Positions 1 to 64,000 of a stretch of DNA of 64,000 nucleotides are shown in pieces. Numbering within the stretch: the stretch's first letter is position 1; the number at the start of each line of letters is the position of its first letter. The notes under the pieces were generated by a model, which worked only from the letters and a program-made list of their open reading frames with translations, did not search any database and was not told the origin of the DNA. Position numbers and translations under genes: made by a program. This DNA comes from a virus (taxonomy: Duplodnaviria; Caudoviricetes), in IMG/VR virus record IMGVR_UViG_3300025769_000104, positions 686-64,685 of that record. One strand, written 5' to 3'.

Positions 1-169
1 CGTGTTCTTTTACTCCTTTCCAAATGTCTCCTTTACGACATCTAACTACAGCCCCTGATTTGTAAGCTGATGGTTTATCAAATTTGCGGTCAGCAATACG
101 AAGACATCTGTCTCGTTTTTTCGCTTTTTCATTTAAAACGTTATGTATTGCTTCCCTAACTTTTTCCAT
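1..169 (-). CDS. Partial modular protein (runs off the window's left end), possible head cargo
   Basis: ATG at 169 overlaps the upstream stop (TAATG); reads MEKVREAIHNVLNE-KAKKRDRCLRIADRKFDKPSAYKSGAVVRCRK; not in the ORF track. Confidence 0.7.
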   Translation of the reverse strand, partial: MEKVREAIHNVLNEKAKKRDRCLRIADRKFDKPSAYKSGAVVRCRKGDIWKGVKEH

Positions 170-789
170 TACCAAAATGTATTCATATTTGCACCTAAAC
201 CTAATGCACTAGCATATCTTGGTAGTCTACAAGACCAGTAAGATGGTTTAGTTCTATCATTTTTTTCAGAACATCTATGGCGTTTAGCAAATGCATTTCT
301 TGCTTTTTTATTTCTAATTTTAGCTCTTAATCCACCTGAACCAAATGATACTTTTTTAATTCTTTTAGTTTTAGGGTCTCTTACATAAACATAATATGCT
401 TTAGAACCACCTCTTTTAGGTTTATTTAATGGTGGGTCTTTTTTCTTTTCGTCTAATTTTTCTTCTTCAATTTCCTCTTTATTTAACATAGGTAAATCTA
501 ATGGTACAGATTCACCTTCATATATTCCAAATTCACCTAAATGTGTTTTGATTAATGCTTCATCTTCTTCACATAAATCAATTACATTTCTAGAATACAT
601 TTTTCTAGCTTCTTTAATTAAAGCTAAATGTTTATCTGAACCAATACGGTATACTGTTTCAAATAAAGGTATTTTTTTATCTATATGATATTGTAAACCT
701 TCAGATAATAAAGATTTTACTTTACCTTCAGTAAGTAAAGGGCCTCTAGTTTTTGTTTGGCATCCACCACATCCACAGTTACAGCTCAT
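169..789 (-). CDS. Two-module phage hypothetical protein with basic C-terminal module (KKVSFG...FAKRHRC...YWSC)
   Basis: 206 aa; C-terminal module resembles one common in large phages; preceded by an acidic linker ending LDE. Confidence 0.6.
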   Translation of the reverse strand: MSCNCGCGGCQTKTRGPLLTEGKVKSLLSEGLQYHIDKKIPLFETVYRIGSDKHLALIKEARKMYSRNVIDLCEEDEALIKTHLGEFGIYEGESVPLDLPMLNKEEIEEEKLDEKKKDPPLNKPKRGGSKAYYVYVRDPKTKRIKKVSFGSGGLRAKIRNKKARNAFAKRHRCSEKNDRTKPSYWSCRLPRYASALGLGANMNTFW

Positions 790-790
790 A

Positions 791-2020
791 TTATAGTCTT
801 ATTCTAGGGTTAACATTATTTAAACCGATATCTTGGAAATAAGCAGGTGAATCAAATAATTTATCTGACATTACTTCTGGTGTTCCAGATACATATACAT
901 ATTCACCAGTACTTGGGCCACTACTTTGACCCATATCATGTACTAAAAAATGAGGAAATCCTTCTTCTTTAGCATAACGAATAAAGTTCATTAATCCAAT
1001 ATTTTTTTGAATATTATCAGAATTTGTAAAATCTGTTTGATCTAATCTATATTTTACAGCATCAGCAGGAAGAGAAGGACCGGGTTTTGCTGTAAGTAAA
1101 TTAAATACATCTTGTTTAAATTGTTTTTTATCTTCAGCTTTTTCATATAACTTTTCAAGTAAATCAGGAAATTTATTTAAGCTATATTCTCTATCCCCTA
1201 AAAACATTTGGGTAAAGTTTTTATCCCCACGTTTACCATCTACTCTTTTAATACCTAGTTTGGCAAGATCATCAGCATTAACTTTATAAGCAGATGGATC
1301 TCTCCCTAATTTTGCATTATATCCTTTAATTTCAAATTCTTCATCGTCTAAAGTTAAATCACCTTTAGATTGAGCTGCTCCTACATTATTAAATAGCATA
1401 GCTAATGCTAATTCTCCCATACCTACTCCTAATTTTTTTTCATCTTGAGTAGTAAATCTTATTAAACTATCAAAAACAGCATCATCTTCAAAATTCATAC
1501 CAGTACCTTTAATCTCGCTTTTTATGTTTCCTACTGGTTTTTTAGCAAATGCTTTTTGTTTATCTGAAGTTATATAATTAATAAATTTATCTCTATCTTT
1601 ATCTGCTACTGAATTGAATACAGAAGCTAATTCTGTTGCATATCTATCTAAAATAATTTTATTATATCCTTTTTTTCTTAAAAGGTCTAATAGTTCTGGT
1701 TGTAATCTAGCATTCATAATCCCATTAACTATTTTTTCAAACATTTCGGGATCATCTAATTTATATTTTGCTTTGACTCTACTATCAGCTTTATTTAAAA
1801 TAGATCTTAATTCTTTTTCTGTATCAAAATCATCATCAGTAATTTTTAAGTCAACTTTCATTTGATCTAATACATCATCTGAAAATAAATTTAATTGTTG
1901 TTCTAAAACATGTTCAGCAATAGAAATTAAAAATTCTTTATCCTTAGGATTACTTACATCAGGGTATCCTTTTGGAAATCTCCAACTATTGTCTCTAATT
2001 ATTTTTTCAAATATATCCAT
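791..2020 (-). CDS. PD-(D/E)XK restriction-endonuclease-like protein
   Basis: GMGELALAML...KGDL...EFEIKG gives an E...D...ExK catalytic pattern. Confidence 0.55.
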   Translation of the reverse strand: MDIFEKIIRDNSWRFPKGYPDVSNPKDKEFLISIAEHVLEQQLNLFSDDVLDQMKVDLKITDDDFDTEKELRSILNKADSRVKAKYKLDDPEMFEKIVNGIMNARLQPELLDLLRKKGYNKIILDRYATELASVFNSVADKDRDKFINYITSDKQKAFAKKPVGNIKSEIKGTGMNFEDDAVFDSLIRFTTQDEKKLGVGMGELALAMLFNNVGAAQSKGDLTLDDEEFEIKGYNAKLGRDPSAYKVNADDLAKLGIKRVDGKRGDKNFTQMFLGDREYSLNKFPDLLEKLYEKAEDKKQFKQDVFNLLTAKPGPSLPADAVKYRLDQTDFTNSDNIQKNIGLMNFIRYAKEEGFPHFLVHDMGQSSGPSTGEYVYVSGTPEVMSDKLFDSPAYFQDIGLNNVNPRIRL

Positions 2021-2481
2021 TATGCTTCTGTATCAACATCTACGTTAACATCAACATCTTCTTCTGCCCCACCTTCATCTGCTCCTGCATCTGCATCTCC
2101 TTCTACTTCAGCTCCACTAGAGGGACCATACTGTAAAATTCTTGCAATTGCTTGGCATGCATATTCTTCTTCGTCTAAGTTAAGTAGATAATATTTTTTA
2201 CCTTCTACTGTTGCAACCCAACTTCTAGGGCTATAAGTTAATAAGAAAGATTGACCATTCAAAAGAACGATACGGAAAGTTGTTGGCTTAGGAGCTACCC
2301 AATCGATTTTTTCTAAGAATGAATCGAATTCATGTGTTAATAAATTAACTATAATATCCTTAAGTTCAGGGAATTTTGTTAGCTCATCATAAGCAATGGC
2401 AGCATCATCTGCTTGTTTACGTTCATTATAAACTTGAAAAACAAGTGCTTTGATTTTTTCTCTTAGTTCTGCTGCTGTCAT
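2020..2481 (-). CDS. Hypothetical protein with acidic tail
   Basis: 153 aa, translationally coupled to both neighbours. Confidence 0.6.
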   Translation of the reverse strand: MTAAELREKIKALVFQVYNERKQADDAAIAYDELTKFPELKDIIVNLLTHEFDSFLEKIDWVAPKPTTFRIVLLNGQSFLLTYSPRSWVATVEGKKYYLLNLDEEEYACQAIARILQYGPSSGAEVEGDADAGADEGGAEEDVDVNVDVDTEA

Positions 2482-4748
2482 TATTTTTCATTTTGTTTTG
2501 ATAAATAGGCAGCTACGGCCATTTTTCGTTTTTTATCTGCGGATTTACCTTTAAATTGTTTAGCATCTGATTTTTGAAAATCATCTATAAAATCATCTAC
2601 TTTATGTTTTTTAGTAAGTTTTTCTTCTAAAGCTTTTATTTCACCACCCTTGTTATAGATGTTTGTTACTTTAGTTTTTCCTTCACCTTTATCATATGAT
2701 ACATTATAGGTAATAGCACCAGTCATTTCTTTGTTAACTTTAGTGATTTCACCTGGGTGTCCTAAGTATGTTACTTTATCTCCTACTTTAAATTCTTTTA
2801 AATTTTTAGATAATTTTTCTTTAACTATAGAAGCAATTTTTGCTTTTAATTCATCTATAGTACCTGATACTGGGCCTCTGTTTCTATAAAAGTCTGCTTG
2901 TGCTTTAGATTCTCTATCTAAACCGCTCATTACATGGTCAACTATATCTTTTAAACCTTCAGCTGAAATATCTACTGGGTTATAATTTCCATCTGTCATA
3001 TAAGAATCTATGCCAGCTGTTCCAGATCGACCTGCTTCTCTCATTCCTGCTTTAGTAGCTTGATCTTGATCAATTCTATAACCGCTCATTCTACTTATAG
3101 AAAATTCGTCAGTATCTTTATTGTGTTGGAATATTACTGCTTGAGGAGATCTACTTCTACCTCTACTTACCATGTATCCTTCTACTCCTTCTTTTGCTGG
3201 ATAGCCATCTGGTCTACGTTCTGTTATATCGTACCCTTTAGACTTGAAGTAATCAAATAATTGACCACCATCCATTGCTTCGTTTAAGTAACCTAATTGT
3301 TTAGCATACTTGTATCTTAATTTATCATCTTCATAAGGTTTATTACCAAAAGTATAATTAGGGTCTCTTCTAACTGAAATATCAATATCACTAGCAGCTT
3401 TGTCTCCAAATTTTTCTATATCGCTAAATCCTAAAGCATTTTCTTCCATGTAATCCTTTTCAGCTCTTCTTCGTTGCATGTAGTCTGTTGGTTTAGTATC
3501 ATCGTCAAATTTAAGATTAGATATAACATCAGCATAATCTACAATTTTATCACTATCAACAAATTCTACTTTCCATTCTGTTTCAGGACCATGCATATGG
3601 ACTACAACTGCTCTACCAGCATATGTTGCAGGTTTCATTTCGCTAGGATCCATTTCTTCACCTAACATAGCATCGATTTTAGCTACACTTTCTTCTCCAT
3701 CTAAATAATGTTTAGCTTTAACTAACGCTTCTTTTGAGTTAATAATTTTAGCTTGCCACCATTGTGGAAAATCTACTTCACCACCTTTGTTATCATATTT
3801 GTCTACCATTTTATATAGCTCAGCTGCATATTTAGCTATTCTATATAAGTCTTTTTTTAACATATGTGGTTCATCATCTTGGTGACCTACATCTAAATCT
3901 TCTTGCATATAATCTTCATCCTCATCTTCATCATCATAATAAGAGTAATCATCCCATTCATCTTCCTCATCTTCCATGTCTTTTACATGCTGAATATATT
4001 TGTCACCATAATTGAATAGATCGTCTTCATTTTTAGTAAGATCATTTTCTCTTACTTTCATTTCAACGTATTGTAAAGCTATAGATGCAAGATCTTCTAA
4101 TTCTTTTTTATCATAGTCCTTGCCAAAGTTATCATCTTCCCAAGCTTTAAACTTAGCTCTTATTTCTGAAGGTATACCTGAAGCATCGGTTAAAAATTCC
4201 ATAGCGGGACCAGCTGTTTCAGCTCCATATCCAGACCAAAATAAATCTCCATCATTACCCCATCTGTAAATAATTCTATTTAATGCTCTAATAATTTCAC
4301 CTTCTACAGTATCAGCATTACCAGAGCCGGGAACTAATTTGTCAAATAAAACAGTTATTCTTTTTTCTGTTTCACCACCAATAAATTCTTTAATAAGGTT
4401 TTCTTCTTTTAATTCTGTTTGTTCAATATTATCTTCATTACTTGTAGCAGATACTTCAGAGCCATAGTTAGCTCCACCTGAATATGATTTATTTGAATCA
4501 AAATCTAGGGCTTGTGATTTAGGGGCAGGATCGTTTACTTCTAAAGTAGTTCGAATTAATTCTTTAAGATTTTCTAAGTTCATTTTTTCAACTTTTTTCT
4601 TAGCTTGTTTAGTAGCTATACCATAAGCAACTTTTTCTGCATCTGCTCCGTACTTTTTAACTAAAGCTTGTTTGTTGTTTAACAAACCTTTTAGGGCAAT
4701 TTTTCTTTGCTCTAGTTCGTTTTCCGTAAGCTTGCGTTCATTAAGCAT
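2481..4748 (-). CDS. Multi-module protein, putative internal head polyprotein
   Basis: 755 aa; unrelated short modules separated by LIKE, MQE, LGEE, MEE, LNE, LKE, LEE; includes SH3/KOW-like FKVGDKVTY. Confidence 0.55.
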
Positions 4749-4750
4749 GA

Positions 4751-5395
4751 TTAATCAGTTCTATCACCAACTACTACTTTTCTTGTAAAGTAAGTAATTG
4801 TATTACCAATTTGATCAGCTAAAATTTCATTACCTAAAGATACAGCAGCATCCATAGCAGCCTTTAATGAATCTTGGACAATTTCTTCTTCTGGAGATAA
4901 TCCTACGTCTACTTTAGCTTTAACTGCTTTCTTTTCGATTTCAATGTCATCACCTTCAGCATCAACGTTTACTTTATCTTTTACATCTACATCAACGTCA
5001 GCTTCAACATCATCCTCAACATCAACATCTACATCTTCTTCAGCTTCTTGGAGTAAAGAGATAATATCTTCTTTAATTTTAGCTTTAAGTTCAGATACTT
5101 TCATTTTAGATGAAGAAATTTCTTCAGTAACTTCTAATTCTTCACTAGCCATAGCTTTTTGCATAGATCCTACTTCAATACTGTCTAGAAAATTTTTAAA
5201 TGCAGCTTTAGCTTTACTTCCGCTTTTATCAACAAAAGCTTTTAGCTTTTTAAGATCATCACCTACAGGGTCTCCAGATGTTTCAACATATTCTTGAACT
5301 TCTTTTTGAGATTCAGTGATTAATTTTTCTTCTTTAACTTCTTCTCGAAGTAAAGGGTTGTTTTTTAGATACTCTTTGTAGTTAAAATCGCCCAT
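4751..5395 (-). CDS. Acidic hypothetical protein, possible scaffold/core protein
   Basis: 214 aa; leader [19 protein letters not shown]; DVDVD runs; late motif upstream. Confidence 0.55.
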
Positions 5396-5420
5396 TATAG
5401 TATATTTTTATTTATAAATA

Positions 5421-6014
5421 TTAGTTTCTTTTGTTACTGTTACCTCTTTTTGAACGAGTGTTATTAGTAGGTACTCTTGGTTTAGTTTCGGGTCTTGTAG
5501 TATTAGACCTTGATCGGTTGTTTATATTAGGAGGAGTGTAATATTGTCTATCTTGGTTACTACTACCTCTTCTCCCATTTATCTGTACTCGAGGTCTTTG
5601 AGGAGGAGTGGGGGTATAAACTTTAGGTCTATTGTAGTAGTTTCTATATATTCTCCATCTCCAATAAGGATCATTTAAACCATAAAACCAATTATTTCCC
5701 CAATACCATTGACTATTATAATAAAATCTCCAATCATTATAATAATTAGGTTCTACTTTTCTTCTAAATTCTTCAATAGGCATATTAATAGTATCACCTT
5801 CAGATGTTACTGCTAATACATGACTAATTTGTGGTCTTTTAGTTTGAACATAATAAGTACCACAGGAAGTAAAAGATACTAAAATTAATAATAGAATAAA
5901 ATTTTTCATATCTATTAAACTAAAAAAAGCAACTTTAATCCTTACCCAGAGTCTTTGACCCCAAGATAAAGATTTAAATTCCTTAGTATTAAATATGTCT
6001 TCTAATTGTTTCAT
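5421..6014 (-). CDS. Putative lipoprotein (probable start 5909; 6014 is an alternative)
   Basis: MKNFILLLILVSFTSC lipobox; W/Y/N-rich middle and P/R/N-rich disordered tail. Confidence 0.6.
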   Translation of the reverse strand: MKQLEDIFNTKEFKSLSWGQRLWVRIKVAFFSLIDMKNFILLLILVSFTSCGTYYVQTKRPQISHVLAVTSEGDTINMPIEEFRRKVEPNYYNDWRFYYNSQWYWGNNWFYGLNDPYWRWRIYRNYYNRPKVYTPTPPQRPRVQINGRRGSSNQDRQYYTPPNINNRSRSNTTRPETKPRVPTNNTRSKRGNSNKRN

Positions 6015-6015
6015 A

Positions 6016-6345
6016 TTAACTAACATCCATAGCATCGTTATAGTCAGCTACTAAACCTTTAGCTTCTAACTTAGATACAATATCTTTTAAAACTGAGGTG
6101 TCATAGGATCTAGGGATTTCTACATCGATGCCTATGGTTTTCATCCATTCTTCAGCCTCATCTTTCCAAATTTTCTTTTTATGAGCCACATTTGCAGTGG
6201 CAGGAACATCATAAAGATAAATTCCATAAAGGCTGCCATAATCAGTATAAGTAAAATCAACACCTTTTACTTTGAAATCTATTGATTCATTAAGTCTAGA
6301 TAGGTATCTTTTTTTATTCCACTCATGTAAATCAAAAGTATCCAT
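6016..6345 (-). CDS. Hypothetical protein with shared leader
   Basis: Leader MDTFDLHEWNKKRYLSRLNE resembles that of 9036..9857. Confidence 0.6.
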   Translation of the reverse strand: MDTFDLHEWNKKRYLSRLNESIDFKVKGVDFTYTDYGSLYGIYLYDVPATANVAHKKKIWKDEAEEWMKTIGIDVEIPRSYDTSVLKDIVSKLEAKGLVADYNDAMDVS

Positions 6346-6373
6346 ATTATTATTTTATTATAAATATATAAAA

Positions 6374-6949
6374 TTATTTTTTAAGACCATTTAAATATTC
6401 AATAACGTTTTCGATATTTTCATCTACACGTTTTTTGTTAATTTTGCCTCTCCATGTTTCTACATCCCCTGCTTCTGAAACATGCTGGTAATTGGTTTCG
6501 GATAGTTTATCTTCTACCCAGTTTTTAAAATCTTTAATTTTATTATCTATTTCAGAATTGATAATATTTTTTTGATATTCTTCCCATTTACCCTCTCGTT
6601 TAAGTTTGTCTTCTTTTTTTATAACACAAGTAAAACAGGTTTTATGTATAGGATAAAACTTTTTATCATTTTTATTTTTCATTACTTTTTTACATTCAGG
6701 ACAAAATAAAGGCATGTTATGTGCCTTTTTAGCTTTATCTAATTTAGTAATGTTTTGTTTAATACCCTCTTTAATAGTCCAAGTACGACCATCACTTTCC
6801 CAAACATCACCTTCTTCATAATGTTTTTCAGATTTTGAAAACCCAACACTAGTTTGGGTTTTTTCTCCATATTTACCTTGAATAAGGTTTCTCATTCGCT
6901 CTACATCCTTTTTAGCGAACTCTCTATTTAAACCCTGTACTTTACTCAT
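6374..6949 (-). CDS. Zn-finger-containing hypothetical protein
   Basis: CPEC...CFTC. Confidence 0.6.
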   Translation of the reverse strand: MSKVQGLNREFAKKDVERMRNLIQGKYGEKTQTSVGFSKSEKHYEEGDVWESDGRTWTIKEGIKQNITKLDKAKKAHNMPLFCPECKKVMKNKNDKKFYPIHKTCFTCVIKKEDKLKREGKWEEYQKNIINSEIDNKIKDFKNWVEDKLSETNYQHVSEAGDVETWRGKINKKRVDENIENVIEYLNGLKK

Positions 6950-9036
6950 AAACCGAGATTTTTTAAATCGTTTATAACTTGATTAGCTGATTGGTATAAT
7001 ACACCTGTACCTCCTGCTCCTACCCATCTACCTATTGTATCTGCTCTATCATCAATTAAAATATCATTTTTAGTTAAATCAGGCTTAACCATATGTTTTT
7101 CTTTAGCTTGTTTGTAAAACACTTTAGGTTTACTTGGATATAATGTACCAACCTTGTCTTTAACCCACAAGCCCTTTCCAATAACACTTTGTTTTTTAAC
7201 TGAGGGTGCAGTTAACATTTGATAAGGGTATTGTGAAACAAAGTCAACTAATTGTTTAGCTCCAGGCATTAATTCAATACCTCTCCAAAATGCTACTTTA
7301 TGTTTTTCATCAATTAAGTCCCAAAAAGCATTTTTACCATATTTGTCAATATAATCTGGGGGTAACATCCCTGATAGATCCTTAAATCTTTTTTCAAAAT
7401 TAGCTACTACACCATCCATGTCTAAATAAATGTTTGGCTCTTCTATTGTTTCATCTTCTCTAAGCATAGCTAATTCACGAGCATAAGCATTAATCCCAAA
7501 TGGATCACCCTTTTTTCCTTTTCTTAGCTTAGATTCTTTTATAATACTATCAGACCATTTTCTAAATGAAATGTTTCCTGTTTCATATGCTTCTCTTTCA
7601 ATTTTTTCTAAATGATCATCTTCAGATGTATTTGTAGTATTAATTCCATCTAATCTATCCTCCATGTTTTGATGAACATGAACTAATTCATGAGCATAAG
7701 AACGTAAAATATCTTTAGGATGTCTACCTAATGTATATAATACTACTGTATTATTTCCTGGGGCATAATAAGCTGTTTTACCAAAGAAATCTTTAGCATT
7801 AGCTTCTGCATTATGGACAAATTTTACTTTAGGATATGGTTTTAATTTTAAACCATCTTTTTCCATACTTTTAGTTAATGAGATAAGTAAAGGTTTAAAA
7901 TCAAAAGTTTTAGGATCTAGTACTTCATTTAAAGCTTGTTTAGATATATCAACTACCCATATTTTAGGATCAATTCCATTTTTAATTAAACCTGCTACTC
8001 TAGTATTACCCGCAACTAAATCATAATCATTATCATCGAATTTAACTGCAATAGACATTTCAATTACTCCTTTTTCATATGCAGCAAGAAAACGTTGCTT
8101 TTTAGGTTCTTCTAATTTATCAAACTTTAAATCAACATTTCCTAATTTATTTTTAATAGAACTATAAGAAACTGGTTTTCCTTTTTTAGCTACTTCTATC
8201 CATTTTTGTTTACCCATTTCAACAAACTCATCATAACGTTCAGCTTCCTCCCATTCTTCACTAAAGTCAGGATTAGTATATTTTATTTGTTTATTTTCTT
8301 CCAACCCTAAACTAGCTAATTTAGTATAATATTTTGGATCCTCAGCTAAATGTTGTAAAGCAATTACTTTAGCTTTAGCTGGATCATCTGTATGTTCCAT
8401 TTCAACTTTGATCCCCATTTTAAGTTCTTTGGGGTCAACGTCTTTTTCTTTAGCTGGGTGTTGGATTTCTTGAATTTTATCTGCTACTATATTATATACT
8501 TCTTCTACTTCTTCATCTGATAGTTCTTTTGGTAAAAATGGTCTTAATTTTTCCATTGAAATATCTGCAGCATTTCTAGCAGCAGTACCTGAAACCCCAC
8601 CTTGTGTAACTACAGTTTCAAGCTTCATATTAGGATAATTATCTATAGCTTTAGTTCTACTGGCTATATCTTTAAAATCATCTTCATTTCCTTCTCTAGC
8701 TCCAATTACGAATAATACTTGCTCTTCAGGATGTTCTTTAGCATAATTATAAACTGCTTGGATGGGTGGTTTTGAACTTATTTGTATTTCAACACTTATA
8801 GGAAGATATTTTTTATAGATATCCCAAATTAATAATGAATCTTCAGGTGTAACCTTACCCCTTTGTTTTCCACCTATTAAAATAATAAATTTATCAATAT
8901 TAGGGTTTTTCTTTAATGCTTCTTTTACAACAGCAAAGTGGCCAGAAGTGGGTGGTTTAAAACCCCCTCCATAAACTGCTACTTGCCTAATATCCTCTTC
9001 TAATAGAGGTCTTATTAATTCATCAACTAAACTCAT
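6946..9036 (-). CDS. Five-domain fusion: HxGH nucleotidyltransferase, DUF5661-like, ParB-like, zincin, HAD 5'(3')-deoxyribonucleotidase
   Basis: YGGGFKPPTSGH; KELKMGIKVEMEHT; LVAGNTRV; HELVH; IYLDMDGV...LIDDR. Confidence 0.7.
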   Translation of the reverse strand: MSLVDELIRPLLEEDIRQVAVYGGGFKPPTSGHFAVVKEALKKNPNIDKFIILIGGKQRGKVTPEDSLLIWDIYKKYLPISVEIQISSKPPIQAVYNYAKEHPEEQVLFVIGAREGNEDDFKDIASRTKAIDNYPNMKLETVVTQGGVSGTAARNAADISMEKLRPFLPKELSDEEVEEVYNIVADKIQEIQHPAKEKDVDPKELKMGIKVEMEHTDDPAKAKVIALQHLAEDPKYYTKLASLGLEENKQIKYTNPDFSEEWEEAERYDEFVEMGKQKWIEVAKKGKPVSYSSIKNKLGNVDLKFDKLEEPKKQRFLAAYEKGVIEMSIAVKFDDNDYDLVAGNTRVAGLIKNGIDPKIWVVDISKQALNEVLDPKTFDFKPLLISLTKSMEKDGLKLKPYPKVKFVHNAEANAKDFFGKTAYYAPGNNTVVLYTLGRHPKDILRSYAHELVHVHQNMEDRLDGINTTNTSEDDHLEKIEREAYETGNISFRKWSDSIIKESKLRKGKKGDPFGINAYARELAMLREDETIEEPNIYLDMDGVVANFEKRFKDLSGMLPPDYIDKYGKNAFWDLIDEKHKVAFWRGIELMPGAKQLVDFVSQYPYQMLTAPSVKKQSVIGKGLWVKDKVGTLYPSKPKVFYKQAKEKHMVKPDLTKNDILIDDRADTIGRWVGAGGTGVLYQSANQVINDLKNLGL

Positions 9037-9857
9037 TAAGATAAAAATTGTTTAATTTTAGATTGTGCTTCTTCTTTAGATACAGAACCATCTATAATAT
9101 CTTTAGCTCCATCATCACTTAATAATGCTTGAACATCAGCATTTAATTCCGCTTTTTGTTTATCACTTCTAGCTTGTTGAGATGCTGTTTTTGGTTTAGT
9201 TCCTGTTGGTTTAAAGGGGTCAAGATATTTTTTAACTACATCTTCAACATCCTTTAACTTTTCATCTTCTAATGTATTAGCAACAGAAACAAAATTATTG
9301 CCAAATAAGTCTTTATATGCAGACCAGTTTTTAGTTACATCTAACCAAGTACGTAATACAATAGAAGGAGCTAAACTTCTATCTTCACCTCCTGATTTTT
9401 CAAATCTATCTTGGTTTTGTTTAAGTGAACGTTCTAAATCTGTATAGACATAAAGCATAAATACATCATATCCTGCTTCTTCTAATTCATCTTTTAATTC
9501 AATTGTTTTTTTAAGTGAAGCAGATGTGCCATCTAATATAAAGGATTCTTTAGCTTCAATTGTATCCGTTACATCTGCTTTAAAATCTTTAACAGCAGCA
9601 GCCATTGCTTTAGCTGCTTCACTTCTTTCTTCAGGTGTAGATTTTTTTAAATCTAAAGATACATTTGCTTGTTTTAAATTAGCAATGTATTTATTATCTA
9701 CATTCATTACTTTTAATCCACCTAAATTTAAACCACTTAAAACATATCCTTTACCCGCACCTGGAGCACCTGCTAAAATAATTGCTTTAGGTTGACCTTG
9801 TGCTTCGGCTAGATAGCGCTTATAATTCCATTTATGTATATCAAAAGTATCAATCAT
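9036..9857 (-). CDS. Zeta-toxin-like P-loop kinase
   Basis: ILAGAPGAGKG Walker A; VDN; FILDGT; GYDVFMLYV. Confidence 0.75.
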   Translation of the reverse strand: MIDTFDIHKWNYKRYLAEAQGQPKAIILAGAPGAGKGYVLSGLNLGGLKVMNVDNKYIANLKQANVSLDLKKSTPEERSEAAKAMAAAVKDFKADVTDTIEAKESFILDGTSASLKKTIELKDELEEAGYDVFMLYVYTDLERSLKQNQDRFEKSGGEDRSLAPSIVLRTWLDVTKNWSAYKDLFGNNFVSVANTLEDEKLKDVEDVVKKYLDPFKPTGTKPKTASQQARSDKQKAELNADVQALLSDDGAKDIIDGSVSKEEAQSKIKQFLS

Positions 9858-9870
9858 AATATTAATTTTA

Positions 9871-10416
9871 TTATACTGTGGGTTTACCCATTAATGTTTT
9901 TGTATATAATTTTCCTGCTATATTTCTCTTATATTTCCCATTGCCTAACCATTCAATATCTTTACCCTTAAGTACTTTACGTACTAATTCTTCATCATCA
10001 ACTGGTTCTACACCTTTAGCAGAAAGAATATCTATCCACGCCCCTGATACTTCTATATAATATCCTGGCTGTTTTAATAAATCTGCTCTATAATTTACTA
10101 CTCTAGATTTAGCAGGTTTAGTACCATCATGGCCAGTTGCTATAAACTTATTTCCAAATCCTTTTTGTTTATATGCTGATAAAGCATCAATTTCAGGATC
10201 ATCATCTAGATCTATTACTTCATATTCAGCATCTGATTCCTTACCTGTTATTGAGTCTGGTGAAGTAAAATTAGGATGACCACCAATTGGGGCATACGCA
10301 GTAGAAATTAAATTAAAGATTTCTTCACTATAATCCTTTAACTCAGAAGCTGGAATTGTTACCCATTTATTCTTAGGTATATCTATTTCATTTAAAAGAT
10401 CTACAAGTTTGATCAT
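9871..10416 (-). CDS. Putative GNAT-like protein
   Basis: STAYAPIGG...KFIATGHDG...YIEVSG; leader MIKLVDLLNE. Confidence 0.45.
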   Translation of the reverse strand: MIKLVDLLNEIDIPKNKWVTIPASELKDYSEEIFNLISTAYAPIGGHPNFTSPDSITGKESDAEYEVIDLDDDPEIDALSAYKQKGFGNKFIATGHDGTKPAKSRVVNYRADLLKQPGYYIEVSGAWIDILSAKGVEPVDDEELVRKVLKGKDIEWLGNGKYKRNIAGKLYTKTLMGKPTV

Positions 10417-10418
10417 AA

Positions 10419-10874
10419 TTAGGCATGTTTATTATACATATTGATAAAAACATCAAGTGGTGTTCTGTGACCCATACCCTCTACTTCATCAAATATTGCA
10501 TTATTATCCCATTTTGGTCTAATATCTTTAGTGATTTCAGGATTAATAACACTATCTTCTGTACCTAAAATAATTGTACGTTTATAATCTTCATCTCCAT
10601 AATGAGCCTTTATATTAATACTTCTATTATGTAAAGCAGGATTAAATAATAAAACATCTACTCCTAAATGTGAACCAATAATATCAGCAATATACCCACC
10701 CATACTAGAGCCTATAATTAAGTTAGGCATACCTAAAGTATCTATAAACTCATATAAATCTAATGTTTCATAGTTCATAGCAGGGGCATAAACCATCCCT
10801 TTTTCAGCCAGGAAAGACACTTTAGGTCCTCCTGGCTCACTTTCTAAACCATGTAAATATATTATTCTTTTCAT
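10419..10874 (-). CDS. Alpha/beta hydrolase (YqiA/UPF0227-like esterase)
   Basis: YLHG, GSSMGG nucleophile elbow, LFNPAL, D...GMGH. Confidence 0.85.
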   Translation of the reverse strand: MKRIIYLHGLESEPGGPKVSFLAEKGMVYAPAMNYETLDLYEFIDTLGMPNLIIGSSMGGYIADIIGSHLGVDVLLFNPALHNRSINIKAHYGDEDYKRTIILGTEDSVINPEITKDIRPKWDNNAIFDEVEGMGHRTPLDVFINMYNKHA

Positions 10875-11140
10875 TAAATAATTTTTATTTTATTAACTGG
10901 AATTTTGTATGTTGATCTAACTGAAAATAAGTTATAATCATATAATGTGATATATTTGTTAGTAATCTTATCAACATTCATACTTTGACCAAGTAAATAA
11001 TTAGCTTTACGAACAGAATAACTTTTACCAAATCTTTCTGATACTGAATAACAATTGAATTCATAATCTTTACCATCATAGGTAAAAATAAAACTTTCTC
11101 CTTCGTTTAAACTTTTGATTTTTTTACTTAATACTGACAT
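10874..11140 (-). CDS. Hypothetical protein, probably early
   Basis: 88 aa, directly downstream of the conserved early-type promoter. Confidence 0.6.
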   Translation of the reverse strand: MSVLSKKIKSLNEGESFIFTYDGKDYEFNCYSVSERFGKSYSVRKANYLLGQSMNVDKITNKYITLYDYNLFSVRSTYKIPVNKIKII

Positions 11141-11169
11141 AACCTTTATTTTTTATCATTATTTACTTT

Positions 11170-11202
11170 GTAAATATACGAAGGTTATCTTGGGTAGCCA
11201 AA
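11170..11202 (-). promoter_or_regulatory. Host-sigma-type promoter TTGGCTACCCA-N10-CGTATATTTAC
   Basis: Same motif and spacing at 60757 and 61115; resembles Bacteroidota TTTG (-33) / TAnnTTTG (-7). Confidence 0.75.
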
Positions 11203-11205
11203 TTT

Positions 11206-11973
11206 TTACACGCTTCTCTTCACAGAAGTTTTAAAAGAAGTAGTTGCTGGTTTGTGTTTTGGATTTTCTAAGTCAAATATTTTTTTAACTGACTTAAAAA
11301 TTTCTAGGTTTTCTTCTTGTGTTCTAGGTGATTCATATATCTCCCAGTTTTTACCTTTTAATTTAGTTCCAGACTTGTCTTCACCTCGAGATTTAGATTT
11401 TAACCATAATACACCTACTCTATTTACTTTTTTACCAAAACATTCTTCATAACATTTGGCATAAATAGCACCCTGTAAATCATATGTAGTTTGTAAATGA
11501 TTTGATGTTTTAAAGTCAATAACCCATAATTCATCATTAATTTCACAGATTAAATCTACTGTACCTGCTACTTTTAATTCATCTGAGAATAAATGGGTTT
11601 CAGTTTCAACTAATGTTGGTTTATATGTTTCCCAAAAATCAACAAAACGTAAAAACATTTTCCAAATTTCAGGATTCATTGTAGGATTGCCTCTTTCATT
11701 AAGGTAATTCATTTCATTCCCTTCAAAGTATTTTTCAATTAACTCATGTACTGCGGTTCCTTCTTCAGCGGATTTCTTTTTAATCCAATCTGCACTATAT
11801 CCTACTTTTTTAAGCCAATCTTCAAAATGTTTACCTTTAGGATAACTATTTAAAACATAGGTTACAGAGGGGTAATATTCTCCATTACGTCTATAATATC
11901 TAGAATCGGGTAAAGTAATTTGTTTATGATCCTTAGATATTTCTAAAATACGGTCGTATGATTTTTTAATCAT
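11206..11973 (-). CDS. PD-(D/E)XK exonuclease (Cas4/RecB-like)
   Basis: YPSVTYVL, GTAVH, E...AGTVD...IDFKTS, QGAIY. Confidence 0.85.
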   Translation of the reverse strand: MIKKSYDRILEISKDHKQITLPDSRYYRRNGEYYPSVTYVLNSYPKGKHFEDWLKKVGYSADWIKKKSAEEGTAVHELIEKYFEGNEMNYLNERGNPTMNPEIWKMFLRFVDFWETYKPTLVETETHLFSDELKVAGTVDLICEINDELWVIDFKTSNHLQTTYDLQGAIYAKCYEECFGKKVNRVGVLWLKSKSRGEDKSGTKLKGKNWEIYESPRTQEENLEIFKSVKKIFDLENPKHKPATTSFKTSVKRSV

Positions 11974-12899
11974 ATAGCTAGTTTTTGTTCCATTAAATCA
12001 TAATAGGTTAGTGGAACTGTTTTTTGTATTAGTTTAGTGAAATTCTTGAAACCCATCTCACTTGGGTCCTTATCTTGTAAATCAACAAGATAGACTTCCT
12101 TGTTTTCTGCTAATAACATTTCACAAAAGCGTAAGGCTTGTTTAATTGCATCCCTATCTAATGCAATATAAATTTTATCTACTTTAGAAGAAATAACTTT
12201 CTTCATTAAGTTATTTTGAATATTTTTTCCTAATAAAGGTATTGCATTTCTTTTTATAGCAATAGCATCAAATAATCCTTCACATAATATAATAGGAACA
12301 TTCCAATTAATTAAATGTTCATTTGGGATTATATCTCTAGATACTGAAGGATTTCTATATTTAATGTATGGGTCTTTTTCAAAAGAACGGGCTGTAAAAT
12401 AATTTAATCTACCATCTTCATCATAAGTTGGGATTATAATCATATTATTGTATAAACCACTTTTACAATAACCTATATTATACTTTAAAATATCGTATTT
12501 ACTTATATGTCTTTTTTTCAAATATGCTATCGCGTGTTTGGCTGAGATATCGCTTAAATCACCGGAAGATAAGTTAATATATTCATCTGGTAATGAGATA
12601 GTGGTAGTAACTTGGGTTTCTTTAATAGATTTAGAAGTTTTAACTAATGAAGATAATTCACTAAGTTTTCCAGCTTCTACTTTAAGTTGTTTAAATAAAT
12701 TATATATAGTAGTTCCTCTAACATCACAAGCCCAACAGTGCCAAGGGTTTTTTCCTTCTCTATTTTCTGTTAGATTAACCTCAAGTTTAGGTTTATGGTG
12801 ATTGCAAAAAGGACAATGGTAAGCATAATTGTTTCTAGCTGTTGCCTTACCACTACCTAATACAGAATTAACTAATGTAACTAATAACTGATTAACCAT
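11970..12899 (-). CDS. DNA primase (Zn ribbon + TOPRIM)
   Basis: CPFC...HCWAC; CEGLFDA; ALDRDA; KDPSE. Confidence 0.9.
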   Translation of the reverse strand: MVNQLLVTLVNSVLGSGKATARNNYAYHCPFCNHHKPKLEVNLTENREGKNPWHCWACDVRGTTIYNLFKQLKVEAGKLSELSSLVKTSKSIKETQVTTTISLPDEYINLSSGDLSDISAKHAIAYLKKRHISKYDILKYNIGYCKSGLYNNMIIIPTYDEDGRLNYFTARSFEKDPYIKYRNPSVSRDIIPNEHLINWNVPIILCEGLFDAIAIKRNAIPLLGKNIQNNLMKKVISSKVDKIYIALDRDAIKQALRFCEMLLAENKEVYLVDLQDKDPSEMGFKNFTKLIQKTVPLTYYDLMEQKLAI

Positions 12900-14007
12900 T
12901 TTTAAATTGGTTTAGTCTTGAATATAAATCTAAGCCTGTTAAATTTTGTTTAAAACTCCCATCATACCATGTTGAGTAATTGAATGAACCTTCTTCAGTA
13001 ATCAAATTAATTTTAGGATATGTTTTATATCTCATAGAAAACCACTCATTTGCTTTTTCATTTGCCATACTCCAAAAGTCATTTTCGTTTGGGACAAATT
13101 TAGGTCTATTTAAATAATGGAGCATTATAATATCAATAGTTTCATCTATAAAATTTTTGTAATGGTTATTTTGTAACTCTATATCTCCTCCCTCTAATAT
13201 ATTATATATTTGGCCTGCAACTCTAACTGTAGTATTTAAAGAAGTAGCTTCTAAAGGTTCTAAAAAGAATGATGAATTCCCATTATAAGATACATTTTCA
13301 GTAAAATTAATTTTTCTATAATAATTTTCAAAATTTAAATGATTCTCAATATCTCTTACTAAATTATATTCTTTTAAAATCTCTTCTGTTTCAGTTCGAA
13401 TTTCAGAAAAACTAGAACATTCTTTGTTATATAAATAACCTACTGAACATCTATTTTGTAAAGGGATTAAAAATACCCATCCATGAGTTTTTGCAACACA
13501 TAAAGTTTTATTGAATCTAGGTTTATCCCAAGAACAGTTTGATAAATAAACACTATTTACAGGTATAGGGGTTTCAACATAATCATCTTGATTCATTTTA
13601 CCTGTACAATCTATAATATAACTGTTTAGCTCTTCATGTTTTACTCTTTTTTCTATAATATTAACCTTATTTTTTAAATAAGCTGTTATATAATTTTGGA
13701 GTTTGTTAGCATTAAGATGAAGAGCCATTTGTCCTAACCCAAACCAATGTGTAAAATTATTTTTACCCCAATTTAATTTTTCAATTCCTTGTTTATAATG
13801 AGCATCAAACATAGAAAGATCATCATAATTCAAATTTAGTTTTTCGGATAAAAATCTAGGAAGGACTAAATCTGTTCCTTCACCTACAGATAAGGGAGGG
13901 ATTGAGGAATCATAATACCAATCAATATCATATCCTAAGTTATAAAAATTTAAAGCAGTTATACAACCAGCAGTACCTTTTCCTATAATTGAGACTTTTT
14001 TAGACAT
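12892..14007 (-). CDS. Tryptophan-halogenase-like flavoprotein
   Basis: IIGKGTAG, VGEGT, AHYKQGI, IDCTG, GWVFLIPL, FLEPLEATS. Confidence 0.8.
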   Translation of the reverse strand: MSKKVSIIGKGTAGCITALNFYNLGYDIDWYYDSSIPPLSVGEGTDLVLPRFLSEKLNLNYDDLSMFDAHYKQGIEKLNWGKNNFTHWFGLGQMALHLNANKLQNYITAYLKNKVNIIEKRVKHEELNSYIIDCTGKMNQDDYVETPIPVNSVYLSNCSWDKPRFNKTLCVAKTHGWVFLIPLQNRCSVGYLYNKECSSFSEIRTETEEILKEYNLVRDIENHLNFENYYRKINFTENVSYNGNSSFFLEPLEATSLNTTVRVAGQIYNILEGGDIELQNNHYKNFIDETIDIIMLHYLNRPKFVPNENDFWSMANEKANEWFSMRYKTYPKINLITEEGSFNYSTWYDGSFKQNLTGLDLYSRLNQFKNG

Positions 14008-14028
14008 AACGTAGTATAATATATAAAA

Positions 14029-14511
14029 TTACTTTGATTCAGGCACGAGATCTTCAAATTCAATATCTGTTAAATCTCTAGTATAAAATTTACCTAAAAT
14101 ATTATCATTAAAGAATTCATCTGGTTTTTCTAGTACTTGATAAAGCATTTGGTATTTTACTTCAAAATAAGTTAATGATTTTTTATCAGGACATAATCTT
14201 AGAATAGTGCGCTCAAATTCATCTTTTTTCCCTTCAAGTAATAATTGTTTTATGTCCTTTTGGGAACCATAATAATTAATCCAATCAGATTCTTTAACTA
14301 CTAATCTATAGGCAGGACGACGACCAACTACACCTTGTAGTTTTTCTAATTCTCGTTTTCCAATCTTTTGTTTTTTATTATGGAATAATACCTTTTTCCC
14401 AATATAAGACTTCCCTGAAGGTTTATGGGTAACTATATAAACAAAACCAAATGTATTTTCTGGAAATTGAGTAATGTCTCCTATTTTGTGTGTTTTATAG
14501 GTCCAACTCAT
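14029..14511 (-). CDS. GIY-YIG-like endonuclease
   Basis: FGFVY...YIGKK...ESDW..YYGS...FFNDNI. Confidence 0.7.
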   Translation of the reverse strand: MSWTYKTHKIGDITQFPENTFGFVYIVTHKPSGKSYIGKKVLFHNKKQKIGKRELEKLQGVVGRRPAYRLVVKESDWINYYGSQKDIKQLLLEGKKDEFERTILRLCPDKKSLTYFEVKYQMLYQVLEKPDEFFNDNILGKFYTRDLTDIEFEDLVPESK

Positions 14512-14570
14512 ATAATTAAGTTTAATTAAACAAAGTTTAATGTAACGTGGCTATACATATAATACTTAAT

Positions 14571-15206
14571 TTAAATGTAATATTTTTGTGAAGACACATT
14601 ATTATTAGAATGAATACTAAACTCTATTCCTTCAATATCTTTGGAAGTTGTACCAAAAGATGTAACATTATGTTGAATTATGTTCATGTATTCATCAGGT
14701 ATATTGGACATTTGACTTAATTTAAACCACAATTTTTCTGATTCTTTTCTTTGTCCTATATACCAACTTGTAAAAGCTTTTTGAAAAGTTAACATAAAAT
14801 CACCAGGATATCCTATATCATATGGTAAAGGAGTTTGATTAATATGTTGTAAACCTAAACAAGCATACATATAAGCAGGTTTCCATTCTTGTTTTTTACT
14901 ATGATCTATACTTAAAAAATAATAAGCTTCTGGTCTAGTAGGGAGATAAGCAATAGCAGTAGCTAATTGGTCTCTTTCCCACATTGGTCTTCTTTTTTGT
15001 TTATGTAATTGCTTCCAGGTTTTTAATACACAACAATAGGCCATTTCAGGGTCGGTTTCATGAAGCATTTCTGCGGTTCTTAAAAAGAAAGATAACGCAG
15101 CTGCCCCATGACCTATTTTTTCATATTCTTCTCCTAATTTAGCATTAATATAAGGATCCAAAGGATTATTTATATAATCATGTAGGTATGTTTGTAATTT
15201 ATCCAT
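14571..15206 (-). CDS. TPR-like helical protein
   Basis: Helical repeats including PTRPEAYYFL. Confidence 0.6.
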   Translation of the reverse strand: MDKLQTYLHDYINNPLDPYINAKLGEEYEKIGHGAAALSFFLRTAEMLHETDPEMAYCCVLKTWKQLHKQKRRPMWERDQLATAIAYLPTRPEAYYFLSIDHSKKQEWKPAYMYACLGLQHINQTPLPYDIGYPGDFMLTFQKAFTSWYIGQRKESEKLWFKLSQMSNIPDEYMNIIQHNVTSFGTTSKDIEGIEFSIHSNNNVSSQKYYI

Positions 15207-16932
15207 TTAACATATAATCTTTAGCATATAAAACTTTTTGGTCTAAATTTGCTGTAATATTTTTATTATAATCTTTAATATATTTTTTATTTACCCACCA
15301 ATCTTCATAGGGGCTATTTCTATCTGGGGAAATATTTGATGCTATCATTATATATCCTTTACTTAAAAGTAATGCCCTAGATTTACCCCTCCATTCTTCA
15401 TTATTGTCTGTATAGTAATCGTGTTCATAAGTAATTACACCAAAATCTAATGTATCAAACGGTATTTTTTCTAATGTTTTAAATGTATTAAAAGCAGGGT
15501 CAATATCTAATTGCAAATAATCTATATAACGAGATAAACCATTTTTTTGGCATAGATTAATATAGTCAATTTGAGTAGCATCTAATAATAAGCATTTATC
15601 TTTTGGACGTTCAAACTTCCAAGCAGTTATTAAACTTGGATCAAAATCAATAGAAACTCCTTTCCATCCTAATTGAGATAATAATGCTGTATTATTACCA
15701 TAGAATGGTCTTCCTGCACCTATTTCTAGGTAAGTACCATCTTTTTTACCATTAAAACAAGATAAAACAAATAAATCTTGATAACATTGAGAATAGTTTT
15801 GTTCTATATCTTCTAATCCTGAAAATTTGTATTTAAAATTGTTATAATCTTGTTTAGTATAAATTAAGGGTTCATGCCATGTTGTTTTTTCTTTTTTTAT
15901 AGGACTTTCTCCTTCCCATTTTAATTTATCCAACAAATTAATTGGCATTTTTAAGGCATAAGCTGCATTATCTTGATACCCATATGTTATAATAAAATTA
16001 TCATCTTTAATAGCTAGACCACAATTAAATTCAATTTGAGCAGCCATAAACTTAAAAGGTTTAGATAAATGGATTAAATTCCAATCTTTATCCCAAATAA
16101 TAAATCTATGATAATATTGAGCATCTTTTTTAAATCCATGATGATGGAAGAATTTACATTCATGTGTAATACAAATTCTATAATCACCAAAAGGAATTAC
16201 AGGAGAACTTCCTCTTAACCCTAAAGGTAAATCTATTTTGTCATCTTTTTTAATAGCAACTTCACTAGAAACCATGTTTAAAGTTCCTTTAGTTACAGTT
16301 TCGGTTGATTTATCTTCAAGATTAACTTTTACTATTTCTATAGGATTTGCCCATCTAATAAAGTGGTAAGGCATATCTAAAATAGGCATCCAATTTTTTT
16401 CAAGATAAGTATTCTCAGGGGGTTTAATTCTATCTCTAGTTTTTTCGAAACAAAAATTGTCATTCCATTCTATTTCACAGAGTTCCATTCTTCCTTCTCC
16501 GTTTTCCTTTACATCTCTTCTTACACCGCAAGTATAAAATTTATTATCCCATCTAAAAATACGAGCATCTTCTAAACCATGAAATTCCCAAACAGGAGGA
16601 ATATCATATTTTTTTGTATCTATTTTTTGTGGGGAAAGTACTTCTAAAGTATCAGGATCAAGTTTACATAAGTAATTACCTGTTTTTAATGAAATATCAT
16701 CTTCAGGATTTAAATAAGATAAACACCCCCATTTACAATAAAATTTTTGATCAAATTCAGAATGATATAAACTATAATGTACATGTCTAATATTAGCTAG
16801 AATATCTCCATTGTCATCTATAAAAATAGAAACATTACATAAACCTGTACCATCTGTTAGTTCAGAAGGTATTAATAATGGGGTGATAGTACCTCCATTG
16901 TTTATAACCAATTTCGCTAAATTATCAATCAT
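15199..16932 (-). CDS. Glycosidase/phosphorylase-like beta-propeller fused to FkbM-type methyltransferase
   Basis: GLEDARIF, EKNWMP, LRGSS, EFNCGL; then YSQCYQD...YLEIGA...IDYLQLDID...ITYEHD. Confidence 0.7.
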   Translation of the reverse strand: MIDNLAKLVINNGGTITPLLIPSELTDGTGLCNVSIFIDDNGDILANIRHVHYSLYHSEFDQKFYCKWGCLSYLNPEDDISLKTGNYLCKLDPDTLEVLSPQKIDTKKYDIPPVWEFHGLEDARIFRWDNKFYTCGVRRDVKENGEGRMELCEIEWNDNFCFEKTRDRIKPPENTYLEKNWMPILDMPYHFIRWANPIEIVKVNLEDKSTETVTKGTLNMVSSEVAIKKDDKIDLPLGLRGSSPVIPFGDYRICITHECKFFHHHGFKKDAQYYHRFIIWDKDWNLIHLSKPFKFMAAQIEFNCGLAIKDDNFIITYGYQDNAAYALKMPINLLDKLKWEGESPIKKEKTTWHEPLIYTKQDYNNFKYKFSGLEDIEQNYSQCYQDLFVLSCFNGKKDGTYLEIGAGRPFYGNNTALLSQLGWKGVSIDFDPSLITAWKFERPKDKCLLLDATQIDYINLCQKNGLSRYIDYLQLDIDPAFNTFKTLEKIPFDTLDFGVITYEHDYYTDNNEEWRGKSRALLLSKGYIMIASNISPDRNSPYEDWWVNKKYIKDYNKNITANLDQKVLYAKDYMLNG

Positions 16933-16933
16933 A

Positions 16934-17527
16934 TTATTTATAATGACTTCCTCCTAACCATATTACGAAAGATTTTCTAACCCCCCTAGTAACAGGTGTA
17001 ACTCTATGCATCATAAATGAAGGAAATAGGAAAACCAAACCTGCTTCTCTTTTGGCTTGTGTAAAAGGTCCTTCCATACTTCCACCCATAAACAATTCTA
17101 AATTCCCTCCTTCATATTCATCAGGTTCAGATAATTGAACTGTAATTGAAATTTTTCTTTTAGATAACATACCTGGACCAATATCAGCATGCCAATCATA
17201 ATGTCCATTATCGGTAGCATAATATTCGGTATATTGAATTTGTTCAGGGATAGTATTTAATTCAAAATTCCATAAAGCAATATTAGCTTGAACTGCATAA
17301 TTGGATAATTTTTCATATAGCCAATACCATTGATCATTTTGAGGAACCCACTTTATCTTTGATGATCTTACTTCTTTACTACCCCCAACAGTTTCTCCAT
17401 CTTGGTAGGGAAGAGTAGACACATTTTGTTCTATTTTATCTAGTTCTTCTTTTGAAAAACCTTTAGTAAAATAGTAATAATTTTGTAAATCTACTTCTTG
17501 TTGATCAAAATTATAACTTGTATACAT
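16934..17527 (-). CDS. 2OG-Fe(II) oxygenase (P4H/PKHD-like)
   Basis: YDWHAD...YEGG...FPSFMMHRVTPV...RKS gives the HxD...H...R set. Confidence 0.9.
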   Translation of the reverse strand: MYTSYNFDQQEVDLQNYYYFTKGFSKEELDKIEQNVSTLPYQDGETVGGSKEVRSSKIKWVPQNDQWYWLYEKLSNYAVQANIALWNFELNTIPEQIQYTEYYATDNGHYDWHADIGPGMLSKRKISITVQLSEPDEYEGGNLELFMGGSMEGPFTQAKREAGLVFLFPSFMMHRVTPVTRGVRKSFVIWLGGSHYK

Positions 17528-17529
17528 AA

Positions 17530-18417
17530 TTATTTACTTAATATTTTAAATACTTTTTCTCTATTAAAAATTAAAATTGGGTCCCCCCAAGGATTTAAAC
17601 TTAATTCTTCAGTTAAATTAACTCCTCTTTCGCATGTAAGGGTATAAGAAGATAAAGGTGGATTTGCCACTATATTTTTATGTAGTTTATACCCAAAAAC
17701 ATTTTTATTAGTTCCTATCCAACATACATTAGATTTTTTTCTTAAACAAGCAGCTAAATGTTGAGAAAAACTATCTATTAGTAAAGTTTTATTAGCCATT
17801 TGTAATAAAATAGCTATATGCCTTATATTTTCAGTTGCAGGGATTACATTTTCTAATTGTGTTTGTCCTTTAGACATTATTTGATATACTGTATGTGTAT
17901 CTTTATATAGGTTTACTATATCTTGAGCTAAAGTGGGGGGTATGTCTCTTACCCAATTATAGGGGATTTCTTCATTTACCCCACCACCAAAAGGATGGAT
18001 TACAAAAATAGGTTTGTCTGAAGAGTAAAGGGATTTGGATTTTTCTATTTCGGATTTATCTAAATATATTTCAGGCATTTCTCCATTATAATCTAAATCA
18101 CATATATTAGCCCATGATTCATATACAGATTCATCTTGAAGAAGGTGACCTTGAGTATTATAAGGTTCTTGTGCAAAAACTCTTACATTTTTTCCTAAAA
18201 TAAAATTTTTCCAAACTATATCTAATTGGTCAAAGTTATAAATTAAATTAGTATTTGGATTATTTTTAAATATTAAAGGGTGAGAACAAACTACTACAAT
18301 ATTGCTATTAGGGTATCTTTGTCTAAGTAGTTTAAGTAAAACAGTTGATATAATATTTTTACCTATTCCTCCTTTTACATAAAATATAATATTAGGATGT
18401 GGGCTTAATCCTTGCAT
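17530..18417 (-). CDS. GT-B glycosyltransferase (GT9-like)
   Basis: GGIGK, IFKNNP, FVIHPFGG, IDSFSQHLAA. Confidence 0.7.
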   Translation of the reverse strand: MQGLSPHPNIIFYVKGGIGKNIISTVLLKLLRQRYPNSNIVVVCSHPLIFKNNPNTNLIYNFDQLDIVWKNFILGKNVRVFAQEPYNTQGHLLQDESVYESWANICDLDYNGEMPEIYLDKSEIEKSKSLYSSDKPIFVIHPFGGGVNEEIPYNWVRDIPPTLAQDIVNLYKDTHTVYQIMSKGQTQLENVIPATENIRHIAILLQMANKTLLIDSFSQHLAACLRKKSNVCWIGTNKNVFGYKLHKNIVANPPLSSYTLTCERGVNLTEELSLNPWGDPILIFNREKVFKILSK

Positions 18418-18435
18418 AAAACTATTTATTTACAA

Positions 18436-18466
18436 TAATGTACAAAAAAAACAATTAATATTCAAA
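18436..18466 (-). promoter_or_regulatory. Degenerate host-type promoter (TTTG...TACATTA)
   Basis: Same 23-nt offset as the conserved motif; upstream of the modification cluster. Confidence 0.4.
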
Positions 18467-18485
18467 TAATTTTAAAAATTAAATG

Positions 18486-19394
18486 TTAAGGATTCCAACC
18501 TCCTCCACTAGCAGTAACTAGTACACTTTTATTTGATCCATAAGATGTTCCTACAGAATTTGTAGCATAAGCTCTAACATAATATGTAGTACCATTAGGT
18601 CCTACTAAAAGAGCACCTGTATCTTGAGAAGCAGAATATAACCCAGTAGTCCCACTAACAGATTTATTAAAAACATTACTTGAGGTAGTTGGGTTAGTGG
18701 AAGTACTTCCAACGAAACCTCTTGCTGTAATACTAGCACCCCCATCACTTGTTACATTACCACCCATATCTATTTCGTCATTTGTACTATCAAAAGTAAC
18801 AGTTCCTGTAGTTACAGTAGGAGCAGAAGAAGCTGCTGTAGCTGATGAATAAAGCCAATTTATATATAAGAAACTAGTTCCTCCATAAGTACTATTATAA
18901 TAGAAATTAGTGGCATTTACGGTAGTAGCTACGGTTCCTGAAGTACTATTAATTCTCCAACCTGCAAAAGAATATCCACTTGACATAGTAGCAGCAACTC
19001 CTACATAATTTTGCACATTAGAAAGGCTTGTATTATTATACATATAAGTTGTAGATGCATCAGAAGTGGAAAAGGGACTAGTATAACGAACACCTGATGT
19101 TCCGGTTAAACCCTTGCTTAAATTTACACCAAAGTTTCTATCATTATTTCTATAAGAACCTGCATTATAATTACATGATAAACCTGCATAGCTACTTTTA
19201 ACTCTTGGGATTGATGCTAAAAAAGTATATACAGCACATTGCATACAAAAACTATGAGTACAAAATAAACACATACAAGAACATGCTCTATATTTTACCC
19301 CAAACATACCAAAATCACTTTGTGGGGTTGTACCAGTATTTGTATTCCCTCCTAAATATATGTTATTATTCCCAAATGAACCAAAGTATACCAT
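18486..19394 (-). CDS. Putative fibre tip/adhesin with C-terminal FN3-like domain
   Basis: PTVTT...GGNVTSDGG..ITARG...YYVRAYATNSVGTSYG; Cys-rich patch. Confidence 0.6.
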   Translation of the reverse strand: MVYFGSFGNNNIYLGGNTNTGTTPQSDFGMFGVKYRACSCMCLFCTHSFCMQCAVYTFLASIPRVKSSYAGLSCNYNAGSYRNNDRNFGVNLSKGLTGTSGVRYTSPFSTSDASTTYMYNNTSLSNVQNYVGVAATMSSGYSFAGWRINSTSGTVATTVNATNFYYNSTYGGTSFLYINWLYSSATAASSAPTVTTGTVTFDSTNDEIDMGGNVTSDGGASITARGFVGSTSTNPTTSSNVFNKSVSGTTGLYSASQDTGALLVGPNGTTYYVRAYATNSVGTSYGSNKSVLVTASGGGWNP

Positions 19395-19407
19395 ACTCTA
19401 AAAAAAT

Positions 19408-19941
19408 TTAAATATCTTGAACATTGGCTTCTCCAAAAATATTAATATAATAATTTTTTACTTCATTATATGCATATTCATAAACGCTACCTGTTATTTG
19501 ATTTAAGTCAATTCTTGATTTTGTAACTTCTTGACTTGAACTATGAAGTGTTTCTAATGATTCAGTTCTTTGAACTGTAATTTCATTTCCATCATCATCA
19601 TAATCTAAATAATCTACTAATTGATTATCATAAGAACTAGAATAAGTAATAACTTCTACAACTTCACTACTAGTTAAATTAAATTGTAAAAAATTAGGAT
19701 TCCAAGTAAAACTTCCATTAGTAAGTGGTCCTGGGATAAAACCACTTGCATCACTTTCAACATAATCTTCTTGATATGTTGGAAACATAACTGATGCTGC
19801 CTCTTGTGAGGTGTAAGTTCCTACATTGCAACGTAAATGACCTAATGATTTTTCTACATGATAGAAATCAATTCTAGTATAGAAATTTTCATGTGTATTT
19901 CCTAATCCATCTGTGATAGATCCTGTAATGTTTAATGCCAT
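19408..19941 (-). CDS. Hypothetical fibre-associated protein
   Basis: 177 aa, directly downstream of a fibre gene. Confidence 0.5.
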   Translation of the reverse strand: MALNITGSITDGLGNTHENFYTRIDFYHVEKSLGHLRCNVGTYTSQEAASVMFPTYQEDYVESDASGFIPGPLTNGSFTWNPNFLQFNLTSSEVVEVITYSSSYDNQLVDYLDYDDDGNEITVQRTESLETLHSSSQEVTKSRIDLNQITGSVYEYAYNEVKNYYINIFGEANVQDI

Positions 19942-19942
19942 T

Positions 19943-22900
19943 TTATTTATTTTCTATTAATTGTTTTAATTCTTTAATTGCTTGGATTAATACTGCTACT
20001 AATTTTTCATATCTAACAGCTTTATATCCATTATCTCTAGTAGCTACTATTTCTGGGAATAGTGCTTCTACTTCTTGTGCTATTACTCCAATATCAGCTC
20101 CTTCATTTTCATGGATTCCATCTTTAGCAATCCAATCAAAGTGGATACCATTTAATTGTGTAATTTTATCTAAAGCGTTTTCAATTGTTCTTCTATTATC
20201 TTTTAATCTAATATCTGAAGAATAGTATGCAATTACATCATTAGTAGCTCTTAAGAGACCTGTTGTACCTGGTGCTGCTGTTCCTAAACCTAATGAGTTT
20301 AATTGAACGTTAGATGAAGTACTATATTGTGTACCTGTTGTACCTTGAGGTCCAGTTGGTCCTACGTTTCCTTGAGGTCCTACGTTTCCTTGTGCCCCAG
20401 TAGCACCTTTTACACCTTGTGGTCCAATTGGTCCAACGTTACCTTGGGCACCTGTTGTACCTTGTGGTCCAGTTGGTCCTACAGGTCCTACGTTACCTTG
20501 AGCTCCAACTTCTCCTTTTTGTCCTTTTGGACCTACGTTTCCTTGAGCACCTGTTGTACCTTGTGGTCCAATTGGTCCAACGTTACCTTGGGCACCTGTT
20601 GTACCTTGTGGTCCAGTTGGTCCTACGTTACCTTGAGCACCTTTAACACCTTGAGGACCTACGTTACCTTGGGCTCCAGTAGTACCTTGTGGACCTGTTG
20701 GTCCTACATTTCCTTGAGCTCCTGTTTGTCCTTTTTGTCCTTTAACACCTTGTGGACCAGTTGCTCCTTGTGGACCTACGTTACCTTGAGGACCTATAGC
20801 TCCTGTTGCTCCCTGTGGTCCTGTTGGCCCTACGTTTCCTTGAGCACCTGTTGCACCTTTTTGTCCTTTTACACCTTGTGGTCCAGTTGGTCCTACAGGT
20901 CCTACGGGTCCTACGTTTCCTTGGGCTCCAGTTGTACCTTGTGGTCCAGTTGGTCCTACGTTACCTTGAGCACCTGTTTGTCCTTTTTGTCCTTTTACAC
21001 CTTGTGGTCCAGTTGGTCCTACAGGTCCTACGTTTCCTTGAGCACCTGTGGTACCTTGAGCACCTATGGTACCTTGAGCACCTGTAGGTCCTACATTTCC
21101 TTGGGCTCCAGTAGCACCTTTAACACCTTGAGGACCTACGTTACCTTGGGCTCCAGTAGTACCTTGTGGACCTGTTGGTCCTACATTTCCTTGAGCTCCT
21201 GTTTGTCCTTTTTGTCCTTTAACACCTTGTGGACCAGTTGCACCTGTTGTTCCTTGTGGTCCTATATTACCTTGAGGTCCTGTTCCACCAGTTGCACCTT
21301 GTGAACCAGTATTACCTTGAGGACCTACTGCTCCAGTAGCACCTTTAACACCTTGTGGTCCTGTTGGTCCTACGGGTCCTATAGGTCCTACATTACCTTG
21401 AGCTCCAGTTGCACCTTTTTCTCCAGTTGTTCCTTGTGAACCTACATTACCTTGTGGACCTACATTTCCTTGGGCTCCAGTAGCACCTTTAACACCTTGA
21501 GGACCTACGTTACCTTGGGCTCCAGTAGTACCTTGTGGACCTGTTGGTCCTACATTACCTTGAGGACCAGTTGCTCCAGTATCACCTTTAACACCTTGAG
21601 GTCCAGTTGCACCAGTTGTACCTTGTGAACCAGTAGCACCCTTAGCACCAGTTGCACCTTGTGGCCCAATTGGTCCAGTTGCACCTGTATCACCTTTTTG
21701 TCCTTTATCTCCTCTATCACCTGTAGTAACAAACGAACAGATAACATCTTCATTATTTGTATGAGGGTTAGTATCTGATGAAGCTACAACTGTTACGTTT
21801 AATGTCCACCAACCTGTATTATTTGTTAGATCGGATATAGCAAAAAGAATAAAATTTTCTGGATCTATTCTATTAGGAATATTAATATGTCCTTTTATAG
21901 CTGAAGTAACATTATCTATACTTGTTAAGAAGCTATCAATACTATTTGAATTATCGTCTGTAGAATCTATATAAATTTCAGTAGCTGAACTTTGGGTAAC
22001 ATTATTTAATCTAACCCTTCCAGTTCCAGGATCTGCTGCTGTAGTACCTGTATCAAATGTATAATCAAATGAAGCACCACCAAATGTACCATCTGTACCT
22101 TGAGAACCTATTTCTCCTTTTTGTCCTTTTGTACCTGTTGCACCTTGTGCACCTACATTACCTTGAGGACCTACGTTTCCTTGGGCACCTGTTGCACCTT
22201 TAACACCTTGGGGTCCAACATTACCTTGTGGACCAGTTGCTCCTTGTGTACCATCTGTACCTTGAGTACCAGTTGGTCCTACATTTCCTTGAGGTCCAGT
22301 TGCACCAGTTGCACCTTGTGAACCAGTATCACCTTTAACACCTTGAGGACCTACGTTACCTTGAGGACCTACATTACCTTGAGGACCTGTAGCTCCAGTA
22401 GCACCTTTTTCTCCATCTGTACCTTGTGATCCTGTAGATCCTGTATCACCCTTTGCTCCAATTGCTCCTTGTGGTCCTGTTGGTCCAATTGCACCTTTAT
22501 CTCCTTGTGGTCCTACATTACCTTGTGGACCTACGTTTCCTGTAGTACCTTGAGGTCCAATATTACCTTGTGGGCCAGTTGCACCTGTATCTCCTTTTTC
22601 TCCTTGAGGACCAGTTGTACCCTGTGAACCAGTTGCACCTGTTTCTCCTTTAACACCTTGTGGGCCTACATTACCTTGAGGGCCAGTTGCACCTGTATCT
22701 CCTTTTTCTCCTTGAGGACCAGTTATACCTTGTGGGCCTACATTACCTTGAGGGCCAGTTGCACCTGTATCTCCTTTTTCTCCTTGAGGACCAATTGCAC
22801 CTGTTGTTCCTTGTGAACCTGTATCTCCAGTATCTCCTGTTATACCTTGTGTACCTATATTACCTTGTGGACCTGTAGCACCTTGTGCACCTACATTACC

Positions 22901-24304
22901 TTGTGGACCTGTTGGTCCAATTGCACCTTTATCTCCTTGTGCACCATCTGTACCTTGAGTACCAATTATTCCTTGAGCACCATCTGTTCCTTGTGTACCA
23001 GTTGCACCTGTATCTCCTTTTTGTCCAGTTGCACCTTGTGCTCCAGTTGCACCTTGTGCTCCTAAATCTCCTATAATTTCTATAGCACCAAAAGTTTCAT
23101 CTCCATTTCCTACATTATTCCAACCACTTTTATCTATATGAATAATTCCTAATTCTTTCCAAGTAGTATTATCTGTAAGACTAACAACATAGAAACTGTC
23201 AAAATATTGTTGATTAGCTCTAGCTCTAAATGTAAAAATAGAACCTGTTGGATTGGTTGAATCTACAAGTGTATCTAAAATAGGACCAACTCCTAATCCA
23301 TCTGCATCTGTATTACTGATATAAACTTCAGATGCTGCTGCAGGGTCGGTAGCGTTAAATCTAAAATTACCTGAACCTGGGTCTGCTGATGCTGTAGATG
23401 TGGAATAATTCCAAGCTGCTCCAAATGTAGAAACACCTTCTGTTCCTTGAGTTCCAGTATCTCCTTTTTGTCCAGTTGCACCTTGAGCTCCAGTATCTCC
23501 TTTTTCTCCGTCTGTTCCTTGTGATCCAGTTGCTCCAGTATCTCCTTTGTCACCAGTAGCTCCCTTAATACCATCTGTACCTTGAGAACCAATAGTTCCT
23601 TGTGAACCTACATTACCTTGAGCTCCCGTTTCTCCTTGAACTCCAATATCTCCTTTATCACCTGTTATACCTTGTGAACCAATTTCTCCTTTTTGTCCTT
23701 TTGTACCATCTGTACCTTGAGTACCAGTATCACCTTGTGCACCTGTATCACCTTTATCTCCTGTTATACCTTGTGCACCTGTATCTCCAGTTATGCCTTG
23801 AGCTCCAGTATCACCTTTATCACCTTGTGCACCAGTATCTCCTTTATCACCTGTGTCACCTTTATCACCAGTTACACCTTGAGCTCCTGTAGTACCTTGT
23901 AAACTTAAGTCTGTTCTATATGTAACATATCCATTTGTATCAGATACTAATACTCTAGTTTGTGTACTTCCTTCTTGAATATTTGATATAGTTAAATTAC
24001 CTCCTATAAGTGTTCTTGAAGCTTCAATATTACTAGCTGAAACTAAACTTTGATCAGTTAATGATAAGTCATGACCAATAAATCCTCCAGCAACTTCTAG
24101 TTGTCCTTCAGGATACCATCTAATTTTGTCTTGATCATCAACCCATAAAGAAGATGAAGTACTCCCTGAGGAAACAAATGGGATCGAGTACGATAAGTTT
24201 GGTACTGATCCTGATCCTGTGGGAACTACATTATATGATTCTGCTGATAAATTTGCTAATTCAGCATCACTACCCGAAACAATTACTTTTTTCCAATTAG
24301 GCAT
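19943..24304 (-). CDS. Collagen-like fibre with C-terminal peptidase S74 intramolecular chaperone
   Basis: Three long Gly-X-Y tracts, two globular inserts, YYSSDIRLK...GVIAQEVE...VRYEKL. Confidence 0.9.
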
Positions 24305-24316
24305 AGTACTTAAGTT

Positions 24317-24366
24317 TATTATGGTTGGTTACACATTGTGCCCACTTCCGTTAACGGCCAATAATA
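24317..24366 (-). ncRNA. Candidate structured 5' leader RNA
   Basis: GC-rich island with nested stems between the late motif and the fibre ATG. Confidence 0.45.
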
Positions 24367-24369
24367 TAG

Positions 24370-24379
24370 TTATAAATAT
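24370..24379 (-). promoter_or_regulatory. Putative late promoter ATATTTATAA
   Basis: Recurrent intergenic motif; this copy precedes the structured leader. Confidence 0.65.
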
Positions 24380-24419
24380 GAAAATAATTTCTTTAGTTAA
24401 AGAAATCAAACAATTTTAA

Positions 24420-25034
24420 TTAAGTAGGGCAAGAAACAGAAAATAAATCCCAAGCAGTACCCCCATTAGGACCATCTATAATAATAGTAAAAGTAGTTGG
24501 TAATTCTGTATTTTTATAAAAACATAAATCTACATTACCATCAGTTGAATAAGAATTAGCTGCTGGGATATTTGGTAAAACACCTATTTGATTACCATGA
24601 TTTCCTGTTGGAGTACCATTTCCTCTAGTATTTGATAAATTATAAGGAGGAAAATCTTGATCTGAATAACTTACTGCTTCACTGTTACCTTGTATAAAAG
24701 TTTGTTGTTGATTATCAAAATCATATCGAGTTAAAGAAGTAACATTTGAAATAGAGGCTGTATAACTATCATAATTTGCTTTAGATGCTAAACCATCTCC
24801 TACAAATAAAGAATCAGCTACTGTAGAACCACTCCATACTAATCTAAATCTATCAGGTACATTTTGAGCATTAAAAGAAGCAGTAACAGGACCAATTGCA
24901 TTTCCTAAAACAATAGCTTCAGCATAATATATACCTGCTCCTCCACCAAAAGAAATACTTCCAGCATTGCAAGGAATTAATGCAGGTGGATATAAAGAAC
25001 GCTGCATTACCCTAAAGAAATTGATATTACTCAT
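24420..25034 (-). CDS. Putative virion beta-sandwich protein
   Basis: FNAQNVPDRF...GTAWDLFSVSCP; lies between fibre genes. Confidence 0.5.
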   Translation of the reverse strand: MSNINFFRVMQRSLYPPALIPCNAGSISFGGGAGIYYAEAIVLGNAIGPVTASFNAQNVPDRFRLVWSGSTVADSLFVGDGLASKANYDSYTASISNVTSLTRYDFDNQQQTFIQGNSEAVSYSDQDFPPYNLSNTRGNGTPTGNHGNQIGVLPNIPAANSYSTDGNVDLCFYKNTELPTTFTIIIDGPNGGTAWDLFSVSCPT

Positions 25035-28000
25035 TTTTTAAACTGTCGATTTGTTTTTGTTGTTCCTTAATTGCTTCAATTAATAAAGGAATTATTTTTT
25101 CATACCTGACAGCTTTGAATCCACTTTCTCTTGTTGTTACAACTTCAGGTAATACCTTTTCTATTTCTTGTGCAATAACCCCTACATCATGGCCTTCATT
25201 ACCATGTAAATATACTTTTTCTTCTTCAGTTAATGGTTTCCAATCAAATTCTACACCATTAATTTTCATTACTTTATCTAAAGAACCTGCTATAGGTGTA
25301 ATATTATCTTTAAAGTTTATATCTGAGGTAGAATATGCTACAACATCATTTGTAAAATCACCTCTACCTACTGTAGTTGATAAAGAAGCAGTTTGCCCAA
25401 CTGTTAATGAACCAGTAAATATTGTATCTCTATTTGCTGTAAAGGTAGTATCTGAGAATGTAAAATCTGCAGATCCTGTAATGCCTCCATTTCCTCCTAA
25501 TACTCCAATTCTAGTATCTCCATCACCACTAATTAAAGCACCTCCTGTAGGTCCTGTATCACCTTTATCTCCAGTTGTACCTTGAGTTCCATCCGTACCC
25601 TGGGCTCCATCTGTACCTTGTGTTCCTGTTCCATCTGTACCTTGTGCACCGTCTGCTCCTTGAACACCTAAACCTGCACTACCTTGTGCACCTTTTTCAC
25701 CATCTGTACCTTGAGTACCTGTACCAGTAGCACCTTGTGCACCTTTTTCACCAGCTGCACCTTGAACAGTTAGACCAGCTGCACCTTGAGCCCCTTTTGA
25801 TCCATCAGCTCCATCAGCATATAATTGTACTTGAACACTTTCTCCATTACTAAAGGTTCCATCAACCTCAATACTTAAAGCTCCAAAAGTAAATAAAGCT
25901 CTAGTAGCATTAATTGTATTAAGTGAAGCATCGCTAATTGTAATAACATCTGAGTCACCTCCAAATATTAAAAATCTATTTACACTTGCAAATATATTAT
26001 TATGGCCAAAACCATCATAATCTGTTAATGCTATAGACATTGAAGTAGCAGATGCAATGGTAGTATTATTAAATCTTACTTGACCTTGAGAACCGCCCAT
26101 ATCTGTACTAGTACTATATTGATAGGTTAATCCGGCTTGTTCTCCTTGATCACCTTTAGCACCAGTTGTACCTTGAGGAGCAGCAGCACCTCCTGTACCT
26201 TGGGAACCAATAAATCCTTTATCACCTTGTGCACCAGGGCCACCTTTTTCTCCTGCTCCTCCTTTATCACCTTGTGTTCCTTGAGTACCAACAAGACCTT
26301 TAGGACCTGTAGTACCTTGAGCTCCTGTAGCACCTTGTGCACCAGTATCACTTGAATCTCCGTATCCTAAACTCCAATAATAGTTAGTACCATCATAATA
26401 AACACCTAATAAATCTTTAGATCCTGCAGCTGCTGAAGCAGTATATGGAACACCTGATCCTATGAATACTGAATCTCCACCTAAATTAACATTTAATTTT
26501 CTTCCTCCTGTTGCGTCTTGTTTAACAATTAAAACACCAGTATCGCCCGTTGTCCATCCATCTACTGCTAATGTTCTATCCCCTCCTAATGTAACTGAAG
26601 CATTAGAACCACTAGTTATATTCCAAGTAATAGTAGCACCATCAGTTAGGGTTTGCTGATCAATCTGCATGTTACCTTGAAGGTGAAGAGTACCAGAAGT
26701 ACCTTGTGTGTTGCTTTCTATAAAAGTTAAACCTGTTCCTCCATCAAGTACCCCTGAGCTATTATATTGGATAGAAGTATTTGATCCGCCAGGTGTTGAA
26801 CCTCCTCCACCACCGTAAGAACCAGTATAATAAAATCTACCATCATCAGGATCCCATACTACTACATTAGAGTTTCCAATTCCTTGTTGTAAATCTATTT
26901 GTGTAGCAGATAAAGAACCAGAAATTCTTACACTACCTGAGATATCAAAATTACCCTTAGATGCACTTGTAATTAATGTGATATTACCTGTATCTGGTTT
27001 ATAATTTAAACTTCCTACACTGTTCCCAACGCCCCCTGCTTTATAATCTACTAAATGAAAAATATTAGCATTATTACTTCCAGAAATATTACTATTAAAT
27101 TCAAGAGACATTGCATGAAATATCCCACTAGTAAAGTTATTTCCACCAATTTTTACTGCTGATAATGAAGTATAATTAGAAGGAACACTTTTAACAACAA
27201 AAGCACTATAAATACCTGAGCTTCCAGTTACAATAAAACTACCTGAAGTTAAAATTGCATAATTACCATCATAAGTAAATTTAGCAGAACCAGATATTGC
27301 ACTAGTTCCTGTAGCTGTTAAAATATTATTATCAATATTACCTTGAATTAAAGCAGCATCTACACCTGTAGTACCTTGAGCTCCTTGTTCCCCTTTTTGT
27401 CCAGGTCCTCCTTTATCACCTGCAGTACCTTGTGCACCATCACCACCTTTTTCTCCTGCTCCTCCTTTAGCTCCTGCTGTTCCTTGGGCACCATCAGTTC
27501 CTTGTGCTCCTGTTTCTCCTTTTTCTCCAGCAGTTCCTTGTGCTCCATCTGTACCTTGGGCACCATCAGTTCCTTGTGCTCCATCTGTACCTTGGGCACC
27601 ATCAGTTCCTTGTGCTCCATCTGTACCTTGAGTACCATCAGTTCCTTGTGCTCCAATAGTACCTTTTTCTCCAGCAGTACCTTTTTCTCCAACTGTACCT
27701 TGAGCACCATCAGTTCCTTGTGCACCTGTAGCACCTTTATCTCCTACACCCCCAGGTTCACCTTTTGTACCTGTAGTACCTTGTGAACCTCTATCACCTA
27801 CTGTTGAAAATGATACTATAACGTCTTCGTTATTTGAAAATGGTGATCCTGATGGTCCTGAGTTTGTAATATCTATAGTCCACCAACCATTATTATTTGT
27901 TAAATCTGATATAGCGAATAACAAAAATTGAGAAGAATCTAATCTATTAGCTATTCTCATGTATCCTTTAACAGCAGAAGTTACTGCATCAATACTTTGT

Positions 28001-30219
28001 AAAAAGGAATCTATATTATTACTATCATCATCATTACGAGAAATATAAGCGTCAGTAGCTGATGATTGTGGTGGTACACCACCTGATACATCTAATCTTA
28101 CTTTACCTGTACCTGGGTCAGTAGATGATGTTGATATGTCGTAAGTATAATCAAAAGTAGCTCCACCAAAGTTACCATCAGCACCTTGGGTTCCTGTATC
28201 TCCTTTATCTCCAGTTATACCTTGGGCTCCTTTTACACCATCTATACCTTGTGCCCCATCTGTTCCTTGTGTTCCATCTGTTCCTTGAGTTCCATCCGTA
28301 CCTTGGATTCCATCTGTTCCTTGAGTTCCATCTGTACCTTGTGTCCCATCTGTTCCTTGTGCTCCTTTATCACCTTGAGCACCTTTATCTCCATCTGTTC
28401 CTTGAGTTCCATCTGTTCCTTGAGTTCCATCTGTTCCTTGAGTTCCATCTGTACCTTGTGTCCCATCTGTTCCTTGTGCTCCTTTATCACCTATAGTACC
28501 TTGTGAACCATCATCACCTTTATCTCCAGTTATACCTTGTGAACCTCGGTCTCCTTTAACTCCAATATCTCCTTTATCACCTTGATCCCCTGTAATGCCT
28601 TGAGCGCCTTGTGCACCTTTTTCTCCACCCGCACCTTGAGTACCATCTGCACCTTGGGTACCATTTACACCTTGTGGACCTATAGTACCTTGTGAACCTT
28701 GTTCTCCTTTATCACCTATAGTGCCTTGAGCACCTATTTCTCCTTTTTGTCCTTTTTCACCAATTTCACCTTTTTCACCTTTAATACCAATAGCACCTTG
28801 GACACCTACCCCACCTTTTTCTCCTTGTTCTCCTTTTTCTCCATCTGTTCCCTGTGTGCCATCTGTTCCTTGAGTACCTATTGTTCCTTGAGAACCATCA
28901 CTACCTTTATCTCCTTGGGTACCTTGTGATCCATCAACTCCTTGAGGACCTCCTGCACCTTGGGCTCCTGTAGTACCTTGTGTACCTATGTTGCCTTTTT
29001 CACCAGTTATACCTTGTGATCCATTATTTCCTTTAGCACCATTTTCACCTTTTTCTCCTTTACTACCTGCAGTACCTTGTGTACCATCTGTACCTTGGGT
29101 ACCATCCGTACCCTGTGAACCTGTATCACCTTTATCTCCAGTTGTACCTTGAGTTCCATCCGTACCTTGAGTTCCATCCGTACCTTGTGAACCTATTGTT
29201 CCTTGTGAACCTATTTCTCCTTTATCACCTATTGTACCTTGAGTACCAATTTCTCCTTTTTGTCCTTTATCACCTTGAGCTCCTTTGTCCCCATCTGTTC
29301 CTTGTGAACCAGTACCACCTTTATCACCAATAGTACCTTGTGTACCATCTGTTCCTTGGGTACCATTAGTACCTTGAGCGCCTACTTCACCTTTTTGACC
29401 TTTATCTCCTCTATCACCTACTGTTGTAAATGATACTAAAATATCTTCTTGATCTGAAAAAGGTGTTGCTGAAGAACTAGCTTGGATTCCTATATCTAAA
29501 GTCCACCATCCAGTATTATCTGTTAAATCAGTAATTTCAAATAGTAAAAATTGAGTAGAATCTAATTTATTAGAAATTCTAACATGACCTTTAATTGCTG
29601 ATGTTACCGCATCAATCGATTGCATAAATGAATCAATTGAATTGGCATTATCATCTGTAGAATCTATATATGATGCAATTGAATTTGCTTGGGTAGTATT
29701 AGCTAATCCTAAATATCCTGTACCGGAATCTACAGCTGCTGTTGAAGAAGTAAATGTATAATCAAATGAAGCACCACCAAAAGAACCTTCAGTACCTTGA
29801 GAACCAGTTTCACCTTTAACACCATCTGTACCTTGAGAACCTACTTCTCCCTTTTGTCCTTTTTCACCTATAGGACCTATATCTCCTTTATCTCCTTTAT
29901 CTCCTACAGGACCAGCACCACCAGTAGTACCTTGTGGACCTAAATCTCCGATAGTACCTTGAGCTCCTCCTGTACCTTGAGCTCCCGTTTCTCCTTTTAC
30001 ACCTGTAATACCTTGGGAACCATCTACACCTTGTGGACCATCTGCACCTTGTGGACCATCTGCACCTTGTGCACCAGCGGGTATACCAGTTAATCCACTT
30101 CCATCACCTTCAAATGAACCTGAAAAAGATCCACTAAATTGTGATGCTGAAATAATAGATGCTGATATATTATAATTATCATCATGCCCATCTAGGACTA
30201 TTTTTTTCCACTGTGCCAT
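25027..30219 (-). CDS. Collagen-like fibre with peptidase S74 chaperone
   Basis: Multiple Gly-X-Y tracts (GTQGTD, GDK/GEK), repeated globular domain, YSTSDINFK...GVIAQEIE. Confidence 0.9.
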   Translation of the reverse strand: MAQWKKIVLDGHDDNYNISASIISASQFSGSFSGSFEGDGSGLTGIPAGAQGADGPQGADGPQGVDGSQGITGVKGETGAQGTGGAQGTIGDLGPQGTTGGAGPVGDKGDKGDIGPIGEKGQKGEVGSQGTDGVKGETGSQGTEGSFGGASFDYTFTSSTAAVDSGTGYLGLANTTQANSIASYIDSTDDNANSIDSFMQSIDAVTSAIKGHVRISNKLDSTQFLLFEITDLTDNTGWWTLDIGIQASSSATPFSDQEDILVSFTTVGDRGDKGQKGEVGAQGTNGTQGTDGTQGTIGDKGGTGSQGTDGDKGAQGDKGQKGEIGTQGTIGDKGEIGSQGTIGSQGTDGTQGTDGTQGTTGDKGDTGSQGTDGTQGTDGTQGTAGSKGEKGENGAKGNNGSQGITGEKGNIGTQGTTGAQGAGGPQGVDGSQGTQGDKGSDGSQGTIGTQGTDGTQGTDGEKGEQGEKGGVGVQGAIGIKGEKGEIGEKGQKGEIGAQGTIGDKGEQGSQGTIGPQGVNGTQGADGTQGAGGEKGAQGAQGITGDQGDKGDIGVKGDRGSQGITGDKGDDGSQGTIGDKGAQGTDGTQGTDGTQGTDGTQGTDGTQGTDGDKGAQGDKGAQGTDGTQGTDGTQGTDGIQGTDGTQGTDGTQGTDGAQGIDGVKGAQGITGDKGDTGTQGADGNFGGATFDYTYDISTSSTDPGTGKVRLDVSGGVPPQSSATDAYISRNDDDSNNIDSFLQSIDAVTSAVKGYMRIANRLDSSQFLLFAISDLTNNNGWWTIDITNSGPSGSPFSNNEDVIVSFSTVGDRGSQGTTGTKGEPGGVGDKGATGAQGTDGAQGTVGEKGTAGEKGTIGAQGTDGTQGTDGAQGTDGAQGTDGAQGTDGAQGTDGAQGTAGEKGETGAQGTDGAQGTAGAKGGAGEKGGDGAQGTAGDKGGPGQKGEQGAQGTTGVDAALIQGNIDNNILTATGTSAISGSAKFTYDGNYAILTSGSFIVTGSSGIYSAFVVKSVPSNYTSLSAVKIGGNNFTSGIFHAMSLEFNSNISGSNNANIFHLVDYKAGGVGNSVGSLNYKPDTGNITLITSASKGNFDISGSVRISGSLSATQIDLQQGIGNSNVVVWDPDDGRFYYTGSYGGGGGSTPGGSNTSIQYNSSGVLDGGTGLTFIESNTQGTSGTLHLQGNMQIDQQTLTDGATITWNITSGSNASVTLGGDRTLAVDGWTTGDTGVLIVKQDATGGRKLNVNLGGDSVFIGSGVPYTASAAAGSKDLLGVYYDGTNYYWSLGYGDSSDTGAQGATGAQGTTGPKGLVGTQGTQGDKGGAGEKGGPGAQGDKGFIGSQGTGGAAAPQGTTGAKGDQGEQAGLTYQYSTSTDMGGSQGQVRFNNTTIASATSMSIALTDYDGFGHNNIFASVNRFLIFGGDSDVITISDASLNTINATRALFTFGALSIEVDGTFSNGESVQVQLYADGADGSKGAQGAAGLTVQGAAGEKGAQGATGTGTQGTDGEKGAQGSAGLGVQGADGAQGTDGTGTQGTDGAQGTDGTQGTTGDKGDTGPTGGALISGDGDTRIGVLGGNGGITGSADFTFSDTTFTANRDTIFTGSLTVGQTASLSTTVGRGDFTNDVVAYSTSDINFKDNITPIAGSLDKVMKINGVEFDWKPLTEEEKVYLHGNEGHDVGVIAQEIEKVLPEVVTTRESGFKAVRYEKIIPLLIEAIKEQQKQIDSLKNE
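28242..28490. repeat. Imperfect 18-bp tandem repeat encoding GTQGTD
   Basis: Repeated ccatctgttccttgagtt units; similar arrays near 27480-27660 and 29080-29200. Confidence 0.8.
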
Positions 30220-30243
30220 ATTAAGTTATATGGTTATAAATAT

Positions 30244-30453
30244 TTATTCTTCATTCTTAGGTGAAGAGATATCTTTTTCTATTTGTTTTGAAATTTCGCG
30301 ATCTTCTATTTGTTTAATTTCTTCATTTAGTTTAATTTGTAAGGTGCCTATAAAAAGAGCATCTACACCCCCTATTTGAATAAAATCAAGGCCTCTTCTT
30401 AAAGCTTTTACTTCTCTTAAAGATAACCCTTCAATAGAATATAACTCATCCAT
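30244..30453 (-). CDS. Small hypothetical protein, possible fibre chaperone
   Basis: 69 aa in the fibre cluster. Confidence 0.5.
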   Translation of the reverse strand: MDELYSIEGLSLREVKALRRGLDFIQIGGVDALFIGTLQIKLNEEIKQIEDREISKQIEKDISSPKNEE

Positions 30454-30464
30454 AATATATTTTT

Positions 30465-30668
30465 TTATTTAGTAGAATTTAAATATAACTGTTGAAGTTT
30501 CAAAGTAACATTAAATAATATTTCTACTTCTTTTCCTTCAAATTTATGATCATGTATTATTTTTAATAAAAACATGATTTCTTCCGAAGATAAAGAAGGC
30601 AAACCCTTAGGGTTTGCCTCTTTTTTTATCTCATCTTGAATTAATATTTGACCAGCTTTAAAACCCAT
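30465..30668 (-). CDS. Small hypothetical protein, possible fibre chaperone
   Basis: 67 aa; late-motif variant upstream. Confidence 0.5.
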   Translation of the reverse strand: MGFKAGQILIQDEIKKEANPKGLPSLSSEEIMFLLKIIHDHKFEGKEVEILFNVTLKLQQLYLNSTK

Positions 30669-30692
30669 TGAATTTATCTTTTATGATAAATA

Positions 30693-32240
30693 TTATGAGT
30701 AGATATAAATATCTCCTGAAGCTGAAACAAACATATTACCTGCTTTAGTGTATTTAGCAACAACACCTGAAGCTGAGTCTCCACCTGAACCAACTACTAC
30801 AGTAGACATAAACGCATCTGGTACGTAAGCTTCTGTAGATGAATCAAATGATCCTGTTACTCCCCATCTTAATGTTGCAGCATCGTATGCGAATGCTTCA
30901 CCATTAGTGGCACTATCTTGTTGTACTACAATACCACCATCTCCAGTAGCAGTTGAACCAGATGCTAATCTAATAAATCTATCAGCTACATCTAAATCTT
31001 CTCTGTGTTGGAATGAAGCAGTACCTGCTACTACTAAGTTTCCTTGAAGGTTTGTATCACCACCTACTGTAAGTCCTGAAGTAATAGTTACTGAATCTGG
31101 TAAACCAACTGTTACAGTTCCACCTGCACCAAGTGTAATTGAACCACCTGATACTTCAATTTCGTTTGCAGTACCTTGAACAGTTAAGCTAGTGTTACCT
31201 TGAACAGCCGTGTTAGCACTTGAACCGTAATCTACAGCGATTGTTGGGTTTGAACCTTCACCTGAGTTTGAACCAATTGTTACACCAGTTCCACTTCCAA
31301 GTGCCGCTACATAATCACCAGTTGTTTGAGTTCCTAATGCTACTGCATTATCAGCAATTTCAACACCAGTAATACTAGAAGCTGAAATATGAACTGAACC
31401 TATAATTGCATCTGCTGCGATTGAAGCTGAAGTAACAGCTCCTGCTGCGATCATAGCATTTGAAATACCACCTGCTTTAACTCTTAAGCTATCAGTTGAG
31501 ATTTCGATTGATGAATCATCAACATTAACTGCTAATGCAGTACCTCCACCACCTGATAAACCATCACCAGCTACTGAAGTTGCAATTTGAGTTGCTGTAA
31601 TTCCAGCATCTGATACTTTAACTCCACCTGCTCCTACTGTTAATGTAGAACCATCTGCTTGTACTGCGAATGTTGCTGTTGCAGAACCATCATAAGGACC
31701 ACCTGTTAAACCATTACCTGATGTTAAATCTGGTAAATCAGTTGTTCCTACAAATGAACCAGTAAAGCTACCAGTAAATCCAGTTAAGCTTAATTGTGAT
31801 ACTGTGTTACCTAATTCTACAGCAGTGCTACCGAAAGTAATACTATTATTGCTTAATGCTGAATTAGGAATACCTGATAAGTTAGCTTCAGAAACACTAA
31901 TACCTCCTGCACCAACGGTGATTGTAGAATCTGCTGCTTCAACAACAAACGCTCCTCCAGAAGTTGTAATACCATTTCCAGCTAAAGAACCAGAATCAAC
32001 AGAAACAGTTACTCCAGCTGAACTACCGTCGTAACTAAAATCTATGATACCCGCACCATCGGTTAACGGGTTAGCGTTAGACGCTACTACTCCTGTAAGA
32101 TTTGAACCATCTCCAATAAAAGATCCAGTAAATGATCCTGTTAAGGATACATCACTCGCATCTGCTATAAGATAGCCCGCATCGTTGTTTAATTGTGATA
32201 TCGCGGAGCCCGATACTACAATCTTTTTCCATGTTGCCAT
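30693..32240 (-). CDS. Tail fibre-like protein
   Basis: G/S/T-rich repeats (AGDGLSGGG..LAVNVDDSSIE); MATWKKIVVSGS N-terminus. Confidence 0.75.
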   Translation of the reverse strand: MATWKKIVVSGSAISQLNNDAGYLIADASDVSLTGSFTGSFIGDGSNLTGVVASNANPLTDGAGIIDFSYDGSSAGVTVSVDSGSLAGNGITTSGGAFVVEAADSTITVGAGGISVSEANLSGIPNSALSNNSITFGSTAVELGNTVSQLSLTGFTGSFTGSFVGTTDLPDLTSGNGLTGGPYDGSATATFAVQADGSTLTVGAGGVKVSDAGITATQIATSVAGDGLSGGGGTALAVNVDDSSIEISTDSLRVKAGGISNAMIAAGAVTSASIAADAIIGSVHISASSITGVEIADNAVALGTQTTGDYVAALGSGTGVTIGSNSGEGSNPTIAVDYGSSANTAVQGNTSLTVQGTANEIEVSGGSITLGAGGTVTVGLPDSVTITSGLTVGGDTNLQGNLVVAGTASFQHREDLDVADRFIRLASGSTATGDGGIVVQQDSATNGEAFAYDAATLRWGVTGSFDSSTEAYVPDAFMSTVVVGSGGDSASGVVAKYTKAGNMFVSASGDIYIYS

Positions 32241-32301
32241 TGGTCTTTAATTTAATAATTATTATACATTAATAAATATGCAACCCTAATTTAATATTAT
32301 A

Positions 32302-33336
32302 TTAATCTACTCCTAAATAAGCAGATTCTGTTGTAAAATATAATCCTCCTAATATTGCGCTTGGTTCACCATCTCCTCCTTCTCTTGCTCGGAATACTGC
32401 TACACCCGTGTTATCAATTTGGAATAAACTTTGTGTAGGAGCAGTTGCATTTTTAATTAAGAAGTTTTCACTTGAATTGATTAATGCTTCAACACTACCG
32501 GTAACACCTAAGCTACCTGTAATTTCTGCTGAACCTGTAAATGGGAAACCTGCACCACTACTACCTGAAGTTAATAGAGCTACTGTTGATGCTACTACAT
32601 TTTGATATGCTGCTAATCCTAATCCTTGACCCCCACCTGATAAATCATTTGCACCTGCTACAGTCATAAAACTTCCAGATATTTCCGAAAGTAGTAAATA
32701 TGTTTGGTTATACGTTAAAGAATACCCTGTAGGTTCCTTAAAAGCTGGTACTGTATCACTAGCTGTAGCATAAAAACTAATTTGTGAAGAATTGTCTCTA
32801 TTAGTTACTCTAGTAATAGTATATTGGGCGTATTTCCCTGCTAAACCTGTTCCAGCACTAGCCGTAGCTTCAAGTTGGCCAATAATACCCCAAGGAAAAT
32901 CTCCTGCTTGAAACTCAGCATCTTCACTACCAGTTACATCTCTAAAATCAGCTGGAGGGTTATTTGTACTCCCACCTACTTTTGAAAATGAAGCTGTAGC
33001 TACATAGATCCATCCTGCAGGTAAAGTTATAAATGTTAGTTGATTAGTTGCACTAGCATCTGCTGTTCCATCTAATGTTATAACTTTAGTGCCTGAGTTG
33101 TAATTTGTAATTTTTGTAGGAGAACTAAATTCTCCAGAAGATCTTAAATACATTCCAGCTTCAATAGATCCAGAACCTAAATATCCGGCTACATCATCTA
33201 TTACAGTAGCGGTGTTTTGACCGCTTGTGTAATCAACTCTAACTCTTAAAAATGAATTTGCAACGTTTGAAGATGTAGTATATACTTGGGCGCTACTTAG
33301 GCCTATAGAAGCAAAATTTAAAGTTGGGTTAGCCAT
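32302..33336 (-). CDS. Virion structural protein
   Basis: S/T/G-rich; FPFTGSAEITGSLGVTGS. Confidence 0.6.
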   Translation of the reverse strand: MANPTLNFASIGLSSAQVYTTSSNVANSFLRVRVDYTSGQNTATVIDDVAGYLGSGSIEAGMYLRSSGEFSSPTKITNYNSGTKVITLDGTADASATNQLTFITLPAGWIYVATASFSKVGGSTNNPPADFRDVTGSEDAEFQAGDFPWGIIGQLEATASAGTGLAGKYAQYTITRVTNRDNSSQISFYATASDTVPAFKEPTGYSLTYNQTYLLLSEISGSFMTVAGANDLSGGGQGLGLAAYQNVVASTVALLTSGSSGAGFPFTGSAEITGSLGVTGSVEALINSSENFLIKNATAPTQSLFQIDNTGVAVFRAREGGDGEPSAILGGLYFTTESAYLGVD

Positions 33337-33357
33337 AGCTTATATTGTATTTAAAGT

Positions 33358-35199
33358 TTATAATTTTACACTCAGAATAATTGGTGTACCGTTATCAATT
33401 CCGGTTACATTTATTCTATTTATATTACTTCCCAAATTATATTGGAAAGCAGCTGTTAAACCACCTGAGGTTCCTGTTCCATCTGCACTAATAGCGGCTC
33501 CTACTACTGGTATAATTTGTTGTTTATCGCTAAATCCATTACCATTAGATAAACTACTAGGAACATCTATTGTCATGTTTGAAGCTTGTTCATTTGCATA
33601 TAATTGAATTGCATTAACTCTAATATTTCCTACAGTTGGGGCAGTTAATACAATTGCAGTAACATCACCACTAGTTTGAGTTACTGTTGCTTCAACTGCA
33701 GGTATATAAGCACCTGCTGTACCGCTTGTACCACCTGAATCTGCTACTGTTACATCAAAAGCATTTGTTGAAACGTTTGAAACGGCTAAGTAAGAATAAT
33801 CTTCACTCATGTTTCTAATTATTACATAATCCCCATTAGATAAACCATGGGCAGTAGATGTTATTGATAAAGTAGTTGATGATCTACTCCAAGATAAACC
33901 TTGGTATAAATTACCTGTAGAGGTAAGGTGTACTTCATAATCTGATCCTCCTGCAGCTGCTTGATAAGAAATTTCATTATTAAATCCTGTTCCAGCTGCT
34001 GTACCTGCAGGTCCTGTTGGACCAGTAGCACCTTTTTCTCCTACAGTACCTTGTGTACCTGTGCCTGTAATACCTTGGGCACCATCTGCACCTTGTGGAC
34101 CTGTTGGACCATTTGGGCCTTGTGATCCTGCTGCGCCTGTATCTCCTTTATCTCCTTGAGCACCAGTTGTACCTTGAGTACCTATTCCAGTTGCACCTTG
34201 AGAACCAGTATCACCTTTATCTCCTGCAGTACCTGTAGCTCCTTGTGTACCGGCTCCAGTTGCACCTTGTGGACCTGTAGTACCATCTGTACCTTGTGTA
34301 CCATCAGCACCTTGTGTACCTACTCCTGTAGTACCTTGAGCTCCATTTGTTCCTTGTGCTCCTACATCTCCTTTAGCTCCTGTTTCTCCTTTAGATCCTG
34401 CTTCACCTTTATCCCCAGTAGCTCCTTGAGTACCTGCTCCAGTTGCACCTTGTGGGCCTGTGGTACCATCTGTACCTTGTGTACCATCAGCACCTTGTGT
34501 ACCTGCTCCAGTTTCACCTTTAACACCATCTGTACCTTGAGTACCGTTAGCACCTTGTGCTCCATTTGTTCCTGTAGCACCTTGTGAACCTGTATCACCT
34601 TGAACTCCTGTGGCACCTTTTTCTCCTGCTGAACCTTGAGTACCTAGATTACCTTTTTCACCAGCAGCACCTTTATCACCATTACTACCAGCAGTACCTT
34701 GTGAACCATCATTTCCTGTTTCACCTTGTTGACCTTTTTCTCCATTAGCACCTTGAGCACCTGAAGCACCCTTTTCACCTGCAGCACCTTTTTCCCCAGT
34801 TGTACCTTGTGAACCATTTGAACCATTTGCACCCGTTGCGCCTTGAGGACCAGTTGTACCAGTAGCACCTTGGGAAGCTGTTGCTCCTTGAGGTCCTGCG
34901 GTACCATCTGTTCCTTGAGCACCTGTTGCTCCTTGTGAACCTACAGAAGAACTACCGGAATATAATCTTCCGTCTGAGTCAATTAATACGGCTCCATATG
35001 AGGAATCTGTTTTATTTTCGGCTACGTTTTTTAAAATAACAGAGCCTGTTTGTAAAAAGGATCCTGTTAAAGTAAGTGATCCTGATATGGTAATATCATA
35101 TGCATCCGCACCAGTAAAAGCATCTACAGACTGGGAAACCTGTAATGCTTCAATAGTTTGTCCGGTTGCTATACCATTATTTGATAAAGTATTTGCCAT
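33358..35199 (-). CDS. Collagen-like fibre protein
   Basis: About 315 aa of Gly-X-Y, then a beta-rich C-terminal domain (HGLSNGDYV). Confidence 0.85.
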   Translation of the reverse strand: MANTLSNNGIATGQTIEALQVSQSVDAFTGADAYDITISGSLTLTGSFLQTGSVILKNVAENKTDSSYGAVLIDSDGRLYSGSSSVGSQGATGAQGTDGTAGPQGATASQGATGTTGPQGATGANGSNGSQGTTGEKGAAGEKGASGAQGANGEKGQQGETGNDGSQGTAGSNGDKGAAGEKGNLGTQGSAGEKGATGVQGDTGSQGATGTNGAQGANGTQGTDGVKGETGAGTQGADGTQGTDGTTGPQGATGAGTQGATGDKGEAGSKGETGAKGDVGAQGTNGAQGTTGVGTQGADGTQGTDGTTGPQGATGAGTQGATGTAGDKGDTGSQGATGIGTQGTTGAQGDKGDTGAAGSQGPNGPTGPQGADGAQGITGTGTQGTVGEKGATGPTGPAGTAAGTGFNNEISYQAAAGGSDYEVHLTSTGNLYQGLSWSRSSTTLSITSTAHGLSNGDYVIIRNMSEDYSYLAVSNVSTNAFDVTVADSGGTSGTAGAYIPAVEATVTQTSGDVTAIVLTAPTVGNIRVNAIQLYANEQASNMTIDVPSSLSNGNGFSDKQQIIPVVGAAISADGTGTSGGLTAAFQYNLGSNINRINVTGIDNGTPIILSVKL

Positions 35200-35235
35200 G
35201 GTCTAAGGTATATTTTGTTATAAATATATTATTTT

Positions 35236-36297
35236 TTATTGTCTGTCAATGTTTATTAAAATAGTTGTATCAGTAGTTCTAGAAGTAGGTAAAGGTTGAG
35301 CTAATTTACCAACTGCTAATAACTCCTGATCTTCATTATACAATCCTACTGTTGATACATAGGGAGAGAAATATGATCCTGTTACATAATCATATACAAC
35401 CCCTGCATTAGAACCTGATTTAATAACGGTAGGATTTAATGTATAATTAAATTCGTTTTCTGCAATAGTACATTTGTATTGCGTCTCATAAATAGTAAAA
35501 GAAGAACTAAAAGAGCATGTTATATTTGAGCTAGTTACAAAATTTTCAACATGATTATTCCCAACTGTTCTACCTCCATAAAAACCAGCTCCATATTCAT
35601 CTTCACCATAAGAACCACTTTCACCTGTTCCTTCTTTTCTAGTACCTCCTGTAAAAACAATTATACCGTGTTCGTAAATAACATTACCAACATTTATATA
35701 ATCATGTTCTGTAGTATTTGGAGTTAGCATTTGTAATCTTCCTTCTCCATCGTCTATATAACTACCACTATCTGTGATTATTTTTAAACTGTTAGGCATT
35801 ATATAATCACCAAATAAATTTCTAGGAATTGATAATACCCCTATTTTAGGAGAAAATACTTGTTGTCCATAAACATCTTCTCCATAAGCTGCTTCTCCAT
35901 AAGCTGCTAAAGGTACTAATGCTGTATAAGAGCTAGTTGGAAAATATTTTTGCGGTAATAAATCTGTTTGTTCAAAATTATAATAAAAATTTGAACCCAT
36001 TCTAGCAGTTACAGTCCCATCAGGATTTACTGATTGGGTATTTGCAATCTGTACATTACCATTACTACTAGAAATATAATTTGAGTAATATAATTGTTGG
36101 CTAGAATAGTATATAGAAGATTGTGAATAAGGAGTTAAATACCCAGTAGATGATCCTGTTGAGAATTTAGCTCCTAAATATCTGTCAATACCAACATTAG
36201 ATGCAGTTAAAGCATTACCTTCAAAAGAAAATCCCTTAGTTACCTCTAAAGGAGATACAATAATATCTTGTGAATTTAGTGTTTTGAACGCCGCCAT
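35236..36297 (-). CDS. Baseplate/tail-collar structural protein
   Basis: C-terminal YVSTVGLYN...LLAVGKLAQP; paralogous to 36304..37338. Confidence 0.65.
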   Translation of the reverse strand: MAAFKTLNSQDIIVSPLEVTKGFSFEGNALTASNVGIDRYLGAKFSTGSSTGYLTPYSQSSIYYSSQQLYYSNYISSSNGNVQIANTQSVNPDGTVTARMGSNFYYNFEQTDLLPQKYFPTSSYTALVPLAAYGEAAYGEDVYGQQVFSPKIGVLSIPRNLFGDYIMPNSLKIITDSGSYIDDGEGRLQMLTPNTTEHDYINVGNVIYEHGIIVFTGGTRKEGTGESGSYGEDEYGAGFYGGRTVGNNHVENFVTSSNITCSFSSSFTIYETQYKCTIAENEFNYTLNPTVIKSGSNAGVVYDYVTGSYFSPYVSTVGLYNEDQELLAVGKLAQPLPTSRTTDTTILINIDRQ

Positions 36298-36303
36298 CCA
36301 TTC

Positions 36304-37338
36304 TTAGAAATCTAATTTTACTCTAATAAGAGCTTCTTTTGTAAAGTTTTTCAATAAAGGTCTTGATAATTTAGCTGTTGCTAATAATTCATTACCATCA
36401 TTATATAAACCTACTGTTGTAATATATGATTGAGGATTATTAATAAAATAATTATAAATTACTTCACCTGTTGACCCTGAAATATATGATGGATTTTCAG
36501 AATAATTAAATTCGCTATTTCTTGCTCTAACAAACACATAATCAGAAGTAATTGTTTCTTCTGAGTTTAATTTGAATGAAGATCCAGATTGAATAGTTCC
36601 TAATAGTTTTAATGGGTTATTACCATTTGTATTAGTTGTAGTTGTTGTTCCTAAATTTAAACCTTCAACACTATTTAAATCTAATGCATCTCCATTTAAG
36701 ATAATAGTTCCAATATCTGGTAAGAATAAACCATAAGAACCACTATCTGTAGTGTATCCATTTCCTCCTGATCCGGAATTATATGATAGACCATCTGAAC
36801 CACTAACTACTTGGTATGCTCTTTGTGTACCATAATATGTTGGAACTGTTACCATACCTGAATTATCAGTTAAATATAATGTATTATCCCCAGTACCTAT
36901 AGAACCACTTAAAATTAAGTTCATTGAACCTGGAAATAATGATTCTTTATATGCTGCTCTTTCAATACTCAACACGTAAATAGAGCTTCCAGAAACACCA
37001 CCAAATACAAATCCTGAGTTTTCATCTTCTAAAACTAATGTTCTATATTGACCATAAATTGTAGATGCAGGTGAAACACCTGGGGCTGCTGTTTGGTTAT
37101 ATGCTAATGCTCCTCCACCATTTTCATTTCCATATGCGATTTCAAATTGAGCTGCTGCAGCACTGCCTGTTGGGTTTTGGTCAAAAACAGTTACATAGTA
37201 TCTACCTGAGTTACCATTAACCTGATTTGATTGGGTGTAAAATTGTGTTAAGGTTGGGCTATTAGTAGTCCAGCAAGTCGAAGTTTGTGCCTGTGCACTT
37301 ACTACAAAATCGTCTGCTTCTAATCTATTAAATGACAT
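36304..37338 (-). CDS. Baseplate/tail-collar structural protein
   Basis: EFNYSENP...YITTVGLYND..ELLATAKLSRP. Confidence 0.65.
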   Translation of the reverse strand: MSFNRLEADDFVVSAQAQTSTCWTTNSPTLTQFYTQSNQVNGNSGRYYVTVFDQNPTGSAAAAQFEIAYGNENGGGALAYNQTAAPGVSPASTIYGQYRTLVLEDENSGFVFGGVSGSSIYVLSIERAAYKESLFPGSMNLILSGSIGTGDNTLYLTDNSGMVTVPTYYGTQRAYQVVSGSDGLSYNSGSGGNGYTTDSGSYGLFLPDIGTIILNGDALDLNSVEGLNLGTTTTTNTNGNNPLKLLGTIQSGSSFKLNSEETITSDYVFVRARNSEFNYSENPSYISGSTGEVIYNYFINNPQSYITTVGLYNDGNELLATAKLSRPLLKNFTKEALIRVKLDF

Positions 37339-37348
37339 ATTTCTTTAT

Positions 37349-38014
37349 TTACGTTGTTGATTTAGTTATTGTTATAGGGACAGTAATTCTAGCTCCACTA
37401 TCTAACCCTGTAAATGTTAAAGTACTTAATAGTGTACTATTTGAACCAAATAATGTATTTACAGTAGTAGCTCTTAATGTAAATTGAGTACCTACAATTG
37501 TAGATGATACATTAGTTCCAATTGTTTGTGTTGCTGTCGCATTAGCAGAAGTAGCTGATGTTGTATTAATACCTGTTGCTTCAAATGTATTTAATAATCT
37601 TACATCAGCGATTGTACAGCTATAACCTGCTGTTTCAAATACTTGGTCATTACCTAAATAATTTAATGTTTGAGGTGTAATTGCTAATGTAGCACCTTGT
37701 TGTAGTGTAACGGCATCATATCCTACATTTAATATAGGTAATTTAGCTGTACCTCTTGGTAATGTTGCAAGTTTATATTTCATTATTTGTGATTCTTCTG
37801 GGAATGCTTCTAATAAAGGCATTCCATCAATAGCTTCACCATAAAAAGCAGAACCTGAGGGATGTGAAGGATTATATAATGTATAATCAATTTCATCATC
37901 AGATAAAGCAAATTGAGTAATTCTAAAAGAACCATCGTTAGCCGCTAGTAACTCTCTTCCTTTAGTTGTTAAAATAGCGTCAATTGTTATTACTGAATTG
38001 TTTAAATATCCCAT
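37349..38014 (-). CDS. Virion structural protein
   Basis: DAILTTKGRELLA...ITQFALSDDEIDY, resembling tail-collar N-termini. Confidence 0.65.
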   Translation of the reverse strand: MGYLNNSVITIDAILTTKGRELLAANDGSFRITQFALSDDEIDYTLYNPSHPSGSAFYGEAIDGMPLLEAFPEESQIMKYKLATLPRGTAKLPILNVGYDAVTLQQGATLAITPQTLNYLGNDQVFETAGYSCTIADVRLLNTFEATGINTTSATSANATATQTIGTNVSSTIVGTQFTLRATTVNTLFGSNSTLLSTLTFTGLDSGARITVPITITKSTT

Positions 38015-38056
38015 TTTGTTATTTTTATATAAATATTGTTATATGTTATAAATATG

Positions 38057-41000
38057 TTACTCTATAAGTTTCTTATCCCTTAAGTCTTTTATTACTTCAT
38101 CTGTATTAAGTTCTATATCTCCTGTTGGATATTCTGGGAAGAAGAAACCATTTGGTGTATTATCTTTTTTAGTTAATGGTAAAATCGTAGTTACATATGA
38201 TGTAGATCCTGATGAAGTTGAACTCATGGATTGAGTATAAAACGCCCCATTCCCAGGTTCTGGAGTTACCTCTCCAATCCCATCTTGGTCAGAAGAAAAA
38301 GTTGTAATAGCATCTGTTAAATTGTTGTTTACTTGAGTTTGGACTACTTTTAAATTACCATAAGGAAATAAATTATCTAATATTACAGTATTAGGTGAAT
38401 ATCTATATCTTCTAATTAAGAAAAAGTCCATATTTACTGAAGGATCAACTTCTCCATCTAATGTTAAAGTTAATAAATTTTCATTTTCAAGTGGTTCAGG
38501 TGCCTCTATTTCTATAATTTTATAAGTTAAAGCTTCACTATTTTCAAACCTAATTTCATCATTTACTTGAAGTTCCCATTCTATATTATATTGTGGGATC
38601 TCTGTATCTGTAGGTTCAAGTCCACCTGGGAATCTTAAATTATTTGAAGCAGTATATGGTAGATACCCCATTATATAACCATTACCATAGGCATCATTCC
38701 CGTTTTCTGCTATTAATTGAATTTTATCACGTGTTTCATATTGTCCTCCAAAAGCAGATCCTGAAAATACCCAGTAAGGGGCATTAAGTGCACCATCTTG
38801 TTCAGAAGAAGCAGCTCTATCTCCTTGTAAGGCAATGTTTATATAAGGACCACTATACGCTCTTGCAGGACAAGGTCTACTATCAAATTGTGCTGCTGTT
38901 AATACTGGGTTCCAGTAATTTCTTGCAGCATCGACACTTTCAGGATTATAATATTGATCAGCTTGTACTCTATAATATACACCACCATTTAATATTTCAT
39001 TTGTTTCTATATTAAATATAAATGAAGCATATAGAGCAGATTGAATTTGTCTTCCTAATTGAGTAGTAGCCGATCTTAAAGCTTGAGGGTTTATTTGGAA
39101 ATGGTATTCTGTATTATTATTCCTAAATCCTGCATTGTTGGATCCAAAAATATTAATTAAATCTAAATCTAATTCTGCTCCTCCTGAGAAGAATAGTCTT
39201 AATATTGGTCTGGTTACTTGTGACATAGTAACAAGATTCCAACCTCCAGTACCACTACTACTTTTATATACTCTTAATTTAATATATCCTACATCTGTTC
39301 TATTATAATCAGAGCTATCGTTCCACCCACCTGCATCAGTTCTATATTCAAAAGGTGGAGTTGTAGGAAATTCCGTTCTCATTCTAATTCTCCAGTTATC
39401 TGATAAATCACTAGAGGGAGTTCCAAATCCTTGTACTATATCTTTAGTAAAGAAGATATAACCTTGTTTATTTGATTGAGTAGATGCATCATATGGAGGA
39501 TTAGTAACAGGGGTGAATTCTGATATAATTGATGATGAAGCTTCATTTGAGCCATAAGTACCAGCATCTCCATATCTGGAGCCAGTAGAAAATGAAAAAT
39601 ATCCACTTTGAGATGCCCCAGCAAAAACATTATTCATGGTAATGTTTTTAACAACATCATTTGCAGAGGATCTACTAGATTTATTTTGGGCAGAATAACT
39701 TCTTCCATTAGCAGTCATAGATTGTTGGAGGAAGGATGCAGTAAAGTTACTTATTACCTCTGGATTCCCCCCTAATGGGACAAATTGACTAAATCCATCA
39801 GCAGAAGTTTGAGACCACAATACACCAACTGGTTCTTTAGCTACTTCATATATTGAATTTAAACCATTTAAGCTATCATATTGAGATGAACCACTAATTT
39901 GATTTACACCTAATCTTCCTAAATCACCTGCTGTCCAACTTCCTTGTACATCAAATGCTGTATATGGTGATAATATAGGTTGTAATGCATCCCCAGCAGC
40001 ATTAATTAAATATTTTAAGTTTAATTGTACTTTATTATTTACTACTGGATAAGGATCTAACACCTGATCAGCATATGCAAAATATCCTGTTAAATAATCA
40101 ATTACTGGTAGATTACCATACCCATTTTTTAATAATTCAATACTATTTACCTTTGAAGCTTCAGTTTCACTACCTAAATATCTAGGATTAATTTGTGCTA
40201 ATTGAGTATAATATGATTCTGGTACTGTAGCTTTTGAAGCTGAACCAGATAATATTAACTGAAAATTGGTTGGCATGTAAGCACCTGTAGTATAATCTAC
40301 ATTTTGGATAAATTTATTTGTTCTTTCTCCAACCACATTATTAATTAAAGGTTGACAATCTGGAGTATTACTTAAACCTAAAGTATTGTCAAATGCATTT
40401 TCTATAAATGTAGGTACTCTACCATCACCCTCTATACTTTGAGTTGGTGTGTTAAATTCTAAGTAATATTCTGATACTACTAATGAACTTTCAATTGTTT
40501 TTAAAGGTTGAGAGGATGTTACTGCTAATGATATTTGTAAACAATCTTTAATTCTAATAGATTGAGATGGAATTAAATAACTCATAGTAATAGCTAAACC
40601 ATTAACATGAATATTTTCATCCATAAACATAGATTCAGTAACAAAATCTCCTGTTACACCAAAAGGTCTAGATGGATAACTACCAGTATAAATTCTTAAT
40701 GAAGCAGTAGGCCAAGTTGGTCCATCTCCTGCTTCACCTTCCCCATAATCATCTGTTCCATAATCTGCAGTACCATATTTTGCGCCATCAGGATCACTAC
40801 CTGTCCATGCTGTTAAGAACATTGAGGCTGTTACTTGAACATCATTTTGTGGTAATTGATTAAAAATATATAAACCATCTAAACTAGAAGATAAGGAAGC
40901 GGAATATGAAATATATACATCGCTTACTCTAGTAGCAAAAATATTAGATGGGGTAGTTCCTGGGGTATCAGGGGAAGTAATAGTAACATTACAAGTAGAT

Positions 41001-42385
41001 GAAAAAGTTTGACCATTACTTTGTGTTAATACTGTAGGAGCGGTAATTCCTGAAGCTGAGATTGTTCCTACTAATGCGCTTATGTATGATCTATACCCTG
41101 CAGGAACAACTTGAAATTTTGAATCAAAACTACCCCCAGATCCTGTAAAATATACTGTTACATCTTGTCCATTTGTAAATTGATTTTCAATTAAATATTG
41201 AGCATAATATCCATAATCTGCATATAAACCAAATTGAGTGGATCCAGAAGCTGGGGTTCCATTTAATCCTGCTTGTCCAAAGAGACTACTTGTATAGCTA
41301 TATGTTCCTTCATAAAGTTTTACATTAGATAAATTAGGTAATAGATTTAAAAAAGCTCCTTGTGATTGTAAAAACCCTCCAAGACCTCTAGGATAATCAT
41401 TTAAAGAATAAGATACAGGTAAATTATTTTGGAATAATTGGAATCCTAATGATGCTGTAGGTTCTGATAGATTAACTTTCCAATATTGGTTAGGTGAAGT
41501 TCCTTTTAATTCTATATTATCAATATCATAAAAAACGTAATTGGATGCGCTTATAAATCTTATTTGTCCACCTTCTTTTCCATTTTCATAAGATGAAGAT
41601 AAATTTGTAAATTCAGGATCATTAATTTGTTCGGTAGCTATAAAAGCAGCTGTTGCTAGCTCTACATCTGAGTTGTTTAAAGCAACTTTATTTGATCCAG
41701 GGTTTGCATCTGATGTGCTAGTATTAAATGACCATCCTGAATAAAAGTTGTAATCAAAATTTTCTTGGTATAAGAAAAATTGAGCTCCATATGCAGGAGG
41801 AGAGGATAAGGTATGGTATTTAGTATAGACCCAAGGGTGAATACCTCTACTATCATTTTCTACAGAAAAAGAACCACTAACTCTTTGAACATTAATAGTT
41901 GCATTAGTATTTCCTATAATATCTAATTGTTTTTCAAGAAAAACGCCCGGAATATCTTGGCCTACATTACCATTATCTGCATTAGTATTAATTGGGTATC
42001 CTTCGGGTAGCCAAGGAAAAGCAGGTATACCAGATCCTGTTTCCGTTACAATATATGCTTTATAAGGTCTATGTAAATGTGGGTTATATCTATAAGTTGG
42101 TCCATCCCCTCCTTGTCCAGCGTTAAATCCTCTATATACCCATAATTCTTGATCTGATCTTAAAGGGATTTCTGTTGTATCATTTCCATTTTGTACTACA
42201 TAAGAAGAATTAAGCCCTAAAGCAGAAATTTTAGACAAATATACCCCTCCAACTGGTGGTGTTGGCATTTTAGGGGTATTGATCAAATTATTCATACCAA
42301 CTTTATTAGTAGATCCTGAAACCACAATTTGGTTTGTATCTTCTTTAAAGTAATATTTAATATTTGGTTCTTGTGCTTCAGCCAT
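38057..42385 (-). CDS. Large virion structural protein
   Basis: 1442 aa in the baseplate cluster; carries a copy of the fibre globular domain. Confidence 0.6.
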   Translation of the reverse strand: MAEAQEPNIKYYFKEDTNQIVVSGSTNKVGMNNLINTPKMPTPPVGGVYLSKISALGLNSSYVVQNGNDTTEIPLRSDQELWVYRGFNAGQGGDGPTYRYNPHLHRPYKAYIVTETGSGIPAFPWLPEGYPINTNADNGNVGQDIPGVFLEKQLDIIGNTNATINVQRVSGSFSVENDSRGIHPWVYTKYHTLSSPPAYGAQFFLYQENFDYNFYSGWSFNTSTSDANPGSNKVALNNSDVELATAAFIATEQINDPEFTNLSSSYENGKEGGQIRFISASNYVFYDIDNIELKGTSPNQYWKVNLSEPTASLGFQLFQNNLPVSYSLNDYPRGLGGFLQSQGAFLNLLPNLSNVKLYEGTYSYTSSLFGQAGLNGTPASGSTQFGLYADYGYYAQYLIENQFTNGQDVTVYFTGSGGSFDSKFQVVPAGYRSYISALVGTISASGITAPTVLTQSNGQTFSSTCNVTITSPDTPGTTPSNIFATRVSDVYISYSASLSSSLDGLYIFNQLPQNDVQVTASMFLTAWTGSDPDGAKYGTADYGTDDYGEGEAGDGPTWPTASLRIYTGSYPSRPFGVTGDFVTESMFMDENIHVNGLAITMSYLIPSQSIRIKDCLQISLAVTSSQPLKTIESSLVVSEYYLEFNTPTQSIEGDGRVPTFIENAFDNTLGLSNTPDCQPLINNVVGERTNKFIQNVDYTTGAYMPTNFQLILSGSASKATVPESYYTQLAQINPRYLGSETEASKVNSIELLKNGYGNLPVIDYLTGYFAYADQVLDPYPVVNNKVQLNLKYLINAAGDALQPILSPYTAFDVQGSWTAGDLGRLGVNQISGSSQYDSLNGLNSIYEVAKEPVGVLWSQTSADGFSQFVPLGGNPEVISNFTASFLQQSMTANGRSYSAQNKSSRSSANDVVKNITMNNVFAGASQSGYFSFSTGSRYGDAGTYGSNEASSSIISEFTPVTNPPYDASTQSNKQGYIFFTKDIVQGFGTPSSDLSDNWRIRMRTEFPTTPPFEYRTDAGGWNDSSDYNRTDVGYIKLRVYKSSSGTGGWNLVTMSQVTRPILRLFFSGGAELDLDLINIFGSNNAGFRNNNTEYHFQINPQALRSATTQLGRQIQSALYASFIFNIETNEILNGGVYYRVQADQYYNPESVDAARNYWNPVLTAAQFDSRPCPARAYSGPYINIALQGDRAASSEQDGALNAPYWVFSGSAFGGQYETRDKIQLIAENGNDAYGNGYIMGYLPYTASNNLRFPGGLEPTDTEIPQYNIEWELQVNDEIRFENSEALTYKIIEIEAPEPLENENLLTLTLDGEVDPSVNMDFFLIRRYRYSPNTVILDNLFPYGNLKVVQTQVNNNLTDAITTFSSDQDGIGEVTPEPGNGAFYTQSMSSTSSGSTSYVTTILPLTKKDNTPNGFFFPEYPTGDIELNTDEVIKDLRDKKLIE

Positions 42386-42405
42386 GTCTTATATAAATAT
42401 TTATT

Positions 42406-45400
42406 TTAAGGAAGTGCTGGTGGGATACCTCCACCACCTCCTCCTGTACCACCATCATAATAGTATTGTCTAATTTGACAATAGAAATTATTAGCTGGGT
42501 TATTAGTATTTGTTATATATACTCTTGCTTCTCTATCTACTAAATTTCCACCTGCAATCCCTGCATTTGCTACATTAATATAAACTGTATAATCTCCTGT
42601 ACCCGAGGTAGTAGATGGAATAACCCATCCATTACCATCAGTATATTGAATACTTAATGTCCATTCAACATTATTATTTGTACAATCAATTTGAAGGGGA
42701 ATGGATGTATTTCCTGTAGCATTGAAACTTGTCATTCCAGGAGAACAAGTTATTAATAAAGTACCTCCAGGTGGTATTACTACAATTGGGGAAATGAGTA
42801 AGCCTGCATCTACAGGGGTTGGGGTTGAAGCTGTTATAAACCTCATACCTAAATCTACTACTGAGGCTGTAAAAGACCCTGTAAATAGTTGTAAAGAAGA
42901 AGAAAAAGTTCCTCCTGCAAGTGAGCTTGCACTTAAAGCCATAATTGTAGCTGCAGGTGCATTAGTAAACCAGGGTGTTTGACTTGCAGTATAAGGTGAC
43001 CAACCATCATTATCTTGTTCTACTGATCCTGTATTAAAGTTTCCTAGTACATCTGTGCTAAACCCACTACCTGTTTCTACTCTATAAACTGTACCATCGG
43101 CATTAGTTTGAAAGTAGTTTGATTTACCCCAACCTCTAAAGAAAGATTCTGTTGGAAAATCAGGTGATCTATCTGTTGGAGGAAAATAACCTTGTGGAAT
43201 AGAGGCACTAATTCCTATTGTTGGTAATACAGTTGGGTCTTCTCCTGATGCTGTTGCATAATAAGCATAAATACCGCTTGCACTAAATGATAAATCATAA
43301 AATGCAGTATCATATGAAGTAACAGCATCTGAAGATGGTTCCTGATTAACAATTATTAATGTTGCATTTTCAGTAAATGGGTTATTATCATCTTGTACTG
43401 AAACATTTGATATATACCATGTTTGGAATCCTTGGATTAAGTTTCCTTCATAATCTTGAGCACCTGTCAAATAAAGTGTTAGATACGAAGAATCTGTTAT
43501 AAAGGGTAAAATTGAAACTCCATTAGTATCAACATTAGATATTTTAATGTATTCAATTTTTGGATTTGGTACTGTGTTATCATACCACAACCAAACATTA
43601 CCTGCTAATGGTAAATTTTCTTCACTTAAGAATGTTTCTTCATCAAATTGTGTTTGATTAAACCATTGTATTCTAAAGAAATAATCTATAATATCGTTTT
43701 GCCCAAAAAAAGCAGAACATACATCTTTAGCCCCTACTTGAATAGCATCTCCAAATTCACCATTATAAAATTCCCTTTGGTCATATCTTCTATATGTTAC
43801 TGGGGGTAATGAATTTGAACTACTATGTTGTGTTTGATATGCAGGAGTAATACCTAAACCAGGTACTATTGATTCACTCCAAGCTTGTTGATAATCTGGA
43901 TATTGTGCGAATAATGCAGATGCAGATACAGAAGCAGCTGTTTCTCCACTATATGGTTCTCCTGCTATTTCAAAACATATATTCCATATACTTTCATCTG
44001 TAAGATTTTGGGCTCCAAGAACAGGAACACTACTTAAACTGTTGTCTGTTACTGTTAAGTAAAATTGATACTGATGGGTAAAATCACCATAAGGGGCATT
44101 TTGATAAACCTCATCTCCTGCTCCATAACCACCAAAAAATACAGCTCTATCAATTCTCCAAGTCATATAACTTCCATCTGGGTTTGAAGAATCTTGAGCT
44201 GTAATATAATTAATTTGATTAGCGGATGATGCTGAAACATATGCCATTAAAGCAGCATTGTTTTGTAAATCTCCTCCTACTACATTAATACTCATAGTAT
44301 TAGTAGAATTTGAAGCATCTATATTAGTAAGTAACCAAGTTCCAGATTCTGTATTAGGTAATAATACTTCTGTAGATGAAGTATAACTATATTTGTACAT
44401 ACAAATTTCTGTATTTGATGCGCTTATAGGAGCAGCATAAATACTATTATATGGTTCAAATACTCCTCCAGTTCCGCCGCTAAATACTTCAATTGAAGAA
44501 CCACTAATAGTAGAATATTGTGGGTAAGAACTTGAAGCAAGTGCATCTTGACCTGATCCAGGGGTTAAACCTGCATAAGCAGTTACATTTTTATTAGAAT
44601 TAGGTACTTGATAATCTCTTGCAAAGGATTTAACTGAACCTGAATATATAGGTTCACTATAAGACATTGAAGGGGGAGCTTGTCTATTTCTTTCTAATAG
44701 ATTCTGTTTTACCACTACACCTGAAGATAAACTAGTGCGAGCAGGTGTAAAATCATCAATCATCTTAAATAGTGAGTTATCTAAGAATTTAATTAATCTT
44801 ATAAAATCATTTACATCATAGTTTTTAATATATTTTGTAAAATAAGCATCCCTTAAAGCATCTAATTGCGGGTATGTAACCCCAGATTCACTTATTTGTC
44901 TTGGGTCCCCAATATAATCACCTAAATTAAAAGCACCAATTTGGGCTATAATATCATCATTAACCTGATCTGTAGGTGAGAATGCTACTTCTAAGTAATT
45001 TATACTTGGACTACTTCCACTTGGAAAAGTTTCTTGTTGAATTGATCTATATGGGGATAAAGTAGAACCTGTTGGTAATACTTCTTGATCAATTTTAATT
45101 TTATCAGAAATTCTATTCTTAATACCACCTGGTACTTGATTTAAATAGATACTTTCTGTATTTTGTATCCAAGATCCTGTTAAGTAAAATCCACTAGTAC
45201 CATCTACAAATGAAGAGGTTAATGCCCAAGATCCTGTTACTTTAGGGTGGATTGAAGTTCTACTTCCTGTGTCTAAAGTTGTACCTAAATCTGCTCTAAA
45301 TACTAAATCATCAGGTGTAGAGTTAATTGTATTACCTTGGGTTGAATATGGGTTAACTACATAATCATAAAATAAACTTTCACTTAAAGGAATATCCCAA

Positions 45401-47775
45401 TATCTTACTTCTTGTAAGGCGCCCGTTAATGGATGATGATCTATACCATCTATACTTAAAGCACTTGCACTTGGTAAACTTGATGTTGATGTTGTTTTCC
45501 AATATTGAGTTGTAGCCCCTACAAAAGCGGATTGTGAGAATCCTATGTTTTCTCCTATTCTATTAGCTGCGTATAAAGATGCTGTATTATTTACATCATA
45601 ATCAATAGTAGCCATTATTGACCACCAATCACCATTAAAGAAAGGAGCATCTATACTAGCAGTAACTGAAGTATCTACAGTACCATCAGGATATAGTTTT
45701 AAAGTACCGTAAGCATTACTTTCACTAGGTATAGAACCTGAATATGAACCACTAGTTAATCCTGATCCGGTATATTCTAATGTTATAAAACATCTGTTAG
45801 CATCCCCTACCCAAACATTATAGTAAGCAGAAGATGTAGGTACACCGGGTGTTTTAAATCTAAATTGTAATGATCTTGGTGCTGTGTTTACATTTTGAAA
45901 ATCACTATTAATTATAAAGGAAGAAGTAATTCTTGATTCAACCCCATCTAAGTGTAAAGCATAATTAAATACATTTTCACTATAGTCCCAATCTCTAAAA
46001 TTATTTCTATCTTTACCCCCAAATTCATTAACTCTTAAAATAGTACTAGGAATACCATAAGAAGTAATTAAGGCTCTAATCCCAGATAATGTACCTTTAG
46101 TTTTAAGTAAATAAGGTAAATTATGGTAAATACGTTTATATAAACGCTTATTAGCATTGTCTAATGGGATTATGTCATCCGACCCAGATATTTGAGTATC
46201 TACATATTCAAACCCAGAAGGTGCGGGGTAACTGCTAGTAATAGCTGGTAAAGGGAATGTACTTCCTGAAGGGGTTAAACCTAAGAAAGCAGCATATAAA
46301 TCATTAGTATTAAAATTATTAGAATATAATTTAACACCAAAGTCTCTAATAGCGTCTGCTACTAAATCTTTAGAAATACCATAATCTAGACGGTTGTCAG
46401 CATTAAATCTTGTAGTAATATTTTTAATATATTGCCAACTATTATCATATTGTTGGGCAACCATATCAACAAATAAAATATACTTTTGATTTGCAGAATC
46501 ATCTCTTAAATATTCTGGAATAGAATAATATAAATAGTTTTGGTTATTTATGTCATAATTTGAAGCTGAAAGAGCTTGACCACCATAATAAGCATTATTA
46601 GGGTCAGCACTACCTAACCAATTTAATACTTCACTACTTCCCGTAGAATATAAAGTATATGGAGGTTCAGTATTTGATTTAGGATAAGAATATTCAGATC
46701 CACTATTAAAATAAAGGAAATATTCATATCCATCAAAATTTTGAATTATACTTTGGATACTAGTAGTTAATTCAGCTTTACTCGCACTGTAAGTGGCACT
46801 ATCTGTTGGTAAATCAACAATGGCATTACTTGAGGATTCAATTAATCCTGCTTTATAATAAAAATTTTCTAATCTTGTTAATGCAGAAGAAAAATATATA
46901 AAATTATTATAATCTGTATAATCAACACTTATATTAATTTCTTTTCTACTTAATATATTTTTTAATTGTTGATAAGAACTTGTTATATTACTTTGTAATA
47001 AGGTATCAAAGTTAAATTCTTGTCCTGATTCCCCGGTTTGTTGGGTGACTTTAATACTATAGTTAGGTCCTTGGATATATTGAAAATCATCAGGTTGAAA
47101 AACTATAGGTGGAAAAGTAATTTCGTATGCTTGTGATGTAGAAAGTTCTTCAACTACCCATAAAGTATCTTTTAAATCAAAGTTTGGGGGTAATGCTTCG
47201 TATAATTTAACTAGTACAGAAGGTTGTTTTTCAGTTTTAACATCTAACTGAATGTTATTGGCTATAACTTGTTGGTCTCCCCCAAAGTTGAGGAGGAAAT
47301 CTACAAAATAAGGTTGTGTTTCTCTATATTCAATAAATTCATTACTTGAAGTAATAATAGTTTCAAAAGGGATTGCAGTACTTTTTAATCTAAGTTCTGT
47401 TCTATCACTACTAATTTCACTAATATAATAGTTTACAGTAATATCAGAACCTAATCTTTTTCTGTAAAAATTATAAGTGGAATAAAAAGTACCTTGATCA
47501 TACCCTAAATCTTCTAAGTCATGAACCGGATCAATAAGTACATCACCATTTATTACTTTATAATTAAGTTGATTATATACTTTATTATCACTTAAATTAG
47601 GAAAAATTAAATTTTTATTCCCATCATAAGCATAATATTCAATATAATCTATAGATGAAGAAAAAGCAGTATCATACCTACTAGAAGATATTAAAAAATT
47701 ATCTTGCTCTGTATATTGTTGATACTCAAATGTTGTTGGATCAACCTGGTTTATTATGATATTATTTTCTTCCAT
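42406..47775 (-). CDS. Large baseplate protein with LamG-like region and C-terminal BACON-like domain
   Basis: YLLKTKGT..GIRALI..YG wedge-like motif; GALQEVRYW; WVIPSTTSGTG...REARV. Confidence 0.6.
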   Translation of the reverse strand: MEENNIIINQVDPTTFEYQQYTEQDNFLISSSRYDTAFSSSIDYIEYYAYDGNKNLIFPNLSDNKVYNQLNYKVINGDVLIDPVHDLEDLGYDQGTFYSTYNFYRKRLGSDITVNYYISEISSDRTELRLKSTAIPFETIITSSNEFIEYRETQPYFVDFLLNFGGDQQVIANNIQLDVKTEKQPSVLVKLYEALPPNFDLKDTLWVVEELSTSQAYEITFPPIVFQPDDFQYIQGPNYSIKVTQQTGESGQEFNFDTLLQSNITSSYQQLKNILSRKEINISVDYTDYNNFIYFSSALTRLENFYYKAGLIESSSNAIVDLPTDSATYSASKAELTTSIQSIIQNFDGYEYFLYFNSGSEYSYPKSNTEPPYTLYSTGSSEVLNWLGSADPNNAYYGGQALSASNYDINNQNYLYYSIPEYLRDDSANQKYILFVDMVAQQYDNSWQYIKNITTRFNADNRLDYGISKDLVADAIRDFGVKLYSNNFNTNDLYAAFLGLTPSGSTFPLPAITSSYPAPSGFEYVDTQISGSDDIIPLDNANKRLYKRIYHNLPYLLKTKGTLSGIRALITSYGIPSTILRVNEFGGKDRNNFRDWDYSENVFNYALHLDGVESRITSSFIINSDFQNVNTAPRSLQFRFKTPGVPTSSAYYNVWVGDANRCFITLEYTGSGLTSGSYSGSIPSESNAYGTLKLYPDGTVDTSVTASIDAPFFNGDWWSIMATIDYDVNNTASLYAANRIGENIGFSQSAFVGATTQYWKTTSTSSLPSASALSIDGIDHHPLTGALQEVRYWDIPLSESLFYDYVVNPYSTQGNTINSTPDDLVFRADLGTTLDTGSRTSIHPKVTGSWALTSSFVDGTSGFYLTGSWIQNTESIYLNQVPGGIKNRISDKIKIDQEVLPTGSTLSPYRSIQQETFPSGSSPSINYLEVAFSPTDQVNDDIIAQIGAFNLGDYIGDPRQISESGVTYPQLDALRDAYFTKYIKNYDVNDFIRLIKFLDNSLFKMIDDFTPARTSLSSGVVVKQNLLERNRQAPPSMSYSEPIYSGSVKSFARDYQVPNSNKNVTAYAGLTPGSGQDALASSSYPQYSTISGSSIEVFSGGTGGVFEPYNSIYAAPISASNTEICMYKYSYTSSTEVLLPNTESGTWLLTNIDASNSTNTMSINVVGGDLQNNAALMAYVSASSANQINYITAQDSSNPDGSYMTWRIDRAVFFGGYGAGDEVYQNAPYGDFTHQYQFYLTVTDNSLSSVPVLGAQNLTDESIWNICFEIAGEPYSGETAASVSASALFAQYPDYQQAWSESIVPGLGITPAYQTQHSSSNSLPPVTYRRYDQREFYNGEFGDAIQVGAKDVCSAFFGQNDIIDYFFRIQWFNQTQFDEETFLSEENLPLAGNVWLWYDNTVPNPKIEYIKISNVDTNGVSILPFITDSSYLTLYLTGAQDYEGNLIQGFQTWYISNVSVQDDNNPFTENATLIIVNQEPSSDAVTSYDTAFYDLSFSASGIYAYYATASGEDPTVLPTIGISASIPQGYFPPTDRSPDFPTESFFRGWGKSNYFQTNADGTVYRVETGSGFSTDVLGNFNTGSVEQDNDGWSPYTASQTPWFTNAPAATIMALSASSLAGGTFSSSLQLFTGSFTASVVDLGMRFITASTPTPVDAGLLISPIVVIPPGGTLLITCSPGMTSFNATGNTSIPLQIDCTNNNVEWTLSIQYTDGNGWVIPSTTSGTGDYTVYINVANAGIAGGNLVDREARVYITNTNNPANNFYCQIRQYYYDGGTGGGGGGIPPALP

Positions 47776-47777
47776 AA

Positions 47778-48299
47778 TTAATTTCCTCCAGCATTACTAG
47801 TTGAATTAGGATTTGAAGGAGAGTTTGTTACTAAAGTTTGTGCTGTAGTACCTTGGTTTGAATTTAGGCCTCCTATATTATTCAATATATCTGCAAATTG
47901 TCCAGAATCTTCAAATGCGGTTTGATCAAATGAATCTAAATCTATATTTAATTTTTGTCCTGAAGCTAATTCAGCTTGGGCAATTTGAGATTCTAGTAAT
48001 TCTCTTCTTAATTGGGTAATTTCTAATCTTAAAGCCTCTATTTCTTCTTGATTAGCTTGATAATCTATGTATTCAGCACTAGTTTGTATTAAGTACTGAT
48101 GGGAATTAGAATTGCCATAAGCAGGAATTTCATAAAATAATTGATTATATAAATTAAAGAAATCAGTCACTGTAGGTGAAAGTTCTATTTGAGTATTAAT
48201 AGAAGTAACTCCTAATTCATTAAATCTTGTATTAATGATTGTTGGATAAACAGTTTTATTATACCCCTTTTTCTTTAAATCTATTTTTCTTTCTTCCAT
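47778..48299 (-). CDS. Hypothetical structural protein
   Basis: 173 aa with coiled-coil segment. Confidence 0.5.
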   Translation of the reverse strand: MEERKIDLKKKGYNKTVYPTIINTRFNELGVTSINTQIELSPTVTDFFNLYNQLFYEIPAYGNSNSHQYLIQTSAEYIDYQANQEEIEALRLEITQLRRELLESQIAQAELASGQKLNIDLDSFDQTAFEDSGQFADILNNIGGLNSNQGTTAQTLVTNSPSNPNSTSNAGGN

Positions 48300-48307
48300 A
48301 GCTTACT

Positions 48308-49477
48308 TTACCCATTAACTACTTTAAAGTAATAATTTTCATCTAATACTATAGTTTGACCTTGGATTTCAGTTTGTACTAAGATATTATAGTATCTTTC
48401 AGGTTCCAAGCCATTCATGTAAACTGTAAAGAAACTTCCTGTTTCATCACAGCTAATTTGTGTAAATTCTGTGTCAAAGTCTATTACATATTCATTTGTA
48501 TCTAAATCTTTTATAGCATAATAAGATGATGAGGGTAAAGCATAATTAGTTGTGTATAATGAAGCAGTTTGAAATGTACGAACAGGAAATTCTGGTCTTA
48601 CATTTAATCTAAACTTATTTATACTTTCACTATAGAATACCCCTTCATTATTATCTAGTGCTACAAATAAATCAGGTGTATCGATTACATTTAAACTTCC
48701 AGTTTCATAAGAATAATCTCTCCACTTTATTTCTAGTTGTGGGGGGTATATTGTGTTTGTATCTACAGAATAATAACTTAATTGAGGTGAAATTGCACTT
48801 TCAGTTACAAATTCTTTAGAATCTTCCCACTTTAATAAAAACCCATTATTAGAAATTTCAATTTGTCCAGCATTTATATCTTTAGATGAAGAATACCAAA
48901 CTTTAAGTATATCTGTTACATTAACATCTAAATCTTTTTCACTTCTTAAGTTGAAAGATTGAGTTACTTTTAATGACCCAATATCAGTGTATCCCCCTGA
49001 TCCAGTATACCAAACACCACCACCTGCATTATTACTTCCTGAAAATGATCCAGTTGTTAAGGGTACAAATCCAGCTGCAGGCCAAGGACTTGATCCAGAA
49101 TAAGCTGAAAATCTCCAACTTACACCATTTTCACCTGCTACATTGTCTAAATACTGGCCTGATCCATTATTCCATGAACCTGATAAAGGGTAGATTTCTA
49201 TATTAGAATTTACAATTACATTTGATGCTTTAGCAACAAATGCTTTTAAACTTCCTGACCATTCATTCCAAGATCCTGTTACTTTAGCAATTGAATCTAT
49301 TGCGTTTTCAATTTCACTTTGATCAAATTGTATAATAGATCTAGCTACTCTAGCTACAGGATTAGATTGTGTTACATAATTGGCTATATCTAAAATAGGG
49401 TCTAACCCTGTGTTCATAGCTGGATAAGCACTATAGATTGAAGCATCTTGGGAAGGAAATAATTTGTATACTGCCAT
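48308..49477 (-). CDS. Virion protein (DNRLRE-like beta-sandwich)
   Basis: DASIYS...NTGLD...RSIIQFD...NNGFLLK...PQLEI. Confidence 0.55.
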   Translation of the reverse strand: MAVYKLFPSQDASIYSAYPAMNTGLDPILDIANYVTQSNPVARVARSIIQFDQSEIENAIDSIAKVTGSWNEWSGSLKAFVAKASNVIVNSNIEIYPLSGSWNNGSGQYLDNVAGENGVSWRFSAYSGSSPWPAAGFVPLTTGSFSGSNNAGGGVWYTGSGGYTDIGSLKVTQSFNLRSEKDLDVNVTDILKVWYSSSKDINAGQIEISNNGFLLKWEDSKEFVTESAISPQLSYYSVDTNTIYPPQLEIKWRDYSYETGSLNVIDTPDLFVALDNNEGVFYSESINKFRLNVRPEFPVRTFQTASLYTTNYALPSSSYYAIKDLDTNEYVIDFDTEFTQISCDETGSFFTVYMNGLEPERYYNILVQTEIQGQTIVLDENYYFKVVNG

Positions 49478-49479
49478 AA

Positions 49480-51321
49480 TTATAAGTTTACTACTCTACC
49501 TTTAATATCAACATTAGGATATTTTAATTCAAAAATACTTGGATCTAATGATGGATAGATAGTTCCATTTTGATTAGCTCCATTCATATCATAAGCCCAT
49601 TGTGAATAACCTGATGTTGTTCCTGCTATATTTGATATTAGTACTTTTTTTACTGTTTGTACACCATCTAAGGCATCTAATAATACATACAAATCAGGTA
49701 CAATAATAGGTTGAGCTATTTGCCATTTATCTATATCAAAATAATTTTGAAGTGCTATTATACACCTTTCAATAACTTCATTATTATTATAATTAGGATA
49801 AGTAATAATTTCAAAATTAACTCTAAAATTAATTACATATGCATCTTTAATACTAATAGTATCACCAATCATTCTATATTGTTCTAAATATCTTTTAAGA
49901 TTATTTTTTATAGTATCAGAAGCAGTTGTTAATTTATTATTTGAATTTTCAGTTAATACATAAAGATCTAAAGTTGTATTAGATGAAGTAGCATCTGGTT
50001 TTTGGGTAAATGCTTTAGAGATTTTACCATATTTAGAGGGCATACTTAAAGCTCTTACCAAATAATCATCTGCTGTTACGTTTCTTAATTGTGTAGAGAA
50101 GTTTGAAATTGAATTTTGTCTAATTTCTTCTATAGTGTCTCCATCTTTACCCCCGCTTGCAGCTCGTGCGTTATTCGCAGCTAAAGAATCAAACACATAC
50201 TGTGCTGTGGTACTATTTAGTCCTCCTTTTAAAAACTTTATATTTGAAGTATTAACATTAGTAATAGTATTAGATAAAACATTAGATTGAACCCCTCCTC
50301 CTGTATAATATCTTACTGTTAAAGTAGTATTTGTAGGTGAAACTCCATAAGTATTTGTAAATATAAAATTGGTAGGTGAATAAGCTGCTGTTAATTTATT
50401 TTGTTCAAAAGGTAAACCTAACCCTACATTAGCTGGATTTGGGATAATATTTTCAGTAGTATCATTTGGGTTTCCAGATCCAAATTGTAATTGAAGTTTA
50501 GTAGAAGATAAAAATCTTGTTGAAAATCTATTTTGTACTAATTTGGTTTGTAATAAATAAGGTGCATCTGTGTTTTGAGAAGTTTGAGGACTATTAATAT
50601 TAGTATTTTTTATACTATCATATACTAATTCTTGTCCTAAATAGTCTACTTCATACCATTTATTTCCATCTGAATCTGTTACATCTAAAATGCCTGCTAT
50701 ATTAGTATCATTAATTTCTAAAGTTAAAAATTCTTGAGGTGCACCTACTGAAAAAGTAACTGTGTTTATAGTCCCAGAAAATGAATTTCTAGTTTTCTTT
50801 AAAAGGAAATAGGTGGGGGCACCTGCTGATAACTGTGCTACAGATACTTCTGTAGGATCTAGTGAATTAGATACTGTAAAATCAATTGGTTCTTGAGTAG
50901 TGAAATTAACTATATTTCCTGCGGCTGTTGATACTTGAGTATTAGAAGGACAATATAGGGCATAATCATAATCTGGGACATAAACACTAGCAGATAAGGT
51001 AGCAGGAACTTGTTGATAAAAATCTAAAGTAGCTTCGGCTAATCCTGTAACTTTAGGTTTATATCCGTACATATAAGCCATATCATACAAGTTATCTGTT
51101 TGTCTGGCATATTGTAAAAAGTTTTCTTGGATTTGATTATCCATATAAAAGGATAAAACATCCCCAACATAGGCGGCCTGCTCCATAAACATCATACCTA
51201 CAGAAGTGTTAGCAAAATCTGTATAGGTAGATGGGAAATAAGTTTGGGAATAATTAATAAGTTGATTTCTAAACTCATTAAAATCCTTATTTATGTAATT
51301 TATATTTCTTCTTACAGCCAT
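49480..51321 (-). CDS. Baseplate wedge subunit (T4 gp6/baseplate J-like)
   Basis: KDFNEFR..L; AYVGDVLSFY; GYKP; QFGSG; ASGGKDGDTIEEIR; RNVTADDY. Confidence 0.85.
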   Translation of the reverse strand: MAVRRNINYINKDFNEFRNQLINYSQTYFPSTYTDFANTSVGMMFMEQAAYVGDVLSFYMDNQIQENFLQYARQTDNLYDMAYMYGYKPKVTGLAEATLDFYQQVPATLSASVYVPDYDYALYCPSNTQVSTAAGNIVNFTTQEPIDFTVSNSLDPTEVSVAQLSAGAPTYFLLKKTRNSFSGTINTVTFSVGAPQEFLTLEINDTNIAGILDVTDSDGNKWYEVDYLGQELVYDSIKNTNINSPQTSQNTDAPYLLQTKLVQNRFSTRFLSSTKLQLQFGSGNPNDTTENIIPNPANVGLGLPFEQNKLTAAYSPTNFIFTNTYGVSPTNTTLTVRYYTGGGVQSNVLSNTITNVNTSNIKFLKGGLNSTTAQYVFDSLAANNARAASGGKDGDTIEEIRQNSISNFSTQLRNVTADDYLVRALSMPSKYGKISKAFTQKPDATSSNTTLDLYVLTENSNNKLTTASDTIKNNLKRYLEQYRMIGDTISIKDAYVINFRVNFEIITYPNYNNNEVIERCIIALQNYFDIDKWQIAQPIIVPDLYVLLDALDGVQTVKKVLISNIAGTTSGYSQWAYDMNGANQNGTIYPSLDPSIFELKYPNVDIKGRVVNL

Positions 51322-51728
51322 TAGCTAAAGTTTAAGTTTATTTCATCTTCAATATTAGTATCTTCTATATAATAATATATAGATACTGTAATGGTATTAT
51401 TATCTGGATCTCTAAGTACATCTAAATTTTGAAGATTTACAGATGGGAATTCTCTTTTAATTTTAGTTTGAATATCTTCTTGTAAAAATTCAATTGTATT
51501 ATTAGAGATTTGTTCAAAGATAAATCTTCTTAATCCACCCCCAAAAGTAGGGTTACCTGGTCTTTCTCCAGGATTGGTTAAGAAATAATTAATTAGATTA
51601 TATTTAATAGCTTCTTTAGTTGTATAATTTGAAGTAAAAACACCTCCTTCAGACATAGGTAAGTTTACACCTATACCTACTCTAGGTCTTAAATCATTAG
51701 GAAATTGTATTTGAGCTCCAAATGCCAT
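51321..51728 (-). CDS. Baseplate protein gp25/GpW-like
   Basis: NLINYFLTNPGERPGNPTFG. Confidence 0.85.
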   Translation of the reverse strand: MAFGAQIQFPNDLRPRVGIGVNLPMSEGGVFTSNYTTKEAIKYNLINYFLTNPGERPGNPTFGGGLRRFIFEQISNNTIEFLQEDIQTKIKREFPSVNLQNLDVLRDPDNNTITVSIYYYIEDTNIEDEINLNFS

Positions 51729-51730
51729 AA

Positions 51731-52072
51731 TTATTTAACTTGCATTAATCCCATAATTTGATCCATTGATACTTCTCCATCAGGTAATTTACCGTTAGGG
51801 GATGTAGTATCTGTAGTTGTAACCTGTAAAGGTATATTTGATGAATTAGCTTTTAAAGTACCATCTGCTCCTGGCATCATACCTCCTAGTACATTCATCA
51901 TATTTTCTCTTAACTGAGCTTTATCAGCTTTAGGTAAGGGTTTTTGTACAACTGTTTCTTGTATGTTAGCTTTTGGTACACGTACCGCTTCAAGTAAAAT
52001 ATCTTTCATTTCTTCTTGAATTGCTTCTTTTACTGCTTCTTTTACTATTAATTTTAATTGACTTAATTTCAT
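51731..52072 (-). CDS. Hypothetical protein
   Basis: MKLSQLKLIVKEAVKEAIQEE leader; late motif upstream. Confidence 0.55.
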   Translation of the reverse strand: MKLSQLKLIVKEAVKEAIQEEMKDILLEAVRVPKANIQETVVQKPLPKADKAQLRENMMNVLGGMMPGADGTLKANSSNIPLQVTTTDTTSPNGKLPDGEVSMDQIMGLMQVK

Positions 52073-52102
52073 AGATAATTATATTTTGTTATAAATATTA
52101 GG

Positions 52103-53725
52103 TTAATTTGCTTTTAAATTATTTATTTGTATGTAAAATGCTAATTCATCAAGTAATATTTGGTCTTCAGCACTAAATGAAGGTTCTCCTCTTAATACTA
52201 TAATGCCTCTCGAATCTTTTGCTATAGCTTGTCTTCTTGGTAATTCACCAACTTGAGCTTTATCAACAACTTCTACTGATAATGAGAATCCATTAACATT
52301 TTGTAATGTGCTATTACCTTGGGCTTCAGATTGACCTTGAAGCGCTAGTAACTCCCCATTAATTTCTTCCATATTTCCTACATTTTCACATCCTTCAATA
52401 AGTAAATCTATAGTTTTTAAATATCTTAAAATTATAATTAAACTTATAATTAAAAATATTAATGATATCAAAAGTTGTTTTTTTAATTCTTTATTAGTTT
52501 CTGAAAGTTGGTCTAATAATGCTGAAATTCTATCTAGTCTGGAGGTTACAGGATATGCTGCAAATTGTAAAGGTATAGGGATACCTGCTATTGTATTTGA
52601 TAATGATTTAAAAACTGGGGATAAGTAAGCAAATAAAACTGCTAAAGCAGTATTTGCTATAATAATACCGTAAATATTATTTATTTGTCTTACTACAGAA
52701 TTTCTTTTAGCTAAAATATCTTTTAATCTTTCATTACTAGGACATTGTTTTTGTAACTCATTTGCTTGTTCTTGTTTAGCAATCCCAAAATATAACATTA
52801 ATTGAAAAGCTAAAGGTAAAAGTCTATTTTGAACTACGGTAGCAGGCTTTAATACTACATTTCTTAATTTAATTAAAAATTGCTCAGGAAAATTTAGGTA
52901 TGGATCAACTTTTTCTAGTACAAACCTTGTAATTTCATTTTTAGCTTCTTCAGCAGCATATTCGCTTGCCGTAGTTAAATTTAAAATTCCGTGTATGTTT
53001 TGTTCTTGAGGAACCTCTCCATTTTGTTGAACAATAACTTGTATTGAAGGGGCATATTCTGCACCTTCTCCTGTTTCTCTTTGAGTATCAGTCTGTAAGG
53101 ATTGAGTATTATCCTGGTAAAATACAAAAGGTTTAGCTTTTACAGATGCTAAACTAACATTTGGGATGGCATCAATAACAGGTAGTCCTATTGTAATTTC
53201 AAATTCTCCATTTTCATCAGTTTTAACACCAAATTTCCCATTAATATTTTCAACTTCAGAGTTTATAGGGGATGATAAATTTTCATCCCTTATTGCTCTA
53301 AATAAGGGTTTATCATTATTATCAAATAAAGGATCTTTAGTTACAGGATTTTCTCTTTGGGTAGCTGTAACGGGGAACAAACACAATTGAGGAAATACAT
53401 CTATACCTTGTATAGGTTCTTTGGTTTGTTTATCATATATTCTTCCTTTAGTTCTAAAAATACCTATATAAGGTAAATATTTAGCTATTTCATTCCCGGC
53501 TTTTGTTCTGCCTTCGTCTAATTTTTCTCTCCTTCTTCTTTGTCTTTCTCTTTTTCTTTCTTCTGCGGTTAATTCTGATTTTTCTGTTTTGTCTACTTCT
53601 TCGGATTTTTTGACAGCCTCAGCAATTAGTTTAGGATCAATATCAGCTAGAGATTCTATAAGTTTATATCCTTCAGGAGTTTGAAGGAAGGTTTGAGCGG
53701 CTTTTAGTAAAACATCTGCTTCCAT
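52103..53725 (-). CDS. Hypothetical protein with hydrophobic helices
   Basis: LLISLIFLIISLIIILRY and other hydrophobic stretches; next to the hub gene. Confidence 0.5.
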   Translation of the reverse strand: MEADVLLKAAQTFLQTPEGYKLIESLADIDPKLIAEAVKKSEEVDKTEKSELTAEERKRERQRRRREKLDEGRTKAGNEIAKYLPYIGIFRTKGRIYDKQTKEPIQGIDVFPQLCLFPVTATQRENPVTKDPLFDNNDKPLFRAIRDENLSSPINSEVENINGKFGVKTDENGEFEITIGLPVIDAIPNVSLASVKAKPFVFYQDNTQSLQTDTQRETGEGAEYAPSIQVIVQQNGEVPQEQNIHGILNLTTASEYAAEEAKNEITRFVLEKVDPYLNFPEQFLIKLRNVVLKPATVVQNRLLPLAFQLMLYFGIAKQEQANELQKQCPSNERLKDILAKRNSVVRQINNIYGIIIANTALAVLFAYLSPVFKSLSNTIAGIPIPLQFAAYPVTSRLDRISALLDQLSETNKELKKQLLISLIFLIISLIIILRYLKTIDLLIEGCENVGNMEEINGELLALQGQSEAQGNSTLQNVNGFSLSVEVVDKAQVGELPRRQAIAKDSRGIIVLRGEPSFSAEDQILLDELAFYIQINNLKAN

Positions 53726-53726
53726 C

Positions 53727-55028
53727 TTATCCTACTTTTACTTTTTGAGATAACATATTTTGTAAATTATCTCTAAACTTTTGAACACTAGTAGAAGCCA
53801 TGGTATAAGCAAACCCCGCAGCAATAGATAGACCTGCTTCTTTACTTAAAGCTTGTAATAAACCATCTAGATTATATAAAAAAGAATCCATTTGAGCTAT
53901 AAAAGTAGTACCTAATATTACTGCTTCATCTGCATCTTTTTTTCCAATAGATATATTTCCTTCTGGGGTGAGTATATTTAAGTTTCCTTTTTTAGATCTT
54001 AATCCTAAATCTTCATTAGAATCTAAAATTATAGATTTTTGAGAAGATAATAAAATACTATCTGAAGTAGTATTAAATAATAATCTGTTTGAATTAAGAA
54101 TAACTTGAGATTTATTATAAGAAGGAGGAGAAGGAGGGGTTTGTTTAATCATTCCTGAAAATGGGATAGTTGCTAATTCTCCTTCATTTTGAGTAGCTAC
54201 TGCTACTTTAATAGGTATTTTTTGAGTTGAAGTTAAATATATAGATGATGGATCATTATTAATATCTTCTGTAATTGGCAGATATCCTGGAGTTGTTGAA
54301 TTAGGCTGCCCATTTTTAAATATAAGAATAGGTGAACCTTCTTCCCCGGTAACAGACCAATTATTTTTAATTTCACCTTTACTTTTGGCTGTAGATCCTA
54401 ATCTAATACTATTTCCAAATCTTCCCTCTAAAATTCTATCTCCCGCAAAGGGTAATATAGGATGAATATTTCCTTTTTCAGTAAAATTACCTCCTGATGT
54501 CCCATTAAGGTTTATACGAGTATTTGTTTTTTGAGTTTCTCTAGGAGAACCAGATTCTATTTCGGTATAGGATTTATTACTTTGTACAGGAATGTTATTA
54601 GAAACTGATAAGGGATCTGGATATGCGTTTTGTTCATTATCATTCCATAGTTTTAAATTAAGATAATAATAAGTAGGGTTTGAAGATATTCCTGGGTTAT
54701 CGGGTGCAGGGCCTTGGAATATTAGTACATATTCATCTACTAAAGGATATTCTTTAATGTAAGGTAAAAGAGGTCTAGCACTTGAAAAAGTACTTTTATC
54801 TGTTTTATTACTAACACTAACTTTAATGTCTTGAAATTTAATAGAGCCTATTCCAAAATATTCTCCACTAGTTTCAAACATATCAGAGTCTGTGTTTAAG
54901 CAGACATCTCTAACTCTACCTATAATAATAGAATTAGATAATTGGGCTACAGCAGTAGCAGTATTAGTAAAATTTGCAAAATTGCTAATACCTTCTCTAA
55001 GTTGTGCTATTCCAGTTTTAGTGGGCAT
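53727..55028 (-). CDS. Baseplate hub/spike (gp5-like)
   Basis: OB-like N-terminus (YPLVDEYV), GDRILEGRFGNSIRLGS, C-terminal beta-helix repeats. Confidence 0.6.
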   Translation of the reverse strand: MPTKTGIAQLREGISNFANFTNTATAVAQLSNSIIIGRVRDVCLNTDSDMFETSGEYFGIGSIKFQDIKVSVSNKTDKSTFSSARPLLPYIKEYPLVDEYVLIFQGPAPDNPGISSNPTYYYLNLKLWNDNEQNAYPDPLSVSNNIPVQSNKSYTEIESGSPRETQKTNTRINLNGTSGGNFTEKGNIHPILPFAGDRILEGRFGNSIRLGSTAKSKGEIKNNWSVTGEEGSPILIFKNGQPNSTTPGYLPITEDINNDPSSIYLTSTQKIPIKVAVATQNEGELATIPFSGMIKQTPPSPPSYNKSQVILNSNRLLFNTTSDSILLSSQKSIILDSNEDLGLRSKKGNLNILTPEGNISIGKKDADEAVILGTTFIAQMDSFLYNLDGLLQALSKEAGLSIAAGFAYTMASTSVQKFRDNLQNMLSQKVKVG

Positions 55029-55387
55029 TACTTATTTTTATTTTTTTCTTTTTGAAAATTATTATTTAATTTATCTAATTCAGCCATTAATTCTTCTTTT
55101 TCAGCTTCGGTTATACCCAATGTATCTTCATTGTTAGAGTTATTAACCACACGTTGCACTATAGTTGCCATTTTAATTAATTGTTCATCGTTTCTAACGC
55201 CAATTTCCATATATTCTTTAATTAATGGAACAATTAAAGTGGCATCACCTATATCAGAAATTAAGGGTTTTAATTCAGATATTAAAGCAGTAATTTGTTT
55301 TTCTTTTTTTTTCTGATTGTCATAGATTTCACTTAATATATCAGAAAATTTTTTATCTTTGAATATAATATTATCTAAAGCTCCCAT
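55028..55387 (-). CDS. Helical hypothetical protein
   Basis: 119 aa; late motif upstream. Confidence 0.55.
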   Translation of the reverse strand: MGALDNIIFKDKKFSDILSEIYDNQKKKEKQITALISELKPLISDIGDATLIVPLIKEYMEIGVRNDEQLIKMATIVQRVVNNSNNEDTLGITEAEKEELMAELDKLNNNFQKEKNKNK

Positions 55388-55423
55388 AATATTTTTGATT
55401 ATAAATATGGATATAGAAAGGGG

Positions 55424-56137
55424 TTAGAATCTAGCGTAACCGTTTTCTAAATAGAATATATATTGAGATTTAAATATTTCGTGAAGTCTATCAGCTATTT
55501 TAGTAATTTTAGGAGTTTTTACATCAATTATTTCTCTAATATAAATGTAAAGAGCTTTTTTATTAAATACTTCTATTGTTTCTCTTTTTCTAAATAGTTC
55601 TAAAATTGCATCAGCTATTTGAGCATCATTTTTTTTAGGAAATAATTCGTAAATATTTTCTGTAACATGTTCAACAAATAAATCAATGTATTGCCCTAAC
55701 TCATCTTTCTTAGAATCATCATTTATACCATAGGAATGATCAGATCCATCTTTTACTAATTCTTCAACTCCTACTTTCTGTATTTTTTTCTGGTAGTTTT
55801 TGTTATTATATAAAATAAGCCATCTTTTTACTATGGTACCAAAATATGAATAGGCTTTAGCTCCTCTTGTTGGATCAAATAAATGAATTTTTGATAATAA
55901 AAAGGTTATTATCTCATGTTGAAGATGTTCTAAGTTTTCAACTTCAGTATGATAAAATTTAAATGTATGGATTATATTTTGAGTTAGTTTAAAAAAGGCA
56001 TAATGAATGTATCTTTCATATATTTTGCTTCTTTCTTCTTGTTGTTCAATAGGGTCTAAGCCATTATATAATACAATATAATCTTCGGTTTCTTGAGTAA
56101 AGTAATTTTTACTTTTCTTCTTTCTTTTTTTAATCAT
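55424..56137 (-). CDS. Phage RNA polymerase sigma factor (gp55-like late sigma)
   Basis: NYF N-terminus; LFDPTRGAKAYSYFGTIVKR region-2 motif. Confidence 0.7.
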   Translation of the reverse strand: MIKKRKKKSKNYFTQETEDYIVLYNGLDPIEQQEERSKIYERYIHYAFFKLTQNIIHTFKFYHTEVENLEHLQHEIITFLLSKIHLFDPTRGAKAYSYFGTIVKRWLILYNNKNYQKKIQKVGVEELVKDGSDHSYGINDDSKKDELGQYIDLFVEHVTENIYELFPKKNDAQIADAILELFRKRETIEVFNKKALYIYIREIIDVKTPKITKIADRLHEIFKSQYIFYLENGYARF

Positions 56138-56145
56138 TGTTTTAA

Positions 56146-56421
56146 TTAGTCAATTTTAAATCTAGATATACTTTTTTGTATAACCTTTATTTGACTAAAA
56201 AACCAACCAATTTCATCGTCACTTTTAAAAAAACCTTTTTCGTCTATTTGTTGTAACCTTTTATCTGCTATATCTACTTGTTTTGAAAATTCTTCTATAA
56301 ATTGGGATTGGCGTATAATGATATCCTCTGTTTTTTCATTTTTACGCAATAGGTTGATGGTCGTATATCCTAAGATTACGACCAAAACACTTAAAACCCC
56401 AATTATAATTTCTAATATCAT
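56146..56421 (-). CDS. Membrane-anchored coiled-coil protein
   Basis: N-terminal TM helix; FKSDDEIGWFF. Confidence 0.6.
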   Translation of the reverse strand: MILEIIIGVLSVLVVILGYTTINLLRKNEKTEDIIIRQSQFIEEFSKQVDIADKRLQQIDEKGFFKSDDEIGWFFSQIKVIQKSISRFKID

Positions 56422-57191
56422 AAACTATCTAACATATTTTTTAACCCTTCACTTTTTATGGTATTAAGGGCTTTACTTTTTAAATTAGATTTTGACTTCA
56501 ATGTAAAATTTTCTTTTGGCTTTTCCACGCTATTTTCTCCTTTTAATTTAGGTAACCATTCTCTTTCAAATTCAATACGAGCAGCCATTAAGTCCGCCTG
56601 GTGTAAAATAAAAGGGAGTGAAGTACGTGGTTTTTGCTCGGGCATAAAGGCAAATAGATATTTTTTATTTCCTTCATCATATAGACCATCATGTGTTTGG
56701 ATTGCTAACATCTCGTTAAACGTATATTGAATACCATGAGATTGTAATAGAAATAAACCACGGTCTGGGACTGAGGCAAAAGGTACTTTAGTATTAAACA
56801 TATAATCTTCACCTAATTTATCACGTCTCCACTGGTCAGTCTGGGGGATATAAGATTCATTTTCTTCATCCCCCATCTTTCCCAAATCATGATTAATAGC
56901 AGAGAAGACAAGTTCTTCCTGGGTAAAGGTAGACATGTCTGCTCCAAATCCTTCCCATGTTGCACTAAGTGATAGTGCTGCTTTTACAACTCTGTTTACA
57001 TGTTCTACATAACCACCTGGAAAGGAATTGTGGTATTCTTTTTTATGAGCAGCAGGCATTAATATTATACGCTCCTCATATTTTTTATAAAATTCAATTA
57101 ATTTTTCTTTTCTGGGGGATGAAATATATGTTTCAATATTTACTAAAAATTCTACCCAGTTATTTTGAATTTGTTCTGCTGTTAGTTTCAT
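56418..57191 (-). CDS. HD-domain phosphohydrolase
   Basis: YH...GGYVEH...HDLGK...HDG...HQAD. Confidence 0.85.
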   Translation of the reverse strand: MKLTAEQIQNNWVEFLVNIETYISSPRKEKLIEFYKKYEERIILMPAAHKKEYHNSFPGGYVEHVNRVVKAALSLSATWEGFGADMSTFTQEELVFSAINHDLGKMGDEENESYIPQTDQWRRDKLGEDYMFNTKVPFASVPDRGLFLLQSHGIQYTFNEMLAIQTHDGLYDEGNKKYLFAFMPEQKPRTSLPFILHQADLMAARIEFEREWLPKLKGENSVEKPKENFTLKSKSNLKSKALNTIKSEGLKNMLDSL

Positions 57192-57299
57192 AACCTCTTT
57201 TTTTATTTTCTTTAAATTTTTCTGTAATAATACGAATTAATTCCCCAGTTGGATTATGGGCAATATGTTTTAATTTGGATTTCTGTGGAAAAGTCTTCA

Positions 57300-57467
57300 C
57301 TATTGATGTTCGACTAGATCATTTAAATTTTCTAGTACTCCTTTTAGTTTAGTAATTTGATCAATATAAGTTTGTCTTGGCTCACCGGTATTAACTATTC
57401 TTGTTAACTCAGTTAAACCACTTTCTAGTTGTCCTAATTTCTTTTGTACTAATTCTTTATTTCTCAT
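57300..57467 (-). CDS. Small 55-aa hypothetical protein (below ORF-track cutoff)
   Basis: MRNKELVQKKLGQLESGL...VEHQ; A-rich initiation context. Confidence 0.6.
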   Translation of the reverse strand: MRNKELVQKKLGQLESGLTELTRIVNTGEPRQTYIDQITKLKGVLENLNDLVEHQ

Positions 57468-57554
57468 AATTTATTTATTATTTAAACAGGGTATCCCTTA
57501 ACCCCCTTTATCACCCCTTTATCTTCCTCCCCTTTTCCATACAACCCGTATTTC

Positions 57555-57584
57555 CAAGGTACAAGGGAAAATTTACACATCCAA
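57555..57584 (-). promoter_or_regulatory. Host-type promoter TTGG...TACCTTG
   Basis: Same 23-nt offset as the conserved motif. Confidence 0.45.
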
Positions 57585-58019
57585 GGGATTTTCAAAATTT
57601 TCTTTAAGTTTTTTTATTTCTAATAATTTAGCACATTTTTCATATGCTTCTATTGATTCGAAGTATGCAATAGCTTTATTTAAAGTTGCGATTAATGGTT
57701 TAGAATTAAATTCCCATACAGCATCAATGTGGTCTTTTTTTGATAAATCTATAACGTTTATATAACTCCATGCCCTATTAAATACCGTAAAAGAAGATGC
57801 CTCTTTAGTCTGTTCAGCATTATAAGGAGCCTTTTCTCTTTCGAAAAATTTTTTTAGTTTTAAATGGAACACTTCATGGTTATAAATTAATTTAGTAAAC
57901 ATCCCTAACTTAGCTGTAGGGCTGTTTAAATAATCCTCATTAGCATTCACTAATTCTCTAACCTCTTCAGCATCATTATTATTACCAAATAATTGAAATA
58001 TTCTATCTTTGTTTATCAT
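57573..58019 (-). CDS. Protein with C-terminal UvrB/UvrC-like motif
   Basis: AIAYFESIEAYEKCAKL. Confidence 0.55.
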   Translation of the reverse strand: MINKDRIFQLFGNNNDAEEVRELVNANEDYLNSPTAKLGMFTKLIYNHEVFHLKLKKFFEREKAPYNAEQTKEASSFTVFNRAWSYINVIDLSKKDHIDAVWEFNSKPLIATLNKAIAYFESIEAYEKCAKLLEIKKLKENFENPLDV

Positions 58020-58360
58020 CTTTTTCCTCCAAAATATTCTACTGCATGTCCCTCTTTTAATAAGATATCTTGCAATTTTGTTTCACCTAAAAATATAACA
58101 CCTAAACACCTCCCATATTTTCCTACCCCTTGAGAATGTAATACAAATTGATTTTTATTTTCTTTAAGTAATTCTTTAACCCTAACTTTAGCAGCTAACC
58201 CTCTTTTTTTTTCTTCTAAATCTTTAGTACGAGATTCAGGGGTATTAATTCCTACTAATCTAATTCTGATGATTTTATGAGTATCAAACCCTAAATCTAT
58301 CTGAGCATCGAGTGTATCTCCATCTACTACACGAATGCATTTAGCATTGTAAATATACAT
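58016..58360 (-). CDS. Thermonuclease (SNase-like)
   Basis: RVVDGDT...IRLVGINTPE...KYGRCL. Confidence 0.9.
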   Translation of the reverse strand: MYIYNAKCIRVVDGDTLDAQIDLGFDTHKIIRIRLVGINTPESRTKDLEEKKRGLAAKVRVKELLKENKNQFVLHSQGVGKYGRCLGVIFLGETKLQDILLKEGHAVEYFGGKR

Positions 58361-58384
58361 AATCTATTGTTTGATTATAAATAT

Positions 58385-58579
58385 TTACTTTTCTAGTTGA
58401 TTTAAAAATTTCTCTTTTTTAATTGCATCTTGCTTCTTTTTTCTTTTAAGAGATGAAGGTTTGATAAATTCTTTTCTCTTTTTTAATTCTTTGATAATTT
58501 GAGTATCTCGAAATTTATTTTTAAATCTTTTAAGAGCTTGATTTATATTTTCATTTTTTCCTATTTTAATTATTAGCAT
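58385..58579 (-). CDS. rpsU: Ribosomal protein bS21
   Basis: MLII...ENINQALKRFK.K...ELKKRKEFIKPS..KR; Bacteroidota-like. Confidence 0.9.
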   Translation of the reverse strand: MLIIKIGKNENINQALKRFKNKFRDTQIIKELKKRKEFIKPSSLKRKKKQDAIKKEKFLNQLEK

Positions 58580-58814
58580 TGATTTGGGTTTCTAATTCTT
58601 TTAATTCGTTTTCTACATCACTTTGTATTTTTAGTAAGTGATTATATTCTGTAACTATATCTTTTTTATTAGGATTATCTGGATGGTAATTCCAAACTTC
58701 TTCCATTACTGTAGCTACAGACATTAAGTCATCTAATAAAGATGCTTTTTGCTGGTTTAATTGTTCTTGCTCGTTTAATTCTAATTGTGCCATCTTATTT
58801 AAATTTATTTCCAA
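58566..58814 (-). CDS. Hypothetical protein
   Basis: Coiled coil with WNYHPDNP; the second Met is the probable start. Confidence 0.55.
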   Translation of the reverse strand: MEINLNKMAQLELNEQEQLNQQKASLLDDLMSVATVMEEVWNYHPDNPNKKDIVTEYNHLLKIQSDVENELKELETQINANN

Positions 58815-59271
58815 TTAAGTTAATTACTTCTTTTGCCTCTTCCAAATCAATCCAAAAGAATTCTTTACTATTATTTGCACGTTTGGATTTTAATTTGTGG
58901 TGTACTTCCCTTTCAACGGTTTCCCCATTAAAACATTTGTATGCCCATTCTACTTTATAAGGTAAAGCAACACCTGTAGCTGCAGATATCTGTTTTGCTC
59001 TTTCTTCAGGTAAATTTTTAGTATACCCTATTTTAAGTAAATTGGGCATTGTTGGGTTTGATAAAACATATACCCATTGGTCTCCTTCTCCTTGATCAGC
59101 ATATAATCCATATTTTTTACCTGTATAATATGTTACATCTTCCCATCCATCCCCACGTTCACTAGGGGTTATAGTAAAAAATTCTGCATTTTCTAATCCT
59201 GTATTTCCATAATTTTCTTTTAATGGAACCAATTGTTTAGCTTCTTCTAGGGTAATTCTAGTTAAACTCAT
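58795..59271 (-). CDS. T5orf172/GIY-YIG nuclease domain protein
   Basis: VYVLSNP..LLKIGYT...ERAKQI..ATGV...E.EVH...EFF. Confidence 0.85.
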   Translation of the reverse strand: MSLTRITLEEAKQLVPLKENYGNTGLENAEFFTITPSERGDGWEDVTYYTGKKYGLYADQGEGDQWVYVLSNPTMPNLLKIGYTKNLPEERAKQISAATGVALPYKVEWAYKCFNGETVEREVHHKLKSKRANNSKEFFWIDLEEAKEVINLIGNKFK

Positions 59272-59915
59272 TCTACAATAATTTTAAATTCACTTTCTCT
59301 TACAACCCTTTCTCCTATATCATTATTAAAGGTAGTTTTAGTAAATACTTTAAGTGTATCTCCTACCATCTCATTATTCAAATAAAATTGTTGTCTAGGA
59401 TTATAATTATATTTACTATAAGTCCCTAATAAAGTAGGAGCATAAGGACATTCCCAACAAAAATTCTTTTGAATTTGATACCCAGCAATGTTAAGTGGGG
59501 GTTGTATTTGGGCTATATCGGTTAAAGTATAATTAATATTATCTACAGGAACAGGGTTATTAAATCCCCCACCAGTAAACCACCCTAAAAATGAATAAGT
59601 AGGAACAGTAAAATTAATACTATCAAAAGCTACCCAATAATCAGAATCATATCCTACTTCAATTAATGGAACTTTATTTATAACATACTCAGGACTTAAC
59701 TCACTTAATTCTCCTCTAATAGTAAAGTATTTAGGCCCATAAAACTCAATATGCCAATATCCATTATTATCTTGATAAGCATTAGGTTGAACCTGTTCAT
59801 CAATAAAAAACTTTGCTTCACAATCCCCATTTATACAAGGATAGGAAGAAAGTTCCTCCTTACTACAACTAGCAAGGAGAAAACTTAATCCTAATATTAA
59901 TAAAAACCTATTCAT
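59268..59915 (-). CDS. Lipoprotein
   Basis: MNRFLLILGLSFLLASC lipobox followed by SKEE. Confidence 0.7.
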   Translation of the reverse strand: MNRFLLILGLSFLLASCSKEELSSYPCINGDCEAKFFIDEQVQPNAYQDNNGYWHIEFYGPKYFTIRGELSELSPEYVINKVPLIEVGYDSDYWVAFDSINFTVPTYSFLGWFTGGGFNNPVPVDNINYTLTDIAQIQPPLNIAGYQIQKNFCWECPYAPTLLGTYSKYNYNPRQQFYLNNEMVGDTLKVFTKTTFNNDIGERVVRESEFKIIVE

Positions 59916-60718
59916 TATGCATTAACATATTGAAGTGCAACATCAAACATTTTGCTATTCAAATCCATATCTTGTTTGAAGTTTTTGATTTGTCTAGCTT
60001 TTCTAACTTTAGTACCTGCAATATATTCAAAATCACCTTCAATAATTTTTTCTTGTACCACATTAAAAATACTCCAAAGGTCATCACCTTTATCTTCATC
60101 TCTAACTGGAGTAACAAACTCATTCATATCAATAGTAATTCTATTTAATTCCTCTTCTGGGAATCGAACTGCAAGCATATCTTTAGCAAAATCAATAATT
60201 GCTTCTTGAGATAATTTAGTGTTGATCATTTTGTTCATTGATTCAACAGTCAATGGTAATTTTTCTACCATTTCATTAATTTGCTTTTGAAGTTCATCAA
60301 AATCATAACCCATGTGTCTGATTGAAACTTTCTCAAACTCATTAGTTGAAATTACTAAACCATTTTCACAAACCATTCTAAACAAACCAGCAGTAAAAGT
60401 AAATGCATTTTTACCATCATGGCTATTAGTTAAGAGAATTTGTGGAAAAACAGTATCATCATTTTGACCATTGATAACAACATCAGGATTTCTAAACACA
60501 ACTAAGTGTTTTTGATAACCAACATTTTTTCTAGCTTTAACCTCTTTAGCATCAACTACACCCCAACCTAGAACTTCCATATCCTTGATCAATCGATCAG
60601 TTGGAATGTGGGAATACTTATCTGAAACATCAGCTGAAGGTTTAGCTGTAAAAATACTTGGAGCAATTTCTTTTAACTCATTTAAACTTTTGAACTCGGA
60701 ATTTTGAAGATCTAACAT
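59915..60718 (-). CDS. DUF932/DUF945 family protein
   Basis: APSIF...KYSHIPT...NSHDG...GLFRMVCENG...LWSIFNVVQE. Confidence 0.85.
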   Translation of the reverse strand: MLDLQNSEFKSLNELKEIAPSIFTAKPSADVSDKYSHIPTDRLIKDMEVLGWGVVDAKEVKARKNVGYQKHLVVFRNPDVVINGQNDDTVFPQILLTNSHDGKNAFTFTAGLFRMVCENGLVISTNEFEKVSIRHMGYDFDELQKQINEMVEKLPLTVESMNKMINTKLSQEAIIDFAKDMLAVRFPEEELNRITIDMNEFVTPVRDEDKGDDLWSIFNVVQEKIIEGDFEYIAGTKVRKARQIKNFKQDMDLNSKMFDVALQYVNA

Positions 60719-60756
60719 AACTTTAATTTTTAAATTTTTGTAATTATTAATATGTG

Positions 60757-60788
60757 GTAAATATACGAAAGGAAGCCTGGGTAGCCAA
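60757..60788 (-). promoter_or_regulatory. Host-sigma-type promoter, copy 2
   Basis: TTGGCTACCCA-N10-CGTATATTTAC. Confidence 0.75.
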
Positions 60789-60795
60789 GCTTCCT
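60768..60795 (-). terminator. Hairpin overlapping promoter copy 2
   Basis: AGGAAGCTTGG-CTAC-CCAGGCTTCCT-TT just after the stop of 60808..61086; U tract is short. Confidence 0.45.
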
Positions 60796-60807
60796 GTGCA
60801 TTACTTT

Positions 60808-61086
60808 TTATTTTTTTACTAATAAACTTGGTGAAACTGTATACTGAGTAAACATATCATCAGATGAAACTACTTTAATATTTTTACTATTAATTTTAGT
60901 AATTCTAAATGATTTACTAGGATCCATTTTTCTATGGTTAATACCTACAATATCCCCTATTTTAAATGATGATTTAACGTCATAGTTAATTTCTGACTTT
61001 CTAATTGCATACGCATTTTGGATTTGAGAAAGTTCTGATTTATCTGCATTTTTAATGAATGCTAACACTTGATTTAAATTTGACAT
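60808..61086 (-). CDS. Small SH3/KOW-like protein
   Basis: FKIGDIV...ITKINSKNIKV...VSPSLL. Confidence 0.6.
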   Translation of the reverse strand: MSNLNQVLAFIKNADKSELSQIQNAYAIRKSEINYDVKSSFKIGDIVGINHRKMDPSKSFRITKINSKNIKVVSSDDMFTQYTVSPSLLVKK

Positions 61087-61114
61087 AACCTTTATTTGTA
61101 ATTATTAATATGCC

Positions 61115-61147
61115 GTAAATATACGACCCTTTTCCTGGGTAGCCAAA
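61115..61147 (-). promoter_or_regulatory. Host-sigma-type promoter, copy 3
   Basis: TTTGGCTACCCA-N10-CGTATATTTAC; downstream leader shared with copy 2. Confidence 0.75.
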
Positions 61148-61164
61148 TGGATACACAGGAGAAG

Positions 61165-62001
61165 TTAAAAGAAAGTAAAAGTTTTTCCTTTAATGGAATA
61201 TTTTTTAAATCTTAATGTATAGTCTTCTGTAAAAGCAATAGGTAAATCTTTATTAATAATATCTCCCATTATACCATCATTTCTAAGTGGGTCTACTATA
61301 TCTCCATCTTCTAAAGTAAAATGTAAAAATTCTTCTAACCAATTATATTTTGGGTTTGTAGCAATAGTTTTATGATGTTTAGTTAATTCAGGCCACCTTT
61401 GTTTAAATATAGATTTAGATGTACTTAAAAGTTTAAAAGGAGAAAAATCTAATCTAATATCAACAGCATATTTTATTTTTTGGTAATTATCTAAATACCA
61501 TTGAGCACTTTTTCTATTTAAAATATAGGCATGGGCTGCAAATTGATCAGGATGAAGGGGTATACCATAGTAAATATCTCCTTTAATATGATCTTCTACA
61601 TGGATATTATCTACACATTTTCCAATAAAACAACACCCCCAATTTTCAATACTATCTAAATCTTTTCTAAATTGTTCAAAATCAAAATTATGAATATATT
61701 TAGTATATTTAATATCATCTTCTAAAAACATAGCAACTTCTTTACCCGAATCTAAAAATTGTTTCCATGCTTTTTGGTGAGATAAAGCACAACACAAAAC
61801 TCCCTTAGTTAACCAACCATTAGGATCAAAAAAACCTTCATCTAATATATTTGTATCTAAATCATATTCTTTATTATCTATAGAATCGATTATAGTATAA
61901 TTTACTTTTAAATTATTGTGTAATAAATGGTGAACTCTTTTTCTTCTTGTAGTATGTCTTTTTAGAGATATGACATAGATCCCATCCATATTTAAATTCA
62001 T
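61165..62001 (-). CDS. Glycosyltransferase family 25
   Basis: YVISL...RR; CALSH..AW; FLEDD; AHAYILN. Confidence 0.85.
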   Translation of the reverse strand: MNLNMDGIYVISLKRHTTRRKRVHHLLHNNLKVNYTIIDSIDNKEYDLDTNILDEGFFDPNGWLTKGVLCCALSHQKAWKQFLDSGKEVAMFLEDDIKYTKYIHNFDFEQFRKDLDSIENWGCCFIGKCVDNIHVEDHIKGDIYYGIPLHPDQFAAHAYILNRKSAQWYLDNYQKIKYAVDIRLDFSPFKLLSTSKSIFKQRWPELTKHHKTIATNPKYNWLEEFLHFTLEDGDIVDPLRNDGIMGDIINKDLPIAFTEDYTLRFKKYSIKGKTFTFF

Positions 62002-62023
62002 AACTAAATTTTACAATATTTCT

Positions 62024-62800
62024 TTAATATAAATTTCCTCCTCTACTAGCTAAAGCATTAAATAATTCCTCCCCTGCAGTTATTTCAAAATTTTCTACAT
62101 CAAGAGTAATACCACTAAATATAGAATCAACCCCCCAAGTACTTACTATTTCATTAATTTGATTATGGGTTTTTCCTAACTCTAAATTATAATCATAAGT
62201 TAAATTTTCAGTATAAGAAGTTATAATATTATTATCTCTACTAAAATTATCTAACCAGATATGAGCTTGAGTAATTTGATTCTTTATATCTTCATCTACC
62301 CAAGTTTCATCCCATAATTCAACATCTGCTTCTTCATTTCTATCTGCTAAAATAATTCTATCAATATGAAATCCAATATCATGATACATAAATTCTCTCC
62401 AAGTTGAACTATTATGTAAAATTAATCTTTCAGCTAAACATTTTAACTTCCAGCTTAATGTATAATCGTTTCTTCGTATGGTAATTACCTTATCAAATTT
62501 AGGCATCAATTCAGCTAAAAATTGTTCTTCAGTTCTATTACCAGGCAATTTATGGGTTTTAACATTATGAGTCATAATAGTATTATCAGGAACGTTATTT
62601 GGAAAAATATAAGGACGTTCACGATCAATTTCATGTTGGTTATGTTGATGATCATCAGCAACCTTCACAGCAACATACTTTTTTTTAGAAAAAATTAAGG
62701 ACATAGGATCCTCAATAAACGTATACCCTAAATCTTTAGCAAAAGCTTCAGCGATTTGTTGTGCCTCACAAAATTGATATGTTAAAAACAAAATTTTCAT
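62024..62800 (-). CDS. Hypothetical protein, weakly sulfotransferase/P-loop-like
   Basis: IEDP...VKTH...KVITIRR...YTENL layout, but the P-loop is degenerate. Confidence 0.35.
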   Translation of the reverse strand: MKILFLTYQFCEAQQIAEAFAKDLGYTFIEDPMSLIFSKKKYVAVKVADDHQHNQHEIDRERPYIFPNNVPDNTIMTHNVKTHKLPGNRTEEQFLAELMPKFDKVITIRRNDYTLSWKLKCLAERLILHNSSTWREFMYHDIGFHIDRIILADRNEEADVELWDETWVDEDIKNQITQAHIWLDNFSRDNNIITSYTENLTYDYNLELGKTHNQINEIVSTWGVDSIFSGITLDVENFEITAGEELFNALASRGGNLY

Positions 62801-62919
62801 AATGTTATTTTATTATAAATATGACACTTATTTTTATCCTCTCCGAAAAGTCTCTCTCTTACAATCTTTAATTTATCTATCCGTATATACTATCCATATA
62901 AAAAATGTTTAAAAATGGG

Positions 62920-62949
62920 TTGGCTAAGTAAAAATATCTAATTATATTA
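62920..62949 (+). promoter_or_regulatory. Host-type promoter TTGGCTA...TATATTA
   Basis: Same 23-nt offset; precedes the plus-strand genes. Confidence 0.55.
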
Positions 62950-62954
62950 TAGAC

Positions 62955-63248
62955 ATGAATAATGTGATAGAACTAAAGGCGGATAACCTTGTAGATTTTT
63001 TAGGAAGTGAAAACCTTATAGCAGTATTTTCTTCAGATAGTTGTAATGCATGTAAGAATTTAAAACCTTATTTGTATGATCTTGATGAAAAATATACGGT
63101 TGTAATTGTAGATGCCGTTAGACACGTGCGAAGCTCTAAACTTATGGCGGGTGGGATACAATACTATCCTACTATAGGTTTATTTAATAGAGGGTATTTT
63201 ATTAAGGAATTATCACAATTTGATATAATTGAACAAAAACTAGATTAA
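62955..63248 (+). CDS. Thioredoxin-like protein
   Basis: FSSDSCNACK CxxC; IQYYPT cis-Pro motif. Confidence 0.85.
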   Translation: MNNVIELKADNLVDFLGSENLIAVFSSDSCNACKNLKPYLYDLDEKYTVVIVDAVRHVRSSKLMAGGIQYYPTIGLFNRGYFIKELSQFDIIEQKLD

Positions 63249-63658
63249 TGGAATTAATGTATTTTATCTCAGGTGTATTAGTAACAGGTACTATATATGC
63301 CGTAGTATTATTAAGAAAAAACCAATCACATTATCACGATGCGCTGGCTCGACTACAATCATACCAGAATATCTCCTCTATGAGATTATCAGATATAAAA
63401 GAAGAGATTAATGATATTGGGATGTTGATAAGAGATGTAGAATCTAAAATGGAAAAAGACCAATATGCTTCGGTTTCTGAATTAAATAAAAAGATTGATG
63501 AGATAGGGGAATTGGCTACGAAAACTAATTTTAAATTAGGGGAAGCCAATAAGGTTTTTAATAAAAATATTACGGATATAAGTAGTGAGATGCAACAATT
63601 AAAAAATAATGTAAAAGCTTTGGGTCAAGATCCGAACTTTTTACAAAGATATAGTTAA
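63248..63658 (+). CDS. Membrane-anchored coiled-coil protein
   Basis: N-terminal TM helix followed by heptads. Confidence 0.6.
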   Translation: MELMYFISGVLVTGTIYAVVLLRKNQSHYHDALARLQSYQNISSMRLSDIKEEINDIGMLIRDVESKMEKDQYASVSELNKKIDEIGELATKTNFKLGEANKVFNKNITDISSEMQQLKNNVKALGQDPNFLQRYS

Positions 63659-63673
63659 TTTTAAATTTTATAT

Positions 63674-64000
63674 ATGAAAAAGTGGTTATTTTTAAGTGTT
63701 TTATTTTTATTCTCTTGTGAAAAAGAGTATATTGACCTTCCCGATGGAATTGGGAATATGGGTGATCCAATTGGGATTGAAAAGGAACAACCTTTTACTC
63801 TCCCAACAAATGGATTAGTTGCATGGTATCCTTTTAATGGAAATGCAAACGATGAAAGTTCTAATAATAATAATGGTATTATAACAGATGCTGTACTATC
63901 AACAGATAGGCATGAAAATTCAAATTCATCTTATTATTTTACAAATCATGAAGATATAGAATCAACTCCTAATGATGATGGTTATTATAATTCAAGAATT
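63674..64000 (+). CDS. Partial lipoprotein with LamG-like domain (runs off the window's right end)
   Basis: MKKWLFLSVLFLFSC lipobox; GLVAWYPFNGNANDES; no stop before the end. Confidence 0.75.
   Translation, partial: MKKWLFLSVLFLFSCEKEYIDLPDGIGNMGDPIGIEKEQPFTLPTNGLVAWYPFNGNANDESSNNNNGIITDAVLSTDRHENSNSSYYFTNHEDIESTPNDDGYYNSRI

Follow-up and report, generated by a model that had tools for sequence, protein, structure and literature searches.

preQ1-II and SAM-II are translational riboswitches, leaders that hide the start region of the gene they precede. The pseudoknot in the leader of phage T4 gene 32 is an autogenous translational operator, and ribosomal-protein operons are controlled likewise. 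Two other kinds of leader RNA do not act on initiation: the 5'-terminal stem-loop of the ompA type stabilises its mRNA, and the two-hairpin put RNA of phage HK022 is an antiterminator that acts on RNA polymerase. Bacteroidota largely initiate translation without Shine-Dalgarno pairing, on unstructured A-rich leaders.

The DNA analysed here (the window) is a stretch of 64 kb from an IMG/VR virus record that is estimated to be about 40% complete. It has 32% G+C and carries nearly all of its genes on the minus strand. Nearly the entire 5' leader of its collagen-like tail-fibre gene is occupied by an RNA motif that had not been catalogued before, a three-way junction of about 50–65 nt. As a structured cis-acting leader, the motif belongs to a familiar general kind, but the RNA family is new.

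The comparison with the described systems gives likenesses and differences in each case. Like preQ1-II and SAM-II, the motif is a small conserved 5'-UTR fold with variable peripheral helices a few bases from the AUG, and two of its sub-classes have a predicted pairing over the start codon or the first codons. Unlike them, it has no match in Rfam, no Shine-Dalgarno sequence to hide and, in most instances, no expression platform, and its target is a virion fibre. With the T4 gene 32 leader and the ribosomal-protein operators it shares a structure placed beside the initiation region of one gene, the product of which is required in fixed quantity, together with a conserved core that suggests a specific binding partner, but there is no sequence or structural similarity to operators of the gene 32 type. 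Like the ompA stem-loop, the motif probably forms the extreme 5' end of its transcript; it differs from that plain hairpin in being a three-way junction whose junction bases are invariant. Like HK022 put, it is phage-encoded and promoter-proximal and is presumed here to act in cis on its own transcript; unlike put, it is a junction that is tied to a start-codon context.

Results

The element fills the leader of a tail-fibre gene

The motif lies in a gap of 115 nt between a gene for a 204-aa protein and the gene for a 1453-aa protein (Table 1). The 1453-aa product combines collagen repeats with a Peptidase_S74 chaperone domain, which identifies it as a tail fibre. A baseplate wedge protein is encoded among the neighbouring genes, and by this protein the closest named phage is Flavobacterium phage vB_FspM_immuto, a 160-kb myovirus, with 44% amino-acid identity. 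Genes on the same strand continue after the 4.4-kb fibre gene.

The sense-strand letters from 24366 to 24317 agree exactly with those given in an earlier note on this DNA, which had pointed to a GC-rich island ending 12 nt before the ATG (24304). The island is real: the element has 40% GC, compared with 13% in the remaining intergenic DNA (24367–24419), and the linker between the element and the start codon has 25%. The same note had described the other late leaders as short, which holds as well. Eleven other genes have 7–33 nt between the promoter-like box described below and the ATG; in the fibre leader this distance is 67 nt.

Table 1. Features of the fibre-gene leader and parts of the three-way junction. 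Coordinates are those of the window; numbered bases refer to the 50-mer, in which position 1 is window base 24366.
Feature	Coordinates	Strand	Remarks
ATATTTAT box (ATATTTATAA in context), late-promoter-like	24372..24379	-	Ends 5 nt before P1
AU-rich hairpin of 10 bp with UUUU after it (24381-24384)	24385..24408	-	Immediately after the stop codon of the 204-aa gene (24420-25034)
Three-way-junction RNA motif (P1, P2, P3), 50 nt	24317..24366	-	Sole match of model R1 in the window
P1, 5' strand: UAUUAU, bulged U (24360), GG	24358..24366	-	Pairs with 24317-24324
P1, 3' strand: CC, then AUAAUA	24317..24324	-	Pairs with 24358-24366
P1 pairs			Positions 1-6 with 45-50, G8G9 with C43C44; position 7 bulged
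P2 hairpin, CCG-UUAA-CGG	24348..24357	-	C10C11(G12) with (C17)G18G19
J2/3, AAG (A20 A21 G22)	24345..24347	-	Invariant columns in the 36-sequence alignment
P3: UGG/CCA lower helix, G.U closing pair and C-G, CAC-AAU-GUG hairpin, AA bulge on the 3' side	24326..24344	-	
P3a: U23-R24-G25 with C39-Y40-A41			UGG/CCA 84, UAG/CUA 38, no mixed forms
Base of upper P3: G26.U36, then C27-G35			G.U in 55 and A-U in 7 of the 62 rows
Upper P3, between 27 and 35			Hairpin that varies freely, at least 4 pair types per position
P3 bulge: A37, N38			3' side
J3/1, single A (A42)	24325	-	Invariant column
A/U-rich linker, 12 nt, P1 to start codon	24305..24316	-	No Shine-Dalgarno sequence
ATG-CCT start	24299-24304	-	Part of the conserved unit
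Tail-fibre gene, 1453 aa	19943..24304	-	Pfam Collagen, E 1e-139; C-terminal Peptidase_S74 chaperone domain, E 1e-16

Folding of the single sequence

The minimum free energy fold of the 50-mer is a three-way junction whose closing helix is UAUUAU.GG/CCAUAAUA. The earlier note had proposed two hairpins enclosed by one of two alternative helices; this second alternative is the one that closes the fold, and the first, UUGG/CCAA, is not. The UGG/CCA pairing that had been read as a possible pseudoknot is not one, since it forms the nested base of the second hairpin, i.e. the lower part of P3, and covaries between UGG/CCA (84 instances) and UAG/CUA (38 instances).

The fold energy of the 50-mer (–7.8 kcal/mol) is not above chance, with a z score of +0.64 and 140 of 200 shuffled sequences being at least as stable; folds that included the flanks are likewise not above chance (z +0.18 and +1.0). 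Fold energy alone would leave the element unproven, and it is the comparative data that lift it above chance. Among eight diverse instances folded as single sequences, seven gave the same three-way junction as their minimum free energy fold. The instance energies ranged from –7.8 to –17.4 kcal/mol, which is a marginal stability. No second copy was found in the window, either with up to three mismatches or with the covariance model R1 described below.

Conservation and covariation among related phages

The first 140 residues of the fibre were searched against IMG/VR, and the upstream regions of the resulting 80 loci were compared. These upstream regions contain the same element with evident compensatory changes. 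When the window and 35 further distinct instances (36 sequences) were aligned by MAFFT without fitting to any structure, unguided RNAalifold recovered the same three helices, with compensatory changes in 9 of 18 pairs. In the 35 distinct rows, 96.6% of 617 cells were paired, compared with a mean of 85.9% in shuffles, and none of 500 shuffles reached the observed value. Sliding the structure along this alignment gave 29–46% paired cells. Changes on both sides of a pair were counted in 81 cells of the unfitted alignment, and 23.6 were expected.

A covariance model (R1) was then built. The window was among its seed sequences, so its own match is there by construction: 68.7 bits (E 2.5e-20), the next best score in the window being 10.7 bits. 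R1 matched 74 of 82 protein-anchored loci, before fibre genes starting with MP[N/S]WKK. Of the eight loci without a match, two had been found through later fibre residues only and two through the upstream protein, and four have genes starting with MANWKK (two), MATWRK or MPTWKK.

An independent set was collected from IMG/VR with a degenerate DNA pattern of the RNA core alone, ignoring the protein, which gave at least 120 contigs. Among the pattern contigs listed, 66 of 80 and 29 of 40, i.e. 95 of 120, had full R1 matches at E ≤ 1e-3. The 62 distinct rows from the first 80 of these contigs were 97.3% paired, with double changes in 166 cells (47.9 expected), in an alignment that was fitted to the model and therefore leans towards the structure. 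Slid controls across both alignments gave 25–50%, compared with the observed 96.6–97.3%. Conservation with paired changes thus extends over well over a hundred related phages. Absence of conservation and covariation from homologous leaders had been named in advance as the outcome that would speak against a structured RNA; with matches at 74 of 82 and at 95 of the 120 listed loci, this is clearly not what was found.

The motif occurs once per genome in all five large records that contain it (110–160 kb), Flavobacterium phage immuto included. In immuto it lies at 137892–137945, directly before the CDS annotated as "putative tail fiber-like protein", which starts at 137955.

Invariant core and variable helices

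The conserved parts of the motif are concentrated at the junction. In P1, AU and GC pairs (17/17) as well as UA and UG pairs are exchanged, and the two pairs next to the junction, G8-C44 and G9-C43, are nearly invariant. P1 and P2 abut without a linker. P2 keeps its inner CC/GG pairs, its third pair covaries (CG 27, UA 19, UG 4), and its loop is mostly of the GNRA type or a long insertion in the relatives. J2/3 has GAG as its sole variant (L010/L075 type).

The fold has a strand. The upper part of P3 starts with a G.U pair in 55 of 62 rows, and P1 has a U.G pair in 26 of 62 rows. On the opposite strand these would become C.A mismatches, which indicates that the fold belongs to the sense-strand RNA. 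A conserved and covarying fold in a sense-strand 5' UTR, as expected of a riboswitch, is therefore present at these loci.

The motif precedes fibres with proline at position 2

In all 122 parsed distinct instances, the motif is followed by a start codon with a proline codon after it (ATG CCN). Sixty-six R1 matches obtained from the RNA-only pattern were examined for the gene that follows. An ORF starting with MP[NS]W[KRN]K was present in 61, and four others have the start ATGCC.AA.TGG but are cut by the end of the locus. The remaining one (L095) carries an HNH-like ORF inserted exactly after codon 3.

Conversely, a regular-expression search for distinct MP.WKK starts found the motif before 117 of 128, and five more instances were found by the model only. 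None of 41 starts of the form MA[NQST]W[KR]K had the motif, and these are often paralogues in the same phage or contig. The window itself contains two such fibre-like paralogues, starting with MAQWKK (25027–30219) and MATWKK (30693–32240), both without the motif. The MP[N/S]WKK tail fibre is thus the sole kind of gene downstream of the motif, with no metabolic or transport theme, and no other conserved neighbouring gene was seen at the loci compared. Fibres that cannot be aligned over the rest of their length have the leader and the first twelve or so codons in common, and the contigs that carry them differ widely in size. The link with proline at position 2 may have a function, or it may reflect descent from one ancestor. 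No covariation was found between position 7 of the motif and the third base of the proline codon.

Searches in databases and other genomes

The earlier note did not recognise the family, and a covariance search with the 4227 models of Rfam 15 confirmed this view: window positions 23800–24900 had no match at the element at E ≤ 10, and ten loci bearing an instance had none at E ≤ 1. Small self-cleaving ribozymes (hammerhead, twister, pistol, hatchet and HDV-like) had no Rfam match in the window or in the ten loci. In the literature, as far as the sources were accessible, no description was found of the motif or of any structured leader that specifically serves the gene for a phage receptor-binding protein.

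The exact 50-mer had no match among viral contigs. The upstream 204-aa protein has relatives at two loci only, both without the motif. When four leader variants were compared by blastn with 50,697 named phage records, three of them matched at the motif in four immuto records only, and the fourth had no match; the other rows were chance matches of 19–24 nt. A tblastn search of named phages with the first 40 amino acids gave no match either. Microcystis phage Mel-JY01 and LR756508, the next relatives by the baseplate protein, had no model match, and the same baseplate-relative route recovered the immuto motif as a positive control.

Bacterial genomes were scanned with the pattern, and none of the 80 loci taken from at least 120 matches was convincing. 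Two of the 80 reached E ≤ 1e-3 and were rejected, both being without the conserved core and without a fibre gene. In 151 genomes of one flavobacterial family, with 37 candidates scored per genome, no convincing instance was found; one weak match was rejected as false.

The promoter-like box, the terminator-like hairpin and the linker

The window contains 15 copies of ATATTTAT on the coding strand and two on the other strand. This total is not above chance (17, compared with 19 ± 4.2 expected), and the signal is in the placement. Of the 15 coding-strand copies, 14 are located within short intergenic gaps or border on them, and 12 are followed by an ATG at a distance of 7–33 nt. From this placement we infer that the box is a late promoter. 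The fibre gene alone has a long spacing between box and ATG, and the motif fills that gap.

The same arrangement is seen elsewhere. A comparable box stands before the motif in 84 of the 115 distinct instances known from other phages. From the end of the box to the core there are mostly 20–31 nt, so that about 5 nt separate the box from P1. The distance from the end of the core to the ATG is 12–25 nt in 113 of the 115. The box resembles the T4 late promoter TATAAATA in being a short A/T sequence that stands a few bases ahead of numerous late structural genes and has no apparent –35 element. It differs in that the sense strand reads ATATTTAT(AA), the T4 consensus being present on the opposite strand only; in the window, TATAAATA occurs six times on the coding strand and 16 times on the other, so the box does not have the sense-strand orientation of a T4-type promoter.

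The AU-rich hairpin upstream of the box is the only stable local helix in a 136-nt fold and is possibly the terminator of the 204-aa gene. It is skipped by the consensus terminator scan because it has one G-C pair and three are required.

The linkers of the 122 distinct instances consist of 54% A, 28% U, 13% G and 5% C. A Shine-Dalgarno-like tetramer (AGGA, GGAG, GAGG or AAGG) is present in only 34 of them. Such linkers fit hosts which, like Bacteroidota, start translation on A-rich leaders without structure. The linker is 6–19 nt long in 117 of 122 instances, 24 or 27 nt in two and 112–119 nt in three, so that in nearly all cases the structured element adjoins the initiation region, as in protein-bound translational operators.

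Three sub-classes and their predicted pairing with the start region

By P3 and by the distance to the ATG, three kinds of leader can be told apart. The short-P3 class, to which the window belongs, accounts for 91 of 121 distinct instances. For this class the predictions give no base pairs linking motif and start region, and the AUG is unpaired in the folds.

The long-P3 class comprises the other 30 of 121. Its loop is GGCAUAA in 27, GGCAUUA in two and GGCAA in one, and the stem below the loop varies. GGCAUAA is complementary to UAUGCC, i.e. the start codon with the CC of the proline codon and the base at –1, which is U in 27 of 30 long-P3 instances, compared with 42 of the 91 others. The predicted duplex between loop and start has –6.7 to –9.3 kcal/mol, compared with about –1.7 for shuffled loops, and at most 4% of the shuffles reach the observed value. 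Two loop positions vary (L159/L125, L060) and are not compensated; the AUG and the CC are invariable.

Class II consists of five closely related leader variants with the ATG 112–119 nt away. These leaders contain a strand, CCC-U(n)-CCAAC(G/A)AUA, that could base-pair with the 5' half of the motif. Folding without constraint gives –36 to –48 kcal/mol (z –2.6 and –1.8), with the 5' half paired to this distal strand and the AUG region left open. When the junction was enforced, the switching strand paired with UUGGAAAAAA in the first codons instead. The loop-AUG pairing and the switching-strand pairing are thermodynamic predictions, and neither carries covariation.

Discussion

A proposed cis-acting restraint on fibre translation

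We favour, with moderate confidence, the reading that the motif is a cis-acting element which restrains or gates initiation of fibre translation, its effect being made conditional by a bound factor. Transcription from the ATATTTAT box would start at or next to P1; with the box as late promoter, the motif and a linker of about 10 nt would make up the entire 5' UTR. Folding of the junction would then restrain initiation in a way that differs among the classes. In the short-P3 class, 6–19 nt of single-stranded A/U-rich leader would be left before the AUG, and restraint is argued from this distance alone. In the long-P3 class, the loop would pair with the start codon and the CC of the proline codon and cover them. 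In class II, the switching strand would alternate between the 5' half of the motif and the first codons. It is because a folded junction goes together with a covered or crowded start in all three classes that we read the motif as a cis-acting restraint. A role in translation is also suggested by the exclusive association of the motif with genes that have proline as their second codon.

The tight conservation of the junction points to a factor, either a protein or a small molecule, that binds the fold and stabilises it, in which case the restraint would be conditional. The marginal stability of the instances fits an element that could be tipped by the ribosome or by such a factor. Paralogous fibres manage without the element, which counts against a restraint.

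A further-reaching version of this reading is tentative, and we regard it as doubtful. The junction would be a new sensor RNA, riboswitch or protein-responsive, present in many Bacteroidota-type phages, which decides by the state of the infected cell whether the receptor-binding fibre with proline at position 2 is made. The MA.WKK paralogues would be made unconditionally, and the three classes would be three read-outs of one sensor, by distance alone, by loop-AUG pairing and by the switching strand. If this were true, the phage would tune the fibre set, and hence the host range, of its progeny.

Other explanations

In most instances P1 follows a promoter-like box at a distance of about 5 nt. 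This position would suit a 5'-terminal stabiliser or processing signal as well, in which the junction caps a long late mRNA against 5'-end-dependent decay or marks a processing site and has no role in translation. The proximity to the box is kept even when the ATG is 112–119 nt away, and the leaders of other late genes are very short. A simple G+C-rich hairpin would suffice for this purpose, however, and neither the invariance of the junction bases nor a P1 that is weak and rich in A-U is then accounted for. In addition, an equally long paralogous fibre gene (1730 aa) has no motif, and the complementarities of loop and switching strand point to the start codon. We consider this explanation unlikely. 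A slightly lower probability is given to a small-molecule riboswitch in the strict sense, with the junction as aptamer and a metabolite or signal of the infected cell locking it and so switching fibre translation. The compact conserved junction with variable peripheral helices, the marginal stability and the orientation-specific place in the 5' UTR are all what such an RNA would show, and the mutually exclusive pairing scheme of class II is close to that of textbooks. The sole associated gene is a structural tail fibre, neither metabolic nor transport, and most instances, that of the window included, have no recognisable expression platform; together with the lack of a match to any Rfam riboswitch model and of any ligand candidate in the data, this makes the explanation quite unlikely.

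An action on RNA polymerase is very improbable. A promoter-proximal RNA of the put kind could cause processive antitermination and let the long fibre gene and the genes after it be transcribed, and the motif does come immediately after the promoter-like box and before a 4.4-kb gene that is followed by more genes on the same strand; in class II its position is also more constant relative to the box than to the ATG. But a three-way junction is unlike the two hairpins of put, a simple consensus scan found no terminator-like sites on the coding strand of 19000–25500 to be overcome, and the link with the proline codon and the loop-AUG pairing would be left unexplained. An even smaller probability remains for conservation at the level of DNA, with an incidental RNA fold. 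Since the leader and about 12 codons are common to otherwise unalignable fibres, the block could serve as homology for fibre exchange or as target of a homing endonuclease, and the HNH-like ORF sits exactly after codon 3 in L095. Against this, compensatory changes, G.U pairs that fit one strand only and a fixed geometry with free helix sequence point to selection on RNA, and one copy per genome does not make an inversion or recombination pair. That the stretch is merely palindrome-rich by chance and without function would agree with a single-sequence folding energy no better than that of shuffles; the model matches at 74 of 82 and 95 of 120 listed loci, the covariation and the same kind of gene always downstream refute it, and its probability is practically negligible.

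Significance and transcripts

Covariation in the new family is strong; its members occur widely in aquatic phage metagenomes and stand outside the catalogued families. Because the probable hosts, Bacteroidota, largely do without Shine-Dalgarno pairing, the element offers a route to study how translation is controlled there, and a cultured pair with the motif is at hand in Flavobacterium phage immuto and Flavobacterium sp. LMO8. For annotation, the motif together with ATG-CCN-AAY-TGG marks the exact start of the fibre gene in unannotated phage contigs.

The region and the motifs of relatives are also contained in four metatranscriptome runs, as contigs, which cannot show starts, ends or strand. 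Two of the runs have a contig identical to the window that breaks off within P2, at 24350 in either case, an observation for which the model of restraint does not account. A contig of 151 nt from a third run spans 24234–24384.

Variant leaders and an apparently inserted ORF

Five of the leaders, referred to as class II, place the ATG 112–119 nt from the three-way-junction motif. They contain an additional hairpin and an extra strand between the motif and the ATG. The extra strand (UAUCCAACC...CCAACGAUA) resembles a degenerate second copy of the 3' half of the motif, and the fold of the entire class II leader is better than that of its shuffles.

In L095, an IMG/VR locus from another phage carrying the motif, ATGCCAAAT is located 9 nt past the motif, together with an 81-aa ORF, the 3' end of which overlaps the fibre gene start (MPSWRKIIVSGS). 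A pattern of the HNH endonuclease type (HH...N...H) was recognised in this ORF by eye. Judged from the sequence of this single case (n = 1), the ORF looks like a free-standing homing-endonuclease gene, which would have been inserted directly behind codon 3 with duplication of the start. Among the phages carrying the motif, the cultured Flavobacterium phage vB_FspM_immuto features in a preprint about 7-deazaguanine DNA modifications (10.1101/2023.04.13.536721).

Features of the window and of related loci
Feature	Location	Strand	Remark
Class II leaders, ~170 nt	L016, L037, L044, L010, L075		
81-aa ORF behind motif	L095, about 12923-13300 in reverse-complement coordinates	reverse	single example
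Fibre-like gene, start MAQWKK	window 25027-30219	-	common N-terminal anchor, short leader, no motif
Fibre-like gene, start MATWKK	window 30693-32240	-	common N-terminal anchor, short leader, no motif
ATATTTAT(AA) box, example sites	window 30236-30243, 35220-35227, 42393-42400, 52091-52098	-	recurrence
Gaps of 331-473 nt (n = 4)	window 30220-30692, 10875-11205, 57192-57572, 58361-58794		no ORF of at least 90 aa

Metatranscriptome contigs ending within the motif

Contigs identical to the window were found in two metatranscriptome runs from separate studies, and both stop exactly at 24350, which lies within helix P2. Their opposite ends are unlike (24145 versus 24133), and a 151-nt contig from a third run continues across 24350. 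The shared end could be a branch of the assembly graph at the conserved core, or it could be a true RNA end.

Fibre paralogues and other intergenic elements

The 1453-aa and 1730-aa fibre genes share 72% DNA identity across their 3' ends (19939-20113 versus 25032-25206), suggesting that the fibre module was duplicated. The late-promoter-like box ATATTTAT(AA) occurs at 15 sites on the minus strand of the window, ahead of late structural genes. At 42393-42400, the end of the box is separated by just 7 nt from the ATG of a 1442-aa gene (38057-42385), so the mRNA of this gene may be nearly leaderless.

Two adjacent intergenic gaps on the minus strand, 60719-60807 and 61087-61164, have a conserved block in common, which is distinct from the ATATTTAT box and consists of TTGGCTACCCAGG, CGTATATTTAC and CATATTAATAATTACAAA in this order. 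The block may represent a further class of promoter or operator, for non-late genes. Among the longer gaps, the end of 30220-30692 resembles the tail of a small ORF.
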